Position numbers and translations under genes: made by a program. From contig CBFFRP010000271.1 of the NCBI GenBank assembly GCA_965644295.1, forward strand, positions 65,262-129,261: a stretch of DNA of 64,000 nucleotides, written 5' to 3'. The notes under the pieces were generated by a model. The model did no database searches. It saw only the letters and a program-made list of their open reading frames with translations, and was not told the DNA's origin. Every line of letters begins with the position of its first letter. Position 1 is the first letter of the stretch. Positions 1 to 64,000 of the stretch are shown here, piece by piece. The DNA is from Paraphysomonas bandaiensis (Eukaryota; Protista; Chrysophyceae).

Positions 1-120
1 GTATGTGATATGTGATATGTGAACATAATGTCACATCGTCGAGTCGGAAAACATCCTGATAGGTTAACTCACTCTCCTTTCACTTATGGTCGAACTTGAT
101 TTTATGAAAGCACAAAGCAT

Positions 121-1425
121 ATTGTTTTATCCCCATTTTTTCTCAGAAGAAGCTTTATTTTGACCTGATTTAGGCTCAACAGAACGCTAATATCAGCACA
201 GGTCAAATATAGACATTCTACTTCAATATTCGGTTCAACAGAAGCTCACTTCTATCTTAATTATGATATTGACAGTCATATATACGTGAATTCATTATAT
301 TACACAATAGTTGAGAAACACAATCATGAGTTAACAATATACAAAGCTGATTTTCAAACACTCCAAGTTATCTTCCATCCTTCGTCTGCTGTAAAGATCA
401 TAAATGATGACCGTGCAAGCGATATACCTTCATAACTAGGACCTCAAAACAACTTCAATAATATTTCAGGAGAGTTTAAGTGTCATATCTGATGCTGTAT
501 AGGTTAAGGGCAGCGGCATCCAGTTCTTTCAGGGTTTCGGTCACACACTGTGCTTATGAGGATATTGTGTGCCTCATATCATACACATACCATTCAATCA
601 GTCATTATCACACTTATGTACGAATTTCAACACCTCGCAGTTGCTATTCCCTCAGTATTCTTCTGTGGGAAGAGTACATTTATTGTAGCTATTATATCTA
701 GAAATATAAGGGTTTATTGTTTGAGTTGATGTACAGTGCAATTGCTATTCCGTAAGCATACACAGTATACATACCATTGAATTGAAACAATATGACTTCT
801 TCTCATTTGTTTTCTTAATGTTAATCAGGAAACACCTATTTCTTTCTACAGCAAGCAAGCTATTAATAACTACAGATATACAATCTATAATATTATATTT
901 TCAACATCATGAGGATAAAAGCTACAATTTAACCTAAGAATAAAAGGAGTATCATCCCTTGTCTAAATTTAAAACTCGGGCTTTTCGCCCTCCACTAGTG
1001 AAATGGAGGCAGTTCATATGAAAGTCCATATGGCAGTTAATTGTCCGTTCTTATGACAGTCCATATGGCAGTTCATATTATGACGGTTAATTGTTCGTTC
1101 ATCCGACAGTGAACCGTCATAATATGAACAGAGCTAATATCTGAACCACCATATGCACTATAAGCAAATATCTGAACTGCTATATGCACTGCCACATGAA
1201 CAGGCGCCTTAAAAAATATTTTCATAGCTCTCGAATTCACTGTTGGATGTACTGTCATGTGAACCATTCATTTTTGGCGCTTTTCGCGCACTGTCGGATG
1301 AACTGTCATATGAACCACACTTTTCAGATTAACTGACAAAATTCACTGTCGAATGAACTACTTTTATTTCACTAGTGCTCGTTTCAAAATTTTGAGTGCG
1401 AGACGATATAGCCTCCTTATTGCCC
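121..1425. repeat. Unclassified ~1 kb dispersed repeat, copy 1 (host of the CACTA MITE)
   Basis: Colinear inverted similarity to 13217-14226, e.g. AAAACTCGGGCTTTTCGCCCTC and GACGATATAGCCTCCTTATTGCCC. Similarity stops sharply at ...TTGCCC (1425). Confidence 0.8.
993..1377. mobile_element. Non-autonomous CACTA/EnSpm-type element (385 bp)
   Basis: TIRs CACTAGTGAAAT...ATTTCACTAGTG. 3-bp TSD CTC (990-992, 1378-1380). Subterminal CATATGGCAGT/ATGAAC repeats. The empty site is present in the paralogous repeat near 13260. Confidence 0.92.
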
Positions 1426-4351
1426 ATAAGTCGAGGTAATACCAAAACCTGGTAAAGCGATTACACTAGGTTTTTCATATCTAAGTATTGAGTTATTATT
1501 TTACTGTAATTTGTATCTGAGAGGTTAAAGATAAATAAAAAGTCGCAAGTATAGTTGTTGTTAGCAGTATTTGTTGCCTCCATTATGATTTAAATAACTA
1601 TTGCGATATTAAAATTGAATTTCTCTGAGTGTGTATTCCAAATAAAGTGCCATCACACGACTGGAGGAAACTGATCTGGACTGTCAATTGTCTCGTATGC
1701 TAGACACTAAAATTGGTCTTAACCACACTCATTAAAACCACACTTCTACGAAGAAATATATTTACGTCCAAATCAATTAAATTTATTTTATTACTCTACT
1801 AAATAGATAGTACTATCAGAGAGTGTGCTTGCATGCACATACAAATCGTTTGCTAGTGTTTGACAATAACTAAAGTACTCAAAATCTTCGGAATCGTTAT
1901 ATAACGATATGCGTTAACAGTGTTTTGAATTATACAACCGAACATAAGTGAACTATGCGTGCCCGCCTCACACAACTCCCATTGCCACTATGCCTTGTTG
2001 TATCTATCACAGGCATAAAGCATCTTGTAATAGTCATCACACACAGAGAATACATCCATGGTGTCGAGGCCTTGGTTGTCCGTCACGTGTATGCATAACT
2101 TAATACTGTGTGTTGCTTCCCATATTTCCTATGAGCGTGCACAACTATTTGCTTCTTTCTCTTGTTCTACAACCCATTCCATTTTCCCCATATATCTACT
2201 CAGCGTGTGGTACAAATTAGCTTTATTCTATCAGACTACTAAAGAGCCAACAAGTAATAATCAGACTTTCTTATATCTACTCCGTGTTCCACCAGTCGTG
2301 TCAACGCCGGAAATTGCTTTGGATTAACAAACTCCCTCTAAGGATACTTCTAATCTTCAAGAGGAGATATCTTCAGAGTAACGCTTATATCGAACATTTC
2401 GGCAAATTGTATGCCGAACGACGAAATCGTAGGATAATTTATTCTGAACTCTTTCCGGTATTACTCCAGTAGTGAACGCAGTGGGCGGATCATTTTCTGG
2501 ACACCAGTAAACACGAATTGTTCGCCATAAATACGAATCCTAATATCTAGCATCTTGTTTATCTTACTTACAGATAACAGCACAGAGTTCCCTTTGTTGT
2601 AAACGATGTGATCAGGATCTATATCTTGTCGTGACAAGTGCAGGTGAAATGTGCTCAGGAGGGTTGGCCTTCGCAGCTTAAACGTTGGAAATGGTCTGAT
2701 AATCTGGCAAATGAAACGATTCATGTCTCAAATGAATCCGCTTCCACTGCTTTTGAAGCTTTTTCCACTCAGCCCTAATTTTGGCTTGTCTATTCGCTCA
2801 TTTTGTAAGTATAAGAATGAGTCGAATAGAATGAAGTTACCTGCACATATTTGCCCTGGGTCACTGGGGTGTTGTCCGCTGCTGTCATATGAATTCACAT
2901 ACTTCGTTTGAGTTGAGTTACATTTTTCCGTACATAACAACAGTTCTTTTGTGATGTGACGGTGAGTGTGGTTAAAACCAAATACATTTGATTATATATA
3001 TTCAGTAATAAGAAATAGTGTAAAATATTCTATACTTCTCCACACTCTATGGCTAAGTTTTAAGCTACAAAAACTAATTGTGCCACACAACAGCAAGCAC
3101 CAACAATATATTAGTTGAAGATGAGATTCCAGCTTGGTCCTTTCAGCGTTGCACAGCCCAAATAGCTTTCGCAGCGGTAAAATAGTTGAATAGCGTCAAG
3201 CAATTAGTTTGTAATTCTAGCTTACTATGCTACTTTCTACTGCTAATAATGAAGATACTTTACAGCATGATATATAACGCTACGATCTAGTTTTACTACC
3301 ACACTGGAACAATTAAAAATATTCATGTCGGCCGCAGTTACTTTTACGAAGTAATGTTTGAATAGTTGTGTAGTGTGAACACAATCCGTAATTACACAAC
3401 CAACGAATAATTTTTTAATACAATATTTTTTCTGTTAATCTAGTAGAGTATAAATTTAATATCTACTTGTATATTAAAAATTAAAATCAATGAATCAAGA
3501 AAATGTGGCATACAGTTTGATTCTAACAGGGTATCAGGCGTACTGAAGTATGATTTCCCTCTAGAAACCACCCATGAATTATATATTCACATAGAGCTTA
3601 ATGTGTGTAGGAATTTAGCCGAACGAATACACATCCGAAGGTAAGATAAGCCACTGTGCGTTAGATCACACACCGCTGAATTGATACATCAGTCCTATCC
3701 ACAAAAAGCATTCAGTTACATTTTTCACATTGTCTTACAACCACTTCTTTATCATTCTAACCTGGTGGTGTAGGACTTCTTCGTATTCTTCTTGTTTTAC
3801 TCTTCTTTATTCTGTGACAACTTGAGTGGAATTAAACATCCGTCACCTGCAGAATTCAGTCGTCTTTCATCAATTTCCGATGCTAAATCCGCATCTACCA
3901 AATATCAACACTCATTGCGTAACAATATGATGAATATTCTTAATAGTTTATCAATATATGAAGATCAACACTGTTAATTTCTATAGCGTTGGAATACTGT
4001 GTATCCCAACTCTGCTTTTCAAAAGTTTCTATTGGACTTTTTAGCTGTGAATATCCGCATCTGAAAATATGAGGAGATTCGTCTGTACACAACTTCGCTC
4101 TAGGAGTAGAGATCTGCTGATGTATACCGGTATACGGTGGTATACACCAGACAGACAGTATGTCCAGCAAGGAGCACAGTGCAACAGTGCGGTTAATAGA
4201 CTCCAGCAGCACTGCATAATCGACTTACAATAAATTAACTCGATATCTTTATTTGTGATTTATTGAAACGGAGCTTGGTTATCAACATATAGTTTTGTGT
4301 GCCTTAAGTGTTATTGGTATCTCTGATGCTTTGTAACTGTCAACGATCTAG

Positions 4352-4938
4352 TGGCGTAGTATCTAATGTTCCCGAGTTGGTGAGAGATAAGTTGGAAGCA
4401 GTAACGAGAATATATCCTTCAACGAAATACGTTTGTGTTGTAAATTCGATCGGCGAACTAATGTATGTACCCCTTTATCCACCTAACGTGACCTTTACTA
4501 TCGTCATAATAGTGCCGCTCTATTGGTAGAGGAGACTCCATCTGCTGAAGTTCTAGCCGCTATATCAGCACTCAAGAGGTCTGCCATACAATTTGGTAAT
4601 GTTAATCAATCCGTGGATACTCGTCCTGATATATCAGTATAACGTATAGCATCAACACTGGATCAAGAGGACTGTCCTGTAATGCACTTAACAGGAGAAA
4701 CCTACATGTTTTCACTTTATGAAGTTGGGGAATTTGTGAGTCTGTATTATTAAATTAGTGACAATTTAATATTATATTACAGCTACTTGCGTTTTACACG
4801 GAGATATCTGGGAGCGCGTTTACAACACTAGATTTAAGTGATGCTGATTCGCGCGAAATATTGGAGATAGTAGCAGACCTTCGATTGATGTTACAAAATG
4901 TAGTAATACACAGTGATAATCCCAGCAATAAAATGTAG
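4352..4938 (+). CDS. Small spliced gene, possible Roadblock/LAMTOR/longin-like fold (5' end not resolved)
   Basis: Exons 4352-4462, 4513-4595, 4650-4735 and 4783-4938 join in frame across GT-AG introns: ...KYVCVVNSIGELIAALLVEETPSAEVLAAISALKRSAIQFASTLDQEDCPVMHLTGETYMFSLYEVGEFLLAFY...NKM*. The fold call is inferred from the helix/strand pattern. Confidence 0.6.
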
Positions 4939-6309
4939 TGATGTAGTGCGACTGTAATACTGTATAGTAATATATTTTTACGTTCTCAGCTACTATTTAT
5001 CTAATATCTAATATGCACACAGCTATAGCTGTTTACTTCAGTCGAAGTTATTAGATCGGGCCCACCTTTGAGTTAATTGGGCAGTGTCATTGTTTTTCAT
5101 TAATACATAATATTTCGTAAAATAATCTATCTTCAAGTCGAAGACTTTTGACCATGTTAATGTAGCTAAGTGCAATATCATGGTGATTTCTTTCGCTTAT
5201 ATCTGACACAGGTGACTATATGTGCGCAAGTTGAATTCCCTGAAATGGTATGCATCAGTACTGATATGTTAATGTGATGTACTCAAAGTTGTTCACTAGT
5301 TCAAGTCAGTCTGCCTAAATACACCACATTGGAATTGGACATACACATGAATTTTGAATTTGACTATATGTATTTTCGCAAACTTATAACAAACCAAAAT
5401 CAATAAAGAATAAATTGTAATATTTTTTAAACTAGAGAGTACTTAATAGTGTCGTAAATTTTCAAAGATTATAACGCTATATAAGTAGCATAGCACAGTT
5501 TCTAGAAGTTAGAATCAAGTTTCATAGATTTTTTTGTGCAAACACTTTCAGTCGAACGGAAGTGGTCGCACCTTGGTGCTTGCGGCGACGCACAAGCAGC
5601 TTTCGTAGAGTTACATATAGTAGGGTATGAGAATTTGTACTAGTTAGTTCCAGGTAGAAGTCTGCTGCTTTCCTTGTATGTATTGCACACCGTATATCAT
5701 TTAAGCTCATCTATGAACTGATTTACGAGCCCTGAAAATAAAAAAATAGCGTAAATGCAGACTATAAAATAATAGTTGCTATACAAGATCTATGAAAAGT
5801 AACAATGCTGCGTTTCTTCTATGTCGTATTATACTTACTATTGTAGTATTGGTGTATAAATAATATAATAGAGATGTCTTAATCTCTAATTTTTATTTTT
5901 AATTAATTCTTTATTTGGTATCAGATGACTCCAAACGTACTAATAATGATACTAACGATTCCGACTCCTCAAACCAATCGGATTTGGAGCAACTCCAGCA
6001 GTCGTTTGAGATAATTTGTAATCTTTCTATGCTAAAACAAGGTTACAAAATCGAGTATTCGCTGTCCGTATTAAACACCTTCTATATAAATACTGGCTAG
6101 TAAGGTCCAACAACTTCTCCATGCTGAGTATAATAATATATATTATTGTCCTCAATAATTACAACACTGAATAAACCAATCACGGTACCCCTCTATTCCA
6201 TAGTTCCTTTTGATAGAGTACCAGTATGTGTGTACAATTTGCTAGCTAACGTTTTACAGAAACGTTCTGAACAAGTCAGCATATTATTATGTCAGGAATA
6301 TCAGCATTC

Positions 6310-6915
6310 TGTACACTTATAATAATATCCACACACCATATATATATAATATAATATTATATGTTCCTTGGGCTGCTAGTGAACTTTCTTTAGAGAACTA
6401 ATTTTGACTTACTTTCAATGTGATCGTAATGGCACATCACCCTTTAACTACAGGTTGATGTAGACTAGTTTCATATTACCTCTCACTTCTATTGCCGCTT
6501 GAAGCTTCAGTTGAAGCTTTTTCTCGATTTTGCAATTTTAAGCTTTTATACTGTTCAATTGACGAATTGCTGTGTACACTGTTGTAATTGTGTTTATCCT
6601 TTAAACCGCTTAAACAATTTAGTGAAATTGATATTTATTCCATTGAAGTAAAATAACTGAACATTGTAAAAATTTCTCATTACTCTTGTTGAACTTGCTC
6701 AATACAGCAATAAGAAATTTGCAGTCATATCTTATGTTACAGTCACTAAATATCTGTGTATTGAATATATTTCATAGCACTTCATTGAACTCATATAGTA
6801 AGCCTTTAACTAATGTTTTGTCATAGATCAAAGATCTTAAACCACAGCAATCAATATCTCAACTTTACGCAAAACTTAACCCAGTGATACTTGGTGTATA
6901 CCATTCGTGTGACAA
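6310..6915. repeat. Degenerate dispersed repeat, direct copy at ~20880-21500
   Basis: Shared blocks such as TAATATCCACACACCATA, GCTAGTGAACTTTCTTTAGAGAAC, GAATTGCTGTGTACACTGTT and AACCACAGCAATCAATATCTCAACT. Confidence 0.7.
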
Positions 6916-8319
6916 TAGAATGAAAACGTGTTTGTTTAAGAAAATAACTTATTGATATAGTAGTTAAGATAATCAATGTAACAAATTAATGACGGTAAAT
7001 TAAAATAAATCTTTACCAATGCATAGTTTTAGTTAATCGAGAATGTGTTGTGTTAAAGTTTAGTTAATTACTTTTAAGTGTTCAGATGCCAAAGTTGATA
7101 GCATTAGACACTTAATATGCTGTAAGAATTCAATTTTGATTCAAAACTGGGCCTGTTAACCGTTAATGGTAGTCCAGTTCCCGGCAATTATAATGGCCAT
7201 TAATACCTACTAACTTAAAGTAGATAGCACCACTCATATAATAGATAGTTTTGTGCTCCCTTAATTACTAGTTTTAGTTAAACAGCAGACTACAAATTTA
7301 AACTACTTCTCGCTCTCTACTGGCACATCAGGATCTTCTGCAGGGCTTTATGGAGGGTATAAACATCCCACGACATGTAATTGGCTCGTAGGAACAGCAA
7401 CGATTCTAGCGATATGGATTCATGTTTCTACGCTCAGGTGTCATAATCAACTTTGCACGACTAAAAAGAGCCTCTCAACAACATTAGATTGTGCTTCAAT
7501 AATATGAAGCAAGCAGCGGTAGTTGGACTCATAGGTACCAAGTCGAGCTCTCTTGGTGACCTCGGCGTGTCCAGAACACGCTGTGCAAAATTAGTTCCTT
7601 CACTCTCGTCCTCGTTATTTCTGTCGGGTACACCACCCTCCATGGATGAATCCAGTTGCAAACTGCTCTTCTCTTCTTTCATTGCCTGTCAACTCTCTTT
7701 CATCGTTCCCATGAATTTTAGCTACTGCATTTTCTCAAAATTTGCACTGGCAACAATGCTTGCATTCGGGGAAAGGTATGGGTGCAGCTTTGAAAATTCT
7801 TGTAGTAGCATATCAAATAACTGGCGGGCTTTGGTACAAAAATGGTTCCATCTCTTCCGAACATACTTATTCTCCACAATATAGAAAATGGTTCGTCGTT
7901 CATAACTATCCATTCCAGCCACCGAAATAAGTTCCTTGCAGCAGGAGATACTTTCTTTCTTACAACAGACAATAAATCGCCCCCGTGAAGTCTTTCACTT
8001 CCCAAAATTCTCTCGAGTTCCTCTCGCCAAGAAAAATCCGCATGTTTGGTGCCCTTCTTGGCTATATGATTCACACAACTCGTGTAACCTCGCTGTATAT
8101 CTTGTTTATATATTGCACAACGAACAATATGATACAGAGTACTGAGAGGATTCTCTGAATCCACTCGGAAGAAGACTCTGTAAATTACACTGCCATCAAT
8201 TTTTCCGGCCATCATCTTTGCTTAATATGCTGGATGGTATAAATACAGAGTAGGAATCCTATAATTACTCTCAGCTTTAGGGGAAAAGAGTGTTTTATGA
8301 ATGTTTCTATAGGTGAAAT

Positions 8320-9965
8320 CAGGGCCTGGTAACCATTAATGGCCCATTAATGGTAGTCCAGTTCCCGGCAATTATAATGGCATTAATGAAAAATGTCCCG
8401 GCAATTATAATGGCCAGTAATGGCCATTAATGGCCCATTAATGGTCTTTAATACCTACTAACTTAAAGTAGATAGCACCACTCATATAATAGATAGTGCT
8501 GTGATCCCTTAATTACTAATTTTTAGTTAACTAGCAGACTGCAATTTTAACTACTTCTCGCTGCTCTCTACTGGCACATCAGGATCTTCTTGCAGGGCTT
8601 CATGGATGGTATAAACATCCCACAACATGTAATTGGCTCGTAGGAATAGCAACGATTCTAGACGATATGGATTCATGTTTCTACGCTCAGGCGTCATAAT
8701 TAACTTTGCACGACTAAAGAGCCTCTCAACAACATTAGATTGTGTTTCGATATGAAGCAAGCAGCGGTAGTTGGACTCATAGGTACCAAGTCGAGCTCTC
8801 TTGGTGACCTCGGCGCTGTCCAGAACACGCTGTGCAAAATCAGTTCCTTCACTCTCGTCCTCGTTATTTCTGTCGGGTACACCAACCTCCATGGATAAAT
8901 CCAGTTGCAAATATAATGATCTGACATGCCATCGCATGTCCACCCATCAAAAACTAGACCAAATTTATCTGGTAACATAATACTCAACTTCCTTTCCACG
9001 AGTATATGTGTGCGTTGTAAATATTTCATCACCGTCGTAACTGAGATGGGTGCTAAATTGGTGTTCATCCGAATATACTTATTCTCCACGATAGAAAATG
9101 GTTCGTCGTTCATAATTATCCATTGCAGCCACCGAAATAAGTTCCTTGCAGCAGGAGATACTTTCTTTCTTACAAAAGACAATATATCGCCCCCGTGAAG
9201 TCTTTCACATCCCAAAATTCTCTCGAGTTCCTCTCGCCAAGAAAAATCCGCATGCTTGGTGCTCTTGGTTATATGATTAACACAACTAGTGTAACCTCGC
9301 TTTATATCCTGTTTAAGGCGATCATTGCACAAAGAACAAATATGATACAGAGGATTATCTGAATCCACTCGAAAGAAGACTCTGTAAATTACACTGCCAT
9401 CAATTTTTTCGGCCATCATCGTTGCTTAATATGGATATATATACTGTATGGTATAAATACAGAGTAAAATATTACTTTGCTTAGTTGTGTACTGCTGTAG
9501 CTTCTTTTAACTTTGGGGGAAAATAGTATTTTTATGAATGTCTAGGTAAAATATGCATATTTTCAATGATTATTTTAGAGTTTTTGGGGTATATGAGTAG
9601 GAATTCCTACGTCGCTATATATAGATATTGCTTGCTCAGGAAACTATTCTCCACATTGAGAAGATGGTGAACAAAGTTGCCACAAAGTGCCTGTAGAGTT
9701 GCATGAACATTGTTGTCTAATATTGCTTAGAGTTTCTTCGGAGTATAGAGGAGATACTATATTCTATTATCTTAAAAACACTCAGTTCTATATATAACAG
9801 TACAGATCATTAATGGGATACCATTAATGGCCCATTAATGGTAGTCCAGTTACCGGCAATTATAATGGCATTAATGAAAAATGTCCCGGCAATTATAATG
9901 GCATTACCATTAATGGCCCATTAATGGCCATTAATGCCATTACCATTAATGGTTACCAGGCCCTG
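8320..9965 (-). mobile_element. Internally deleted hAT transposon nested inside a same-family copy
   Basis: TIRs CAGGGCCTGGTAACC...GGTTACCAGGCCCTG. 8-bp TSD GGTGAAAT (8312-8319, 9966-9973). Confidence 0.93.
8551..9419 (-). pseudogene. Truncated hAT transposase
   Basis: BED-like CxxC...H...H (CSLC...NHITKSTKH) and the first catalytic motif VFDGWT. A deletion/frameshift then leads to the hATC dimerisation motif SNVVERLFSRAK...LESLLFLRAN. Confidence 0.85.
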
Positions 9966-10569
9966 GGTGAAATATGCATATTTTCAATGATTATTTTAGA
10001 GCTTTTGGGTATATGAGTACGTTGCTATGGATATTGCTCAGGACACTATTCTCTAACTCTAGAATGCATTAAGAAGATAGTGAACAAGGGTGCCACAGAG
10101 AGTGCCTGTAGAGTTGCATGAACATTGTTGTCTAATATTGTTTAGAGTCTTTTCGGAGTGTAGAGGAGATGCTATATTCTATATTATCTTAATAACACTC
10201 AGTTCTATATATATAGCAGTACAGGTCATTAATGGTATCCCATTAATGGCCCATTAATGGTAGTCCGGTTACCGGCAATTATAATGGCATTAATTAAAAA
10301 TGTCCCGGCAATTATAATGGCATTACCATTAATGGCTACCAGGCCCTGATTCAAAATAGGCGTGTAGTCAATATCACGAAAGCAATTGTCTGAAAATATT
10401 TCCGCTTGACAATAATATAATTAAGAAAAGAAGTCAATTTATGAATGAAAAAAGCGTAAATATCTGAGAAACACAAGTACTATTGCAGTTATTGATTATC
10501 GATTTCGGCAGAGTACGCCCGCATCAATAAGGATAGCTTGACAGCGCAATAGTACCTTGACTATGCAAA

Positions 10570-12065
10570 TCATACATCACACTCTTTAACTGATACTGGA
10601 GGCGCATACATTGTAAAACCCGTAAACAAGCGAGTTTTAGCGTCTGTTAGTGTTCGTAAAACATCTCCTCTCATTGCAGCCTTGGTTGTCGTGACAGATC
10701 TGAACCATGCTCTACGTGGGAGCAGCGCAAAAAATACACCGATTGCCAAACAAATTCCAATTAACACCATCTCAAAGGTAAACTCCATTCCAGACTTAAC
10801 ATCTCCGGACCACATGTCAGACATTCCCCGAACTCCCATACCACCAGGTACGAGGACCAGGAGGCCAGATATAATATATACTAAAGGTCTCTCTCCCCTG
10901 GCGTACGCATACATTCGTGCAGAAACTGTCACTAAAGCGGCAGCAACAGCCGGAATAAAATCATCATTCAAACATTTCAAGCTATCAACTCCATAGCTAA
11001 CGAACTGCCCAACTGCAGCACATAGGACCATACCAGACAATTGTTTTGGGTTGGCATTCACCAGTACTCCAAAGCACAACGATGCAAGGGGTAAAAGGAT
11101 TATACCGAAAGCGGGGTTTAGAGAGTGTTTACACCCATTCTCAAAACTATCTGGTAGCTCCCTATCCGAGTATATTACCCTGTAGCCACCAGTCAATCCA
11201 AAGCCAAGTTGAGATGCAAGAGAGATCCCATATATCAATCGAGAAGAGCCATACACGATCATACGGGAGTATAACTCTAGCACTGCTATCGTAATGGTAA
11301 TTCCTGGTAAGAGCCACACTATTCCACCAAAAAGTTGACCATAGAGGCATAAATGTTCGTTATAAACATACTTATCGAGAGTACTTGCAATGCATGTGAC
11401 TACGAAAGACGATACAAAGCATTCTATCTCCGCAAGTCCTTGAAACCTCCTGCAGAGGTCACCAACGAGGTATACGATGAGTCCGAATAGTATGGCCCAT
11501 GTTCCGTCTCGCCAGTTCCCACCAAAAAATAATGTAGCAGAGGAAAATGACGCCAACCCATAAGCTATAGCTGTAATATACCACGGGTACCTAAGACTAC
11601 AGTCAATAATAAGTACACCATTGAGGTAAATACTGACACTTGTATGTTTTCTTCAATCAAAAGGAGACGCTTATCTGCACTATCAAAATTCACTCTACCC
11701 TGTTGAATGTCAAAGCAAATTTGATCAAGAAGACTAAGCTTTAAGCAATCTAATCCGGCCACAATGGGTATGATATAAGACTCACAAGAGTGAGGGTTAA
11801 GTTGACCGGATTCCTGGAACGACAGCATGGCACTGACTGGAAACACTGCACACGAGGAGTATAAGCCGAACGACAGAGCCACTTGTCTTACATACTCCTC
11901 TGTGCGGTAAGATAGGTTTCCTGCACTGTGTAGAGCAGAAACAAGACGAAATATAAACTTTTTCTTTCTTGTCGCATCGTCATCTTGTGTGTGGGATTCC
12001 ACTTCTTGATCATCGGATTTAGTTATAAGAGTGATAAGAGTATCGTCCTCCAACATGTCATTCAT
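10570..12065 (-). CDS. ThrE-family (threonine/serine exporter, Prm10-like) multi-pass membrane protein, one intron
   Basis: ORFs 11565-12065 and 10570-11556 join through a short intron (...ENIQV|YPWYITAIAYGLASF). Motifs ALHSAG..SYRTE, LFFGGNW, WLLPG and LVLVPGGMG, with ~10 hydrophobic segments. Confidence 0.85.
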
Positions 12066-12495
12066 AAAACTAAAAGATTGACAAGAACATTAAAAGTACA
12101 TGGCTGATTATTGATTATACTAACATCTAGACATATGGCCAGATATAGTCCCCAACACAAAAAAAACTTACAGAGATTTTAGGTATATACAGAGTATATA
12201 CAGTACATATACAGAGTAGTGTGTACCAATATCTGTAAAAAACACAGAACATTTGCAAAAATGCAATCGGTTTCTAGATTTTTGATATTCTCCCTAATTT
12301 TTACACAAAAAAACATACTGTACATCTCTTACTATAAAGTGGAGTGTTAACATTTTCACAGTTAAACTGAGTTTGGAGAGCCTACTTGTCGCAGTCATCG
12401 CTGCGATACGCTGAACGGATTAGCAGCCCTTCTAATTTTTCGGCTGCTATCCCCACGGACTCGAATAGCAGTCGTTATTGTTGTATTCACTGTAT

Positions 12496-12971
12496 ATGGT
12501 TCCTGAATCTGGTTTTATGGAATCTAAAGCTCAAGTCAACTACAAGGTAGGGACTGTTATTGAAAGGTTCATTGAAGGAACGTGGTTCATTGGTAAAATA
12601 ATTGAAATCGATGACTACAGTATGGAGTTTACAATAAGGTACCTTGATGATGATCTTGTTGAGTCGAATGTTCCTGTCGATGAAATCCGAATAGCCGAAA
12701 ACGAGCAGTTACCAGAAGAACATAAACGTGGAAGGAAAAGTACACTACCTAAACCATTGTTAGGGCTCGTTGATGATGATTCTGATATGAGAAGTGCTCA
12801 TCAACCTATAGTTATTGTACACAATGATTCCGACAGCGGTAAGCATTTTTCCCCATAATAGTCTTAAGTTTTAATGTATTAATTTTAGATAAAGCTATCA
12901 TAATCAATGGCTCCGAGAAAACTCTTGCTGCAGGGGGAGGTCTTCGTGCATTGCGCTATCTGAAGAAGTAG
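12496..12971 (+). CDS. Small protein with N-terminal Tudor/SH3-like domain, one intron
   Basis: YKVGTVIER..GTWFIGKI..FTIRYLDD..ESNVPVDEIR fits a Tudor-like pattern. Intron 12839-12889 (GTAAGC...TTTTAG) leads to the C-terminus IINGSEKTLAAGGGLRALRYLKK*. Confidence 0.7.
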
Positions 12972-13216
12972 GATGTTGAAGAGGTCATTTTGATAGATGC
13001 TTGTTTGCTGTAGTTTGTGATAAAGGTGTGAGCGGCTGTATGTTTGATCGATTTAACTCCCACTACTATAGTATTGTACGTGTTGTCGTGTTCAGTTTGT
13101 AAGTAATTATTTAGAACTACTATTTTTCTGCGACTGTGTTGTTGTTGAGATCGACCGAATTTCCACTACCCCTACTATCATTGTATTCAGGTCCAGTCAT
13201 AGTCATATTAAACAAC

Positions 13217-14226
13217 GGGCAATAAGGAGGCTATATCGTCCCGCGCTCAAAATTTGAAACGAGGGCGAAAAGCCCGAGTTTTAAATTTTAGACAAAGGAC
13301 GCTCCTTATCCCTTGGTTAAATTGTATCTTATCCTCATGATGTTGATTAGGGTTAGGGTTAGGGTTAGGTTGTAAACTTAATATTAGAATGTAAAACTAT
13401 TAATAGCTTGCTTGCTGTGAGAAGGCAGAAATAGGTGTTTCCTGATTAACATTAAGAAAGCAAATGAAAATTCATATTGAAATTATATACTGTATATGCT
13501 TTGGGAATAGCAATTGCACTATAGATCAACTCGAACATTAAACCCCCAAATTTAAATACATAATAGCTACAACATATACACTCCTGGCACAGCAGGATAC
13601 TGAGGGAACGGCAACTGCGAGGCGTTGAAATTCGTACATAAGTGTGATGATGAATATGAGCAGTGGTAGTTGTACAAAAGGCTTCTTATTGCTTTAATTA
13701 GCATCATCATCACATTTATATACAATGCGTTTTACCTCTGCTAGTGCACCTGATTGAATGATGTGAGTATGATATGAGATACACAGTTGCCTCATAAGCA
13801 CAATGCGACCCAAACCCTGAAAGAACTGGATGCCTCTGCCCTTAACCACCTATACAGCATCAGATACGACACTTAAACTCTCCTGAAATAATCTTGAAGT
13901 TGTTTCAAAGTCCTGGCTATGAAGATTGATCGCTTTCACTGACATCATTACGATCTTCTACAGCAGATGAAGGATGGAATACAATTTTGAGGGCTAAATG
14001 ATCTGCTTTGTATAGTTGACTCATGATTGTGTTTCTCAACAATTGTGTACTATAATGAAATCACGTAAATATGACTCTCAATATCATAATCAAGATAGAA
14101 GTGAGCTTCTGTTGAACCGAATATTGAAGTTGAATGTCTATATTTGACCGGTGCTGATATGAGCGCTCTGTTGGGCCCAAATCAGGTAAAAAAAAGCTTG
14201 TTCTGAGACAAAATGGGGATAACAAT
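13217..14226. repeat. Unclassified ~1 kb dispersed repeat, copy 2 (inverted relative to 121-1425)
   Basis: Reverse-complement similarity to 121-1425. Lacks the CACTA insertion and carries a (TTAGGG)3 tract. Confidence 0.8.
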
Positions 14227-15736
14227 ATATTGCAATAATATATATTGCCAGCAAAAATATGTAAAAAAATAATATTTTCAAGACCAATAATATTTATTAA
14301 ACATGTTGTAGAATATTGCAATATATTGATATATATTGGGCGCTAAGAAGAAGAAATGAGCTCGATCGGTAGTAACTATGTTAAAACATAATGATGAAAA
14401 CCCAATAACAATGCAGCAACTAGTACTCTAAGTACTCAATAAATATGAAAGGGATGACCACCAAATAGTTTGATATCAAATAATAGTTTGGGCGGATATC
14501 CAATATATTGTTGACTGGCCCTGTGCATAACAATGGGAAAAGCAATTTAATCTGAGAATAATGCAATAACATAATAATTGCCCAGTGTCCATAAATTATC
14601 TCAAGTTAATGAATGTCTTATTTCTAGCAATAGGCGTGTAAGAGTCAGAGAACTAATGTAATAAATAATTTAACTAACTTGTTCTTAACTCTGATATCCT
14701 ACATTTATAGCGCTACTAATGCTGCTTGTGCGTCGCAAGGTAAATTAACTTATACACTGTACTGACGTCTTAAAATCATGTGCGCAGGTGACGACATGGA
14801 TGTCAAGCATATCATTTATGCAAGTAATTGCGGCAAGTAGCGATATGTCCATCAATGTCATGGCCCTAGGACCAGGTAACTGGAAGAACATATATGTGCG
14901 CCAAAAACCCCGTACATCAATGTATATGGTATGATGGTGTGCTGGATTTCCACGTAGTGCCTAACAAAAAGAATAAAAATATACTTTGATGGTAGTGATG
15001 ATTATCTGATAATGTCATTGCTCCTCCAATAAGATGAAGGAGGCTGTGGAGCTTTACGGGACTTGATCACAAGAAACTGCTGAATCTAATTTCTTTGAGA
15101 AGCGGAAATGCTGTGAACTCCATGTCTCCACGAGTGCATTGTCTGTATTCAATAGACGATGGGTAGAGTATACAATCATGTTTGAGGAAAATGTTTAGTT
15201 TTGACTATAAGTAAATACCATAAATAACAACGACGGCGAAATCAGCGAAATAAAAATTACTATCGTCTTTACTATTATGTACCTAGTAAACCTTGATATC
15301 GATGAATCCTGAATCCTTATTACTAACTAACAAGTGTTAAAAGTAATGAGTAGAATTCTCATCTACTTTGGTAGGTGGCTACACCAAAAACGAAAGTTGG
15401 TATGAATAGGCAATTTAACCTATTAGACTAGGTCAAATAATACATCCCGAATATATGACATAGGTAATATGTGATATCTATTTCTAACGGATATTTCCTT
15501 CCTCGTATACTTTATGATAAACATGTACATCGATACCGCATAATACAAAATCGTAATTTCAATTATACATACACAAAATTTTCAACGCCTCAAAAACAAC
15601 ATTACAAAAGAGGTGAATTTCACAAAATAGAATTCAAAAAGCGTTTATCAAATCAAAAAAACACAAATAAGGTGTCCAGCTAAACAGAGCACAAGAGTAG
15701 GATATAACAATAGTATTATACATCTACTGCCGACAA

Positions 15737-16916
15737 CTAGTAGCTCCTGGATAAAGTAGTGTGAAGCATTACTTCTCTCACGTTCTCACTTCTTATGGCC
15801 ACTTGTTCAGCACCAGGGGCCTCCAAAACCATCGTGTTATAGTTCCTATATTTTATACATTAGGCCCCCTCAAATGGAACGCTGGGGTTCAACAAACCTC
15901 CTGAAGTCGGTCTTCTCCATAAGAGATCGTAGAGCAAAATAGTACTTCGCGTATAGACTACTGGATATATAAAGGTCCCATTTAATGTTATGGCAAAATA
16001 TCCGCTCCAAGAGATTAATATTTTGTAGCGTGAACTGAGGAAAAATCTGGGCGACTTCGCTGTTCCAAGAACTGAATAGCAATGTACATGAGATAGAATT
16101 CACTGCGATATAGTAAAACACGTCGATGAGATATACCTGAGATCTTGCCACACTTTGGATGCAAGAAGTAGTCCGCACATTACTACTGGTCGCCAGGTCT
16201 TGGACATCAACGGCACGTTCGCCAGTTCCATTAGTCGCTCGACATAAATAAGGCAGACAATGCTGCACTCCGCACTAAGCTGCGCTTCCCCAAATAGTTT
16301 GTGAAGGAATGTGTGTACATCATGTAGTGAGGGGACAGAATATGTAGACTGCAGCTTCCGCATGCAGTGGCAGAATCCGACACGCACTGCAGGTAATCTG
16401 ACAAAGTGGTACATATAGACAGGCACAATAAAATTATCTTCAGCAAACATTTCCATCTTACTACAGTGAAATAAACCCGTTTCATCACTACCAGGAGTCG
16501 AGTTTCGGTACCTGTCTTCGCAGGTGGTAATATGTTTGTGAAGGACTACTGACACCCGCTTCAATAGATCTTCATAATTTGGTCGTACCAGCGAGCTGGC
16601 AGGAGCCACTACCTCAGGTGCTCGTTCTCTGGGGTCTTTATACCTAATCTTCTGTATATTAGGTATGCATGTAATATGACTAGGGTTAAATTTGTGGTTA
16701 ACAGAACTATCCGTGGAAAATCTGACTTTTCTGTCGCATGTCTCTCCGTCATCCTTGTGAATATCATGATTCGATTCCATGACACCCATCGGACTCTTAC
16801 CCACTGTAAATATAAGCCAATATGAAATCATAAATAAATGTCGCCTAAGCCCTACATTTGTATTTTTCTGTGTAAGTTGTAGGAGGAGGCATCGGTCTAA
16901 CGGATACCCTAAATGC
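15737..16916 (-). CDS. CCNY: Cyclin-Y-like protein, multi-exon (5' end uncertain)
   Basis: AQLSAECSIVCLIYVERL...WRPVVMCGLLLASKVWQDL|SSWN...INLLER...LYISSSLYAKYYFALRSL is the cyclin Y signature. The last exon ends ...TLSRSY* at 15737. Confidence 0.85.
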
Positions 16917-17398
16917 TATGAAGCGTAGAAACAAGCGACATCAAAACTGCTCATAACGCACTAAAATGAGAATAAAAATGAATTTTGAGCTTAATAAGAA
17001 GAGAAATTGACTGAATGGAGCTCAGCTGGCACGAAATTACTGATACAATAGAGAGTAATTAGTACATATAAATCCCAATTGAACATGCTTCCATTGAATA
17101 CCACAAGAAAACTTCCACAAAACCAGAGTATTGGTGAGTGACATATATTAATATCCGGATATCTATGTACAGATTAAGGATATCTACAGTGTGTCGACTT
17201 CGAGAAAGATACCAGTCTGTAAACTGAAAACTGAAAACTGAAAACCCTCAATATATTGGATCAATGTGTCAAGAATTTAAGTATATGGAAATTGTGATCA
17301 GTGGATGACTTCCTCACACAATGATGCGAGTGACGTATATGTAAATTTGTATTAGTAGAGTGTAAGTTATTGACTCATATCCCTCACTCTCTGCTCCA

Positions 17399-19542
17399 AT
17401 GCTATCACATGTTTTCTCCGCTGTGGATGCAAGAAGTATTGCGTTTTTTCGTATATGTTTCGGTGCCACTATGATGGTCTACATAGCTGTAAGTGCATAT
17501 ACACCACATACATACCCACCTCACTACTGCAATAGAACAAAATCGGAACGGAAAGTCCAGATAACGATACGTTAGGAGTAACACCCTTTGGCTATGAGTA
17601 TAGAGTGCCTGATTTTTTATACCTTCCAGCTCGACATTTTCCCTGGTACACTAACTCCATACTCTACTGGAACATTCACTACCCTGTGGAGCTATTGGCA
17701 GCCTGTGGGATGACATTTGCATATGGGGATTTTTCGCGCCTTAGTTGTGTCGTGTTTTGCGTGTTCCAACTCGTGTCTGTGTCGAAGGATATGACTCATT
17801 ATAACAATCACGAATATATGTATGCCACACTAGCACTCGTCCTAGGGTTATGCGATGGGCACTCTGCTGCCTTCTCACCACTCATGTCAATTATTGGTAA
17901 TCACGCTCGCAAGGTCCCATGCTACATCGGTTGCGTTTGCATTCTTGGTGGTATAGTATATATGATGGCACACAACGTGGTGTACGGTATAGCAGGTTCC
18001 ATCGGAGTGGTTGGAATGTTTTTTGTATGGGTGGGTATTATACTATGTATAGGTGGTGGCATTACCCCCTCGAACCCCGGTTCTTTGTCGAAGTCTACGG
18101 AGACAGTTCCAAGATGGAATATGTGGTTCATTCGGGCGTTTATATGTGTTGTGTATTTTTATGCTGGAGTTGCGAAGCTAGAAATTGATTGGCTGAGAGG
18201 CAATACCGCACGTGAGCTCTTCTCCTCCTGGGCTGGACCAACTGCCTCTCCGGAGATGATTGACAGGGCAATGGAGATGGGGTGGCCGGTGGATCTTGTT
18301 GTATTTGGAGGATTGTTTTTAGATCTTACTGTCGCTATTGGGCTTACGGTACCTTGGCTTCCAGTTCGTTTTTTTTACGCTGCAGCTATATTTGGATTTC
18401 ATCTGACAAACCATTTTACTTTTATCATAGAAACGTTTCCTTGGGTTATGATGAGCGCTACAGCCCTTTTCTTTGGTTCAGACTGGATGGATATTCTGTC
18501 GGTATACATTGAGAATGTATTTTTCCCTCCATTGGTGTGCCGCACATTTGTTTTCTGTCGCTCTCTATGCCACAAGTACTTTGTTCCTGTTTTTGCGCTG
18601 GTTCTTCTCTTTGCGCATGTGATAGTTCCCCTTCCCTGTGCGTTTCATGCCCCTCTCAGTGAGGACCTGTGCTGGTACTCTCAATGTCAGTTCTTCTCCT
18701 GGCGAATGATGACTCGATCGACAAAACTTTTTGATGTGTTCATAAATCTCCGAAACCCGGTTAGTGGGTTGATGGACACCGTATCTTTAGATTTGTTTAA
18801 AATTTCTGAAGTGGAGAGGTCAGCTATTGGTACTTACGAGGATTATTTATTTGAAGTGGTGAATAGTATCAGCGCAGCGGCGGAGCCTGCCGACGCCCAC
18901 AATGCAGCCCCTCCTGAGATTTTTGCTGACGTATGGTTTCAGGTAAATGGGCCACCTATACAGCGCTTTGTGGATCCTACGGTAAATCTTTTAATGGTCC
19001 CTATCTACCGTGCGACATCGGGGTCCGTAGTCACCTCGTTTTTTGAATCGTTACTGTACAAGCCAAAACCTCTCGCGCCATGGGTAGAGTCCAGAATGCT
19101 TCAATACCATACTCCTCACTGGAAAGAGATATACCGCAATATTACGCGGCTTGAGAAGAATCGTGATAACAAGGAAGATACAGTAGAAGTGATGTTTTTT
19201 GCCGAGCGAAGTGGCCCTGAACGGGTATTTTCAGTGTATTCAGAGACTCCTACGATTATTAGAGTTCTAGACGGCGCTATTTTCATCGAGAGAGTAGGGC
19301 GACTTGAGTCGAGTACATGTGTCTCTATCCGGGGCCTCATTAGAATTACAGTAGATAGTAATAAATCTGAAACAGCTTTATGGATGATTAGAGATGTAAA
19401 TGGCAACATCAAGCATGTAAAGAGAAGTTCATCATCTCGGAGTTTTCGGCGACCAGAGGTTATGCCCTTTGAGAATTGCCGCGGGTCAGACGGAATGGGT
19501 GCATCTCATGAAACACATTCCTTTCATTTCACTGAGTTATAG
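17399..19542 (+). CDS. Vitamin K-dependent gamma-glutamyl carboxylase-like (HTTM domain) protein
   Basis: Exon 1 from ATG 17399 (VDARSIAFFRICFG), intron 17489-17535, then in frame into the 645-aa ORF. Motifs YNNHEY, VYFYAGVAKL..DWLRG, FHLTN..F.IETFPW, FSWRMM and NGPPIQRFVDP. Confidence 0.85.
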
Positions 19543-20124
19543 ACAACATAATGAAGTTGTAGATAAGTTACTCTGACAAGAACTGATGTTTCTGGTGTGT
19601 GTTGATCGAGTTACTTTTTATACTCTTTGTGACGTATATAAACATATAAACACTGCCGAGTACTGACTCGTATCATGTCCCATACGCTTCTCCTGAAATT
19701 CGATAGTTTTAAAGCAAATATGATTTATGTGTAACACTAAACCTGTTGGCGGCAAGCAAAATGTGCAGTCTCTTTGGGGGAGATGAACAAGTTCAGGTTA
19801 TTCTCATGTGATTATAATGAGTGGTTGTGATGAGGAAGCTATATTTATTTACGCCAGCCACATTAACTATCAACATATCTAAACTCTAAACCACATATAT
19901 TCACAAGATATTCAACATATATTGTTTCCGTTGTGACAATTTATTTATTCAATCATATATATTTCCTATTCATCAATATTAATAGTACGATTGTATAATT
20001 ACGTCATACGAATATAACTTGGCCAAACTTGTAGAATTTTAATTCTCTTACTTATATACAAAATATAATTAATCTCCTATTATTTAATTCATAAATTATA
20101 AGTGCAGGAAAACTACCTAATACT

Positions 20125-20622
20125 TGTGGATGTCTTATTATTAGCAATAGGTGTGAGAACTAATGTAGCAAAACAATTTAACTCATCAGTGCTTAACGCT
20201 GATATCCTACTATTTAGCGCTACAAAAGTTACTTGTGTGTCACCGCAAGCACCAACAAGGTGCAACCACTTTAAGCAAACGCAGTAAGCAAGCAGAGTAT
20301 TGATATACCTGACATCTGCTAACTTCAGGATTTTGAGTCCTTAAGAAAGTGAATAGCCCGGATGCTTAACTTCAGCAGGCAGCCCAATACCCTGAATGCC
20401 CTTGAGATGGGCCCATTCCCGGATGCCTGTTTATTTGTCAAGGCCCAAAGACGTCTACAAAAGTGACACATATATTAGTGTCTCTTGTACCACACAAGCA
20501 TTCGGCTATATGAGTGGGCAGAACGTTATCTGCTGTCTACGTTTGTGGCTCACGTTAGTTTCCCGAAGCAATCTCTCCGATACCTATCCCCCAGAACACC
20601 TCGAAAAGGTGCGAGTTGAGGG
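20125..20622 (-). repeat. Near full-length copy of the ~480-bp structured dispersed repeat
   Basis: Reverse complement of 40734-41213. Other fragments at ~5555-5665, 14560-14750, 30850-31035 and 31430-31735. Confidence 0.85.
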
Positions 20623-22184
20623 GGAAACTACCTATTACATGTTGTTTCTTCCTCAAATTATGATTTCGAAAGCCGGAAAATAATGGAGCCAGTTACAGCT
20701 TAATGAGCTTGTGTGATGCAAGTAAGGAACGCAAAAATGTGTTTCTTGTGTGTAATCAACTATAGACATGGACTCTGATATGCAGGCATCTGGGGATGCC
20801 TGATGAAGTTACTTTTTCAAGATGAGTTCATCTTAAGGATTTAAACTTTCTGAAGAAGTCTCCATATTATATGTCACATATCATACTAATATTATCAACA
20901 TTCTGCATAATATTTATAAAATAATATCCACACACCATAATATAATATGTTACTTGGGGTGCTAGTGAACTTTCTTTAGAGAACCAATTTTGACTTATTT
21001 TCAAAGTCCTTAAATTCAGGTTGGTGTAGACTTTTTTCATATTTCCTCTCACTCCTATGTATCCGCTTGAAGCTTCGCATTTTTGGCTATATATGTCAGT
21101 TGAAGCTTTTCTCGATATTGCAATTTGTAGGTTATCCTGTTCAATTGATGAATTGCTGTGTACACTGTTATCATTGTGTTTATCCTCTGAACCGCTCGAA
21201 CAATTAAGTGAAATTGATATTTATACCATTGAAGTAGACTAACTGAGCTTTCTCATTACTCATAATTTGCAACTAGCTCAAAATACATCAATGAGCAGTT
21301 TGCAGTCATATCTTATGCTGTCACTAAAGTTCAGCTTATTGAATATATTTCATAATACTTCATTGAATTCATATTATAATAAGTCTTTAACGACTGTCTT
21401 TGTCACTAAGGTGGTCATAAACCACAGCAATCAATATCTCAACTATAAGTAAAAATTAACCCAGTAAAACTTGATGTATACCTGTCGTGTGGTGACAGCA
21501 TACTAGATTTACACACATGTTCATGGTTACGAAAGGGTTAAGATATAGGCTTCGCTCCAATCCGGTACATGAATACATAGTAGTGTGAGAAGTGCTATGT
21601 TTTTTTAAATGAGGTGGATGCCGATGTCTTGCTAGAACCTGCGCCACTCTTTACTCTTTTTGCAGATGAATTCGAGAAGCCATGTGTGTTCAAGGATGTG
21701 ATAACGCGGTAGGAAATATAGACTAGCGCTCGGTGTGAGCTACTGAAAAGGTGGACGGAGAGAGATATACAACAAGATTTGTATCTATATAGTACAGAAG
21801 TAGTAAACGACTTTGACCAGCTGAGCCTCGTAATAGGTAATAGTCGCCACATCTTTAGTATATACAACCTTGTATGTTTATATTTTCCGGGTATTTATTT
21901 TTTACAGATATCCGTGACAAGTGAATTTTTCAGTGTTTCAGTGGTATACTACCTTCATGGTTCAAGTGAAAAAAGGGGCCGTTGTATATATTAGATGTTA
22001 GGATGTGTGTGTGTTTCGCACGCTACTAACAATAGTAATGATCATCTAACACAATTCTGCATTGTACTTGCATTCCGGTTCATATACTTATTACAAAAAT
22101 CTTAAAACCGAATGCACACGACAAACATTACTTCTGCAAAAGATAGGATGTGCACTGTACAGTGCAGCCATTTCAAACACAGGA

Positions 22185-23096
22185 TTAAACGGGGGGTTTA
22201 TACGCGCATCCCACAAATCCAAAGCTGTATCCAGTGGAGTCATAGCAACTACAGTTGTTTGCGACATACTCTACATCCTCAGTAGCTCCCACACATTTTG
22301 CCTTCTTATCGGCTAAATATAAGTCTATGCTGTCACCATATCCAAATTTACAAAGTGAGTTTAAACCATATATCGCTTCGAAGTGCTTGTAGTGAATGCA
22401 GGACATTACATTCGGAAAGTTATACGGTCTATGTTTGGTTCCGCGTTGTACTTTACCAATGACTGAACTAGAAACCGATATCCAATCCGTTTTGTCGATA
22501 CCCAGAAAATCGGTAATCTTCTTTCCGGACAGCCTCTTGCTTAATTTAATATCGATGCTTCGCATGAACATTATATCAGTGTTGTTGTTCTCCAACGAAA
22601 TTAATTCAAGCAGCACATGGGAGTCCGCACCGCAAGTCATATCATAGAGCGTACTAACTGTAGTATTTAAATTCTCAACATATTGTCTAATACTCAAACC
22701 GTTTAGGAAGTCTGCCTTATCTTCTAAATAACTAACACGCTTCCTATATCTCATTGTAAACAAATCCAGTGGATGCTGCGTAACAACAAGTGCCTTGTAA
22801 TCCCTCAACAAATCCCTACGCCTATAAAAATCCATATATCCGAGAGAATAGTAGAAATTATAGTCTTCACTATCCACAGCAGACCAGCGCTTAATATCTA
22901 AAACTTTCTTATTGTAGACTTTATCAGCAAAATAAGATAAGATAAGATACATATATACAGTTCTAGTCTCACACACTACAATGATGTTAGAATTCAATGT
23001 ACTTGTTTGTCTACAGAAATAATGAGGAATAAGCGATAAAAAAACAAACACAATAGTCACAAGTGCTTCTAACCGCACCATAGGGATTTCACTCAA
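22185..23096 (-). CDS. Hypothetical protein (N-terminal hydrophobic segment; weak sulfotransferase-like motif)
   Basis: 303-aa ORF in AT-rich DNA. LVVTQHPLDLF weakly resembles the R(H/D)P motif of sulfotransferases. Exon structure unknown. Confidence 0.4.
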   Translation of the reverse strand: MSEIPMVRLEALVTIVFVFLSLIPHYFCRQTSTLNSNIIVVCETRTVYMYLILSYFADKVYNKKVLDIKRWSAVDSEDYNFYYSLGYMDFYRRRDLLRDYKALVVTQHPLDLFTMRYRKRVSYLEDKADFLNGLSIRQYVENLNTTVSTLYDMTCGADSHVLLELISLENNNTDIMFMRSIDIKLSKRLSGKKITDFLGIDKTDWISVSSSVIGKVQRGTKHRPYNFPNVMSCIHYKHFEAIYGLNSLCKFGYGDSIDLYLADKKAKCVGATEDVEYVANNCSCYDSTGYSFGFVGCAYKPPV

Positions 23097-23153
23097 TGTA
23101 CTTCAATGTAACAGTTGGTTTGAGGCGAATTGACTGCATTGATGTTGCGAGAT

Positions 23154-23507
23154 TATGTATGTATGTATGTATGGATGTATGTATGTATGTATGTATGTAT
23201 GTATGTATGTATGTATGTATGTATGTATGTATGTATGTATGTATGTATGTATGTATGTATGTATGTATGTATGTATGTATGTATGTATGTATGTATGTAT
23301 GTATGTATGTATGTATGTATGTATGTATGTATGTATGTATGTATGTATGTATGTATGTATGTATGTATGTATGTATGTATGTATGTATGTATGTATGTAT
23401 GTATGTATGTATGTATGTATGTATGTATGTATGTATGTATGTATGTATGTATGTATGTATGTATGTATGTATGTATGTATGTATGTATGTATGTATGTGT
23501 GTGTATG
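23154..23507. repeat. (TATG)n microsatellite, ~350 bp
   Basis: Near-perfect GTAT tetranucleotide tandem repeat. Confidence 0.98.
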
Positions 23508-23579
23508 ACATGAAAGGCAGGACAATTCCTCGAAGGAGAATACTCTGGCATATATCAATATCTTACCCGGCACCTGCTC

Positions 23580-25576
23580 ATGGGAAAAGGCAGGGGCAAA
23601 AAGACGAACCCACACTTGGAGAAAGTTCTCAACCTCGAGAAGATATTCGAGGGGGTGTACAGTGTGGACTATATACGGCAAGTTCTTAAAGATTGCAATT
23701 TTGATCAAGAGCAATGTATTACAGAGCTCGTTCGCATGCGTGATACCATTCAAGAGAGCCAGAATATTATTTCTGCTGAGACGTCGGAGGATATGATTAT
23801 TGAACAGATATGTATGGAACTCGGGATGACCTCTGATAGGGATGTGGTGTATGCGGTGTTTCACGAATGCGGAAGAAACGCAGAAGAAGCGGTTCGTCAT
23901 CTTAAAGAACTGTTTCCCATGGGTATTTTATATACTTGTTTCTTTCAGTTCTGATCATTGAATATCTAGAAACAGTGGGTGGATCACCTTCAGAACACTC
24001 GAGACCAGAGAAAAGTTCCCACGAGGGAGAAACCCAGGTAGAACAAACTCATGAAACTGGGTTATATACTGAATCGTGTGGTCTTGATCAGAACTCTTGT
24101 GAGGGTAAGTGACCTGCTATTTTATTTCTGAAGAATATGATTATTTTTCTTCGGTAGATTTCGCCCTACCCCCTCCATGTACACTCCGCCGTCGCTCTGC
24201 CTCTACAAGCAGCAATAATGTATTTTCCTTTATGTCAGAGGACTTGGAGGTCAATGTAGACGGCTGTATAGCACATACTGGAGAATTTACATTGGAGGTC
24301 ATTCGTGCTTCCCTTTGTGACCTTATTCCAGATGATATGATTGACACCTTCCTTGCCTTCAATTACATTGACGAAAGAACCGACCAGGCACGCGCTGAAT
24401 TTCTTCTGAGTCAGATTATGCTGGTAGTTGATGTGTGCACGACTGAAGGGGAGAACGTATCACCTGCACTACTTAATGATATCATATCTCAGCGTGATTC
24501 CACAGGGGAGCCTATACGGTGGACAATATCTGGAGAAGGGATCACCTCTAGCCCATTTGACATGCTTTGCGGCAGTCTGTGTGATGGAGTTGACGAGGAG
24601 TATGCTCGTATATTGATGGAAGAGATTCAGTCTTCCAGGGATTTGAAGGATACTAGTCCAGTAGAAGTTATTCGTCAGTTTTTTATGTCGAACTGGGCGG
24701 TACAACCTTCTCTACTAACTGACGAAACCATATCTCAAGCTCTGGACATTACTAACTACGACACGGATGCTGCTATTGCACTATTGTGCGATCAGTGGAA
24801 GAGAACTCCGAAACACACTCTCCGCTCAGGTAGTGGAAATAAACGCACACAGAAAGTCGGTATGTTTTGACTTCAACTCATTCTGCAAGACTAAGTTTAT
24901 ACATACAGTGTCCTACGCAAGTGTACTGAGGGACAACGTCCCATCAACCACTGGCACTGATGTGTGCCAAAATGATACACAAAGTCATAAAATACTTCAG
25001 CAAGAATGGAAGCCGGGTATAGTTGTGTCTGATCCTCAGAAAAAGATAAAGAAGTCTGAAAGTAGATTGCGACACGCTGAATTAGAGGCACACTGGAGAA
25101 GTATTCAGTTGTTAGAAAAGGAGACAATGCGAAGTGGGTTTACACTTGCAGCACACACACGGTCCAGACACAATGCACGTTCAGCACATGTCGCCCGTCA
25201 TAACATGTATTGTGCCTCTTCGGAAGCATCCAAGCACGCCCTCCTAGCACGAAATGACCACATTTTGGTGGACACGAAAGGACAAAGTGTTGTTGTATTT
25301 AGTGGGTTTGTCGGGTATCCACACAGTGTTCCTCGCGAGAGCAAAGTGGATCTTCATGGTGTTGATGTCAGGAGCGCACTACAATTTGTTGACACTATTG
25401 TATTGTACTATCAGCGTTACAGTATCGGTGATTCCGTTGTGCACTTAGTAGTTGGAAAAGGAAACAATAGCGAAGGAGGTATAAGCAAACTTAAGCCTGC
25501 CCTTCATAATTATTTGAGAAGCAGAGGAATTAAAACAATGACATCAGATGCATGCGTTTCCTTAGTTTTTAATTGA
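23580..25576 (+). CDS. CUE/UBA-repeat + Smr (MutS2-related) domain endonuclease, Cue2/N4BP2-like, multi-exon
   Basis: CUE-like repeats (IRQVLKDCNFD, VYAVFHECGRNAEEAVRHL, ISQALDITNYDTDAAIALL). C-terminal Smr motifs VDLHG...LVVGKGNNSEGG.SKLKPAL.NYL. ORFs 23580, 24109 and 24767 appear linked by short introns. Confidence 0.85.
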
Positions 25577-27023
25577 GCGCAACACCCGTGCGAAGATAGT
25601 TTAACCACGTCATGTAGCATTTTTGGATATATGTAGTGTATTGTGTATGATGTATTGTGTACAGAGAAGAATGTAGAACGTATAATGATATAATGTGTTG
25701 CGAAAGAAAAAAATTCAATAGTTGAATGTAATAATAATATATAAGGAAACGAGTATGTGGTGAATATCTGTTCAACATTGTCTTCTTTTCACATGGTAAC
25801 CTTAACGTATTACTTCAATTCTGTCCTTTTCTTACTTTGGCTTCCTTATTCTAGTCGACTTGACACAACAAGATGATTTACTACTCTCTCGTGTATTCGA
25901 ATCTGACATGAGTGGTCTGTGGTCTTACTAAACTTAGTTTAATTAACAGTTATGACAACTATTTGTCTTATCAATCACATAAATCATCAATATATCTATA
26001 ATCTATACTCTAAACCGCATATATACACTAGATATTGAGCCCACATAACGTTAAGTTATGATCATTACTTTGTGTTCATTGAATAGTAAATTACTACTTT
26101 ATTGCTAAGTACTTATCACTCACGATCCGTAATAAGCCCGACGAAGAGAGATAGACGCCCCTCTATATACACTCAGACATGAGAATTACTTTACAGAGTG
26201 CATAGTGGTTGAAATACTTTTTAATATGCAAAGCCCCATGAGTAAAATTGAATTTCAGTGAGACCGATATTATGTTCAGCAAGTACCTAAGAGTCAGCTT
26301 ACTTTCGCTATGTCCTCCCAATAGTCCTCCAGGAATGTGGCTGCTTAAGATCGTTTGCTGTGAGTGGTAAACACTGCTCAAGACTTGACAATGTGCGTGT
26401 AAAGGAAACGGCTTTCTTTAATGAGTACGTTCACTAGTACCCTGACTGAGTGAGCTCCCTCTTCCCCTCCAGTTTATATACTGTCTGATACCCTCCGTGA
26501 GTTTGAAAGAAAGTTACAATTCCAGGACAGGGACACACTACGCGAGTGCATTTTTATCGACACCAGTAAAGCTTTGCTGTTGGTTTACAATAACAGTGCA
26601 TAGCTGCACAATGCAAACGATGACAACACGAATGTGTGTATTGCATATCGTCTATTATATGATGATATACAATGTAATTAATTTCTTAGAAATTGATGTG
26701 TTCATGTTACATACTCCCGTTTTACAGAGAGTGATTTCGTCGTCCTTTTACATATCTCATCATTAGCAATAGAAATGGAGTATAAAAACTTTCGCTATGT
26801 AATGTCTGCATTGTTCAGGGAACTACCTACAATACATCGTGCTGGTCTTGCACAGCGTACAGCTTGTGGCTACAGTGAAGTTATATCAGCCTCATCAAGG
26901 ACTAAATAAAACATCCCTTGCTCTTAATCTGCAGGTTAGACCACAAAAAAAGCGAAGATTTTCTGCCTCTTCATCATGGTGATGCTACCGTATCGTAGTT
27001 TCAGTTTGGAGTAGAAAAACGAA

Positions 27024-27094
27024 TGCGCCGTTCGGGAATCGAACCCGAAGCTAAACCTTGGAAGGGTTTCATGTTACCACTACACCAACGGCGC
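27024..27094 (-). tRNA. tRNA-Gly, anticodon TCC
   Basis: GCGCCGT acceptor stem, TGGTGTAGTGG A-box, anticodon arm AAACC-CT-TCC-AA-GGTTT, GGTTCGATTCC B-box, and a downstream TTTTT Pol III terminator. Confidence 0.96.
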
Positions 27095-28269
27095 CTTCTG
27101 ATGATACAGGTACAGAAAATTACAATATATAAATGAACAAAAAATATGGTACATTTATTTATGGATAGACTTACCATTATGTCCACTTTACCATTTCTAG
27201 ATTTCTAAAGTGAGTGTGTCGCCCAGTTTACGGCGCGATATCATTTGTATGTGTGTGTCTATGCTACAAACAGTACTTTAGGATTATTTTCACTGCACAT
27301 CAGAGAGGAGGTCTCTGTGATGTTCACGAATCAGGATCGTATAGCTTCTCCTGAGAGATGTGCAGTAGAGATGTGGTACAAAGTTCAAATCATAGCGAAA
27401 TTATATTATGTGTAGTTATGTAATTGGTAAAACAACTGATACCAGCCAAAACCATCTTCACACGGTGTTTACCATGGTGACTACACAAATACTATATTCT
27501 ACTTAGTATTGTCATATTCCGACAGTGTGTCCACAGAGTGTAGATTCGCTGGTACACTACATATAATACCAAAATTTTGCGCGGATTCTACGTAGTCGCA
27601 AACGGTATCTCTCGTGACCATGCATGACTCAGTATAAACGTATAAACCTAGTATAGAGAATAGAGTACCCTAGTAAATGCTAACATAGGAATGCCAACTA
27701 TATTGATTAATCGTAGAATATCGTGAAATATACACACACTAATAAAACAGAATACTATAAAACAAGCAAGCAATGCTATATAGCTTCTCTTCTTTCAGTG
27801 TATGAAACTTCATAGCAAGATAACCTATGCATTCCGGGATCTGGTTAGCATAGTAGCTGAATGGGGATGGTATCCACTCAATAAGGGTGAATGTAACATA
27901 TCTCGGAGCGTGATAAACCAATAAAGCTTTATTTCTACTATGTACTGTTGTATGTAGTATGTAGTGTATTGTTATAGTGCTATATCCATCCGTATGTTTC
28001 ATCTACGTACTATAGTATGTATGAACAGAAATATATCGGTATGATATGGAATGAAAAAAAAATGATTAATTAATAATTGAGGTAACTTGGCATACATGGT
28101 AAATGGTGAATGATATTAAAATATTCTTGTAAGTAAGAATTCAGCCATATGCAACACAGATATAATTGTCTGTGTTTGGATCGATTTGTCAAATAAATAT
28201 ATAATTCTGTACAATAATAAGATCACAATTCGTAGTATCCAAATAGCGATAATAGTTGGGTTCGATGTC

Positions 28270-29037
28270 TCACTTCGAGCGCATAGATCCAGAAGCATCC
28301 AGTAGGAACAGAAAGTCCACCGGGTTCTGTCTCAGTCCCACGGTCTCACGGACACGGGCATACGCCGCCTGAGCACCTCCTGCGCGGCTGATCTGCCCGA
28401 CATCAATGGAGACTCCCTGAACCACCTGCAGGGCGATGAGAGGCATGATCATATGCAGGGCACCTGCATCTCGAGCGGGCAGGTACATAGACCCACTTTG
28501 AGAGCAGAGTGACTTTAGCTGTGTTTCTTGACAGGCTGATCCGAGCCCAATGACGAAACAGAAGTTGTTAGATGGTGCGTTGAATCTCTGTAGGATCTGG
28601 GCGGCATCTTTCAAAGTCTGCTTGCTGCCATTGTCACCACCGTCAGTTAAAATCACCAGCACCCACGGTCGTGATCGGTCTGCAGTAGTGATGTGTTGCA
28701 AGACTGAGACCACAATAGAGTCCCAAAGATGAGTACCACCGCTCTCTTTGTCGTTGGTCATTCTGCAGCATGCAGCAAGACCCATCATTGCCATATCCTC
28801 CGATTGTAGGGAGACAAGAGGCTTGTATTGAGTATGGAACCCCACCACAGTACAGCGGTCCATTCTAGTCATCGTTGAATGGAGGAACTGAGCCATACTT
28901 TGAGCTGCCACGGCAATTCGAGAATCAGATGCCACGCCTAGGGCAGTCATCCCAGTGGTTCTTGTCACAGTAGTAGTTGCGGGAGTTTTCCTGGCTGGCG
29001 TATTGCCACATGTAGTTGATGATGAAGAGTTTCCCAT
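28270..29037 (-). CDS. Circularly permuted vWA-domain protein with N-myristoylation motif (dispersed copy)
   Basis: MGNSSS start. vWA elements DRCTVVGF, GGTHLWDSI, VLVILTDG and FVIGLG, with beta1/MIDAS VDFLFLLDASGSM at the C-terminus. Homology to the array unit spans ~27688-29205. Confidence 0.88.
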   Translation of the reverse strand: MGNSSSSTTCGNTPARKTPATTTVTRTTGMTALGVASDSRIAVAAQSMAQFLHSTMTRMDRCTVVGFHTQYKPLVSLQSEDMAMMGLAACCRMTNDKESGGTHLWDSIVVSVLQHITTADRSRPWVLVILTDGGDNGSKQTLKDAAQILQRFNAPSNNFCFVIGLGSACQETQLKSLCSQSGSMYLPARDAGALHMIMPLIALQVVQGVSIDVGQISRAGGAQAAYARVRETVGLRQNPVDFLFLLDASGSMRSK

Positions 29038-29336
29038 TGCTTTGAGTTGTGTTTGTGGAGAAGAGTTATGTATGGAATGGACGGATGATTTGGATTTGCA
29101 GACAAAATCAGAAATGTCCGCATATTCTTCAAAAAAATATCTTCATGGCGAGAATCTGCCGGCTGTACGACCGTAGTATACATTGTACACAGCAGTATTC
29201 CGTTGAGGAAATATCCCATCAATTCCTTCACGCACATACATACCCGCACAGCAAGTCATTCGTATCATTGTAATAATATAACATACACATCATCCTGTGC
29301 TCAGTATAACTCTAATTCCTTTTTGTTGAAACGTAA

Positions 29337-30326
29337 ATGGGTGAGCGAATAGCATTTTCAACTGATGGGTTTTCTGTGGTCGTTTGTCGTCATCCAAATG
29401 GAAAGTTTCTTGCTGTAAATGAGTGTCGAGGGAGAGGCTGGTGGCTCCCTGCTGGTCATGTAGATGCTGGACAGAATTTTGTACAAGCAGCCATAAGAGA
29501 GACTGAAGAAGAGGCTGGGATTAATATCATTCTAAAAGGCGTATTAGCTGTTGAGCATAGCCTCATGTCATCAAAGTCTGCTAGAATGAGAGTTATATTT
29601 TATGCAGAGCCGTCAGATCCTAACCAGGCCCCAAAGAGCATACCTGATGAAGAGTCATTAGGTGCAGAGTGGTTGACACTGTCAGAATTAAAAGAAAAGG
29701 AAACTAAACGAGTTCCTCAAGGTCTTCGTGGAAAAGAACTACTCAAATGGGGAACGTATGTTGCAAATGGAGGATTTATTGCCCCAATCAGTGTTGCAGA
29801 AAATGGACACTATGATGGGTTTTTCCGAATCGAGAATGATGGCCCTAATGAGGCAGTTTGGAGTGTATTTCGACCTGTTAGTGATGTTGTAACAATTGCG
29901 ACCACGCAACCGACGAATGTGTCAGAAACTGATGATGCTAGAACATTAAGAAAAAAATTGCTGCAAGAGGGAGTTAATGCTAACGCAGTATTATCTCACA
30001 AGCAGTGGACTGCGTTACACTATGCGGTTGAACAAAGTAGCATAGAAAAAGTCCGGATGCTACTTTTGGCAGGGGCTGACCCCAATGCCCCAACACATAA
30101 TCTCCGTACACCTCTTCATTTTGCAGCAATACGGGGTAATATCACGATAATTCGTATGTTATGTATCGCTGGTGCTAAACCTGATGTAGCTGACAGCAAT
30201 GGGATGACCCCAGCAGTCTATATGCAACGAAAATTGCAAGAGGATGCAGATACACTATCTGAGGACGTAAGAAGAGGTTATGCACAGATAATGTCCCTGT
30301 TTCCGGATGGAAATTTACTAGTGTAG
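29337..30326 (+). CDS. Nudix hydrolase (NUDT18-like) + ankyrin repeat protein
   Basis: Nudix box WWLPAGHVDAGQNFVQAAIRETEEEAG. Ankyrin repeats WTALHYA...LLLAGADPN and TPLHFAA...GAKPD. Confidence 0.9.
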   Translation: MGERIAFSTDGFSVVVCRHPNGKFLAVNECRGRGWWLPAGHVDAGQNFVQAAIRETEEEAGINIILKGVLAVEHSLMSSKSARMRVIFYAEPSDPNQAPKSIPDEESLGAEWLTLSELKEKETKRVPQGLRGKELLKWGTYVANGGFIAPISVAENGHYDGFFRIENDGPNEAVWSVFRPVSDVVTIATTQPTNVSETDDARTLRKKLLQEGVNANAVLSHKQWTALHYAVEQSSIEKVRMLLLAGADPNAPTHNLRTPLHFAAIRGNITIIRMLCIAGAKPDVADSNGMTPAVYMQRKLQEDADTLSEDVRRGYAQIMSLFPDGNLLV

Positions 30327-31928
30327 AGTGAAATCTCGAAACACATATGCATATTTATAACTATGTAACAACCAGTTTAAGTAATAATAATATGGCATAA
30401 TAAGGAAATAATGCCTACATATTTGTCACATATTGATATACTATTTTGTAGTTTGATGTATTTTATGATTTACGATGACTTCTTACTAAATGTTTTCTAC
30501 AGCAATTACCAGTAGCTAAATGCCGTAATAATATTGTAAGGGTGAATGTATTACATTGCAATATATATTGTGATAAAGGTCACTGACATATATATGTATT
30601 GTTGATGAACGCTGGAGTCGAGCATATTTATGAAAAAACAGTCTTTCGTTTGCTAAAAGATAAACTGCAGAGTTATTCGCAATATATCATTTACCATCCT
30701 GACTGAAATTAAACAACTTGATAAATAATTCTCTCTATTTTGTTTAAACCTGTTGTTGTTTCTACAGGACAGTCATATCACCACGGAGATGATATATAGC
30801 TCTATAGCACCCCGGAAAACGGTCGGTAAACTTAGAATTTAATCTTAGGATATGCAATAATATAATTGCCCAGTGTCCATAAATTACTCAAGTTAGTGAA
30901 TGTCTTATTACTAGCAATAGGTGTATAAGAGTCAGAACTAATGTAGTAAAACAATATACTAACAAGTGCTTAACTATGATATCCTACTATATTTAGCGCT
31001 ACAGCTGCTTGTGCGTCACCAAGGTAAATTAACACAATATTTTAGCAAGAGCACCAACAAATACTCTGCAGAAACTGTGGAAACGTAATCCTGATGTGAC
31101 CCAAACCATGGGTGGACTGAGAGCCACTGCGCCACTGCTCCTATATTATTGGTATTGGATATTATATTATGCTATAAAGAAATAAATATTTTTAAGATAT
31201 TGTGCCTCCTCAATTCTCCGAATAAATTCTAAAAATGTTCATAAAAATCTACAGCGACAGTGCGCATTCATAGTGGTAAAAATATTGGAGTTAGAAAATA
31301 GTACCTCAAATTGCATACTTAGCGAATGAAATTTCCTTGGCACTTTGGATGATAACAATCTTACTCCAGTACAGTTTCGAGAGCACAAAACGATGCAGCT
31401 CCGAAAATTCTGGTAGCTGACGGGCTTGGTGTCGGAGTGCTTGTGTGGTACAAGGGGCACTGATATAAGTGTCACATGTGTAAGACGTTTTTGGTATTTG
31501 GTCCTTGATTATGGAACTGGGCCTACCTCAAGGGCATTTAGGGTATTGGGCTGCTTGGTGAAGTCAAGCATCCGTGCTGTTCACTCTAAGAACTCAAAAA
31601 TCCTGAAGTTAGCAGATGTCAGGTATATCAATATTCCGCTTGCTCACTGCGTTTGCTTTGAGTGATAGCGCGAAATTGGTTGCACCTTGTTGGTACTTGC
31701 GGTGACGCACAAGAGACTTTCGAAGCGTTAGTTAATTTCAGGGATAGGGAAACATATATTACAATACTATTGTTAGATAGCGTTCCATCAATAGTATTGA
31801 TGGAGTTTTTAAACCGGCCCTACAATACTATTACCATATATTAGTATGACTAATCAGTAAGTAAATACATCCGTAGTTTTTAGTAGTACTTGTCATTATA
31901 AGGTCTAAGGTCACTTGATAATCAAACC

Positions 31929-32724
31929 CAGGGCTAGGAAACAATATATTGAATTGCAATACATTGTACAATATATTGCAATATATTGTAAAATATATTG
32001 ATTGGTCGACCGGCCAAAAATCCCATCAATATTGACTGTTAAAGTATCTCACAATATATTGCAATATATTGCAATTAATATTATGATAGTCATATAAGAG
32101 AAGATTCCCAACTGTAGCGTGCAAAATGGATATAAATAACAGAGAAATTGATTACAACTTTACAGAGGATGATGAAGCTGATGTTGACTATGCGACTAAA
32201 AATCTTCAGTCAGCTCAAAAAATTAAGAAACGTACTGATCCACGAGTCATTAACGGTTACCAGGCCCTGGTATGTACTTCCAATACATGGGAGCGTCTGT
32301 TCAGCGCAGCTAAACATATTATATCAGTGTTTCGCTAACGTATCCATCCTACTTAATATGTTGTTGTTTCTGAAAGCAATTCGACAGTTGTGGCCGAATA
32401 CTAGCATATTTCAATATATTTTGTGGATGTATATGGCGATGTTGACGTCACCGCTGATGGCTCAGAGGATGAGAACTAGGTGGATTTTTATTAGCTATAA
32501 GCAGTAGTTGGTTTGCTTGTCATGTGATCTTAATGACTAATACTAAAAATGGAATCTACGGATGTGTTTACTTACTGATTACTCATACTAATTTATTGCA
32601 ATACATTGACAATATATTGCAATATATTGTAATTGTATTGTTGAGCCTGTTTAAAATCTCCATCAATAGTATTGATGGAACGCTCTCTAACAATAGTATT
32701 GCAATATATTGTTTCCTAGCCCTG
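31929..32724 (+). mobile_element. Non-autonomous hAT element (second family)
   Basis: TIRs CAGGGCTAGGAAACAATATATTG...CAATATATTGTTTCCTAGCCCTG. 8-bp TSD ATCAAACC. hATC relic CTSNTWERLFSAAKHI. Confidence 0.92.
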
Positions 32725-33254
32725 ATCAAACCCATTACTCTTAACTAATTAAAGTTTTCTCATACTCATCCTCTGAGTCATTTGTATAGTTACGATTTGT
32801 AGTCTGTTATTTCACCTAATTTGTAATTTAGGTGGCACCACACATCACACTATCTATTATGAGCGATATTATCTAGTTAGTTATTGACACTACTCAACGA
32901 GAAAATACTGGAGCTGAACTGCTAACTAGGACAGATATTACGATGTGCAAGTGAGATATACATCGGCCAACATAATCAAGCACGAATACTGTAAAACACA
33001 TTGAAGTGATTTGCATTGTTAGCAGATTATCAAGCACACGTTACACATAATGCCCAATATAGTACGCTGCGCTTCAGTATCTTTTCTCAACACGATTGTA
33101 AGGTGAACGCACCAAAACAAGTAATGAACACCACAACGACACAAAAACAGCTCACATATCATGTTTCTGTTACGTATGTGGAAGTGATGGTGCGAAGTGG
33201 TGATAATATAGTAGCTTCGAAAAGTGGAAGCCAGAGTAAGACATCCATCTCTCA

Positions 33255-34761
33255 TCAGTATCCTTCCTGCTCTTCCCCTCCTGCTGTCAACCCCTGTATT
33301 ACGACCAGTATATATATGAAATAAGTAAGTCAGACGAGAGTATCACATACATTTCCGCCGTGATATCCACCTGCCGCAAAGTTGCCGTTCTGTCCAGATG
33401 GGTAGTGGTGGGCCTAAAGGAAATACGGTATCAGAGATATAGAGAGGGATTAACTCAACTACCAGGGAGACAACTGGTTGCGTGGGGTTGCGGGCCTTGT
33501 ATTTCGTGTAATTGTTTCCTAGACCGAACAATTCTCCGCGGAACCTAAACGACAGCAGCGATAAGCAAAGCATCCCGGATAATATGCACATGTACCAAGT
33601 ACACTATATCCTTCTAACAACAAAGTACGTACCTTTTTTCATCCCAGTTTTCACCCATGTGCTTCTGCACAAATGAGAAAAAGGTACTGGCAGTTAGCAA
33701 GGAGTCGCTACCAGCCTGATGCATCGGGCCTAATCTCTCCACCTGAAAAGGACATGTTCACACATGGAGTATACGCAGTTGAAGCACACGAATACAATAA
33801 AAACCAATTCCAGATAACATGTAACTAAACCATGTACCTGTAGCCCTTCGGCAAGAGCATTGAGCCCGCCATGCATACCCTCCACGGCAGTCATCATAAA
33901 CTAAATGAGACCAGTCAGTTTGTACAAGAAATATATATAAAAGCAACGTATAAACGAGATCGGCTAGCACCTTGATGTCGTATATACACGGGAAGTATAT
34001 GTACAGTAGCTCAATAAAGGCAGTTTCATCAGTGGGCAGATCCTCGCAGGTGAGGGTCTTAAGGAGGTAACCGAAATCGTATCCCGAATGAAAGGATACC
34101 CACTTTACATCTTCGGTAAGGATAAGGCCAGACATCATCATCAACTCGCCAAAGCGCGCTACATCAATGCCACATTCGGCGAATTTTTGGAAATCAATTC
34201 CGGAGGCTTTGAGGAGATCAATACTGTCTTGTGCAAACATGTCGTCCCTGAAAGAAACAGAGCTTATATAATACGCAAAGAATAAACCAGAATTCACGTA
34301 CGCTAAGGAAAATTTAAAGTTGAATTGCCAGCAAGAACACCCAGGAGCAAAATTTCCTTTCTCGTCGGTGAAGGACAGACCAAGCTGGATTAATTTAAGC
34401 ATGTCCACATTACACCGCAATGTCTACACATAATTTGTCAACCCCATTTTAGATCAAATACAGATTTAAAACCTGATACTGATAATCGTTAGCACCAAAT
34501 TCACATATTGGCCGTGCGACAACGCCTGGAAACTCAGTGTCCTACAAAAGTAGAGTGTGAGACTAACAGCTCAACATGACTGCATATAACGTATCATACC
34601 ATAGCGACATAAGGGTAATCCTCAATTATATTACGAATATTTTCCATTTCTTCTTCTAGATTAGAAGCCCATACGTCGCGTATTTCAACGCTATGGCCAT
34701 CTGCTGCGACAAAATGACCCAAGGCATCTACTGCCGGAGCTTCAGTCTTATCTTCTGTCAT
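33255..34761 (-). CDS. CAF1: CCR4-NOT deadenylase subunit CAF1/POP2 (CNOT7/8), multi-exon
   Basis: IRDVWASNLEEEM...YPYVAM|DTEFPGVVARP, RCNVDMLKLIQLGLSF, WQFNFKF, SFHSGYDFGYL, FPCIYDIK and MHQAGSDSLLT. Confidence 0.93.
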
Positions 34762-35280
34762 TACTCACGCATACCAAATGAAATAATGCTACGAGGGCTA
34801 TAATCTATTAATTACAGGGAATTAAATGATTCCTTTCACTTCAATTAACTACTTCTACACTGCACAGTGTTTGTTGATATGCGTCTTGTGGAAAGGGCTT
34901 CCTATAGGGTTGTTTGTAGTATAATTCCCGGGTATTTACTATACACAGAGCCACACCAACACACATAAAGCAGAACATATATTTTTTCAAAACTGAAATC
35001 TGTGTTATCCATTAAAGATTCCACATCCCCAACAAACAGGAGGAGCAGCAGCTAGTACATTTTTTTTTTTGGCGGAAAAAAATAAAAAATGCTTGTATTT
35101 ACATAAATTAGTTGACAACTGTATCCTTCCACTGTAGTGTGCTGTGTATATATATAGAGAGAGAGACGGATGTGTGCTTCCATAACGATCATATTGTACT
35201 AACACTATCTGTCGAATAGTCTTTCTTCGACATATATATATATATATCTGCATAGTATTTCTGAGTATTTCTTTCTTAAT

Positions 35281-38200
35281 ATGACTAGTATTGGAGGGGA
35301 TTGGGTGTCAAATATTGACCCAAGCAGCGGGTGTCCTTATTATACAAATACTGTGACGGGAGAGACCTCATGGGACTACCCAACTGAACTAGGTGGTAAT
35401 GTCTCTCAGGGAGGGCAATGGATTGAAACATATGATGAGTCATCTGGATCATATTATTATCTTAATGATGTAACGGGAGAATCGACATGGGAGAAGCCGG
35501 AGAATTATGTACCAGCTAGCGGCGCTGGTGTGGATAATGCTGAGGCAGAGGAAAATCCCGCTAATTGGACATCTGGTGTAGATAATGGCAACACATGGTA
35601 TTATAATAATATAACGGGAACCACTCTGTGGGAGCGACCTGCTTGTCTTGGCCCTGTGGAAGCCACTGAGCCTCCTGCCCCAGTGGCTGAAGTCGAGGAA
35701 CCCGCTGAGGTCACTCCTGTCCCTGCTGTGAAGAGAGCGTCGGTATTGCCTCCGCCCGCCATAAAATCAAGCTCAGCAACAACATCTTCCACGGCGGCCA
35801 CAACTGAAGATAGGCCAAAATCTATCAAGCGCGCATCATTTCAACCACCTCCTGTTCTCCCTAAGGCTGCCACGGAGAAGACCCCTATTGTTCTTCCTAC
35901 AGTGAATGTGCAGCAACGGCAGGCTGAGCTTGCAGCTATCCCGGAAGAATCCTCTTTGCGATCATCCATAGGGATAAGTGAAAATGAAGCTTCAGCGATA
36001 GGTAGTGTTAGTGATATGAAGAGCAAGCTGGGCGCTGTGCCAATGCGCATGCCAGGACAGCCGGTACCCCCTGGTGATGGTACAGGTGTGTAATATATTA
36101 ATATTCTTGAAACTGGAATTAACACAGTTGGTGCTAATTTCATGTATTAAAGTAAATTGTTATATATTTGATACACCTATTATTGAAAAAGTCTAATGAT
36201 ATGTGATATAATAATTTAGACACTCCTGTCAATGCAGCAGATACTCCTCCCCCTCCGCCAGCTCCCCCTGTAGCGGATCCTGCACCATCTGTCAGTTCAT
36301 CAGGAACTGCTCCCCCCCCTGTCGATCCCCCAAAGCCCACCTCCAGGAAGAGTAAACAGCAGTCCTTCGCTGCACTACGTGCCCTTGAGAGTGTTGACGA
36401 AGAGAGTGAGACTACTACAACCGGTACTATATTTTTTTTTGCTGATGGATTGATTCAGTTCTTTGTCATGAATGTTTTGCGCAGGTGGTGATGCAAGTAT
36501 GATCGAAAAACCATCGATGGCTGTTGCCAATGAGTATGTTACGAATAGCAGTGTGACTTCAGTTCTTACAGAACGTAGCATTCATCGTCTTATATCTAAA
36601 GACGATAAGACCACTGAGGAATTGATTGCTCAGGTAAGAATAGAATATGCAAGTTGGTGTTACTATAGAATACCCCAAGGGCGTTTGTCGTCACAATGTG
36701 TATATATGAATGACTTGCTTGTAGGTTGCTGGTTTAACGCTCGAGCAGTATGGCGAAAAGTTTTTCAATTTTGACCGAAAAGGAGTCTTCAAGAGTCGCA
36801 CCACAATCGACAAGCTCCTTAGCTGGAAGAGCGAACTCATAAAGACCTCCCTACGAGTCCTTTCCTCGGAGATGGTCACTGGTAAACAGATTATATCTTG
36901 CATATGTTAATTTCATGCTATAAACATGATTCTTATATGTGTGCGTATAGAGGCCGTGCAACTCTTTAGGAACGTTACGGGGTATATGGGAGATCGAAAC
37001 AGGTATACATATATGATGTGGAGAGCACATTCCGTAGTGCATACCTTATATATGGTTTTAATCAGTGTATCTGTATATTTGTAGCGCTAAAGCTCCCACT
37101 GACCACGCCTTTAAAATCTTGAACCACATGATGCTCGCCCCAGAGGAGCTCCGAGATGAGCTCTTCTGTCAGCTGTGCAAGCAAACGAACAACAACCCCG
37201 ACCCAGTGTCCTGTGAGAAAGGATGGCAACTGATGATGATATGTCTGGCTATTTTCCCCCCAAGTTCAGACTTGATGCCCCATCTGATGGCGTATTGTGC
37301 TTCAAAATTGCACAGCGATGTTCCCAATGTGGGTAACTTTGCAGAGATATGCTTACACAGGTGACTGCACTGTATACCTGTGAATCACGTTGCAACCCTG
37401 ACCATTTTTCCTGCTTCCAGAATTCCAAAGATATGCCGCCTTGGGCCTCGACGTGAACTACCGACTAAAATTGAATTGGAGGCCATGAAGCGTGGTGGAA
37501 CAGTGTGTGTCCGAGTATTTTTTCTGGACGATAAATACTGTATCCTCCGAGCTGATTCGTGGACTACCGCACGAGAGACGGAAGACACTCTCGCGAAGAT
37601 ATTGAACATAGCCAACGATAAACCGTTCTCATTGTTTGAGGTTAGCACTGGAGAGGAAGAGAGAGTCCTTGACCCTGATGAAAGAATTCTTGATTTGGTG
37701 TCATTTTGGCAAAGAACCGAACTAGAGGATATCGCGAAAGTCGGAAAAAGTGAGGCGTTGTTCTGCGGCCGTGTAATATGCTAACCCGTACCATTGCTTT
37801 CAGGTGCTACTATTGAGGAATTCAAGTTCCAATATAAGGTGGGCTTATTTTATGACGTGGAGGATAGTGATACTTCAGCCATTGAGCTAATGTATGTACA
37901 AGCCACACATGATGTCGTGGATTCACGCTACCCCTGCTCTGAGCAAGATGCCATTACCCTGGCGGCGCTGCAAATGCAGGAAGCATTCGGGGACTTCCCC
38001 TCGAGTGGGGAGTGTTCTTTCTTAAAAGGGAAGTTGGGTCTGTACCTCTCATCGCGTCTAATTGAGCAGTTCCCTGCCGCAGAACTTGAGGAGAAGGTAT
38101 ACAAGCTATACAAGAAATTAACTGGGTACTCTCAGATGGAGGCTAGACTCAGTTACCTAGATTACGTAAAGAGCTGGAAGATATACGGTTCGACGTACTT

Positions 38201-38468
38201 CTTCGCTGAACCGCAAAATAATAAAGATTTACCCCGGGAGTGTGTACTGGCAATAAATAACAAGGGAATTCTTGTTGTGGATCCTAACTCAAAAGAGTTT
38301 CTCGCAGAATATGATTATTCGAATGTGGTCACGTGGGGCCACTCGGCGAACTCATTTGTCGTAGTAACAGGATCGACAAATAGGCAGATTAAAATGTATT
38401 TCAAGACTGACCAAGGAAAAGAGATCAACAATATGGTTCGGTGTTATGTTGAAAATCGTATGGCATAG
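35281..38468 (+). CDS. 3xWW + proline-rich + MyTH4 + FERM protein without a motor domain, multi-exon
   Basis: Three WW motifs (W...YY.N..TG.T.W..P). MyTH4 LRDELFCQLCKQT.NNP...KGWQLM..CLAIFPPS. FERM QDAITLAALQMQ, YLDYVKSWKIYGSTYF and YSNVVTWG. Confidence 0.9.
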
Positions 38469-38849
38469 TGCGCTGTTTGAGATAATGTTTATCGTTAAGG
38501 GGTTATGAGGAAGTATTGCCCCAGTCTCGAGTGAAGTTTGTTGGTGCGTGTATATCTAAATGAGCTCATACTTCTGGGCATGCGATGTGTTCATTAGATT
38601 TCATCCTTTGGATTCAAGTGCCCAATTCTGTGTATGACATAATAATACAATGTTGTTTTGAGTCTCAGCTTAATATATCATGAAGATTCTGTCCTACGTT
38701 GTACATTGATATGTGTGCAACGTATATATAAATTATATCGCTTAGTCATAAATATTCCATCATTTATAGGTAGATAAACTTCTTATTATATTAGTCTTCT
38801 GTCCCAAGAATCTTACTCACATCGCGTACACAAAGTATATATTTAATCG

Positions 38850-39430
38850 ATAAGCGATATGAGCGATAATCTGGTACCAGCTGCGAACTCTGAATAATGC
38901 CCGAAAGCTCCATTTATAAAACAAGATACCAGGTGGGCTCCACATTTGCCATGAGTGACTGCTACTTGCTTCTATCTTATCATTTGCGATTATGCGAGTT
39001 TGATTCCGACGTGTTAAGTCTAAAGTCTAATACCAAGTGAAATGGTGCACACGAAGCTCATTAAATTACGGGAGGAATCGAAATTGTTTCACCTAGTGTC
39101 CTTACATTAATTACAGAAGGAAGGTGATCACCTGCTTGACTTCCACGACGTTTGCATATTGTTTGACAAACTCATCATAAGGCCCCCGATTGTCGAGCGT
39201 CATGTGGGCAACAATGCTGCTATATTATTCATAACGCTGCTTTCGGAAAGGCAGTCGTGAAGATTCAATGCGGCAATGAAGCCATTTTGCTTCGGACGGA
39301 AAAGGATCAAATTAATATTGTTTTGCTCGATGAGGATGAATAAGATGATGACAGCAAGAGTTAAATTCAGAATGACGACGCAGAGTAACGTTTGATGGTA
39401 GCAGACAGTGGAAGCAAGCACGTCTTAACC
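38850..39430 (+). pseudogene. Degenerate hAT transposase relic
   Basis: Broken frames give DTRW..., DVCILFDKLI and IHNAAFGKAVVKIQCGNEAILLRTEK, which parallel ARQLFDMLL...SIVASANFEK in the element at 7.7 kb. Confidence 0.6.
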
Positions 39431-39457
39431 GCAGCATGAAGCACATGCATGCCACAA

Positions 39458-41213
39458 CCCTCAACAGAGTCGGACTCGCACCTTTTCGTGGTGTTCTGGG
39501 GGATAAGTACTGGAGAGATTCTCTCTGGGAAACTAACGTGAGCCGCAAACATACTCATCAGATATTCTCTACCCACACATAGCCGAATGCTAGTGACTTA
39601 AGCAGGCAGCTCAATACCCCGGTTACCCTTCAGGTGGGCCCATTCCCGGATGCCTGTTTTTTCGTCAAGGCCCATTCCCGGATGCCTGTATTTTTGCCAA
39701 GACCCAAAGATTTCTACGCAAGTGCCACTTATTGGTGTCCCTTGTACCACACAAGCATTCGGCTATGAGTGGGCAGAAGAATATCTGCTGACTATGTTTG
39801 CGGCTCACGTTAGTTTCCCAGAGAGAATCTCTCCGGTACTTTTCCCCCAGAACACCACGAAAAGGTGCGAGTCCGACTTTGTTGAGGGTCACTTGTGTAT
39901 AAGTCGTCTTTGAGCCTTGACGAATTTTACAAGCATCCGGGAATCGGCCCACCTCAAGGGCATCCGGGATATTGGGCTGCAGGCTGGTGAAGTCAAGTAT
40001 CCGGGCTGTTACCTTCAGGACAAAGAGTGAAAGTGGTTGCATCTTGGTGCATGCTGTGACGCACAAGCAGTTTTGTAGTAAATAACAGAGCAAAGTACTG
40101 ACTCTTAACGGCTATTGCTAATAATAAGACATTCACTACTTACAAAATCAAGCGCAAACTCGATATTGCTTGTGAGGTGTGTAAAATACATTTATTTATA
40201 GCTCTCTACATATTTATCTTAACTATGTCCTGATGTGAAGCACATGTCGAGCTTCATCAGGCCTGCATAGAAACGGCCGGCCTTGCAATGCAGCGAAGAC
40301 CCTCATCAACGATGAAACTGCCAATGTCAAGGCCCTTATAGGAAGTAGTGAATGTCTGACTATTAGCAATATTATTAATAGGCGTGTAAACTTTAGAGAT
40401 AATTATGTAGCAAAACAATTTAACTAACTACTACGCTCAACTCTGACATTCAACTATTTTGCGCTACGAAAGATTCTTGTGCGTCACCGTAAGCACCAAG
40501 ATGCAACCACTTTCACTCTTTGTCCTGAAGAAGGGAACTATCACGCTTGACTTCATCAGGCAGCCCAATACCCCGGGTGTCTGTTAATTCTGACTAGTGT
40601 CGTTTCTGTACCACACAAGCATTTGGCTATTTTCTGACAAGGGGAATATACTATAAACACCTAAAAAGTCGGTGAGATTGTGAAACCTGGTGAAGTGATT
40701 TCATCAGGTTTCATAATAATATATGGAAAAGTGCCCTCAATAAAGTCGGACTCGCACCTTTTCGTGGTGTTTTGGGGGATAGGTACCGGAGAGATTCTCT
40801 CTGGGAAACTAACGTGAGCCGCAAACATAGTCAGCAGATATTCTTCTGCCCACTCATAGCCGAATGTTTGTGTGGTACAAGGGACACCAATAAGTGGCAC
40901 TTGTGTAGACGTCTTTGGGCCCTGACGAATAAACAGGCATCCGGAAATGGGCCCACCTGAAGGGTAACCGGGGTATTGGGCTGCCTGCTGAAGTCAAGCA
41001 TCCAGGATGTTCGCCTTAAGAACTCAGAACGGAAGTGGTTGCACCTTGGTGCTTGCGGCGACGCACAAGCAGCTTTGGTAGCGTTAAATAGTAGGATAAT
41101 AGAGTTTGTACTGATTAGTTACAGGTAGAGGTCTAACTAGTATGTCTAGCATTCATCTAGCTACTAAATTGGTGCAAGTTTTTAACGCCTATTGCTAAAT
41201 AATAAGACTTTCA
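39458..41213. repeat. Cluster of ~5 pieces of the ~480-bp repeat in alternating orientation; most complete copy 40734-41213
   Basis: Pieces at ~39458-39590(+), 39595-39888(-), 39890-40140(+), 40345-40630(-) and 40734-41213(+). Common start CCCTCAA.A.AGTCGGACTCGCACC and common end CTATTGCTA.TAATAAGAC.TTCA. Confidence 0.85.
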
Positions 41214-41399
41214 ATAATATGGAAAAGTGTTATATAAGTACTTATTTGAAGACTATGTTAATGAAAATGACACGCAAAACGACGATGCAATAAATACGAA
41301 AATTGAAAAAGCTTGTATATTCTCTTTCATTCTGGTTACACTCGTTCAATAAGTCAAGCAAGATATAACATATAAATGTAAGAAAATAATATTTAATAT

Positions 41400-44261
41400 T
41401 TATACAAACATATTTCTCAAGTCATTTTTCCATTTGTATCTCAACTTATTTTTGTCAAAATGTCCGGGTTTGATTGCACAAGACTGATATTGTTCAGTTC
41501 CAAATTTATCGGCATTGAACTCTAGCCAGGATTGTATCTGTGCCCATGGAATCATACCATTTGGCTTTTGATACTCCTTTATCAAGGCGAGAAGCGATTT
41601 TACTTCGTCATCTGACCATTCTTCATGCCCACGTAAAACCTTCTTGCTCGTGCTTCGAGAATACATTGGACTGCTCGTATTGCTAGAAATTTCTTTTGTT
41701 GGAGTACACATAGGACTCACAGACACCGCACTATATTCTTCTAGATTTCTTGCGAATATATTACACTCGTCATCACCATCATCTTTTACACAAAGGGAAC
41801 CCAATTTTCCGATGACATCCTCCATACTCTCACGTAACTGCGAGTCATACGGAACATTTTCCTTGTTGTAGAAATAAGCCTTATCAATATTGAGACCATC
41901 TCGATCAAATGCTACTCCACTTGAGACATCTATGTCATTGGATTCCGATTTACATATTAGACTGGTCTGAGAACAGCATCTATCTTTAGATCTACCGGAG
42001 ACGCTATAATTCAAATTTCTGTCTACTGATGATTCGGGCGAATTTACAATGGAATCAACAGCTACGAGTTCTGTTTCGTCAGAGCTGTCGTTGAAGAAAT
42101 CGTGCAAATCCAAAAAGCAAAACGTTGTCGTTGAATCGGAGTTAATTTCATCACAACTCTGAGCAGTGAATAGTCTTGGGCCACAGTGAATCCCCTGTGT
42201 TGATGGAATACTTTCGGTGTTATATTCACAGGGAGGAGTTATATCGCTTTCCATTTCACTATGACAGATATCTTTTTGATTTTCGGCAGGTGAAGAGTCA
42301 GCAGCCTAAGTCAGTGGTTAGCCAAGATTGGTATGATACGACAACACACACCTCTACATATTGCTCTGAATGTGGAGAGTACAGTCGAGAGCTATGACAC
42401 GGAGACAAGTCGACATTGTCCGTTGGATACAAGTCCTATATTAAATGAGAATATCATTCAATATATCTTGAAAGTTACCTTTTCAGCGCTACCACATTCT
42501 GCATCATTAGAACAAACTTTCGCATTCATAGTCATTTTTTGCGCACTTGAGTCTATATTATTAAGTGATTTAATATTGCCAGGTTGCGTTTCAACTGTTG
42601 TTTCGTCATTTTTACTGCTGTGATCATGAGAAAACACTGCTGATGAGGGCACACAATATTCACCACTGTGTTCTGCATTATATCCACTGGAGCACGAAAC
42701 ATTATCCGTATCGTCTTCCTCATCAATAGAATACTCTCGTTTATTAATCATCTCTGTGGCTTCGCACGCTTGTATCTCATTGGGTCCATTATCGGTTTTG
42801 CTGATTGACCTATGTTCACTATTCAGCAACACCGTATCATCAACATCCTCGATATGACTGTTATCAATAACACCGATGGCGACGTCATCTACAAGGCTGA
42901 CATATCTGTCATTGGCGCCGCGTTGATATGACCCCTTTCCCTCTGCTGCCAATGATTTATTCGAATCGGCAGCAACATAAGTATTTAACTTCTGTAATAG
43001 AGTTGTCGCGTAAGGCTCCATGGCTTGGCATATTCGATCAATATCCCACAGTTCAATGTGGACATTTTGACCTAAAAGCTTATCAGCGGTTTCTTTGGCG
43101 TTGCGCGTGTAGGTGCTTGTGGTCATGAAGAACCCCGAGTGGGATTCCGCATGCCACATTGCCCCTAAGAACTCACGAATCATCACCGCCGACACCTTGC
43201 AATTGTATCTTTTGCACTGACCAACAGCTTTCCATGTTGAGTTATGAACACGACTTCTAAGTATAAAATCTATTCCATTGTCAGCCGCCTTCCCACATTG
43301 TGTTGTTTTATACCCCAAGCAATCAAATAAATCGCAGCAAAATGCTTCAAATGCTCTACCATCACGAGGAAGATTTAAAAGCTTATGTCGTAATATTCCC
43401 ACATGATCAGATTCATTAAATTTATCCAGAATATTTTCGCTTACGACAACATCGAAACCACAAGAAGTATCAATCTCTGTTTCAACTGAACGCACCTGTT
43501 GTCCGATTGTTACAAGGGAAGCTGAAGGTATTTTGTATGAATCAGGTTCTATAGAACAAGAAATACTCTCCACTTGTGAAGAGATATTTGCTACACATTC
43601 TCGAGACTGTATCAGCTGACGAGATAAAATAGTGTTCTCATCTCGCAAGCTCTTGATATTTGATTTCAGTCGGGACACATGCTCTGTTTGCCGCGAACTT
43701 GTTTCTGTGATACTGAGTTGAATTTCACGCATTGTTTCGTCTCTACCTTTTAATTCCAATTGTAATTCATCGATCAACATGTTTAGTCGATGGTTTTCAT
43801 TCTGAGCACTGTTCTTTTCTTCTGTCACGAGTATCAATCGACGTTCCAAATCAGCTATCTTAGACTCAAGCATTCGTACCGGAGTATTGATTCTCTCCTT
43901 TTCTAGTTCTTGGTTCCGTTTACCAAGTCTGCTGAGATATTCCATGTTGTTTGCGGTAGCATCAGTAAAAGTTTTTTGCATTGCACTCAAATTGTCATCT
44001 TTTGCCATTAACTCTTGTCTCAGTTGAATACAACACTCCAACAATCGAGCATTTTCTTTTACAGTAGCTTCATTTTCATTTCGTAGAGCTCGACAAATAT
44101 TTCCTAATTGAGACAATTTATCTTCACAAGCCATCTTTGATTTTATGGCATCGTTGTATGCAATTTCATATGATTCTAAAGCCTTCCACAGAGTAGAGTA
44201 TTCCATGCCCTTTTCGTGCATCAAGGGTAAGTCATTCACTTGAGAATACAAACTTTCCAGC
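41400..44261 (-). CDS. Coiled-coil + Mrr-type restriction endonuclease + C-terminal Myb/SANT protein (spliced; first exon(s) unresolved)
   Basis: ORF 42458-44251 has FEAF...LGY...DNGIDF...QCKRY...IREFLGA...GFFMTTSTYT..AK. Introns 42478-42436 and 42351-42306 join it in frame to ORF 41400-42254 (WSDDEVKSLL...PWAQI...LRYKWKN). Confidence 0.8.
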
Positions 44262-44704
44262 TATAATATGTTGGTTAATATGCAATTAATATCTTCCATT
44301 AATATGCTTATAGGGAGGCACATTTTTATACCACTTCATTAACGGCTAAAACGGTTGGGTTTCGAGACATGCCATACAAAACAGGGGATTTTTATCACAT
44401 AAAAAGAGATCCAAGTAAAAACTAGGAAATATACAATATTACAGCTGTGCGATGTTGCCGAAATGCGTATTCTGTGAGTGGGTAAAATGCAAGTCTGCCA
44501 ATCATAGTCGACTGCTGTACGTACCTGTGAAATGGAGTGTATGAAAGTATCACTAGCATTCCATGGCATTGTTTACAGTTTTCTCTGTCCATTATCTTGT
44601 AGTTCATTCCATTTTCTCTCATTATCGTACTGTAAATACTTATTTACCTTCTCTTATGCTATCATCTCCTCTCTCTCAATCTCTATAATATTTTCATATT
44701 CTTC

Positions 44705-45205
44705 ATGTTCATCTCTGCGGCTAAGAAGCGTAAGAATTTAGAAGTAGATTGTAGTCTAAGCGATCAAATTAAGAGAGTCAAGATATCTACCACTCCAGGA
44801 GACCTTCGCCTTCAGAAAGATTTAAAGGACTTTGACCACTGTGATAAACTTGAGTTTCGGTGTGCTGGTGAAATAGCATCTGTTATTTTAACTTTCAAGA
44901 GTATTCCAGCTTGTTGTCCTAATACTTTCTTGATTCGTGTGCCGCGACACTACCCGCATCACTGTCCACAAGTGCGTTGTCTAAGCAGAGGTTTCCATAA
45001 TCAATTCATAGATTGTAATGGAAACGTCATGCATCCAGACTTGACCGATAATTGGAATGCAATGAATAGTCTGATGGATATTGTTCGAACTTTAGAATAT
45101 ATCTCTGCGCAGTTTTCAGTAGAGATACCACCTCAGCTCATATCGAACAATAGATGTATAAATGAGCCAATGGAAGTATCAAGCAATCGTGATCGAAGTT
45201 TTTAA
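44705..45205 (+). CDS. UBC12-like ubiquitin-conjugating-fold protein lacking the catalytic Cys
   Basis: TPGDLRLQKDL, F.IRVPRHYPHHCPQVRC and IDCNGNVMHPDLTDNW, compared with canonical HPNID.EGNVCL.IL..DW. Confidence 0.75.
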   Translation: MFISAAKKRKNLEVDCSLSDQIKRVKISTTPGDLRLQKDLKDFDHCDKLEFRCAGEIASVILTFKSIPACCPNTFLIRVPRHYPHHCPQVRCLSRGFHNQFIDCNGNVMHPDLTDNWNAMNSLMDIVRTLEYISAQFSVEIPPQLISNNRCINEPMEVSSNRDRSF

Positions 45206-45398
45206 GATAGTCTTGATATGTAGATAGCATGTGATGCCAGACTGACAATGCCCACCCTCCTCTGTATCAATGTACATAATAACTTCATTATATAATACTC
45301 TCTTCATATCAAAGAATATGCATTCGTTTGTGGACAAGTAATAGTTTTTGTCATACCCTCTCCATTAAGAGGTTGCTCTTAACAGCACACATATACAC

Positions 45399-45559
45399 CA
45401 GGGCCTGGTATCCATTAATGGTAATGACATTATAATTGCCGGGACTTTTTTAATTAATGCCATTATAATTGCGGGAAACTGGACTACCATTAATGGTATC
45501 CCATTAATGACCTGTACTGCTATATATAGAACTGAGTGTTTAATGGTTACCAGGCCCTG
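45399..45559. mobile_element. 161-bp hAT MITE of the 7-10 kb family
   Basis: TIRs CAGGGCCTGGTA...TACCAGGCCCTG and 8-bp TSD ATATACAC. Confidence 0.92.
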
Positions 45560-46199
45560 ATATACACATATTAATATGCTTATTGTTAGAATAAATAAAT
45601 GAATATATTAGTTATTTAATTCAAAATTAAGTTTATATGCATTAAATTAGCTGCACGATTATATGTGCGTGCATGTTGTTGGTTGTAGACAGTTATTATT
45701 GCTATGTCAAAGATATAACATTTTACAAAATGTGTAGTTTTGTAATGTCTAACTTCAATAATAATTTTGCAAACTTAGATAAAGTTGGAAACATTTAGGA
45801 ACATATAATAATACTTATGATCAATATCACTTCTCAGTCGCCAAATTTATGTTGTCTCAGCTACCAATCATTTCCATACAATCTAGATATCACGATCTTA
45901 TACGGACAATATATTTCAGTTTCACTACTATGATTGCTACTGTGACAATAGTTCTCATCATACAGTTAACCACTTCTGTATTCCTCCATTAACAGTCATA
46001 AGTCAAATATCTTTGAACTATAGCTTTCAATTGCTTTCAAATAGCAGAACTCAACAATTTATCGACAAGACTAAAGTTGCTAAAACTCACTCATATTCAG
46101 TTAATATTACATTTTTGTATGATAATTACATACACTCAGCTTACAAATACAAACACTGACAAATTAACTGCCCCATTCTGCGAGTGTGTGTATAATTAC

Positions 46200-46525
46200 T
46201 CCTACAGAGATTCAACGCACCATCTAATAACTTCTGTTTCGTCATTGGGCTCGGATCAGCCTGTCAAGAAACACAGCTAAAGTCACTCTGCTCTCAAAGT
46301 GGGTCTATGTACCTGCCCGCTAGAGAAACAGGTGCCCTGCATATGATCATGCCTCTCATCGCCCTGCAGGTGGTTCAGGGAGTCTCCATTGATGTCGGGC
46401 AAATCAGCCGCGCAGGAGGTGCTCAGGCGGCGTATGCCCGTGTCCGTGAGACTGTAGGACTGAGGCAGAACCCGGTGGACTTTCTGTTCCTACTGGATGC
46501 TTCTGGATCTATGCGCTCGAAGTGA
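46200..46525 (+). pseudogene. 5'-truncated first copy of the permuted-vWA gene
   Basis: Homology begins mid-CDS (CCTACAGAGATTCAACG) and is followed by a ~0.3 kb spacer deletion near 46612. Confidence 0.85.
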
Positions 46526-47937
46526 GACATCGAACCCAACCATTACCGCCATTTTTGATACTACGATATTGTGATCTTATTATTGTACAGAATTATATAT
46601 TTATTTGACAATTCGTTACATTCACCCTTCGTGAGTGGATACGTGGATACCATCCCCATTCAGCCACTATGCTAACAAGATCCCGGACTGCATAACTTAT
46701 CTTGCTACGAGGTTTCATACACTCAAAGAAGAAAAGCTATATAGCATTGCTTGCTTCTTTTATACTATTCTGTTTTATTAGTGTGTGTACATTTCACGAT
46801 ATTCTACGGATAATCAATATAGTTGGCATTCCCAACATTAAAGAGGGAAATGGATATGGCATATGGCAGAGCTACATAATGCATACACAAACAGATTATG
46901 ACACAACAATGTATAAGAAACACTGATATAATTCAAACCGTGTAGGATATTAAATGGAATAAACTGTCAATTCCACAATAACATAACATAATATAACCTA
47001 CCACAGTTGTTGAATGACTAATATGGCATTCATCAGAATCTACACGCAATTAGTCCATTTGCTTTTGTATGACTAAGTATAAACATATTAAAGTTGAAGT
47101 GCATATATAATCATATGTAATACCACTCGCGTAAGCGATGGGTTGTCAAGCTAACCAAGACTCCTCCATACACAACAACTCCTGTTTCTCCTCTTGTATG
47201 TACTCAACCGCTCAGCGACACACGAATCACAAGAGTTCTAATCGCAAGTCGATATTTAATTTACAATGGTAGAGGTTTCAGAGTCAACACGAGGAGTGAG
47301 GGTACTCAGCTGGCTTGTTGTAAGCACTGCATATGCAGTCGCCGTTGTTCTTCGTCCATAAACAAACTCAATAACATGTCATCCTTCGAGATTGAATTCC
47401 ACACAACACACTATCACCAATATTAGCTCACCCTGAAGCTAATTTAAGAATGGTGTGTGGCCTTATGGGCATATTCAATGCACTTCACTGAGGCTCCGAC
47501 AGATATCACTGATATGAAAATTTCACTGAAAAAGTCTCGGATTCTGCTGTGAAAATATAAGCCCAACCTGACCAAGAGACACGAGGTCATAACCAACAAA
47601 TATAATGTGCAAAATACTTACTTTGCTTCCAGCGACATTCACTGCTGCTGATAAGTGTGCTGTGATCTGTGTCGGAACTATCTCTCAAACAGCACACAGT
47701 CTGTGCAGTAGCCGTACCAGAACTCTATACACAGCAGTCTATACCTACAGCCTACAGCGCAGTGTGGGCCAACGGAATACTGCTGTGTACAATGTATACT
47801 ACGGTCGTACAGCCGGCAGATTCTCGCCATGAAGATATTTTTTTGAAGAATATGCGGACATTTCTGATTTTGTCTGCAAATCCAAATCATCCGTCCATTC
47901 CATACATAACTCTTCTCCACAAACACAACTCAAAGCA

Positions 47938-48708
47938 ATGGGAAACTCTTCATCATCAACTACATGTGGCAATACTACGCCAGCCAGAAAAACTCCCGCA
48001 ACTACTACTGTGACAGGAACCACTGGGATAACTGCCCTAGGCGTGGCATCTGATTCACGAATTGCCGTGGCAGCTCAAAGTATGGCTCAGTTCCTCCATT
48101 CAACGATGACTAGAATAGACCGCTGTACTGTGGTGGGGTTTCATACTCAATACAAGCCTCTTGTCTCCCTGCAATCGGAGGATATGGCATTGATGGGCCT
48201 TGCTGCATGCTGCAGAATGACCAACGACAAAGAGAGCGGTGGTACTCATCTTTGGGACTCTATTGTGGTCTCAGTCTTGCAACACATCACTACTGCAGAC
48301 CGATCACGACCGTGGGTGCTGGTGATTTTAACTGACGGTGGTGACAACGGCAGCAAGCAGACTTTGAAAGATGCCGCCCAGATCCTACAGAGATTCAACG
48401 CACCATCTAATAACTTCTGTTTCGTCATTGGGCTCGGATCAGCCTGTCAAGAAACACAGCTAAAGTCACTCTGCTCTCAAAGTGGGTCTATGTACCTGCC
48501 CGCTCGAGATGCAGGTGCCCTGCATATGATCATGCCTCTCATCGCCCTGCAGGTGGTTCAGGGAGTCTCCATTGATGTCGGGCAAATCAGCCGCGCAGGA
48601 GGTGCTCAGGCGGCGTATGCCCGTGTCCGTGAGACTGTGGGACTGAGACAGAACCCGGTGGACTTTCTGTTCCTACTGGATGCTTCTGGATCTATGCGCT
48701 CGAAGTGA
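47938..48708 (+). CDS. Circularly permuted vWA protein, array copy A
   Basis: Intact 256-aa ORF with C-terminal VDFLFLLDASGSMRSK. Confidence 0.88.
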   Translation: MGNSSSSTTCGNTTPARKTPATTTVTGTTGITALGVASDSRIAVAAQSMAQFLHSTMTRIDRCTVVGFHTQYKPLVSLQSEDMALMGLAACCRMTNDKESGGTHLWDSIVVSVLQHITTADRSRPWVLVILTDGGDNGSKQTLKDAAQILQRFNAPSNNFCFVIGLGSACQETQLKSLCSQSGSMYLPARDAGALHMIMPLIALQVVQGVSIDVGQISRAGGAQAAYARVRETVGLRQNPVDFLFLLDASGSMRSK

Positions 48709-49125
48709 GACATCGAACCCAACCATTACCGCCTTTTTGGATACTACGATATTGTGATCTTATTATTGTACAGAATTATATATTTATTTGACAAATCGAT
48801 CTAAACACAGACAATTATCTCTGTGTTGCATATGGCTGAATTCTGAATTACAAGAATATTTTAATATCATTCACCATTTACCATGTATGCCAAGTAAACT
48901 CAATTATTAATTAATTAATTTTTTTTCATTTCATGTAGCGATATATTTCTGTTCATACATTCTATGGTATATAGTACATAGATGAAACATATGGATGGAT
49001 ATAGCACTAGCACAATATACTACAATAAAGCATTACATAGTAGAAATAAGTATTTACTGGGTTATCACGCTCCAAGGAACATTACATTCACCCTTCGTGA
49101 GTGGAGACGTGGATACCATCCCCAT

Positions 49126-49418
49126 TGTTGGGAAATGCTCATTTTACTTAGATCAAAGAGAGATTAAGTTGTTAGACTAGATAGATTTATTAATATCGTT
49201 TACACAAATTGTGTTAAACAACACAAGCTCGTTTTGTGCCATGCATAAATCACTACTTCTGTAGACCTTTCGCTACTAAACATATCTTGAAAGAGCAAAC
49301 TATTTCAGTTTTCTCAATATCATAACAGCATCTACACATCACCATACTTCACTGTATTCTCGTACATTGTCTTCAAGTACCACATTGAATATACTAGGAT
49401 ACAGTCCATATTCTAATA
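49126..49418 (-). repeat. Copia 3' LTR
   Basis: Direct repeat of 54288-54580, preceded on the minus strand by the PPT. Confidence 0.95.
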
Positions 49419-49591
49419 CTCCCACTCAATGTAGAATGCAGTGATACGAAACAACAATGAGTACAGTGATCTTCATGCTATAAACTAGTCTCATAGGTAA
49501 AATAGATGTGAAATCTTATCAAGATACATATATAACTAGCAGTCAACTAGATATATAGTTATGTGGGATTCTCACCCACTAAAACACACCT

Positions 49592-52500
49592 TTAACCTCT
49601 TCGGGGTCGCTTCTTCTGCTGCTCCTCAACTCTGGTTGACACACTTCTCTTAACCCCGGTAATAGTTTTCTCATGACGACTGAAAAGTTTCGTTGACAAT
49701 GCCTTCGTGAAAATATCAGCCGCCATATCATCCGTCGACACATGAATCAACTTTGCCGTAGGAAATTTTCCATTTACATGCTCTCTCACCCAGTGATACT
49801 TGATGTCTATATGCTTCGACCTCTTATGATACACAGGATTCTCGGAGAGATCTTTCGCACTCTTGCTATCCATAAAGAATGGAGTCGGCTTCGCAACTAA
49901 GAGCCCGAGCTCCTTGAACACCCCCCGAAGCCACACCAGTTCTTGCATAGCCGCATACTCCGCCATATATTCAGATTCCATGCTCGAAGTTGCAACTGTG
50001 GTCTGTAGTTTAGACTGCCAGGCCAATGCGCCTGCACATAAGAACACAATGTATCCTGTTGTCGATCGCCGAGTCAGTCTATCACCAGCCCAATCTGAAT
50101 CACTGAACACATGTAAGTCGAACTCACTCCCACTGAATCTGATGCCCTCATCAATTGTTCCACGCAAATATTTCAATAAGTGAATCGCCAGTTTGCACGA
50201 TGCATATGTCGGACAACTACTAAATCGAGACAATAACCCCACTGCATAAGCCAGATCAGGTCTAGTATGCATTGCTAGATACAACACTGCTCCAATAATT
50301 TGCCGATACGGAAATGAGTCAACCCACTGCTTCTGCTCCTCCGTAAGTTCACGTTCCTCTGCCAACAGATCCTGAACATTAGTAGGTAGTGGGGCCTCCT
50401 TATTCTTACTACTCTTTCCCATAACTGAGCTGAATTTCTTGATAATATTCTTAGCATACTCAGATTGATCTAACATATACCAATTTTCTCCTCTGGTTAT
50501 CCTGATGTTCAGAAATCGCTTACACACTCCCAGATCATGCATCTCGAATGTTTCACAGAACCTACGCTTTACGCTTTCCAAGTAAGTCAGATCAGCGGAT
50601 GCAATTATGATATCATCAACATATATCAATAATAAATGCAGTTTTCCGTTACTCCATCGCATATACAAACACGTATCCAAAATACACGGAGTAAAATGCA
50701 ATGATTTAATAAACTTGTCAATATGTTTATTCCACTGTCGCGGTGAAGATCGCAGTCCATACAATGCCTTGATTAGTTGAAAACACCATCCAGCTAGTAA
50801 TTCCTCATCTGGTGGAGGTGCCATATACACGTCATCCTCCAGATCTGCATAGCAAAATGCGGATGATACATCTAATTGATGCACATGCATCTGTAACATA
50901 AACGCAATCGCTAACACTAGTCTAATGGTTATACCCTTAACCACTGGAGCGAAAGTGGACGGCTCCTCCTCCTTCTTCTCTTGGAGATTTCCTAATGCCA
51001 CTAGCCGAGCCTTGTACTTTACTATATTCCCTAGTATGTCTCGCTTCACCGTATGCACATATTTCGCTCTAACTAATTTCACTCCGCTTGGAATTTTCAC
51101 GATCTTCAAGACACGTCTTTTCAGCAATGATGTCTTCTCCACCATTCGAGCTTTTCTCCATTGTTGATACTGTGGAGATCTCTCTGCCTCGGCATATGAA
51201 TTTGGTATCTTGATATCTTCTGTCTCTGCATGGTTAAGATCAATATTATGCGCATCCGGTACTTCAACCATATTAATCTCTCCTAAAACTGACGCGTTTG
51301 CCAGTCTCCGCTGCAGCCGTTTGCGTCGGACCCGACCATCACCATCTAGTTCAATCGGTCGACGAGGTATATAAGAACCCGTACCTTGCTCATCCTGAGC
51401 ACGCACATCGTGCGTTGTGGGAGGAGCCCCGCTCACAACCCCAGACTCATAGTCTTCAGAGGTCTGCAACCTCACAGCTGTCTCCTGACAGGTTGGGTCA
51501 GGACTCTCCTGTAACCCTCCAGGTCTTCCCTGGTCCAGCACCCTGGCTGGCATAGTACTCAGGGCGTCCCCCTTTCCTATATATCCGGTATTCCCGGGAG
51601 TTTCTGCAGTCATTCGCACTACGTCCTCGACGTGAATCGGCACCCGGTGCTCGATATGCTTCCGACCTGCAGTTACCAGAGATCGATAGGCTACTATTAC
51701 CCCCTTTCGTTCTACTACTCTCGTGGTCTTGTAGAGAAGACCATCCTCATCATCAATATGATATGTACCTTCTAAGCCCGCATAGTCAGACACAATTTTC
51801 GGTCTCTCGGCCTCCTTCACTCGAAGAGCATCTATCTCAGCGAAATAGCTCTCCGAGCGTGACGGTATGGACTCATCAGTTAATACATGTACCGACGTGA
51901 CGACCCTATCAGTCGCAGGTAGATATACATCATATCCTACCTTTTCATCTGAATATCCTATCAGATATCCGATAAGGGCCTTGTCGTCCCAGTCTTTCCG
52001 TCGATCCGCCTTTGTAGTGAGGACATACGCACGACACCCCCATACTCTGAGATATTTCAGGTTGGGAGCCTCACCAGTCAAAAATTCAAGAGGGGACATA
52101 TACCCCTTCGCTGTCTTTGTAGGCAATCGAATTAATATGTACCTGGCTGCCATGTAGGCATCTAGCCAAAACTGTGAAGGCAATCCTGACTGAATCAGCA
52201 TCGCTAATGTCATCTCACCACAGGTCCTGAATTTCCGCTCCTCAATCGCGTTCATCTCAGGAGAGTCCGTAGAGCTCCACGTATGTTGATAGCAACCCTG
52301 TGACCTAAGATATTGTCGCAGCTCATCACATATTAGCTCCCCTGCTCCATCTGCATGGTAATGATGCATTTCTAATTTGTACCTTTTCACATCTCCTTCA
52401 AAAATCTTCTTGAAAACCTGCAGTACCGATGACCCAGTCCTATGAACAAGCCCTTCCGACCAGAACATCCGACTGGCATGGTGTGTTAGTTTGAGCACAT

Positions 52501-54304
52501 ATATTTCCCCTCCTCGAGCTGGACAATTTAAGTATACTGCTATATCGGCCGAGAAATTTGGACGAACGGAGTCCTCATCCTTTGTCCGAAAACTTACTCT
52601 GGTGATCTTCGCCCTGGCGCATACATCACATAGACACTGTTCTTTGGAAACACGTTTCGAGAGATGTTTTCGTTTCAGTCCAGTCCCAATAATTAGCATT
52701 CTTTTGTGGGCTTCTACCAACGCATGCTTGTTAAAATGACCCGCTCTCCTATGTAACAGCTCCAGTTCATCCTCACCCGTACGGTCACTGAGATTTACTT
52801 CTGAATCACTGGATGTCGATACGTCTGGAAGCTCCAATAACTGCTGTGTTGGCACAGCAGTCATTCCATTCTTCATAGGTCCCTCCAACACCAGCTCATC
52901 CGTATTTCTGTCATATATCTGTATACCATACCATACAGTAAATCGATATCCCATATCGTTCAACTTCCGTCCAGAACAAAGACACCGATTTATCTGACTT
53001 GATACCTCAATGTTCTTCCATGCTCCACGGGAACCTACACTCGTGACGCATATCTCTGACCCTTTTTTCGAACCATTAATAACCTTTGATGTGTGCATAT
53101 GACTATCAAGTATATTCACATCATTTATCAAAAACATTGATGACGAACAACAGGTATCAATGTATGTATAGTGAATATCCTCATGCACACTACTGCATAT
53201 ATTCGTCTCATACACATTACATGACAAGTGATACTCTTCCTGTTGCTCGATCATATTTGCTTCGTCTTCGTCAGACAAATCCGCTGGCTCTCCACGCCTG
53301 ATGTTTTCAACTGTAAGTAGTCTTTTGTCTGGTTTCCTTCCATCTTGAAACCTCACAGCCTTGCTCTTGCTTTGCGAGTACTTCTTTTTCGATGCTGGAC
53401 AATCGATGGCAAGATGTTCCTTTGACTTACAATTTCTGCACCCAGTATATTCGGCACTTCCAGGTCGCTGCCCTGTAATCTCTGTATCCTTCTTCATCGG
53501 CTTCTTCTTACCGTTGTTCTTCTTACGATGATCCCTCTCTCTGCGATATCGTTTCTTACTGTCTATCAGGTTCAGCTCCTCCACTCTTTTACGCTTCTTC
53601 TCCAACGCTTCCTTCCCAGCCATAGTATCATCATAGCCTTCTATCTTACGTGATACAGTTACATAATTAACATCATCATCCATCAAGTATAATCCAACTC
53701 TCAGTTGAGCATACTCTTCATTGAGCAAGCCTTCTCGTAGTCGACTTGTTTTTGATACCTCCGAGATATCCTGCTGCTGCTCCTGTAGTTCCTTCAGCAG
53801 TAGTTCGAACCGTAGTACGTAGTCCTTCGCCGTCTCCTCCGGACGCATACGGAAAGAACCATATTGAGTTAAGAGGTCACTGATCCTATTTTGCTTCCCT
53901 CCAGCAAAACACTTCTTCAACTCATCAATCATTACATGTGTTTTGAACCTGTTTACACCACTCCCTTCTGCCTTGAACGCTTTGTGGGTAAGATGGAATT
54001 TACGCAGCGCTTTCGGGGAATGCTGCACCGCATCCCTGCAGTAAGAATAAGCTATGGCGTTCGCCTTCCAATACCTCTTCACAGCCTGTCTGTACGCCTT
54101 CTCCTCCATCAACGTAAGTGGCTGCTCCCCGAAGTCGCTCTCCTTAGGTGGCAGTTCCACCGCTACCTCGCTTTGTTCCTTCCTCATAAGGAATGTCTCG
54201 AAGTCCTCAATCCATTGTTCAACGTTAGTCTCGTTGAACTGAGGAACTACTCCTCTATCCTCCTTCTCTCCTCCTCGCTCGCTACCATGTTGGGAAATGC
54301 TCAT
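49592..54304 (-). CDS. Copia Gag-Pol polyprotein (Gag, Zn knuckle, PR, IN, RT, RNase H)
   Basis: CRNC...H...C knuckle; YIDTCCS protease; H...H...CDVC and D/D/E integrase; KARLVALG, QLDV, KALYGL and YVDD RT; DSDWAGD and ADIFTK RNase H. Order is IN before RT. Confidence 0.97.
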   Translation of the reverse strand: MSISQHGSERGGEKEDRGVVPQFNETNVEQWIEDFETFLMRKEQSEVAVELPPKESDFGEQPLTLMEEKAYRQAVKRYWKANAIAYSYCRDAVQHSPKALRKFHLTHKAFKAEGSGVNRFKTHVMIDELKKCFAGGKQNRISDLLTQYGSFRMRPEETAKDYVLRFELLLKELQEQQQDISEVSKTSRLREGLLNEEYAQLRVGLYLMDDDVNYVTVSRKIEGYDDTMAGKEALEKKRKRVEELNLIDSKKRYRRERDHRKKNNGKKKPMKKDTEITGQRPGSAEYTGCRNCKSKEHLAIDCPASKKKYSQSKSKAVRFQDGRKPDKRLLTVENIRRGEPADLSDEDEANMIEQQEEYHLSCNVYETNICSSVHEDIHYTYIDTCCSSSMFLINDVNILDSHMHTSKVINGSKKGSEICVTSVGSRGAWKNIEVSSQINRCLCSGRKLNDMGYRFTVWYGIQIYDRNTDELVLEGPMKNGMTAVPTQQLLELPDVSTSSDSEVNLSDRTGEDELELLHRRAGHFNKHALVEAHKRMLIIGTGLKRKHLSKRVSKEQCLCDVCARAKITRVSFRTKDEDSVRPNFSADIAVYLNCPARGGEIYVLKLTHHASRMFWSEGLVHRTGSSVLQVFKKIFEGDVKRYKLEMHHYHADGAGELICDELRQYLRSQGCYQHTWSSTDSPEMNAIEERKFRTCGEMTLAMLIQSGLPSQFWLDAYMAARYILIRLPTKTAKGYMSPLEFLTGEAPNLKYLRVWGCRAYVLTTKADRRKDWDDKALIGYLIGYSDEKVGYDVYLPATDRVVTSVHVLTDESIPSRSESYFAEIDALRVKEAERPKIVSDYAGLEGTYHIDDEDGLLYKTTRVVERKGVIVAYRSLVTAGRKHIEHRVPIHVEDVVRMTAETPGNTGYIGKGDALSTMPARVLDQGRPGGLQESPDPTCQETAVRLQTSEDYESGVVSGAPPTTHDVRAQDEQGTGSYIPRRPIELDGDGRVRRKRLQRRLANASVLGEINMVEVPDAHNIDLNHAETEDIKIPNSYAEAERSPQYQQWRKARMVEKTSLLKRRVLKIVKIPSGVKLVRAKYVHTVKRDILGNIVKYKARLVALGNLQEKKEEEPSTFAPVVKGITIRLVLAIAFMLQMHVHQLDVSSAFCYADLEDDVYMAPPPDEELLAGWCFQLIKALYGLRSSPRQWNKHIDKFIKSLHFTPCILDTCLYMRWSNGKLHLLLIYVDDIIIASADLTYLESVKRRFCETFEMHDLGVCKRFLNIRITRGENWYMLDQSEYAKNIIKKFSSVMGKSSKNKEAPLPTNVQDLLAEERELTEEQKQWVDSFPYRQIIGAVLYLAMHTRPDLAYAVGLLSRFSSCPTYASCKLAIHLLKYLRGTIDEGIRFSGSEFDLHVFSDSDWAGDRLTRRSTTGYIVFLCAGALAWQSKLQTTVATSSMESEYMAEYAAMQELVWLRGVFKELGLLVAKPTPFFMDSKSAKDLSENPVYHKRSKHIDIKYHWVREHVNGKFPTAKLIHVSTDDMAADIFTKALSTKLFSRHEKTITGVKRSVSTRVEEQQKKRPRRG
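54277..54287 (-). promoter_or_regulatory. Primer binding site, probably initiator tRNA-Met
   Basis: TGGTAGCGAGC follows the LTR directly. It is complementary to a tRNA 3' end GCUCGCU-A-CCA, whose U72 implies the A1:U72 pair typical of eukaryotic tRNAiMet. Confidence 0.75.
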
Positions 54305-54580
54305 TTTACTTAGATCAAAGAGAGATTAAGTTGTTAGACTAGATAGATTTATTAATATCGTTTACACAAATTGTGTTAAACAACACAAGCTCGTTTTGTG
54401 CCATGCATAAATCACTACTTCTGTAGACCTTTCGCTACTAAACATATCTTGAAAGAGCAAACTATTTCAGTTTTCTCAATATCATAACAGCATCTACACA
54501 TCACCATACTTCACTGTATTCTCGTACATTGTCTTCAAGTACCACATTGAATATACTAGGATACAGTCCATATTCTAATA
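54288..54580 (-). repeat. Copia 5' LTR
   Basis: TATTAGAA...TTCCCAACA on the minus strand, followed by the PBS. Confidence 0.95.
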
Positions 54581-55863
54581 CCCATTCAGCCACTATGCTA
54601 ACCAGATCCCGGACTGCATAACTTATCTTGCTATGAGGTTTCATACACTCAAAGAAGAAAAGCTATATAGCATTGCTTGCTTCTTTTATACTATTCTGTT
54701 TTATTAGTGTGTGTACATTTCACGATATTCTACGGATAATCAATATAGTTGGCATTCCCAACATTAAAGAGGGAAATGGATATGGCATATGGCAGAGCTA
54801 CATAATGCATACACAAACAGATTATGACACAACAATGTATAAGAAACACTGATATAATTCAAACCGTGTAGGATATTAAATGGAATAAACTGTCAATTCC
54901 ACAATAACATAACATAATATAACCTACCACAGTTGTTGAATGACTAATATGGCATTCATCAGAATCTACACGCAATTAGTCCATTTGCTTTTGTATGACT
55001 AAGTATAAACATATTAAAGTTGAAGTGCATATATAATCATATGTAATTCCACTCGCGTAAGCGATGGGTTGTCAAGCTAACCAAGACTCCTCCATACACA
55101 ACAACTCCTGTTTCTCCTCTTGTATGTACTCAACCGCTCAGCGACACACGAATCACAAGAGTTCTAATCGCAAGTCGATATTTAATTTACAATGGTAGAG
55201 GTTTCAGAGTCAACACGAGGAGTGAGGGTACTCAGCTGGCTTGTTGTAAGCACTGCATATGCAGTCGCCGTTGTTCTTCGTCCATAAACAAACTCAATAA
55301 CATGTCATCCTTCGAGATTGAATTCCACACAACACACTATCACCAATATTAGCTCACCCTGAAGCTACTTTAAGAATGGTGTATGGCCTTATGGGCATAT
55401 TCAATGCACTTCACTGAGGCTCCGACAGATATCACTGATATGAAAATTTCACTGAAAAAGTCTCGGATTCTGCTGTGAAAATATAAGCCCAACCTGACCA
55501 AGAGACACGAGGTCATAACCAACAAATATAATGTGCAAAATACTTACTTTGCTTCCAGCGACATTCACTGCTGCTGATAAGTGTGCTGTGATCTGTGTCG
55601 GAACTATCTCTCAAACAGCACACAGTCTGTGCAGCAGCCGTACCAGAACTCTATACACAGCAGTCTATACCTACAGCCTACAGCGCAGTGTGGGCCAACG
55701 GAATACTGCTGTGTACAATGTATACTACGGTCGTACAGCCGGCAGATTCTCGCCATGAAGATATTTTTTTGAAGAATATGCGGACATTTCTGATTTTGTC
55801 TGCAAATCCAAATCATCCGTCCATTCCATACATAACTCTTCTCCACAAACACAACTCAAAGCA

Positions 55864-56634
55864 ATGGGAAACTCTTCATCATCAACTACATGTGGCAATA
55901 CTACGCCAGCCAGAAAAACTCCCGCAACTACTACTGTGACAGGAACCACTGGGATAACTGCCCTAGGCGTGGCATCTGATTCACGAATTGCCGTGGCAGC
56001 TCAAAGTATGGCTCAGTTCCTCCATTCAACGATGACTAGAATAGACCGCTGTACTGTGGTGGGGTTTCATACTCAATACAAGCCTCTTGTCTCCCTGCAA
56101 TCGGAGGATATGGCATTGATGGGCCTTGCTGCATGCTGCAGAATGACCAACGACAAAGAGAGCGGTGGTACTCATCTTTGGGACTCTATTGTGGTCTCAG
56201 TCTTGCAACACATCACTACTGCAGACCGATCACGACCGTGGGTGCTGGTGATTTTAACTGACGGTGGTGACAACGGCAGCAAGCAGACTTTGAAAGATGC
56301 CGCCCAGATCCTACAGAGATTCAACGCACCATCTAATAACTTCTGTTTCGTCATTGGGCTCGGATCAGCCTGTCAAGAAACACAGCTAAAGTCACTCTGC
56401 TCTCAAAGTGGGTCTATGTACCTGCCCGCTCGAGATGCAGGTGCCCTGCATATGATCATGCCTCTCATCGCCCTGCAGGTGGTTCAGGGAGTCTCCATTG
56501 ATGTCGGGCAAATCAGCCGCGCAGGAGGTGCTCAGGCGGCGTATGCCCGTGTCCGTGAGACTGTGGGACTGAGACAGAACCCGGTGGACTTTCTGTTCCT
56601 ACTGGATGCTTCTGGATCTATGCGCTCGAAGTGA
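55864..56634 (+). CDS. Circularly permuted vWA protein, array copy B
   Basis: Intact 256-aa ORF, protein identical to copy A. Confidence 0.88.
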   Translation: MGNSSSSTTCGNTTPARKTPATTTVTGTTGITALGVASDSRIAVAAQSMAQFLHSTMTRIDRCTVVGFHTQYKPLVSLQSEDMALMGLAACCRMTNDKESGGTHLWDSIVVSVLQHITTADRSRPWVLVILTDGGDNGSKQTLKDAAQILQRFNAPSNNFCFVIGLGSACQETQLKSLCSQSGSMYLPARDAGALHMIMPLIALQVVQGVSIDVGQISRAGGAQAAYARVRETVGLRQNPVDFLFLLDASGSMRSK

Positions 56635-58332
56635 GACATCGAACCCAACCATTACCGCCTTTTTGGATACTACGATATTGTGATCTTATTATTGTACAGA
56701 ATTATATATTTATTTGACAAATCGATCTAAACACAGACAATTATCTCTGTGTTGCATATGGCTGAATTCTGAATTACAAGAATATTTTAATATCATTCAC
56801 CATTTACCATGTATGCCAAGTAAACTCAATTATTAATTAATTAATTTTTTTTCATTTCATGTAGCGATATATTTCTGTTCATACATTCTATGGTATATAG
56901 TACATAGATGAAACATATGGATGGATATAGCACTAGCACAATATACTACAATAAAGCATTACATAGTAGAAATAAGTATTTACTGGGTTATCACACTCCG
57001 AGGAACGTTACATTCACCCTTCGTGAGTGGAGACGTGGATACCATCCCCATTCAGCCACTATGCTAACCAGATCCCGGACTGCATAACTTACCTTGCTAT
57101 GAGGTTTCATACACTCAAAGAAGAAAAGCTATATAGCATTGCTTGCTTCTTTTATACTATTCTGTTTTATTAGTGTGTGTACATTTCACGATATTCTACG
57201 GATAATCAATATAGTTGGCATTCCCAACATTAAAGAGGGAAATGGATATGGCATATGGCAGAGCTACATAATGCATACACAAACAGATTATGACACAACA
57301 ATGTATAAGAAACACTGATATAATTCAAACCGTGTAGGATATTAAATGGAATAAACTGTCAATTCCACAATAACATAACATAATATAACCTACCACAGTT
57401 GTTGAATGACTAATATGGCATTCATCAGAATCTACACGCAATTAGTCCATTTGCTTTTGTATGACTAAGTATAAACATATTAAAGTTGAAGTGCATATAT
57501 AATCATATGTAATTCCACTCGCGTAAGCGATGGGTTGTCAAGCTAACCAAGACTCCTCCATACACAACAACTCCTGTTTCTCCTCTTGTATGTACTCAAC
57601 CGCTCAGCGACACACGAATCACAAGAGTTCTAATCGCAAGTCGATATTTAATTTACAATGGTAGAGGTTTCAGAGTCAACACGAGGAGTGAGGGTACTCA
57701 GCTGGCTTGTTGTAAGCACTGCATATGCAGTCGCCGTTGTTCTTCGTCCATAAACAAACTCAATAACATGTCATCCTTCGAGATTGAATTCCACACAACA
57801 CACTATCACCAATATTAGCTCACCCTGAAGCTACTTTAAGAATGGTGTATGGCCTTATGGGCATATTCAATGCACTTCACTGAGGCTCCGACAGATATCA
57901 CTGATATGAAAATTTCACTGAAAAAGTCTCGGATTCTGCTGTGAAAATATAAGCCCAACCTGACCAAGAGACACGAGGTCATAACCAACAAATATAATGT
58001 GCAAAATACTTACTTTGCTTCCAGCGACATTCACTGCTGCTGATAAGTGTGCTGTGATCTGTGTCGGAACTATCTCTCAAACAGCACACAGTCTGTGCAG
58101 CAGTAGCCGTACCAGAACTCTATACACAGCAGTCTATACCTACAGCCTACAGCGCAGTGTGGGCCAACGGAATACTGCTGTGTACAATGTATACTACGGT
58201 CGTACAGCCGGCAGATTCTCGCCATGAAGATATTTTTTTGAAGAATATGCGGACATTTCTGATTTTGTCTGCAAATCCAAATCATCCGTCCATTCCATAC
58301 ATAACTCTTCTCCACAAACACAACTCAAAGCA

Positions 58333-59103
58333 ATGGGAAACTCTTCATCATCAACTACATGTGGCAATACTACGCCAGCCAGAAAAACTCCCGCAACTAC
58401 TACTGTGACAGGAACCACTGGGATAACTGCCCTAGGCGTGGCATCTGATTCACGAATTGCCGTGGCAGCTCAAAGTATGGCTCAGTTCCTCCATTCAACG
58501 ATGACTAGAATAGACCGCTGTACTGTGGTGGGGTTTCATACTCAATACAAGCCTCTTGTCTCCCTGCAATCGGAGGATATGGCATTGATGGGCCTTGCTG
58601 CATGCTGCAGAATGACCAACGACAAAGAGAGCGGTGGTACTCATCTTTGGGACTCTATTGTGGTCTCAGTCTTGCAACACATCACTACTGCAGACCGATC
58701 ACGACCGTGGGTGCTGGTGATTTTAACTGACGGTGGTGACAACGGCAGCAAGCAGACTTTGAAAGATGCCGCCCAGATCCTACAGAGATTCAACGCACCA
58801 TCTAATAACTTCTGTTTCGTCATTGGGCTCGGATCAGCCTGTCAAGAAACACAGCTAAAGTCACTCTGCTCTCAAAGTGGGTCTATGTACCTGCCCGCTC
58901 GAGATGCAGGTGCCCTGCATATGATCATGCCTCTCATCGCCCTGCAGGTGGTTCAGGGAGTCTCCATTGATGTCGGGCAAATCAGCCGCGCAGGAGGTGC
59001 TCAGGCGGCGTATGCCCGTGTCCGTGAGACTGTGGGACTGAGACAGAACCCGGTGGACTTTCTGTTCCTACTGGATGCTTCTGGATCTATGCGCTCGAAG
59101 TGA
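58333..59103 (+). CDS. Circularly permuted vWA protein, array copy C
   Basis: Intact 256-aa ORF, protein identical to copy A. Confidence 0.88.
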   Translation: MGNSSSSTTCGNTTPARKTPATTTVTGTTGITALGVASDSRIAVAAQSMAQFLHSTMTRIDRCTVVGFHTQYKPLVSLQSEDMALMGLAACCRMTNDKESGGTHLWDSIVVSVLQHITTADRSRPWVLVILTDGGDNGSKQTLKDAAQILQRFNAPSNNFCFVIGLGSACQETQLKSLCSQSGSMYLPARDAGALHMIMPLIALQVVQGVSIDVGQISRAGGAQAAYARVRETVGLRQNPVDFLFLLDASGSMRSK

Positions 59104-60795
59104 GACATCGAACCCAACCATTATCGCCTTTTTGGATACTACAATATTGTGATCTTATTATTGCGCAGAATTATATATATCTATTTGACAAAACGATCTA
59201 AACACAGACAATTATCTCTGTGTTGCATATGGCTGAATTCTGAATTACAAGAATATTTTAATATCATTCACCATTTACCATGTATGCCAAGTAAACTCAA
59301 TTATTAATTAATTTTTTTTCATTTCATGTAGCGATATATTTCTGTTCATACATTCTATGGTATATAGTACATAGATGAAACATATGGATGGATATAGCAC
59401 TAGCACAATATACTACAATAAAGCATTACATAGTAGAAATAAGTATTTACTGGGTTATCACGCTCCAAGGAACATTACATTCACCCTTCGTGAGTGGAGA
59501 CGTGGATACCATCCCCATTCAGCCACTATGCTAACCAGATCCCGGACTGCATAACTTATCTTGCTATGAGGTTTCATACACTCAAAGAAGAAAAGCTATA
59601 TAGCATTGCTTGCTTCTTTTATACTATTCTGTTTTATTAGTGTGTGTACATTTCACGATATTCTACGGATAATCAATATAGTTGGCATTCCCAACATTAA
59701 AGAGGGAAATGGATATGGCATATGGCAGAGCTACATAATGCATACACAAACAGATTATGACACAACAATGTATAAGAAACACTGATATAATTCAAACCGT
59801 GTAGGATATTAAATGGAATAAACTGTCAATTCCACAATAACATAACATAATATAACCTACCACAGTTGTTGAATGACTAATATGGCATTCATCAGAATCT
59901 ACACGCAATTAGTCCATTTGCTTTTGTATGACTAAGTATAAACATATTAAAGTTGAAGTGCATATATAATCATATGTAATTCCACTCGCGTAAGCGATGG
60001 GTTGTCAAGCTAACCAAGACTCCTCCATACACAACAACTCCTGTTTCTCCTCTTGTATGTACTCAACCGCTCAGCGACACACGAATCACAAGAGTTCTAA
60101 TCGCAAGTCGATATTTAATTTACAATGGTAGAGGTTTCAGAGTCAACACGAGGAGTGAGGGTACTCAGCTGGCTTGTTGTAAGCACTGCATATGCAGTCG
60201 CCGTTGTTCTTCGTCCATAAACAAACTCAATAACATGTCATCCTTCGAGATTGAATTCCACACAACACACTATCACCAATATTAGCTCACCCTGAAGCTA
60301 CTTTAAGAATGGTGTATGGCCTTATGGGCATATTCAATGCACTTCACTGAGGCTCCGACAGATATCACTGATATGAAAATTTCACTGAAAAAGTCTCGGA
60401 TTCTGCTGTGAAAATATAAGCCCAACCTGACCAAGAGACACGAGGTCATAACCAACAAATATAATGTGCAAAATACTTACTTTGCTTCCAGCGACATTCA
60501 CTGCTGCTGATAAGTGTGCTGTGATCTGTGTCGGAACTATCTCTCAAACAGCACACAGTCTGTGCAGTAGCCGTACCAGAACTCTATACACAGCAGTCTA
60601 TACCTACAGCCTACAGCGCAGTGTGGGCCAACGGAATACTGCTGTGTACAATGTATACTACGGTCGTACAGCCGGCAGATTCTCGCCATGAAGATATTTT
60701 TTGAAGAATATGCGGACATTTCTGATTTTGTCTGCAAATCCAAATCATCCGTCCATTCCATACATAACTCTTCTCCACAAACACAACTCAAAGCA

Positions 60796-61566
60796 ATGGG
60801 AAACTCTTCATCATCAACTACATGTGGCAATACTACGCCAGCCAGAAAAACTCCCGCAACTACTACTGTGACAGGAACCACTGGGATAACTGCCCTAGGC
60901 GTGGCATCTGATTCACGAATTGCCGTGGCAGCTCAAAGTATGGCTCAGTTCCTCCATTCAACGATGACTAGAATAGACCGCTGTACTGTGGTGGGGTTCC
61001 ATACTCAATACAAGCCTCTTGTCTCCCTGCAATCGGAGGATATGGCATTGATGGGCCTTGCTGCATGCTGCAGAATGACCAACGACAAAGAGAGCGGTGG
61101 TACTCATCTTTGGGACTCTATTGTGGTCTCAGTCTTGCAACACATCACTACTGCAGACCGATCACGACCGTGGGTGCTGGTGATTTTAACTGACGGTGGT
61201 GACAACGGCAGCAAGCAGACTTTGAAAGATGCCGCCCAGATCCTACAGAGATTCAACGCACCATCTAATAACTTCTGTTTCGTCATTGGGCTCGGATCAG
61301 CCTGTCAAGAAACACAGCTAAAGTCACTCTGCTCTCAAAGTGGGTCTATGTACCTGCCCGCTCGAGATGCAGGTGCCCTGCATATGATCATGCCTCTCAT
61401 CGCCCTGCAGGTGGTTCAGGGAGTCTCCATTGATGTCGGGCAAATCAGCCGCGCAGGAGGTGCTCAGGCGGCGTATGCCCGTGTCCGTGAGACTGTGGGA
61501 CTGAGACAGAACCCGGTGGACTTTCTGTTCCTACTGGATGCTTCTGGATCTATGCGCTCGAAGTGA
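60796..61566 (+). CDS. Circularly permuted vWA protein, array copy D
   Basis: Intact from the MGNSSS ATG at 60796. The longer 60688 start in the ORF track comes from a T6 instead of T7 run. Confidence 0.85.
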   Translation: MGNSSSSTTCGNTTPARKTPATTTVTGTTGITALGVASDSRIAVAAQSMAQFLHSTMTRIDRCTVVGFHTQYKPLVSLQSEDMALMGLAACCRMTNDKESGGTHLWDSIVVSVLQHITTADRSRPWVLVILTDGGDNGSKQTLKDAAQILQRFNAPSNNFCFVIGLGSACQETQLKSLCSQSGSMYLPARDAGALHMIMPLIALQVVQGVSIDVGQISRAGGAQAAYARVRETVGLRQNPVDFLFLLDASGSMRSK

Positions 61567-63261
61567 GACATCGAACCTTTTGGATACTACAATATTGTGA
61601 TCTTATTATTGCGCAGAATTATATATATCTATTTGACAAAACGATCTAAACACAGACAATTATCTCTGTGTTGCATATGGCTGAATTCTGAATTACAAGA
61701 ATATTTTAATATCATTCACCATTTACCATGTATGCCAAGTAAACTCAATTATTAATTAATTTTTTTTCATTTCATGTAGCGATATATTTCTGTTCATACA
61801 TTCTATGGTATATAGTACATAGATGAAACATATGGATGGATATAGCACTAGCACAATATACTACAATAAAGCATTACATAGTAGAAATAAGTATTTACTG
61901 GGTTATCACGCTCCAAGGAACATTACATTCACCCTTCGTGAGTGGAGACGTGGATACCATCCCCATTCAGCCACTATGCTAACCAGATCCCGGACTGCAT
62001 AACTTATCTTGCTATGAGGTTTCATACACTCAAAGAAGAAAAGCTATATAGCATTGCTTGCTTCTTTTATACTATTCTGTTTTATTAGTGTGTGTACATT
62101 TCACGATATTCTACGGATAATCAATATAGTTGGGCATTCCCAACATTAAAGAGGAAATGGATATGTAGCATATGGCAGAGCTACATAATGCATACACAAA
62201 CAGATTATGACACAACAATGTATAAGGAACACTGATATAATTCAAACCGTGTAGGATATTAAATGGAATAAACTGTCAATTCCACAATAACATAACATAA
62301 TATAACCTACCACAGTTGTTGAATGACTAATATGGCATTCATCAGAATCTACACGCAATTAGTCCATTTGCTTTTGTATGACTAAGTATAAACATATTAA
62401 AGTTGAAGTGCATATATAATCATATGTAATTCCACTCGCGTAAGCGATGGGTTGTCAAGCTAACCAAGACTCCTCCATACACAACAACTCCTGTTTCTCC
62501 TCTTGTATGTACTCAACCGCTCAGCGACACACGAATCACAAGAGTTCTAATCGCAAGTCGATATTTAATTTACAATGGTAGAGGTTTCAGAGTCAACACG
62601 AGGAGCGAGGGTACTCAGCTGGCTTGTTGTGAGCACTGCATATGCAGTCGCCGTTGTTCTTCGTCCATAAACAACCTCAATAACATGTCAACATCCCTTC
62701 GAGATTGAATTGCACACAACACACTATCACCACACATTAGCTCACCCTGAAGCCACTTTAAGAATGGTGTATGGCCTTATGGGCATATTCAATGCACTCT
62801 TCACTGAGGCTCCGACAGATATCACTGATATGAAAATTTCACTGAAAAAGTCTCGGATTCTGCTGTGAAAATATAAGCCCAACCTGACCAAGAGACAACG
62901 AGGTCATAACCAACAAACATAATGTGCAAAAATACTTACTTTGCTTCCAGCGACATCTCACTGCTGCTGACATGTTGTGCTGTGATCTGTGTCGGAACTT
63001 GTCTTCCAAACAGCACACAGTCTGTGCAGTAGCCGTACCAGAACTCTATACACAGCAGTCTATACCTACAGCCTACAGCGCAGTGTGGGCCAACGGAATA
63101 CTGCCAGTGCACAATGTATACTACGGTCGTACAGCCGGCAGATTCTCGCCATGAAGATATTTTTCTTCGAAGAATATGCGGACATTTCTGATTTTGTCTG
63201 CAAATCCAAATCATCCGTCCATTCCATACATAACTCTTCTCCACAAACACAACTCAAAGCA

Positions 63262-64000
63262 ATGGGAAACTCTTCATCATCAGTCAACTACATGTGGCAA
63301 TACTACGCCAGCCAGAAAACTCCCGCAACTACTACTGTGACAGGAACCACTGGGATAACTGCCCTAGGCGTGGCATCTGATTCACGAATTGCCGTGGCAG
63401 CTCAAAGTATGGCTCAGTTCCTCCATTCAACGATGAGACTAGAATAGACCGCTGTACTGTGGTGGGGTTTCACACTCAATACAAGCCTCTTGTCTCCCTG
63501 CAATCGGAGGATATGGCATTGATGGGCTCCTGCCGACATGCTGCAGAATGGACCAACGACAAAGAGAGCGGTGGTACTCATCTTTGGGACTCTATTGTGG
63601 TCTCAGTCTTGCAACACATCACTACTGCAGACCGATCACGACCGTGGGTGCTGGTGATCGGAACTGGCGAAGTGGTGACAACGGCAGCAAGCAGACTTTG
63701 AAAGATGCCGCCCAGATCCTACAGAGATTCAACGCACCATCTAATAACTTCTGTTTCGTCATTGGGCTCGGATCAGCCTGTCAAGAAACACAGCTAAAGT
63801 CACTCTGCTCTCAAAGTGGGTCTATGCACCTGCCTCGCTCGAGATGCAGGTGCCCTGCATATGATCATGCCTCTCATCGCCCTGCAGGTGGTTCAGGGAG
63901 TCTCCATTGATGTCACAAATCAGCCGCGCAGGAGGTGCTCAGGCGGCGTATGCCCGTGTCCGTGAGACTGTGGGACTGAGACAGAACCCGGTGGACTTTC
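63262..64000 (+). CDS. Permuted-vWA array copy E (scattered indels, probably sequencing error; runs off the window)
   Basis: Same sequence with many small indels that start around 62.1 kb and affect spacer and CDS alike. Confidence 0.55.

Follow-up and report, generated by a model that had tools for sequence, protein, structure and literature searches.

A circularly permuted von Willebrand A domain protein in the protist Paraphysomonas bandaiensis

The gene, its transcripts and its tandem array

The window analysed here is a 64,000-nucleotide stretch of DNA from the marine protist Paraphysomonas bandaiensis. At 47938..48708 on its forward strand lies an intronless open reading frame (ORF) for a von Willebrand A (vWA) protein of 256 residues, with the N terminus MGNSSSSTTC. 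A Thr-rich lead (residues 1–38) is followed by α1 (DSRIAVAAQSMAQFL), DRCTVVGF, GGT(103)HLWDS, VLVILTD(133)GGDN, FVIGLG and the last helix. A linker of ~31 residues then leads to PVDFLFLLD(248)AS(250)GS(252)MRSK and the stop codon—the chain terminates three residues beyond Met253. The frame and motif order read as they were given in a preliminary description of the locus. The N-terminal 38 residues hold no hydrophobic signal peptide, and the linker is differentiated into two short helices in the AlphaFold2 (AF2) model (214–219 and 223–234), with a conserved A-R-V motif in the family alignment.

Features of the gene:
47938..48708, +, complete ORF for the circularly permuted vWA protein, 256 residues (from the ORF, Pfam, RNA contigs, family search, alignment and AF2)
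47938..48051, +, residues 1–38: MGNSSS N-myristoylation-type start, Cys10 and a Thr/Pro-rich disordered tether (pLDDT 55–58)
48052..48561, +, residues 39–208: vWA body from α1 to the last helix, β2–β6 (Pfam VWA profile 18–168; pLDDT 93–98)
48244–48246, +, MIDAS Thr103, within the vWA body
48334–48336, +, MIDAS Asp133, within the vWA body
48562..48654, +, residues 209–239: family-specific linker from the old C terminus to the old N terminus (pLDDT 73–87; conserved columns in the family alignment)
48655..48705, +, residues 240–256: relocated β1 and DxSxS MIDAS loop, the last 17 residues (AF2 strand, conservation, VWA_CoxE, un-permutation)
48679–48681, 48685–48687 and 48691–48693, +, MIDAS residues D248, S250 and S252, within the relocated β1 segment
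47916..47937, +, minimal 5′ UTR of the mRNA (from X5 and X14 contig starts at an equivalent copy, 58311 and 58317 against an ATG at 58333)
48709..48894, +, 3′ UTR of at least 66–186 nt, up to a low-complexity stretch rich in AT (contig ends at +66 in X5 and at +183 to +186 in X8 and X14)

The locus is an actively transcribed, intronless gene. Contigs assembled from RNA libraries of three independent marine studies align colinearly to the genomic sequence, with no splice joints and no run-on into unlike sequence. The contig from a polyA metatranscriptome (X5; 859 nt, depth 1143) spans the complete ORF together with 22 nt upstream of its ATG and 66 nt downstream of its stop; that from X14 (974 nt) begins 16 nt before the ATG, and that from X8 (762 nt) starts inside the ORF and takes in the 3′ part of the frame and 183 nt beyond the stop codon. 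In three RNA libraries the contigs that hold the ORF have their edges near it and are 12–160 times deeper than spacer contigs (spacer depth 0–96). The two nucleotides ahead of 58311 are TC, where a splice acceptor would show AG. Two kinds of exon would have refuted the permuted reading—one upstream supplying a normal β1, or one downstream continuing into a second vWA domain—and neither was seen in these RNA contigs, which are Logan contigs and as such blind to strand, true ends and rare isoforms. One contig of run X1 follows the ORF for only 34 nt beyond the ATG and then enters sequence of contig C206; this is probably a chimera, because the junction carries a 7-nt microhomology.

The gene repeats as a 2.47-kb unit, made up of an AT-rich spacer of 1.7 kb and the ORF, in a tandem array with four copies encoding an identical protein and partial, degenerate and inverted copies besides. 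The array is interrupted, outside the gene, by a young copia element whose 294-bp LTRs (49126–49419 and 54288–54581) are 100% identical.

Features of the array and its surroundings:
46199..46525, +, partial upstream copy at the array start (residues 148/149–256 only)
46614..49126, +, repeat unit of ~2.47 kb holding the ORF at 47938..48708 (98.6–99.6% identity to other units in a blastn self-comparison)
49127..54581, −, Ty1/copia-type LTR retrotransposon inserted in the array, outside the gene (1570-residue uninterrupted gag-pol ORF)
55864..56634, +, array copy 2, ORF nucleotide-identical
58333..59103, +, array copy 3, ORF nucleotide-identical
60796..61566, +, array copy 4, one synonymous difference (an upstream in-frame stop is lost and the open frame extends back to 60688)
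63262..64000, +, degenerate copy, frame-shifted and reaching the contig end
28270..29037, −, solitary inverted copy, 255 residues, 98% protein identity

Permuted homology and a family of the same order

Pfam VWA (PF00092) matches the protein at 30.3 bits (cut-off 23.8, E 5.7e-7), placing residues 47–195 on profile positions 18–168 of 174. VWA_CoxE matches at 27.5 bits (cut-off 26.4), with residues 49–147 on positions 76–172. The last 31 residues alone fall on VWA_CoxE positions 53–70 (E 0.08); body and tail are therefore neighbours in the profile, and their order is permuted in the protein. The protein has three hallmarks of the vWA superfamily, namely a significant profile match, a superposable α/β Rossmann-like fold (in the AF2 model) and the MIDAS ligands DxSxS...T...D. 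It lacks a fourth, the canonical order with β1 and DxSxS first: the Pfam match begins at profile position 18 and β1 lies at residues 242–248, making this a permuted variant and no canonical member. NCBIfam returned generic vWA matches only, all below threshold, and a sequence search of the PDB gave no match at E ≤ 1.

With β1 moved to the front, 54 of 54 members scored higher against a canonical vWA HMM, by a mean of 11.6 ± 3.4 bits, and HMM coverage grew from 18–179 to 1–179; a shuffled control gained nothing. Re-ordering hence restores a full colinear vWA match, and the segment now at the C terminus is the homologue of the one absent from the front. Aligning the un-permuted sequence with hmmalign joins K256 to D40 without a gap and sets the MIDAS residues on their canonical columns, D248/S250/S252 on DxSxS, T103 on T and D133 on TDG. 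The preliminary description had held that all five MIDAS ligands are intact and that the break falls within the β1–α1 loop, and had anticipated that standard HMMs would score only a fragment and that un-permuting would raise score and coverage. Each of these expectations is borne out by the alignments and scores above.

An exhaustive profile search of 1.84 billion representatives yielded 237 matches at E ≤ 1e-3 (23 at E ≤ 1e-30). Colinearity extends to the C-terminal DxSxS in 83 sequences, of which 63 end no more than six residues after DxSxSM. Only exhaustive searching sees this family; a single-sequence word-index search returned the query protein alone. No member has a DxSxS ahead of α1, and after DxSxSM the chain either stops or switches to an unrelated tail. 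Across a 54-sequence alignment D248, S252 and M253 are invariant, with T103, D133 and S250 at least 90% conserved. An order shared by 83 relatives cannot be put down to chance. The protein is a member of an old family in which the elements follow this one order.

The family is distributed over protists, early-diverging fungi, a streptophyte alga and a few haloarchaea. Its fungal members come from chytrids (Rhizophlyctis, Nowakowskiella, Cladochytrium/Zopfochytrium) and Glomeromycota (Diversispora, Rhizophagus); others are found in the green/streptophyte alga Klebsormidium nitens, in MMETSP protists (including one transcript marked complete) and, without introns, in the archaea Halolamina and Haloarcula. 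A locus search with a narrower family alignment had found only Halolamina. The haloarchaeal genes sit in two duplicated 10-kb regions, and their neighbours are without Pfam matches except for one HEAT-repeat protein, hence no functional clue; the haloarchaeal member itself has no Pfam match, and gene context points to no ligand or pathway.

Full-text literature searches found no description of a vWA order with β1 last, and all vWA descriptions known to us place β1 and DxSxS first. Judged by that search the permuted family has not been described before, the vWA fold itself being well known. Public databases list its members as hypothetical or 'VWFA domain-containing' proteins. The preliminary description had likewise known of no family with this order and had proposed looking for homologues that share it in protists; the 83 colinear sequences, MMETSP protists among them, supply these. 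There is also an annotation gap, in that profile searches either miss such proteins or return them as fragments truncated at the N terminus.

Predicted fold and competing readings

AF2 models the whole chain confidently (pLDDT 87.9, pTM 0.83), and the ESM Atlas's own model reaches a pTM of 0.80. VIA-align superposes AF2 residues 38..214 on residues 146..324 of the integrin αM I domain (Z 16.0, RMSD 3.0 Å over 167 residues), a match that starts two residues after what we take, from textbook numbering, to be S144 of that domain's DxSxS. Z-scores of 15–16 are obtained with integrin I domains, VWF A1–A3, TFIIH p44 and ArnB. Among the 50 best matches from 48,161 solved representatives the aligned range of the model never passes residue 238, nor does it pass residue 239 in the Foldseek top 1000; the terminal strand is therefore covered by none of those matches.

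That strand spans seven residues (E242–248) at a pLDDT of ~97. A C-terminal segment lying outside the central sheet would have counted against permutation; the predicted strand state and its confidence agree with the native slot, although the position in the sheet and the MIDAS geometry are inferred and were not seen, since the model coordinates were not viewed. Deleting residues 236–256 barely shifts the confidence of the AF2 model (pLDDT 85.6 versus 87.9), too little to discriminate, with β2 and β4 each losing one strand residue. Coevolution analysis by mean-field DCA, run with 74 sequences of the family (Meff 61), was dominated by gap artefacts and gave no usable contacts for the terminal strand. 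We infer that the strand occupies the β1 slot by insertion in cis.

A monomer prediction is blind to the difference between cis and trans, and the strand could instead be donated to a neighbouring molecule, giving domain-swapped dimers or head-to-tail filaments, with the permutation serving polymerisation or a strand-exchange switch. The strand does lie at the very end of the chain, after a linker of lower confidence (pLDDT 73–87), and that end point is tightly conserved (1–4 residues after the Met in 61/83). The gene is also amplified, its ORF contigs having high k-mer depth, as might suit a structural protein. Set against this, the 31-residue linker is ample for insertion in cis because native vWA termini lie side by side—the adjoining termini of integrin I domains are well established—and both monomer models are confident over the whole chain, while evidence of oligomers is nil. 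We consider donation in trans unlikely, albeit the most durable of the alternatives.

More improbable still is a relic without selected function, the remnant of a tandem vWA gene that was truncated and is now merely carried and transcribed within the repeat. Degenerate and frame-shifted copies do exist, and because the units are nearly identical, selection within the array is not measurable (copies 3 and 4, the only comparable pair because two other unit windows took in copia sequence or the array edge, differ at 1/771 ORF sites versus 10/1690 spacer sites, which is not significant). However, the MIDAS ligands rank with the most conserved positions of the alignment even though the relatives share only 20–50% identity, and the RNA contigs are bounded near the ORF at depths far above those of the spacer. 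The array ORF and the inverted copy differ, apart from one codon deleted in the tether, by nine synonymous and four non-synonymous codons, a ratio that points to constraint. The idea that the ORF is one exon of a spliced canonical or multi-domain vWA gene, its DASGSMRS joined to the next unit through a donor AA/GTGAGA at the stop, was prompted by the overlap of that hexamer with the stop codon, by the head-to-tail repetition of units and by in-phase AG sites at 47835 and 47988, but we reject it as scarcely credible on the RNA contigs (no joints in four runs, and mRNA contigs that read past the stop into the 3′ UTR), on phase (48041, the acceptor that a canonical junction would need, does not keep the frame) and on the 63 relatives that share the end point, haloarchaeal genes and the complete MMETSP transcript included.

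Mechanism, origin and comparison with known systems

A true circular permutant of a vWA/integrin I-like domain is thus the explanation we favour for the locus as a whole, with good though not complete confidence. The chain begins at α1, passes through β2–β6 and the last helix, bridges the canonical chain ends with its ~31-residue linker and finishes with β1 and the DxSxS loop, three residues ahead of the stop. The terminal strand is envisaged to fold back into the central slot between β2 and β4, bringing D248, S250 and S252 to T103 and D133 in a normal MIDAS. This site may bind an acidic group of a partner via Mg2+ or Mn2+; metal binding is inferred from conservation of the motif and from nothing else.

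The start MGNSSSS fits the NMT consensus G-{EDRKHPFYW}-x2-[STAGCN]-{P}, in keeping with the N-myristoylation motif noticed earlier. Twenty of the 83 family sequences start with MG, and all 20 end right after DxSxSM; among distinct full-length MG starts, 11 of 13 fit the consensus when N termini are read by eye, including the C253 paralogue (MGACES). Some members without an N-terminal MG have Cys-rich or CaaX-like tails (CCSIL, CCTIL, CGCCCIQ, CCFCCRIT). Myristoylation of Gly2, with possible palmitoylation of Cys10, is inferred from the motif, which recurs in other members; the Cys10–Gly2 spacing exceeds that of classic dual-acylation signals. So modified, the protein could be held at the cytosolic membrane face by a disordered tether of ~36–38 residues and act as a lipid-anchored protein-binding adaptor. 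The wider family would comprise intracellular vWA proteins, putatively lipid-anchored or zinc-finger-linked (TRAF-type, Sina-type, TLDc), whose role is unassigned.

Compared with the integrin αM I domain (PF00092; 1na5/1jlm), the protein has the same α1–α7 fold and five MIDAS positions. It differs from canonical vWA domains in carrying β1 last instead of first, in its extra ~31-residue linker and in the placing of its chain ends: because the cut lies in the β1–α1 loop, both new ends, and hence the anchors, are predicted to emerge at the MIDAS face, an unusual geometry, canonical ends lying at the opposite face. It may be that the permutation is itself functional, a detachable MIDAS-bearing end strand gating the metal site or swapping between molecules, with anchors at the MIDAS face. 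If so, the MIDAS site would work directly against a membrane or membrane protein. We regard this as a doubtful extension of the permutant reading; vWA/integrin I domains switch via their C-terminal helix, and we know of no such strand-gating principle in any of them.

Copines offer a functional analogy only, as intracellular vWA proteins brought to the cytosolic membrane face to recruit partners. Copines attach by Ca2+/phospholipid binding, whereas the protein described here has inferred lipid anchors and a permuted order; it has neither C2 domains nor a Copine Pfam match, its N terminus being a disordered tether, and so does not qualify as a copine.

vWA/integrin I domains are among the best studied interaction modules, present in integrins, complement, the proteasome subunit Rpn10, TFIIH, Sec23/24 and numerous bacterial systems. 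That a permutant occurs in nature, conserved and expressed, means that this fold tolerates a cut inside the MIDAS loop itself. The cpRAS and YlqF/YawG GTPases are natural circular permutants of Rossmann-like/P-loop domains (PMC2430557), the same kind of event, with reordered motifs and scattered phylogeny, in a different fold family. In cpRAS-VWA proteins the permuted part is the GTPase and the vWA domain is not permuted (PMC2430557).

The family probably arose from a tandem vWA-vWA protein by loss of the first β1 and of everything past the second β1, and duplication followed by truncation is thus the likely path to this permutation. Present-day tandem proteins have the arrangement expected of the ancestor on that route and could resemble its intermediate; such proteins, among them the bacterial P0104, P0170 and P0171 and the multi-A-domain matrix proteins of metazoans, keep the N-terminal β1 and a full second domain, both of which the permuted family lacks. 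In P0104, the stretch from α1 of domain 1 to β1 of domain 2 is colinear with positions 45–255 of the family model.

Order of the vWA elements

Re-reading the ORF at 47938..48708 (+) gives a 256-residue protein identical to that of the preliminary description and with the motif order claimed there, the DxSxS strand β1 standing last. Pfam VWA matches at 30.3 bits (gathering cut-off 23.8), over aa 47–195 only (profile 18–168 of 174), bearing out the expectation that standard HMMs would score just a fragment. The VWA_CoxE profile matches aa 49–147 with its positions 76–172, and the last 31 residues alone with positions 53–70 (E 0.08); the two pieces are therefore profile neighbours, swapped in the query protein. 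Relatives are divided likewise, P0002 being one example (VWA profile 19–169; VWA_CoxE 48–71, matched by the final 24 residues). The query qualifies as a vWA domain on its profile, fold and motif, lacks the canonical order, and is classed as a permuted variant.

A canonical vWA HMM was built from 47 ordinary domains among the matches, and 54 family members were scored against it in four forms. Moving the C-terminal residues to the front raised both score and coverage, as had been predicted, in every member.

Scores against the canonical vWA HMM
Body only: query 82.2 bits; family baseline
Native order: query 93.9 bits; main match, in most members, from HMM position ~18–20 to near 179
Last ~19 residues moved before α1: query 106.8 bits; +11.6 ± 3.4 bits over native in 54/54, coverage 1–179 unbroken
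Those residues moved after shuffling: query 85.0 bits; no gain over body only

Alignment with hmmalign places K256 next to D40 with just a two-residue insert between them, and D248/S250/S252, T103 and D133 on their canonical columns. The permutation cut in the β1–α1 loop is clean, with nothing missing or duplicated. Across the 54 sequences (20–46% identity to the query), positions G134, D248, S252 and M253 do not vary, and conservation is at least 90% at F68, T103, D107, T132, D133, D136, S139, G165, G167, D242 and S250. The five MIDAS ligands thus rank among the most constrained positions, a pattern for which it is difficult to account if the terminal strand does not complete the site.

Predicted structure

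AlphaFold2, run with the family alignment, gave a confident model (mean pLDDT 87.9, pTM 0.83), with residues 1–38 disordered (55–58), a body at 93–98, a linker of two short helices (73–87) and residues E242–248 at about 97. The ESM Atlas model of the query has a pTM of 0.80. Foldseek matched vWA domains, only at E 1e-5 to 1e-3. With VIA-align, the model superimposes on the integrin αM I domain (Z 16.0, RMSD 3.0 Å over 167 residues; model 38..214 on chain 146..324), a match beginning directly after the integrin DxSxS, which we take to be D140, S142 and S144 in textbook numbering. The best 50 of 48,161 solved representatives are all vWA domains. No aligned range extends beyond model residue 239 in either VIA search; hence, no solved structure with permuted connectivity was seen.

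Deleting aa 236–256 leaves a model that is still confident (85.6, pTM 0.78), in which β2 shortens from 62–68 to 63–68 and β4 from 126–132 to 127–132, with β3, β5 and β6 unaffected. This would fit a terminal strand lying between β2 and β4, and is weak evidence, the strand position being inferred without coordinates. Coevolution analysis yielded nothing usable at the depth of the family alignment. We consider it likely that the MIDAS is completed in cis by the terminal strand.

Repeat array and transcripts

A 2.47-kb unit, of which the ORF forms the coding portion, is repeated head to tail within eukaryotic DNA of about 35–45% G+C (assembly 62.5 Mb).

Copies, paralogue and neighbouring features (window positions unless a contig is named)
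46199–46525: partial copy
47938, 55864, 58333, 60796 (starts): protein-identical ORF copies of the array units
63262–64000: frame-shifted copy, continuing into the contig end
28270–29037: inverted copy
49127–54581 (−): Ty1/copia-type LTR retrotransposon separating units 1 and 2; its 1570-aa gag-pol ORF is uninterrupted and its 294-bp LTRs are 100% identical
G000:C253:116606–117314 (−), locus L009 about 1435–2242: diverged paralogue, 48–57% identity
10570–11556 (−): ThrE-type exporter ORF (Pfam)
17605–19542 (+): ORF with HTTM and vitamin-K-dependent γ-carboxylase lumenal domain (Pfam)
29337–30326 (+): NUDIX–ankyrin fusion ORF (Pfam)
35281–36093 (+): triple-WW protein ORF (Pfam)
42458–44251 (−): ORF with Mrr-type restriction endonuclease domain (Pfam)

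The retrotransposon insertion looks very recent. The array reaches the end of its contig (window 64000), and another contig, C276, starts with an ORF-tail fragment (G000:C276:1254–1352; 94% identity to aa 224–256), so the true copy number is probably above that assembled. Many variant contigs occur in sequencing run X1, 57 at 95–99% identity and nine at 90–95%. Constraint is not measurable within the array, whose units are too alike; between the array ORF and the inverted copy there are nine synonymous and four non-synonymous codon differences, and the inverted copy has lost one tether codon. Array copy 4 (60688–61566) has no upstream in-frame stop before the ATG, so its open frame gains 36 codons (292 aa in all); translation from the usual ATG still gives the same protein.

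The C253 paralogue has the same permuted element order and an MGACES start, indicating that the order is older than the recent amplification. Frameshifts or stops interrupt this paralogue, whose frame continues 20 residues beyond DxSxSM.

Initially, our leading idea was that the order is a splicing artefact, the array being one long gene in which each β1 is spliced to the α1 of the next unit. The tandem units and a possible donor, GTGAGA, overlapping the stop codon speak for such a gene; however, the sole acceptor (48041) from which a canonical junction would result does not share the phase of this donor, and the RNA-library contigs contain neither a skipping joint nor an unlike extension. On acceptor phase and RNA contigs together, we rejected it.

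RNA contigs from marine studies were mapped on window positions 56400–58860, a single period that opens in the tail of one ORF, crosses the spacer and closes in the head of the following ORF. From each of three libraries, one per study, came a single genome-colinear ORF contig. That of X5 (polyA), 859 nt at depth 1143, reaches from 22 nt upstream of the ATG to 66 nt downstream of the stop; that of X14, 974 nt long, runs from 16 nt upstream to 186 nt downstream; and that of X8 (762 nt) starts within the ORF at 58530 and spans its 3′ part and 3′ UTR. No upstream exon supplying β1 and no downstream exon into a second vWA, either of which would have refuted the preliminary description, was found in them. 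The 5′ ends of the X5 and X14 contigs lie 6 nt apart with no AG preceding, as expected of ragged coverage rather than of a splice junction. In these runs the spacer contigs reach depths of only 0–96; this 12–160-fold contrast within one unit speaks for a discrete mRNA, because DNA contamination would cover the repeat evenly. Being assembled contigs, these data do not show strand, true ends or rare isoforms. One X1 contig departs from the ORF 34 nt after the ATG (window 58367) into sequence of contig C206 (G000:C206:12406–12435 (−), locus L018); as the junction shares only a 7-nt microhomology, ATACTAC, we read it as probably a library or assembly chimera, a rearranged copy not being excluded.

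The observation of a permuted order is thus confirmed and its interpretation supported: we are highly confident that the query is a real, expressed and conserved circular permutant.

The spacer at 57156–58029 (~46761–47634 in the first unit) gives RNA contigs of its own at lower depth (X5, 797 nt, depth 96; X8, 874 nt, depth 10). It has no convincing ORF, only a small one at 47138–47272 with an MGC start, and its contigs may reflect read-through, DNA background or a non-coding transcript in its own right.

Family, anchors and distribution

A word-indexed search matched nothing but the query protein, encoded on a Tara Oceans metagenome scaffold of 2,545 bp that represents one collapsed unit. 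An exhaustive HMMER search of 1.84 billion representatives returned 237 proteins at E ≤ 1e-3, 23 of them at E ≤ 1e-30. By the family profile, 83 collected sequences are colinear through the C-terminal DxSxS, supplying the homologues of like order that had been sought; in 63 of these the chain ends within six residues of DxSxSM, most commonly after one, three or four. Members include chytrids (Rhizophlyctis rosea, Nowakowskiella, Cladochytrium and Zopfochytrium), Glomeromycota (Diversispora and Rhizophagus), the streptophyte alga Klebsormidium nitens and a protist MMETSP transcript marked complete. Named members are all annotated 'hypothetical' or 'VWFA domain-containing'.

Tandem vWA–vWA proteins such as P0104 are colinear with the family model from α1 of domain 1 to β1 of domain 2. 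The permutant may have arisen when a domain was duplicated and both ends were then lost, a route for which a tandem protein would be the expected ancestral form. In agreement with the preliminary description, which knew of no such family, we found no paper on a permuted vWA in open-access full text; description elsewhere is not excluded. The nearest literature concerns a permuted GTPase fused to an ordinary vWA (PMC2430557).

The query has no hydrophobic leader. An MG start is present in 20/83 family sequences, all of which end right after DxSxSM, and 11 of the 13 distinct full-length MG starts (read from listed N-termini; the C253 paralogue included) fit the N-myristoyltransferase consensus. 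Some forms without an MG start carry tails (CCSIL, CCTIL, CGCCCIQ or CCFCCRIT) that, from their residues, look like prenylation or palmitoylation signals. These starts and tails together make cytosolic-side membrane attachment a recurring, if not demonstrated, theme of the family; lipid anchoring itself we favour only modestly. Other forms have Cys-rich finger-like repeats unrecognised by Pfam, or a TLDc domain. Where domain partners were inspected (P0013, P0002, P0006/P0014 and P0037), the permuted vWA of longer members is a C-terminal module after seven TRAF-type zinc fingers, a Sina-type finger or an ALK/LTK glycine-rich domain; in a Rhizophagus relative it precedes TLDc. This company hints at signalling or stress-response adaptors; it is suggestive and not proof, and an adaptor role is a reasonable guess. 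With copines, the query has in common only the idea of an intracellular, membrane-associated vWA.

Halolamina pelagica and Haloarcula, on contigs of 339 and 141 kb, encode a 216-residue form, which is also present in a bacterial bin of a candidate phylum. Pfam gives no match to the haloarchaeal protein at E ≤ 1e-3, and two peptide patterns drawn from it, run against 185,579 species representatives, matched Halolamina pelagica only. There, two copies lie within near-identical 10-kb segments near both ends of the 339-kb scaffold (NZ_LGUC01000002.1 324265–334912, locus L016, and 1286–11932, locus L017), adjoining a HEAT-repeat protein of 968 aa and several ORFs that Pfam does not match.
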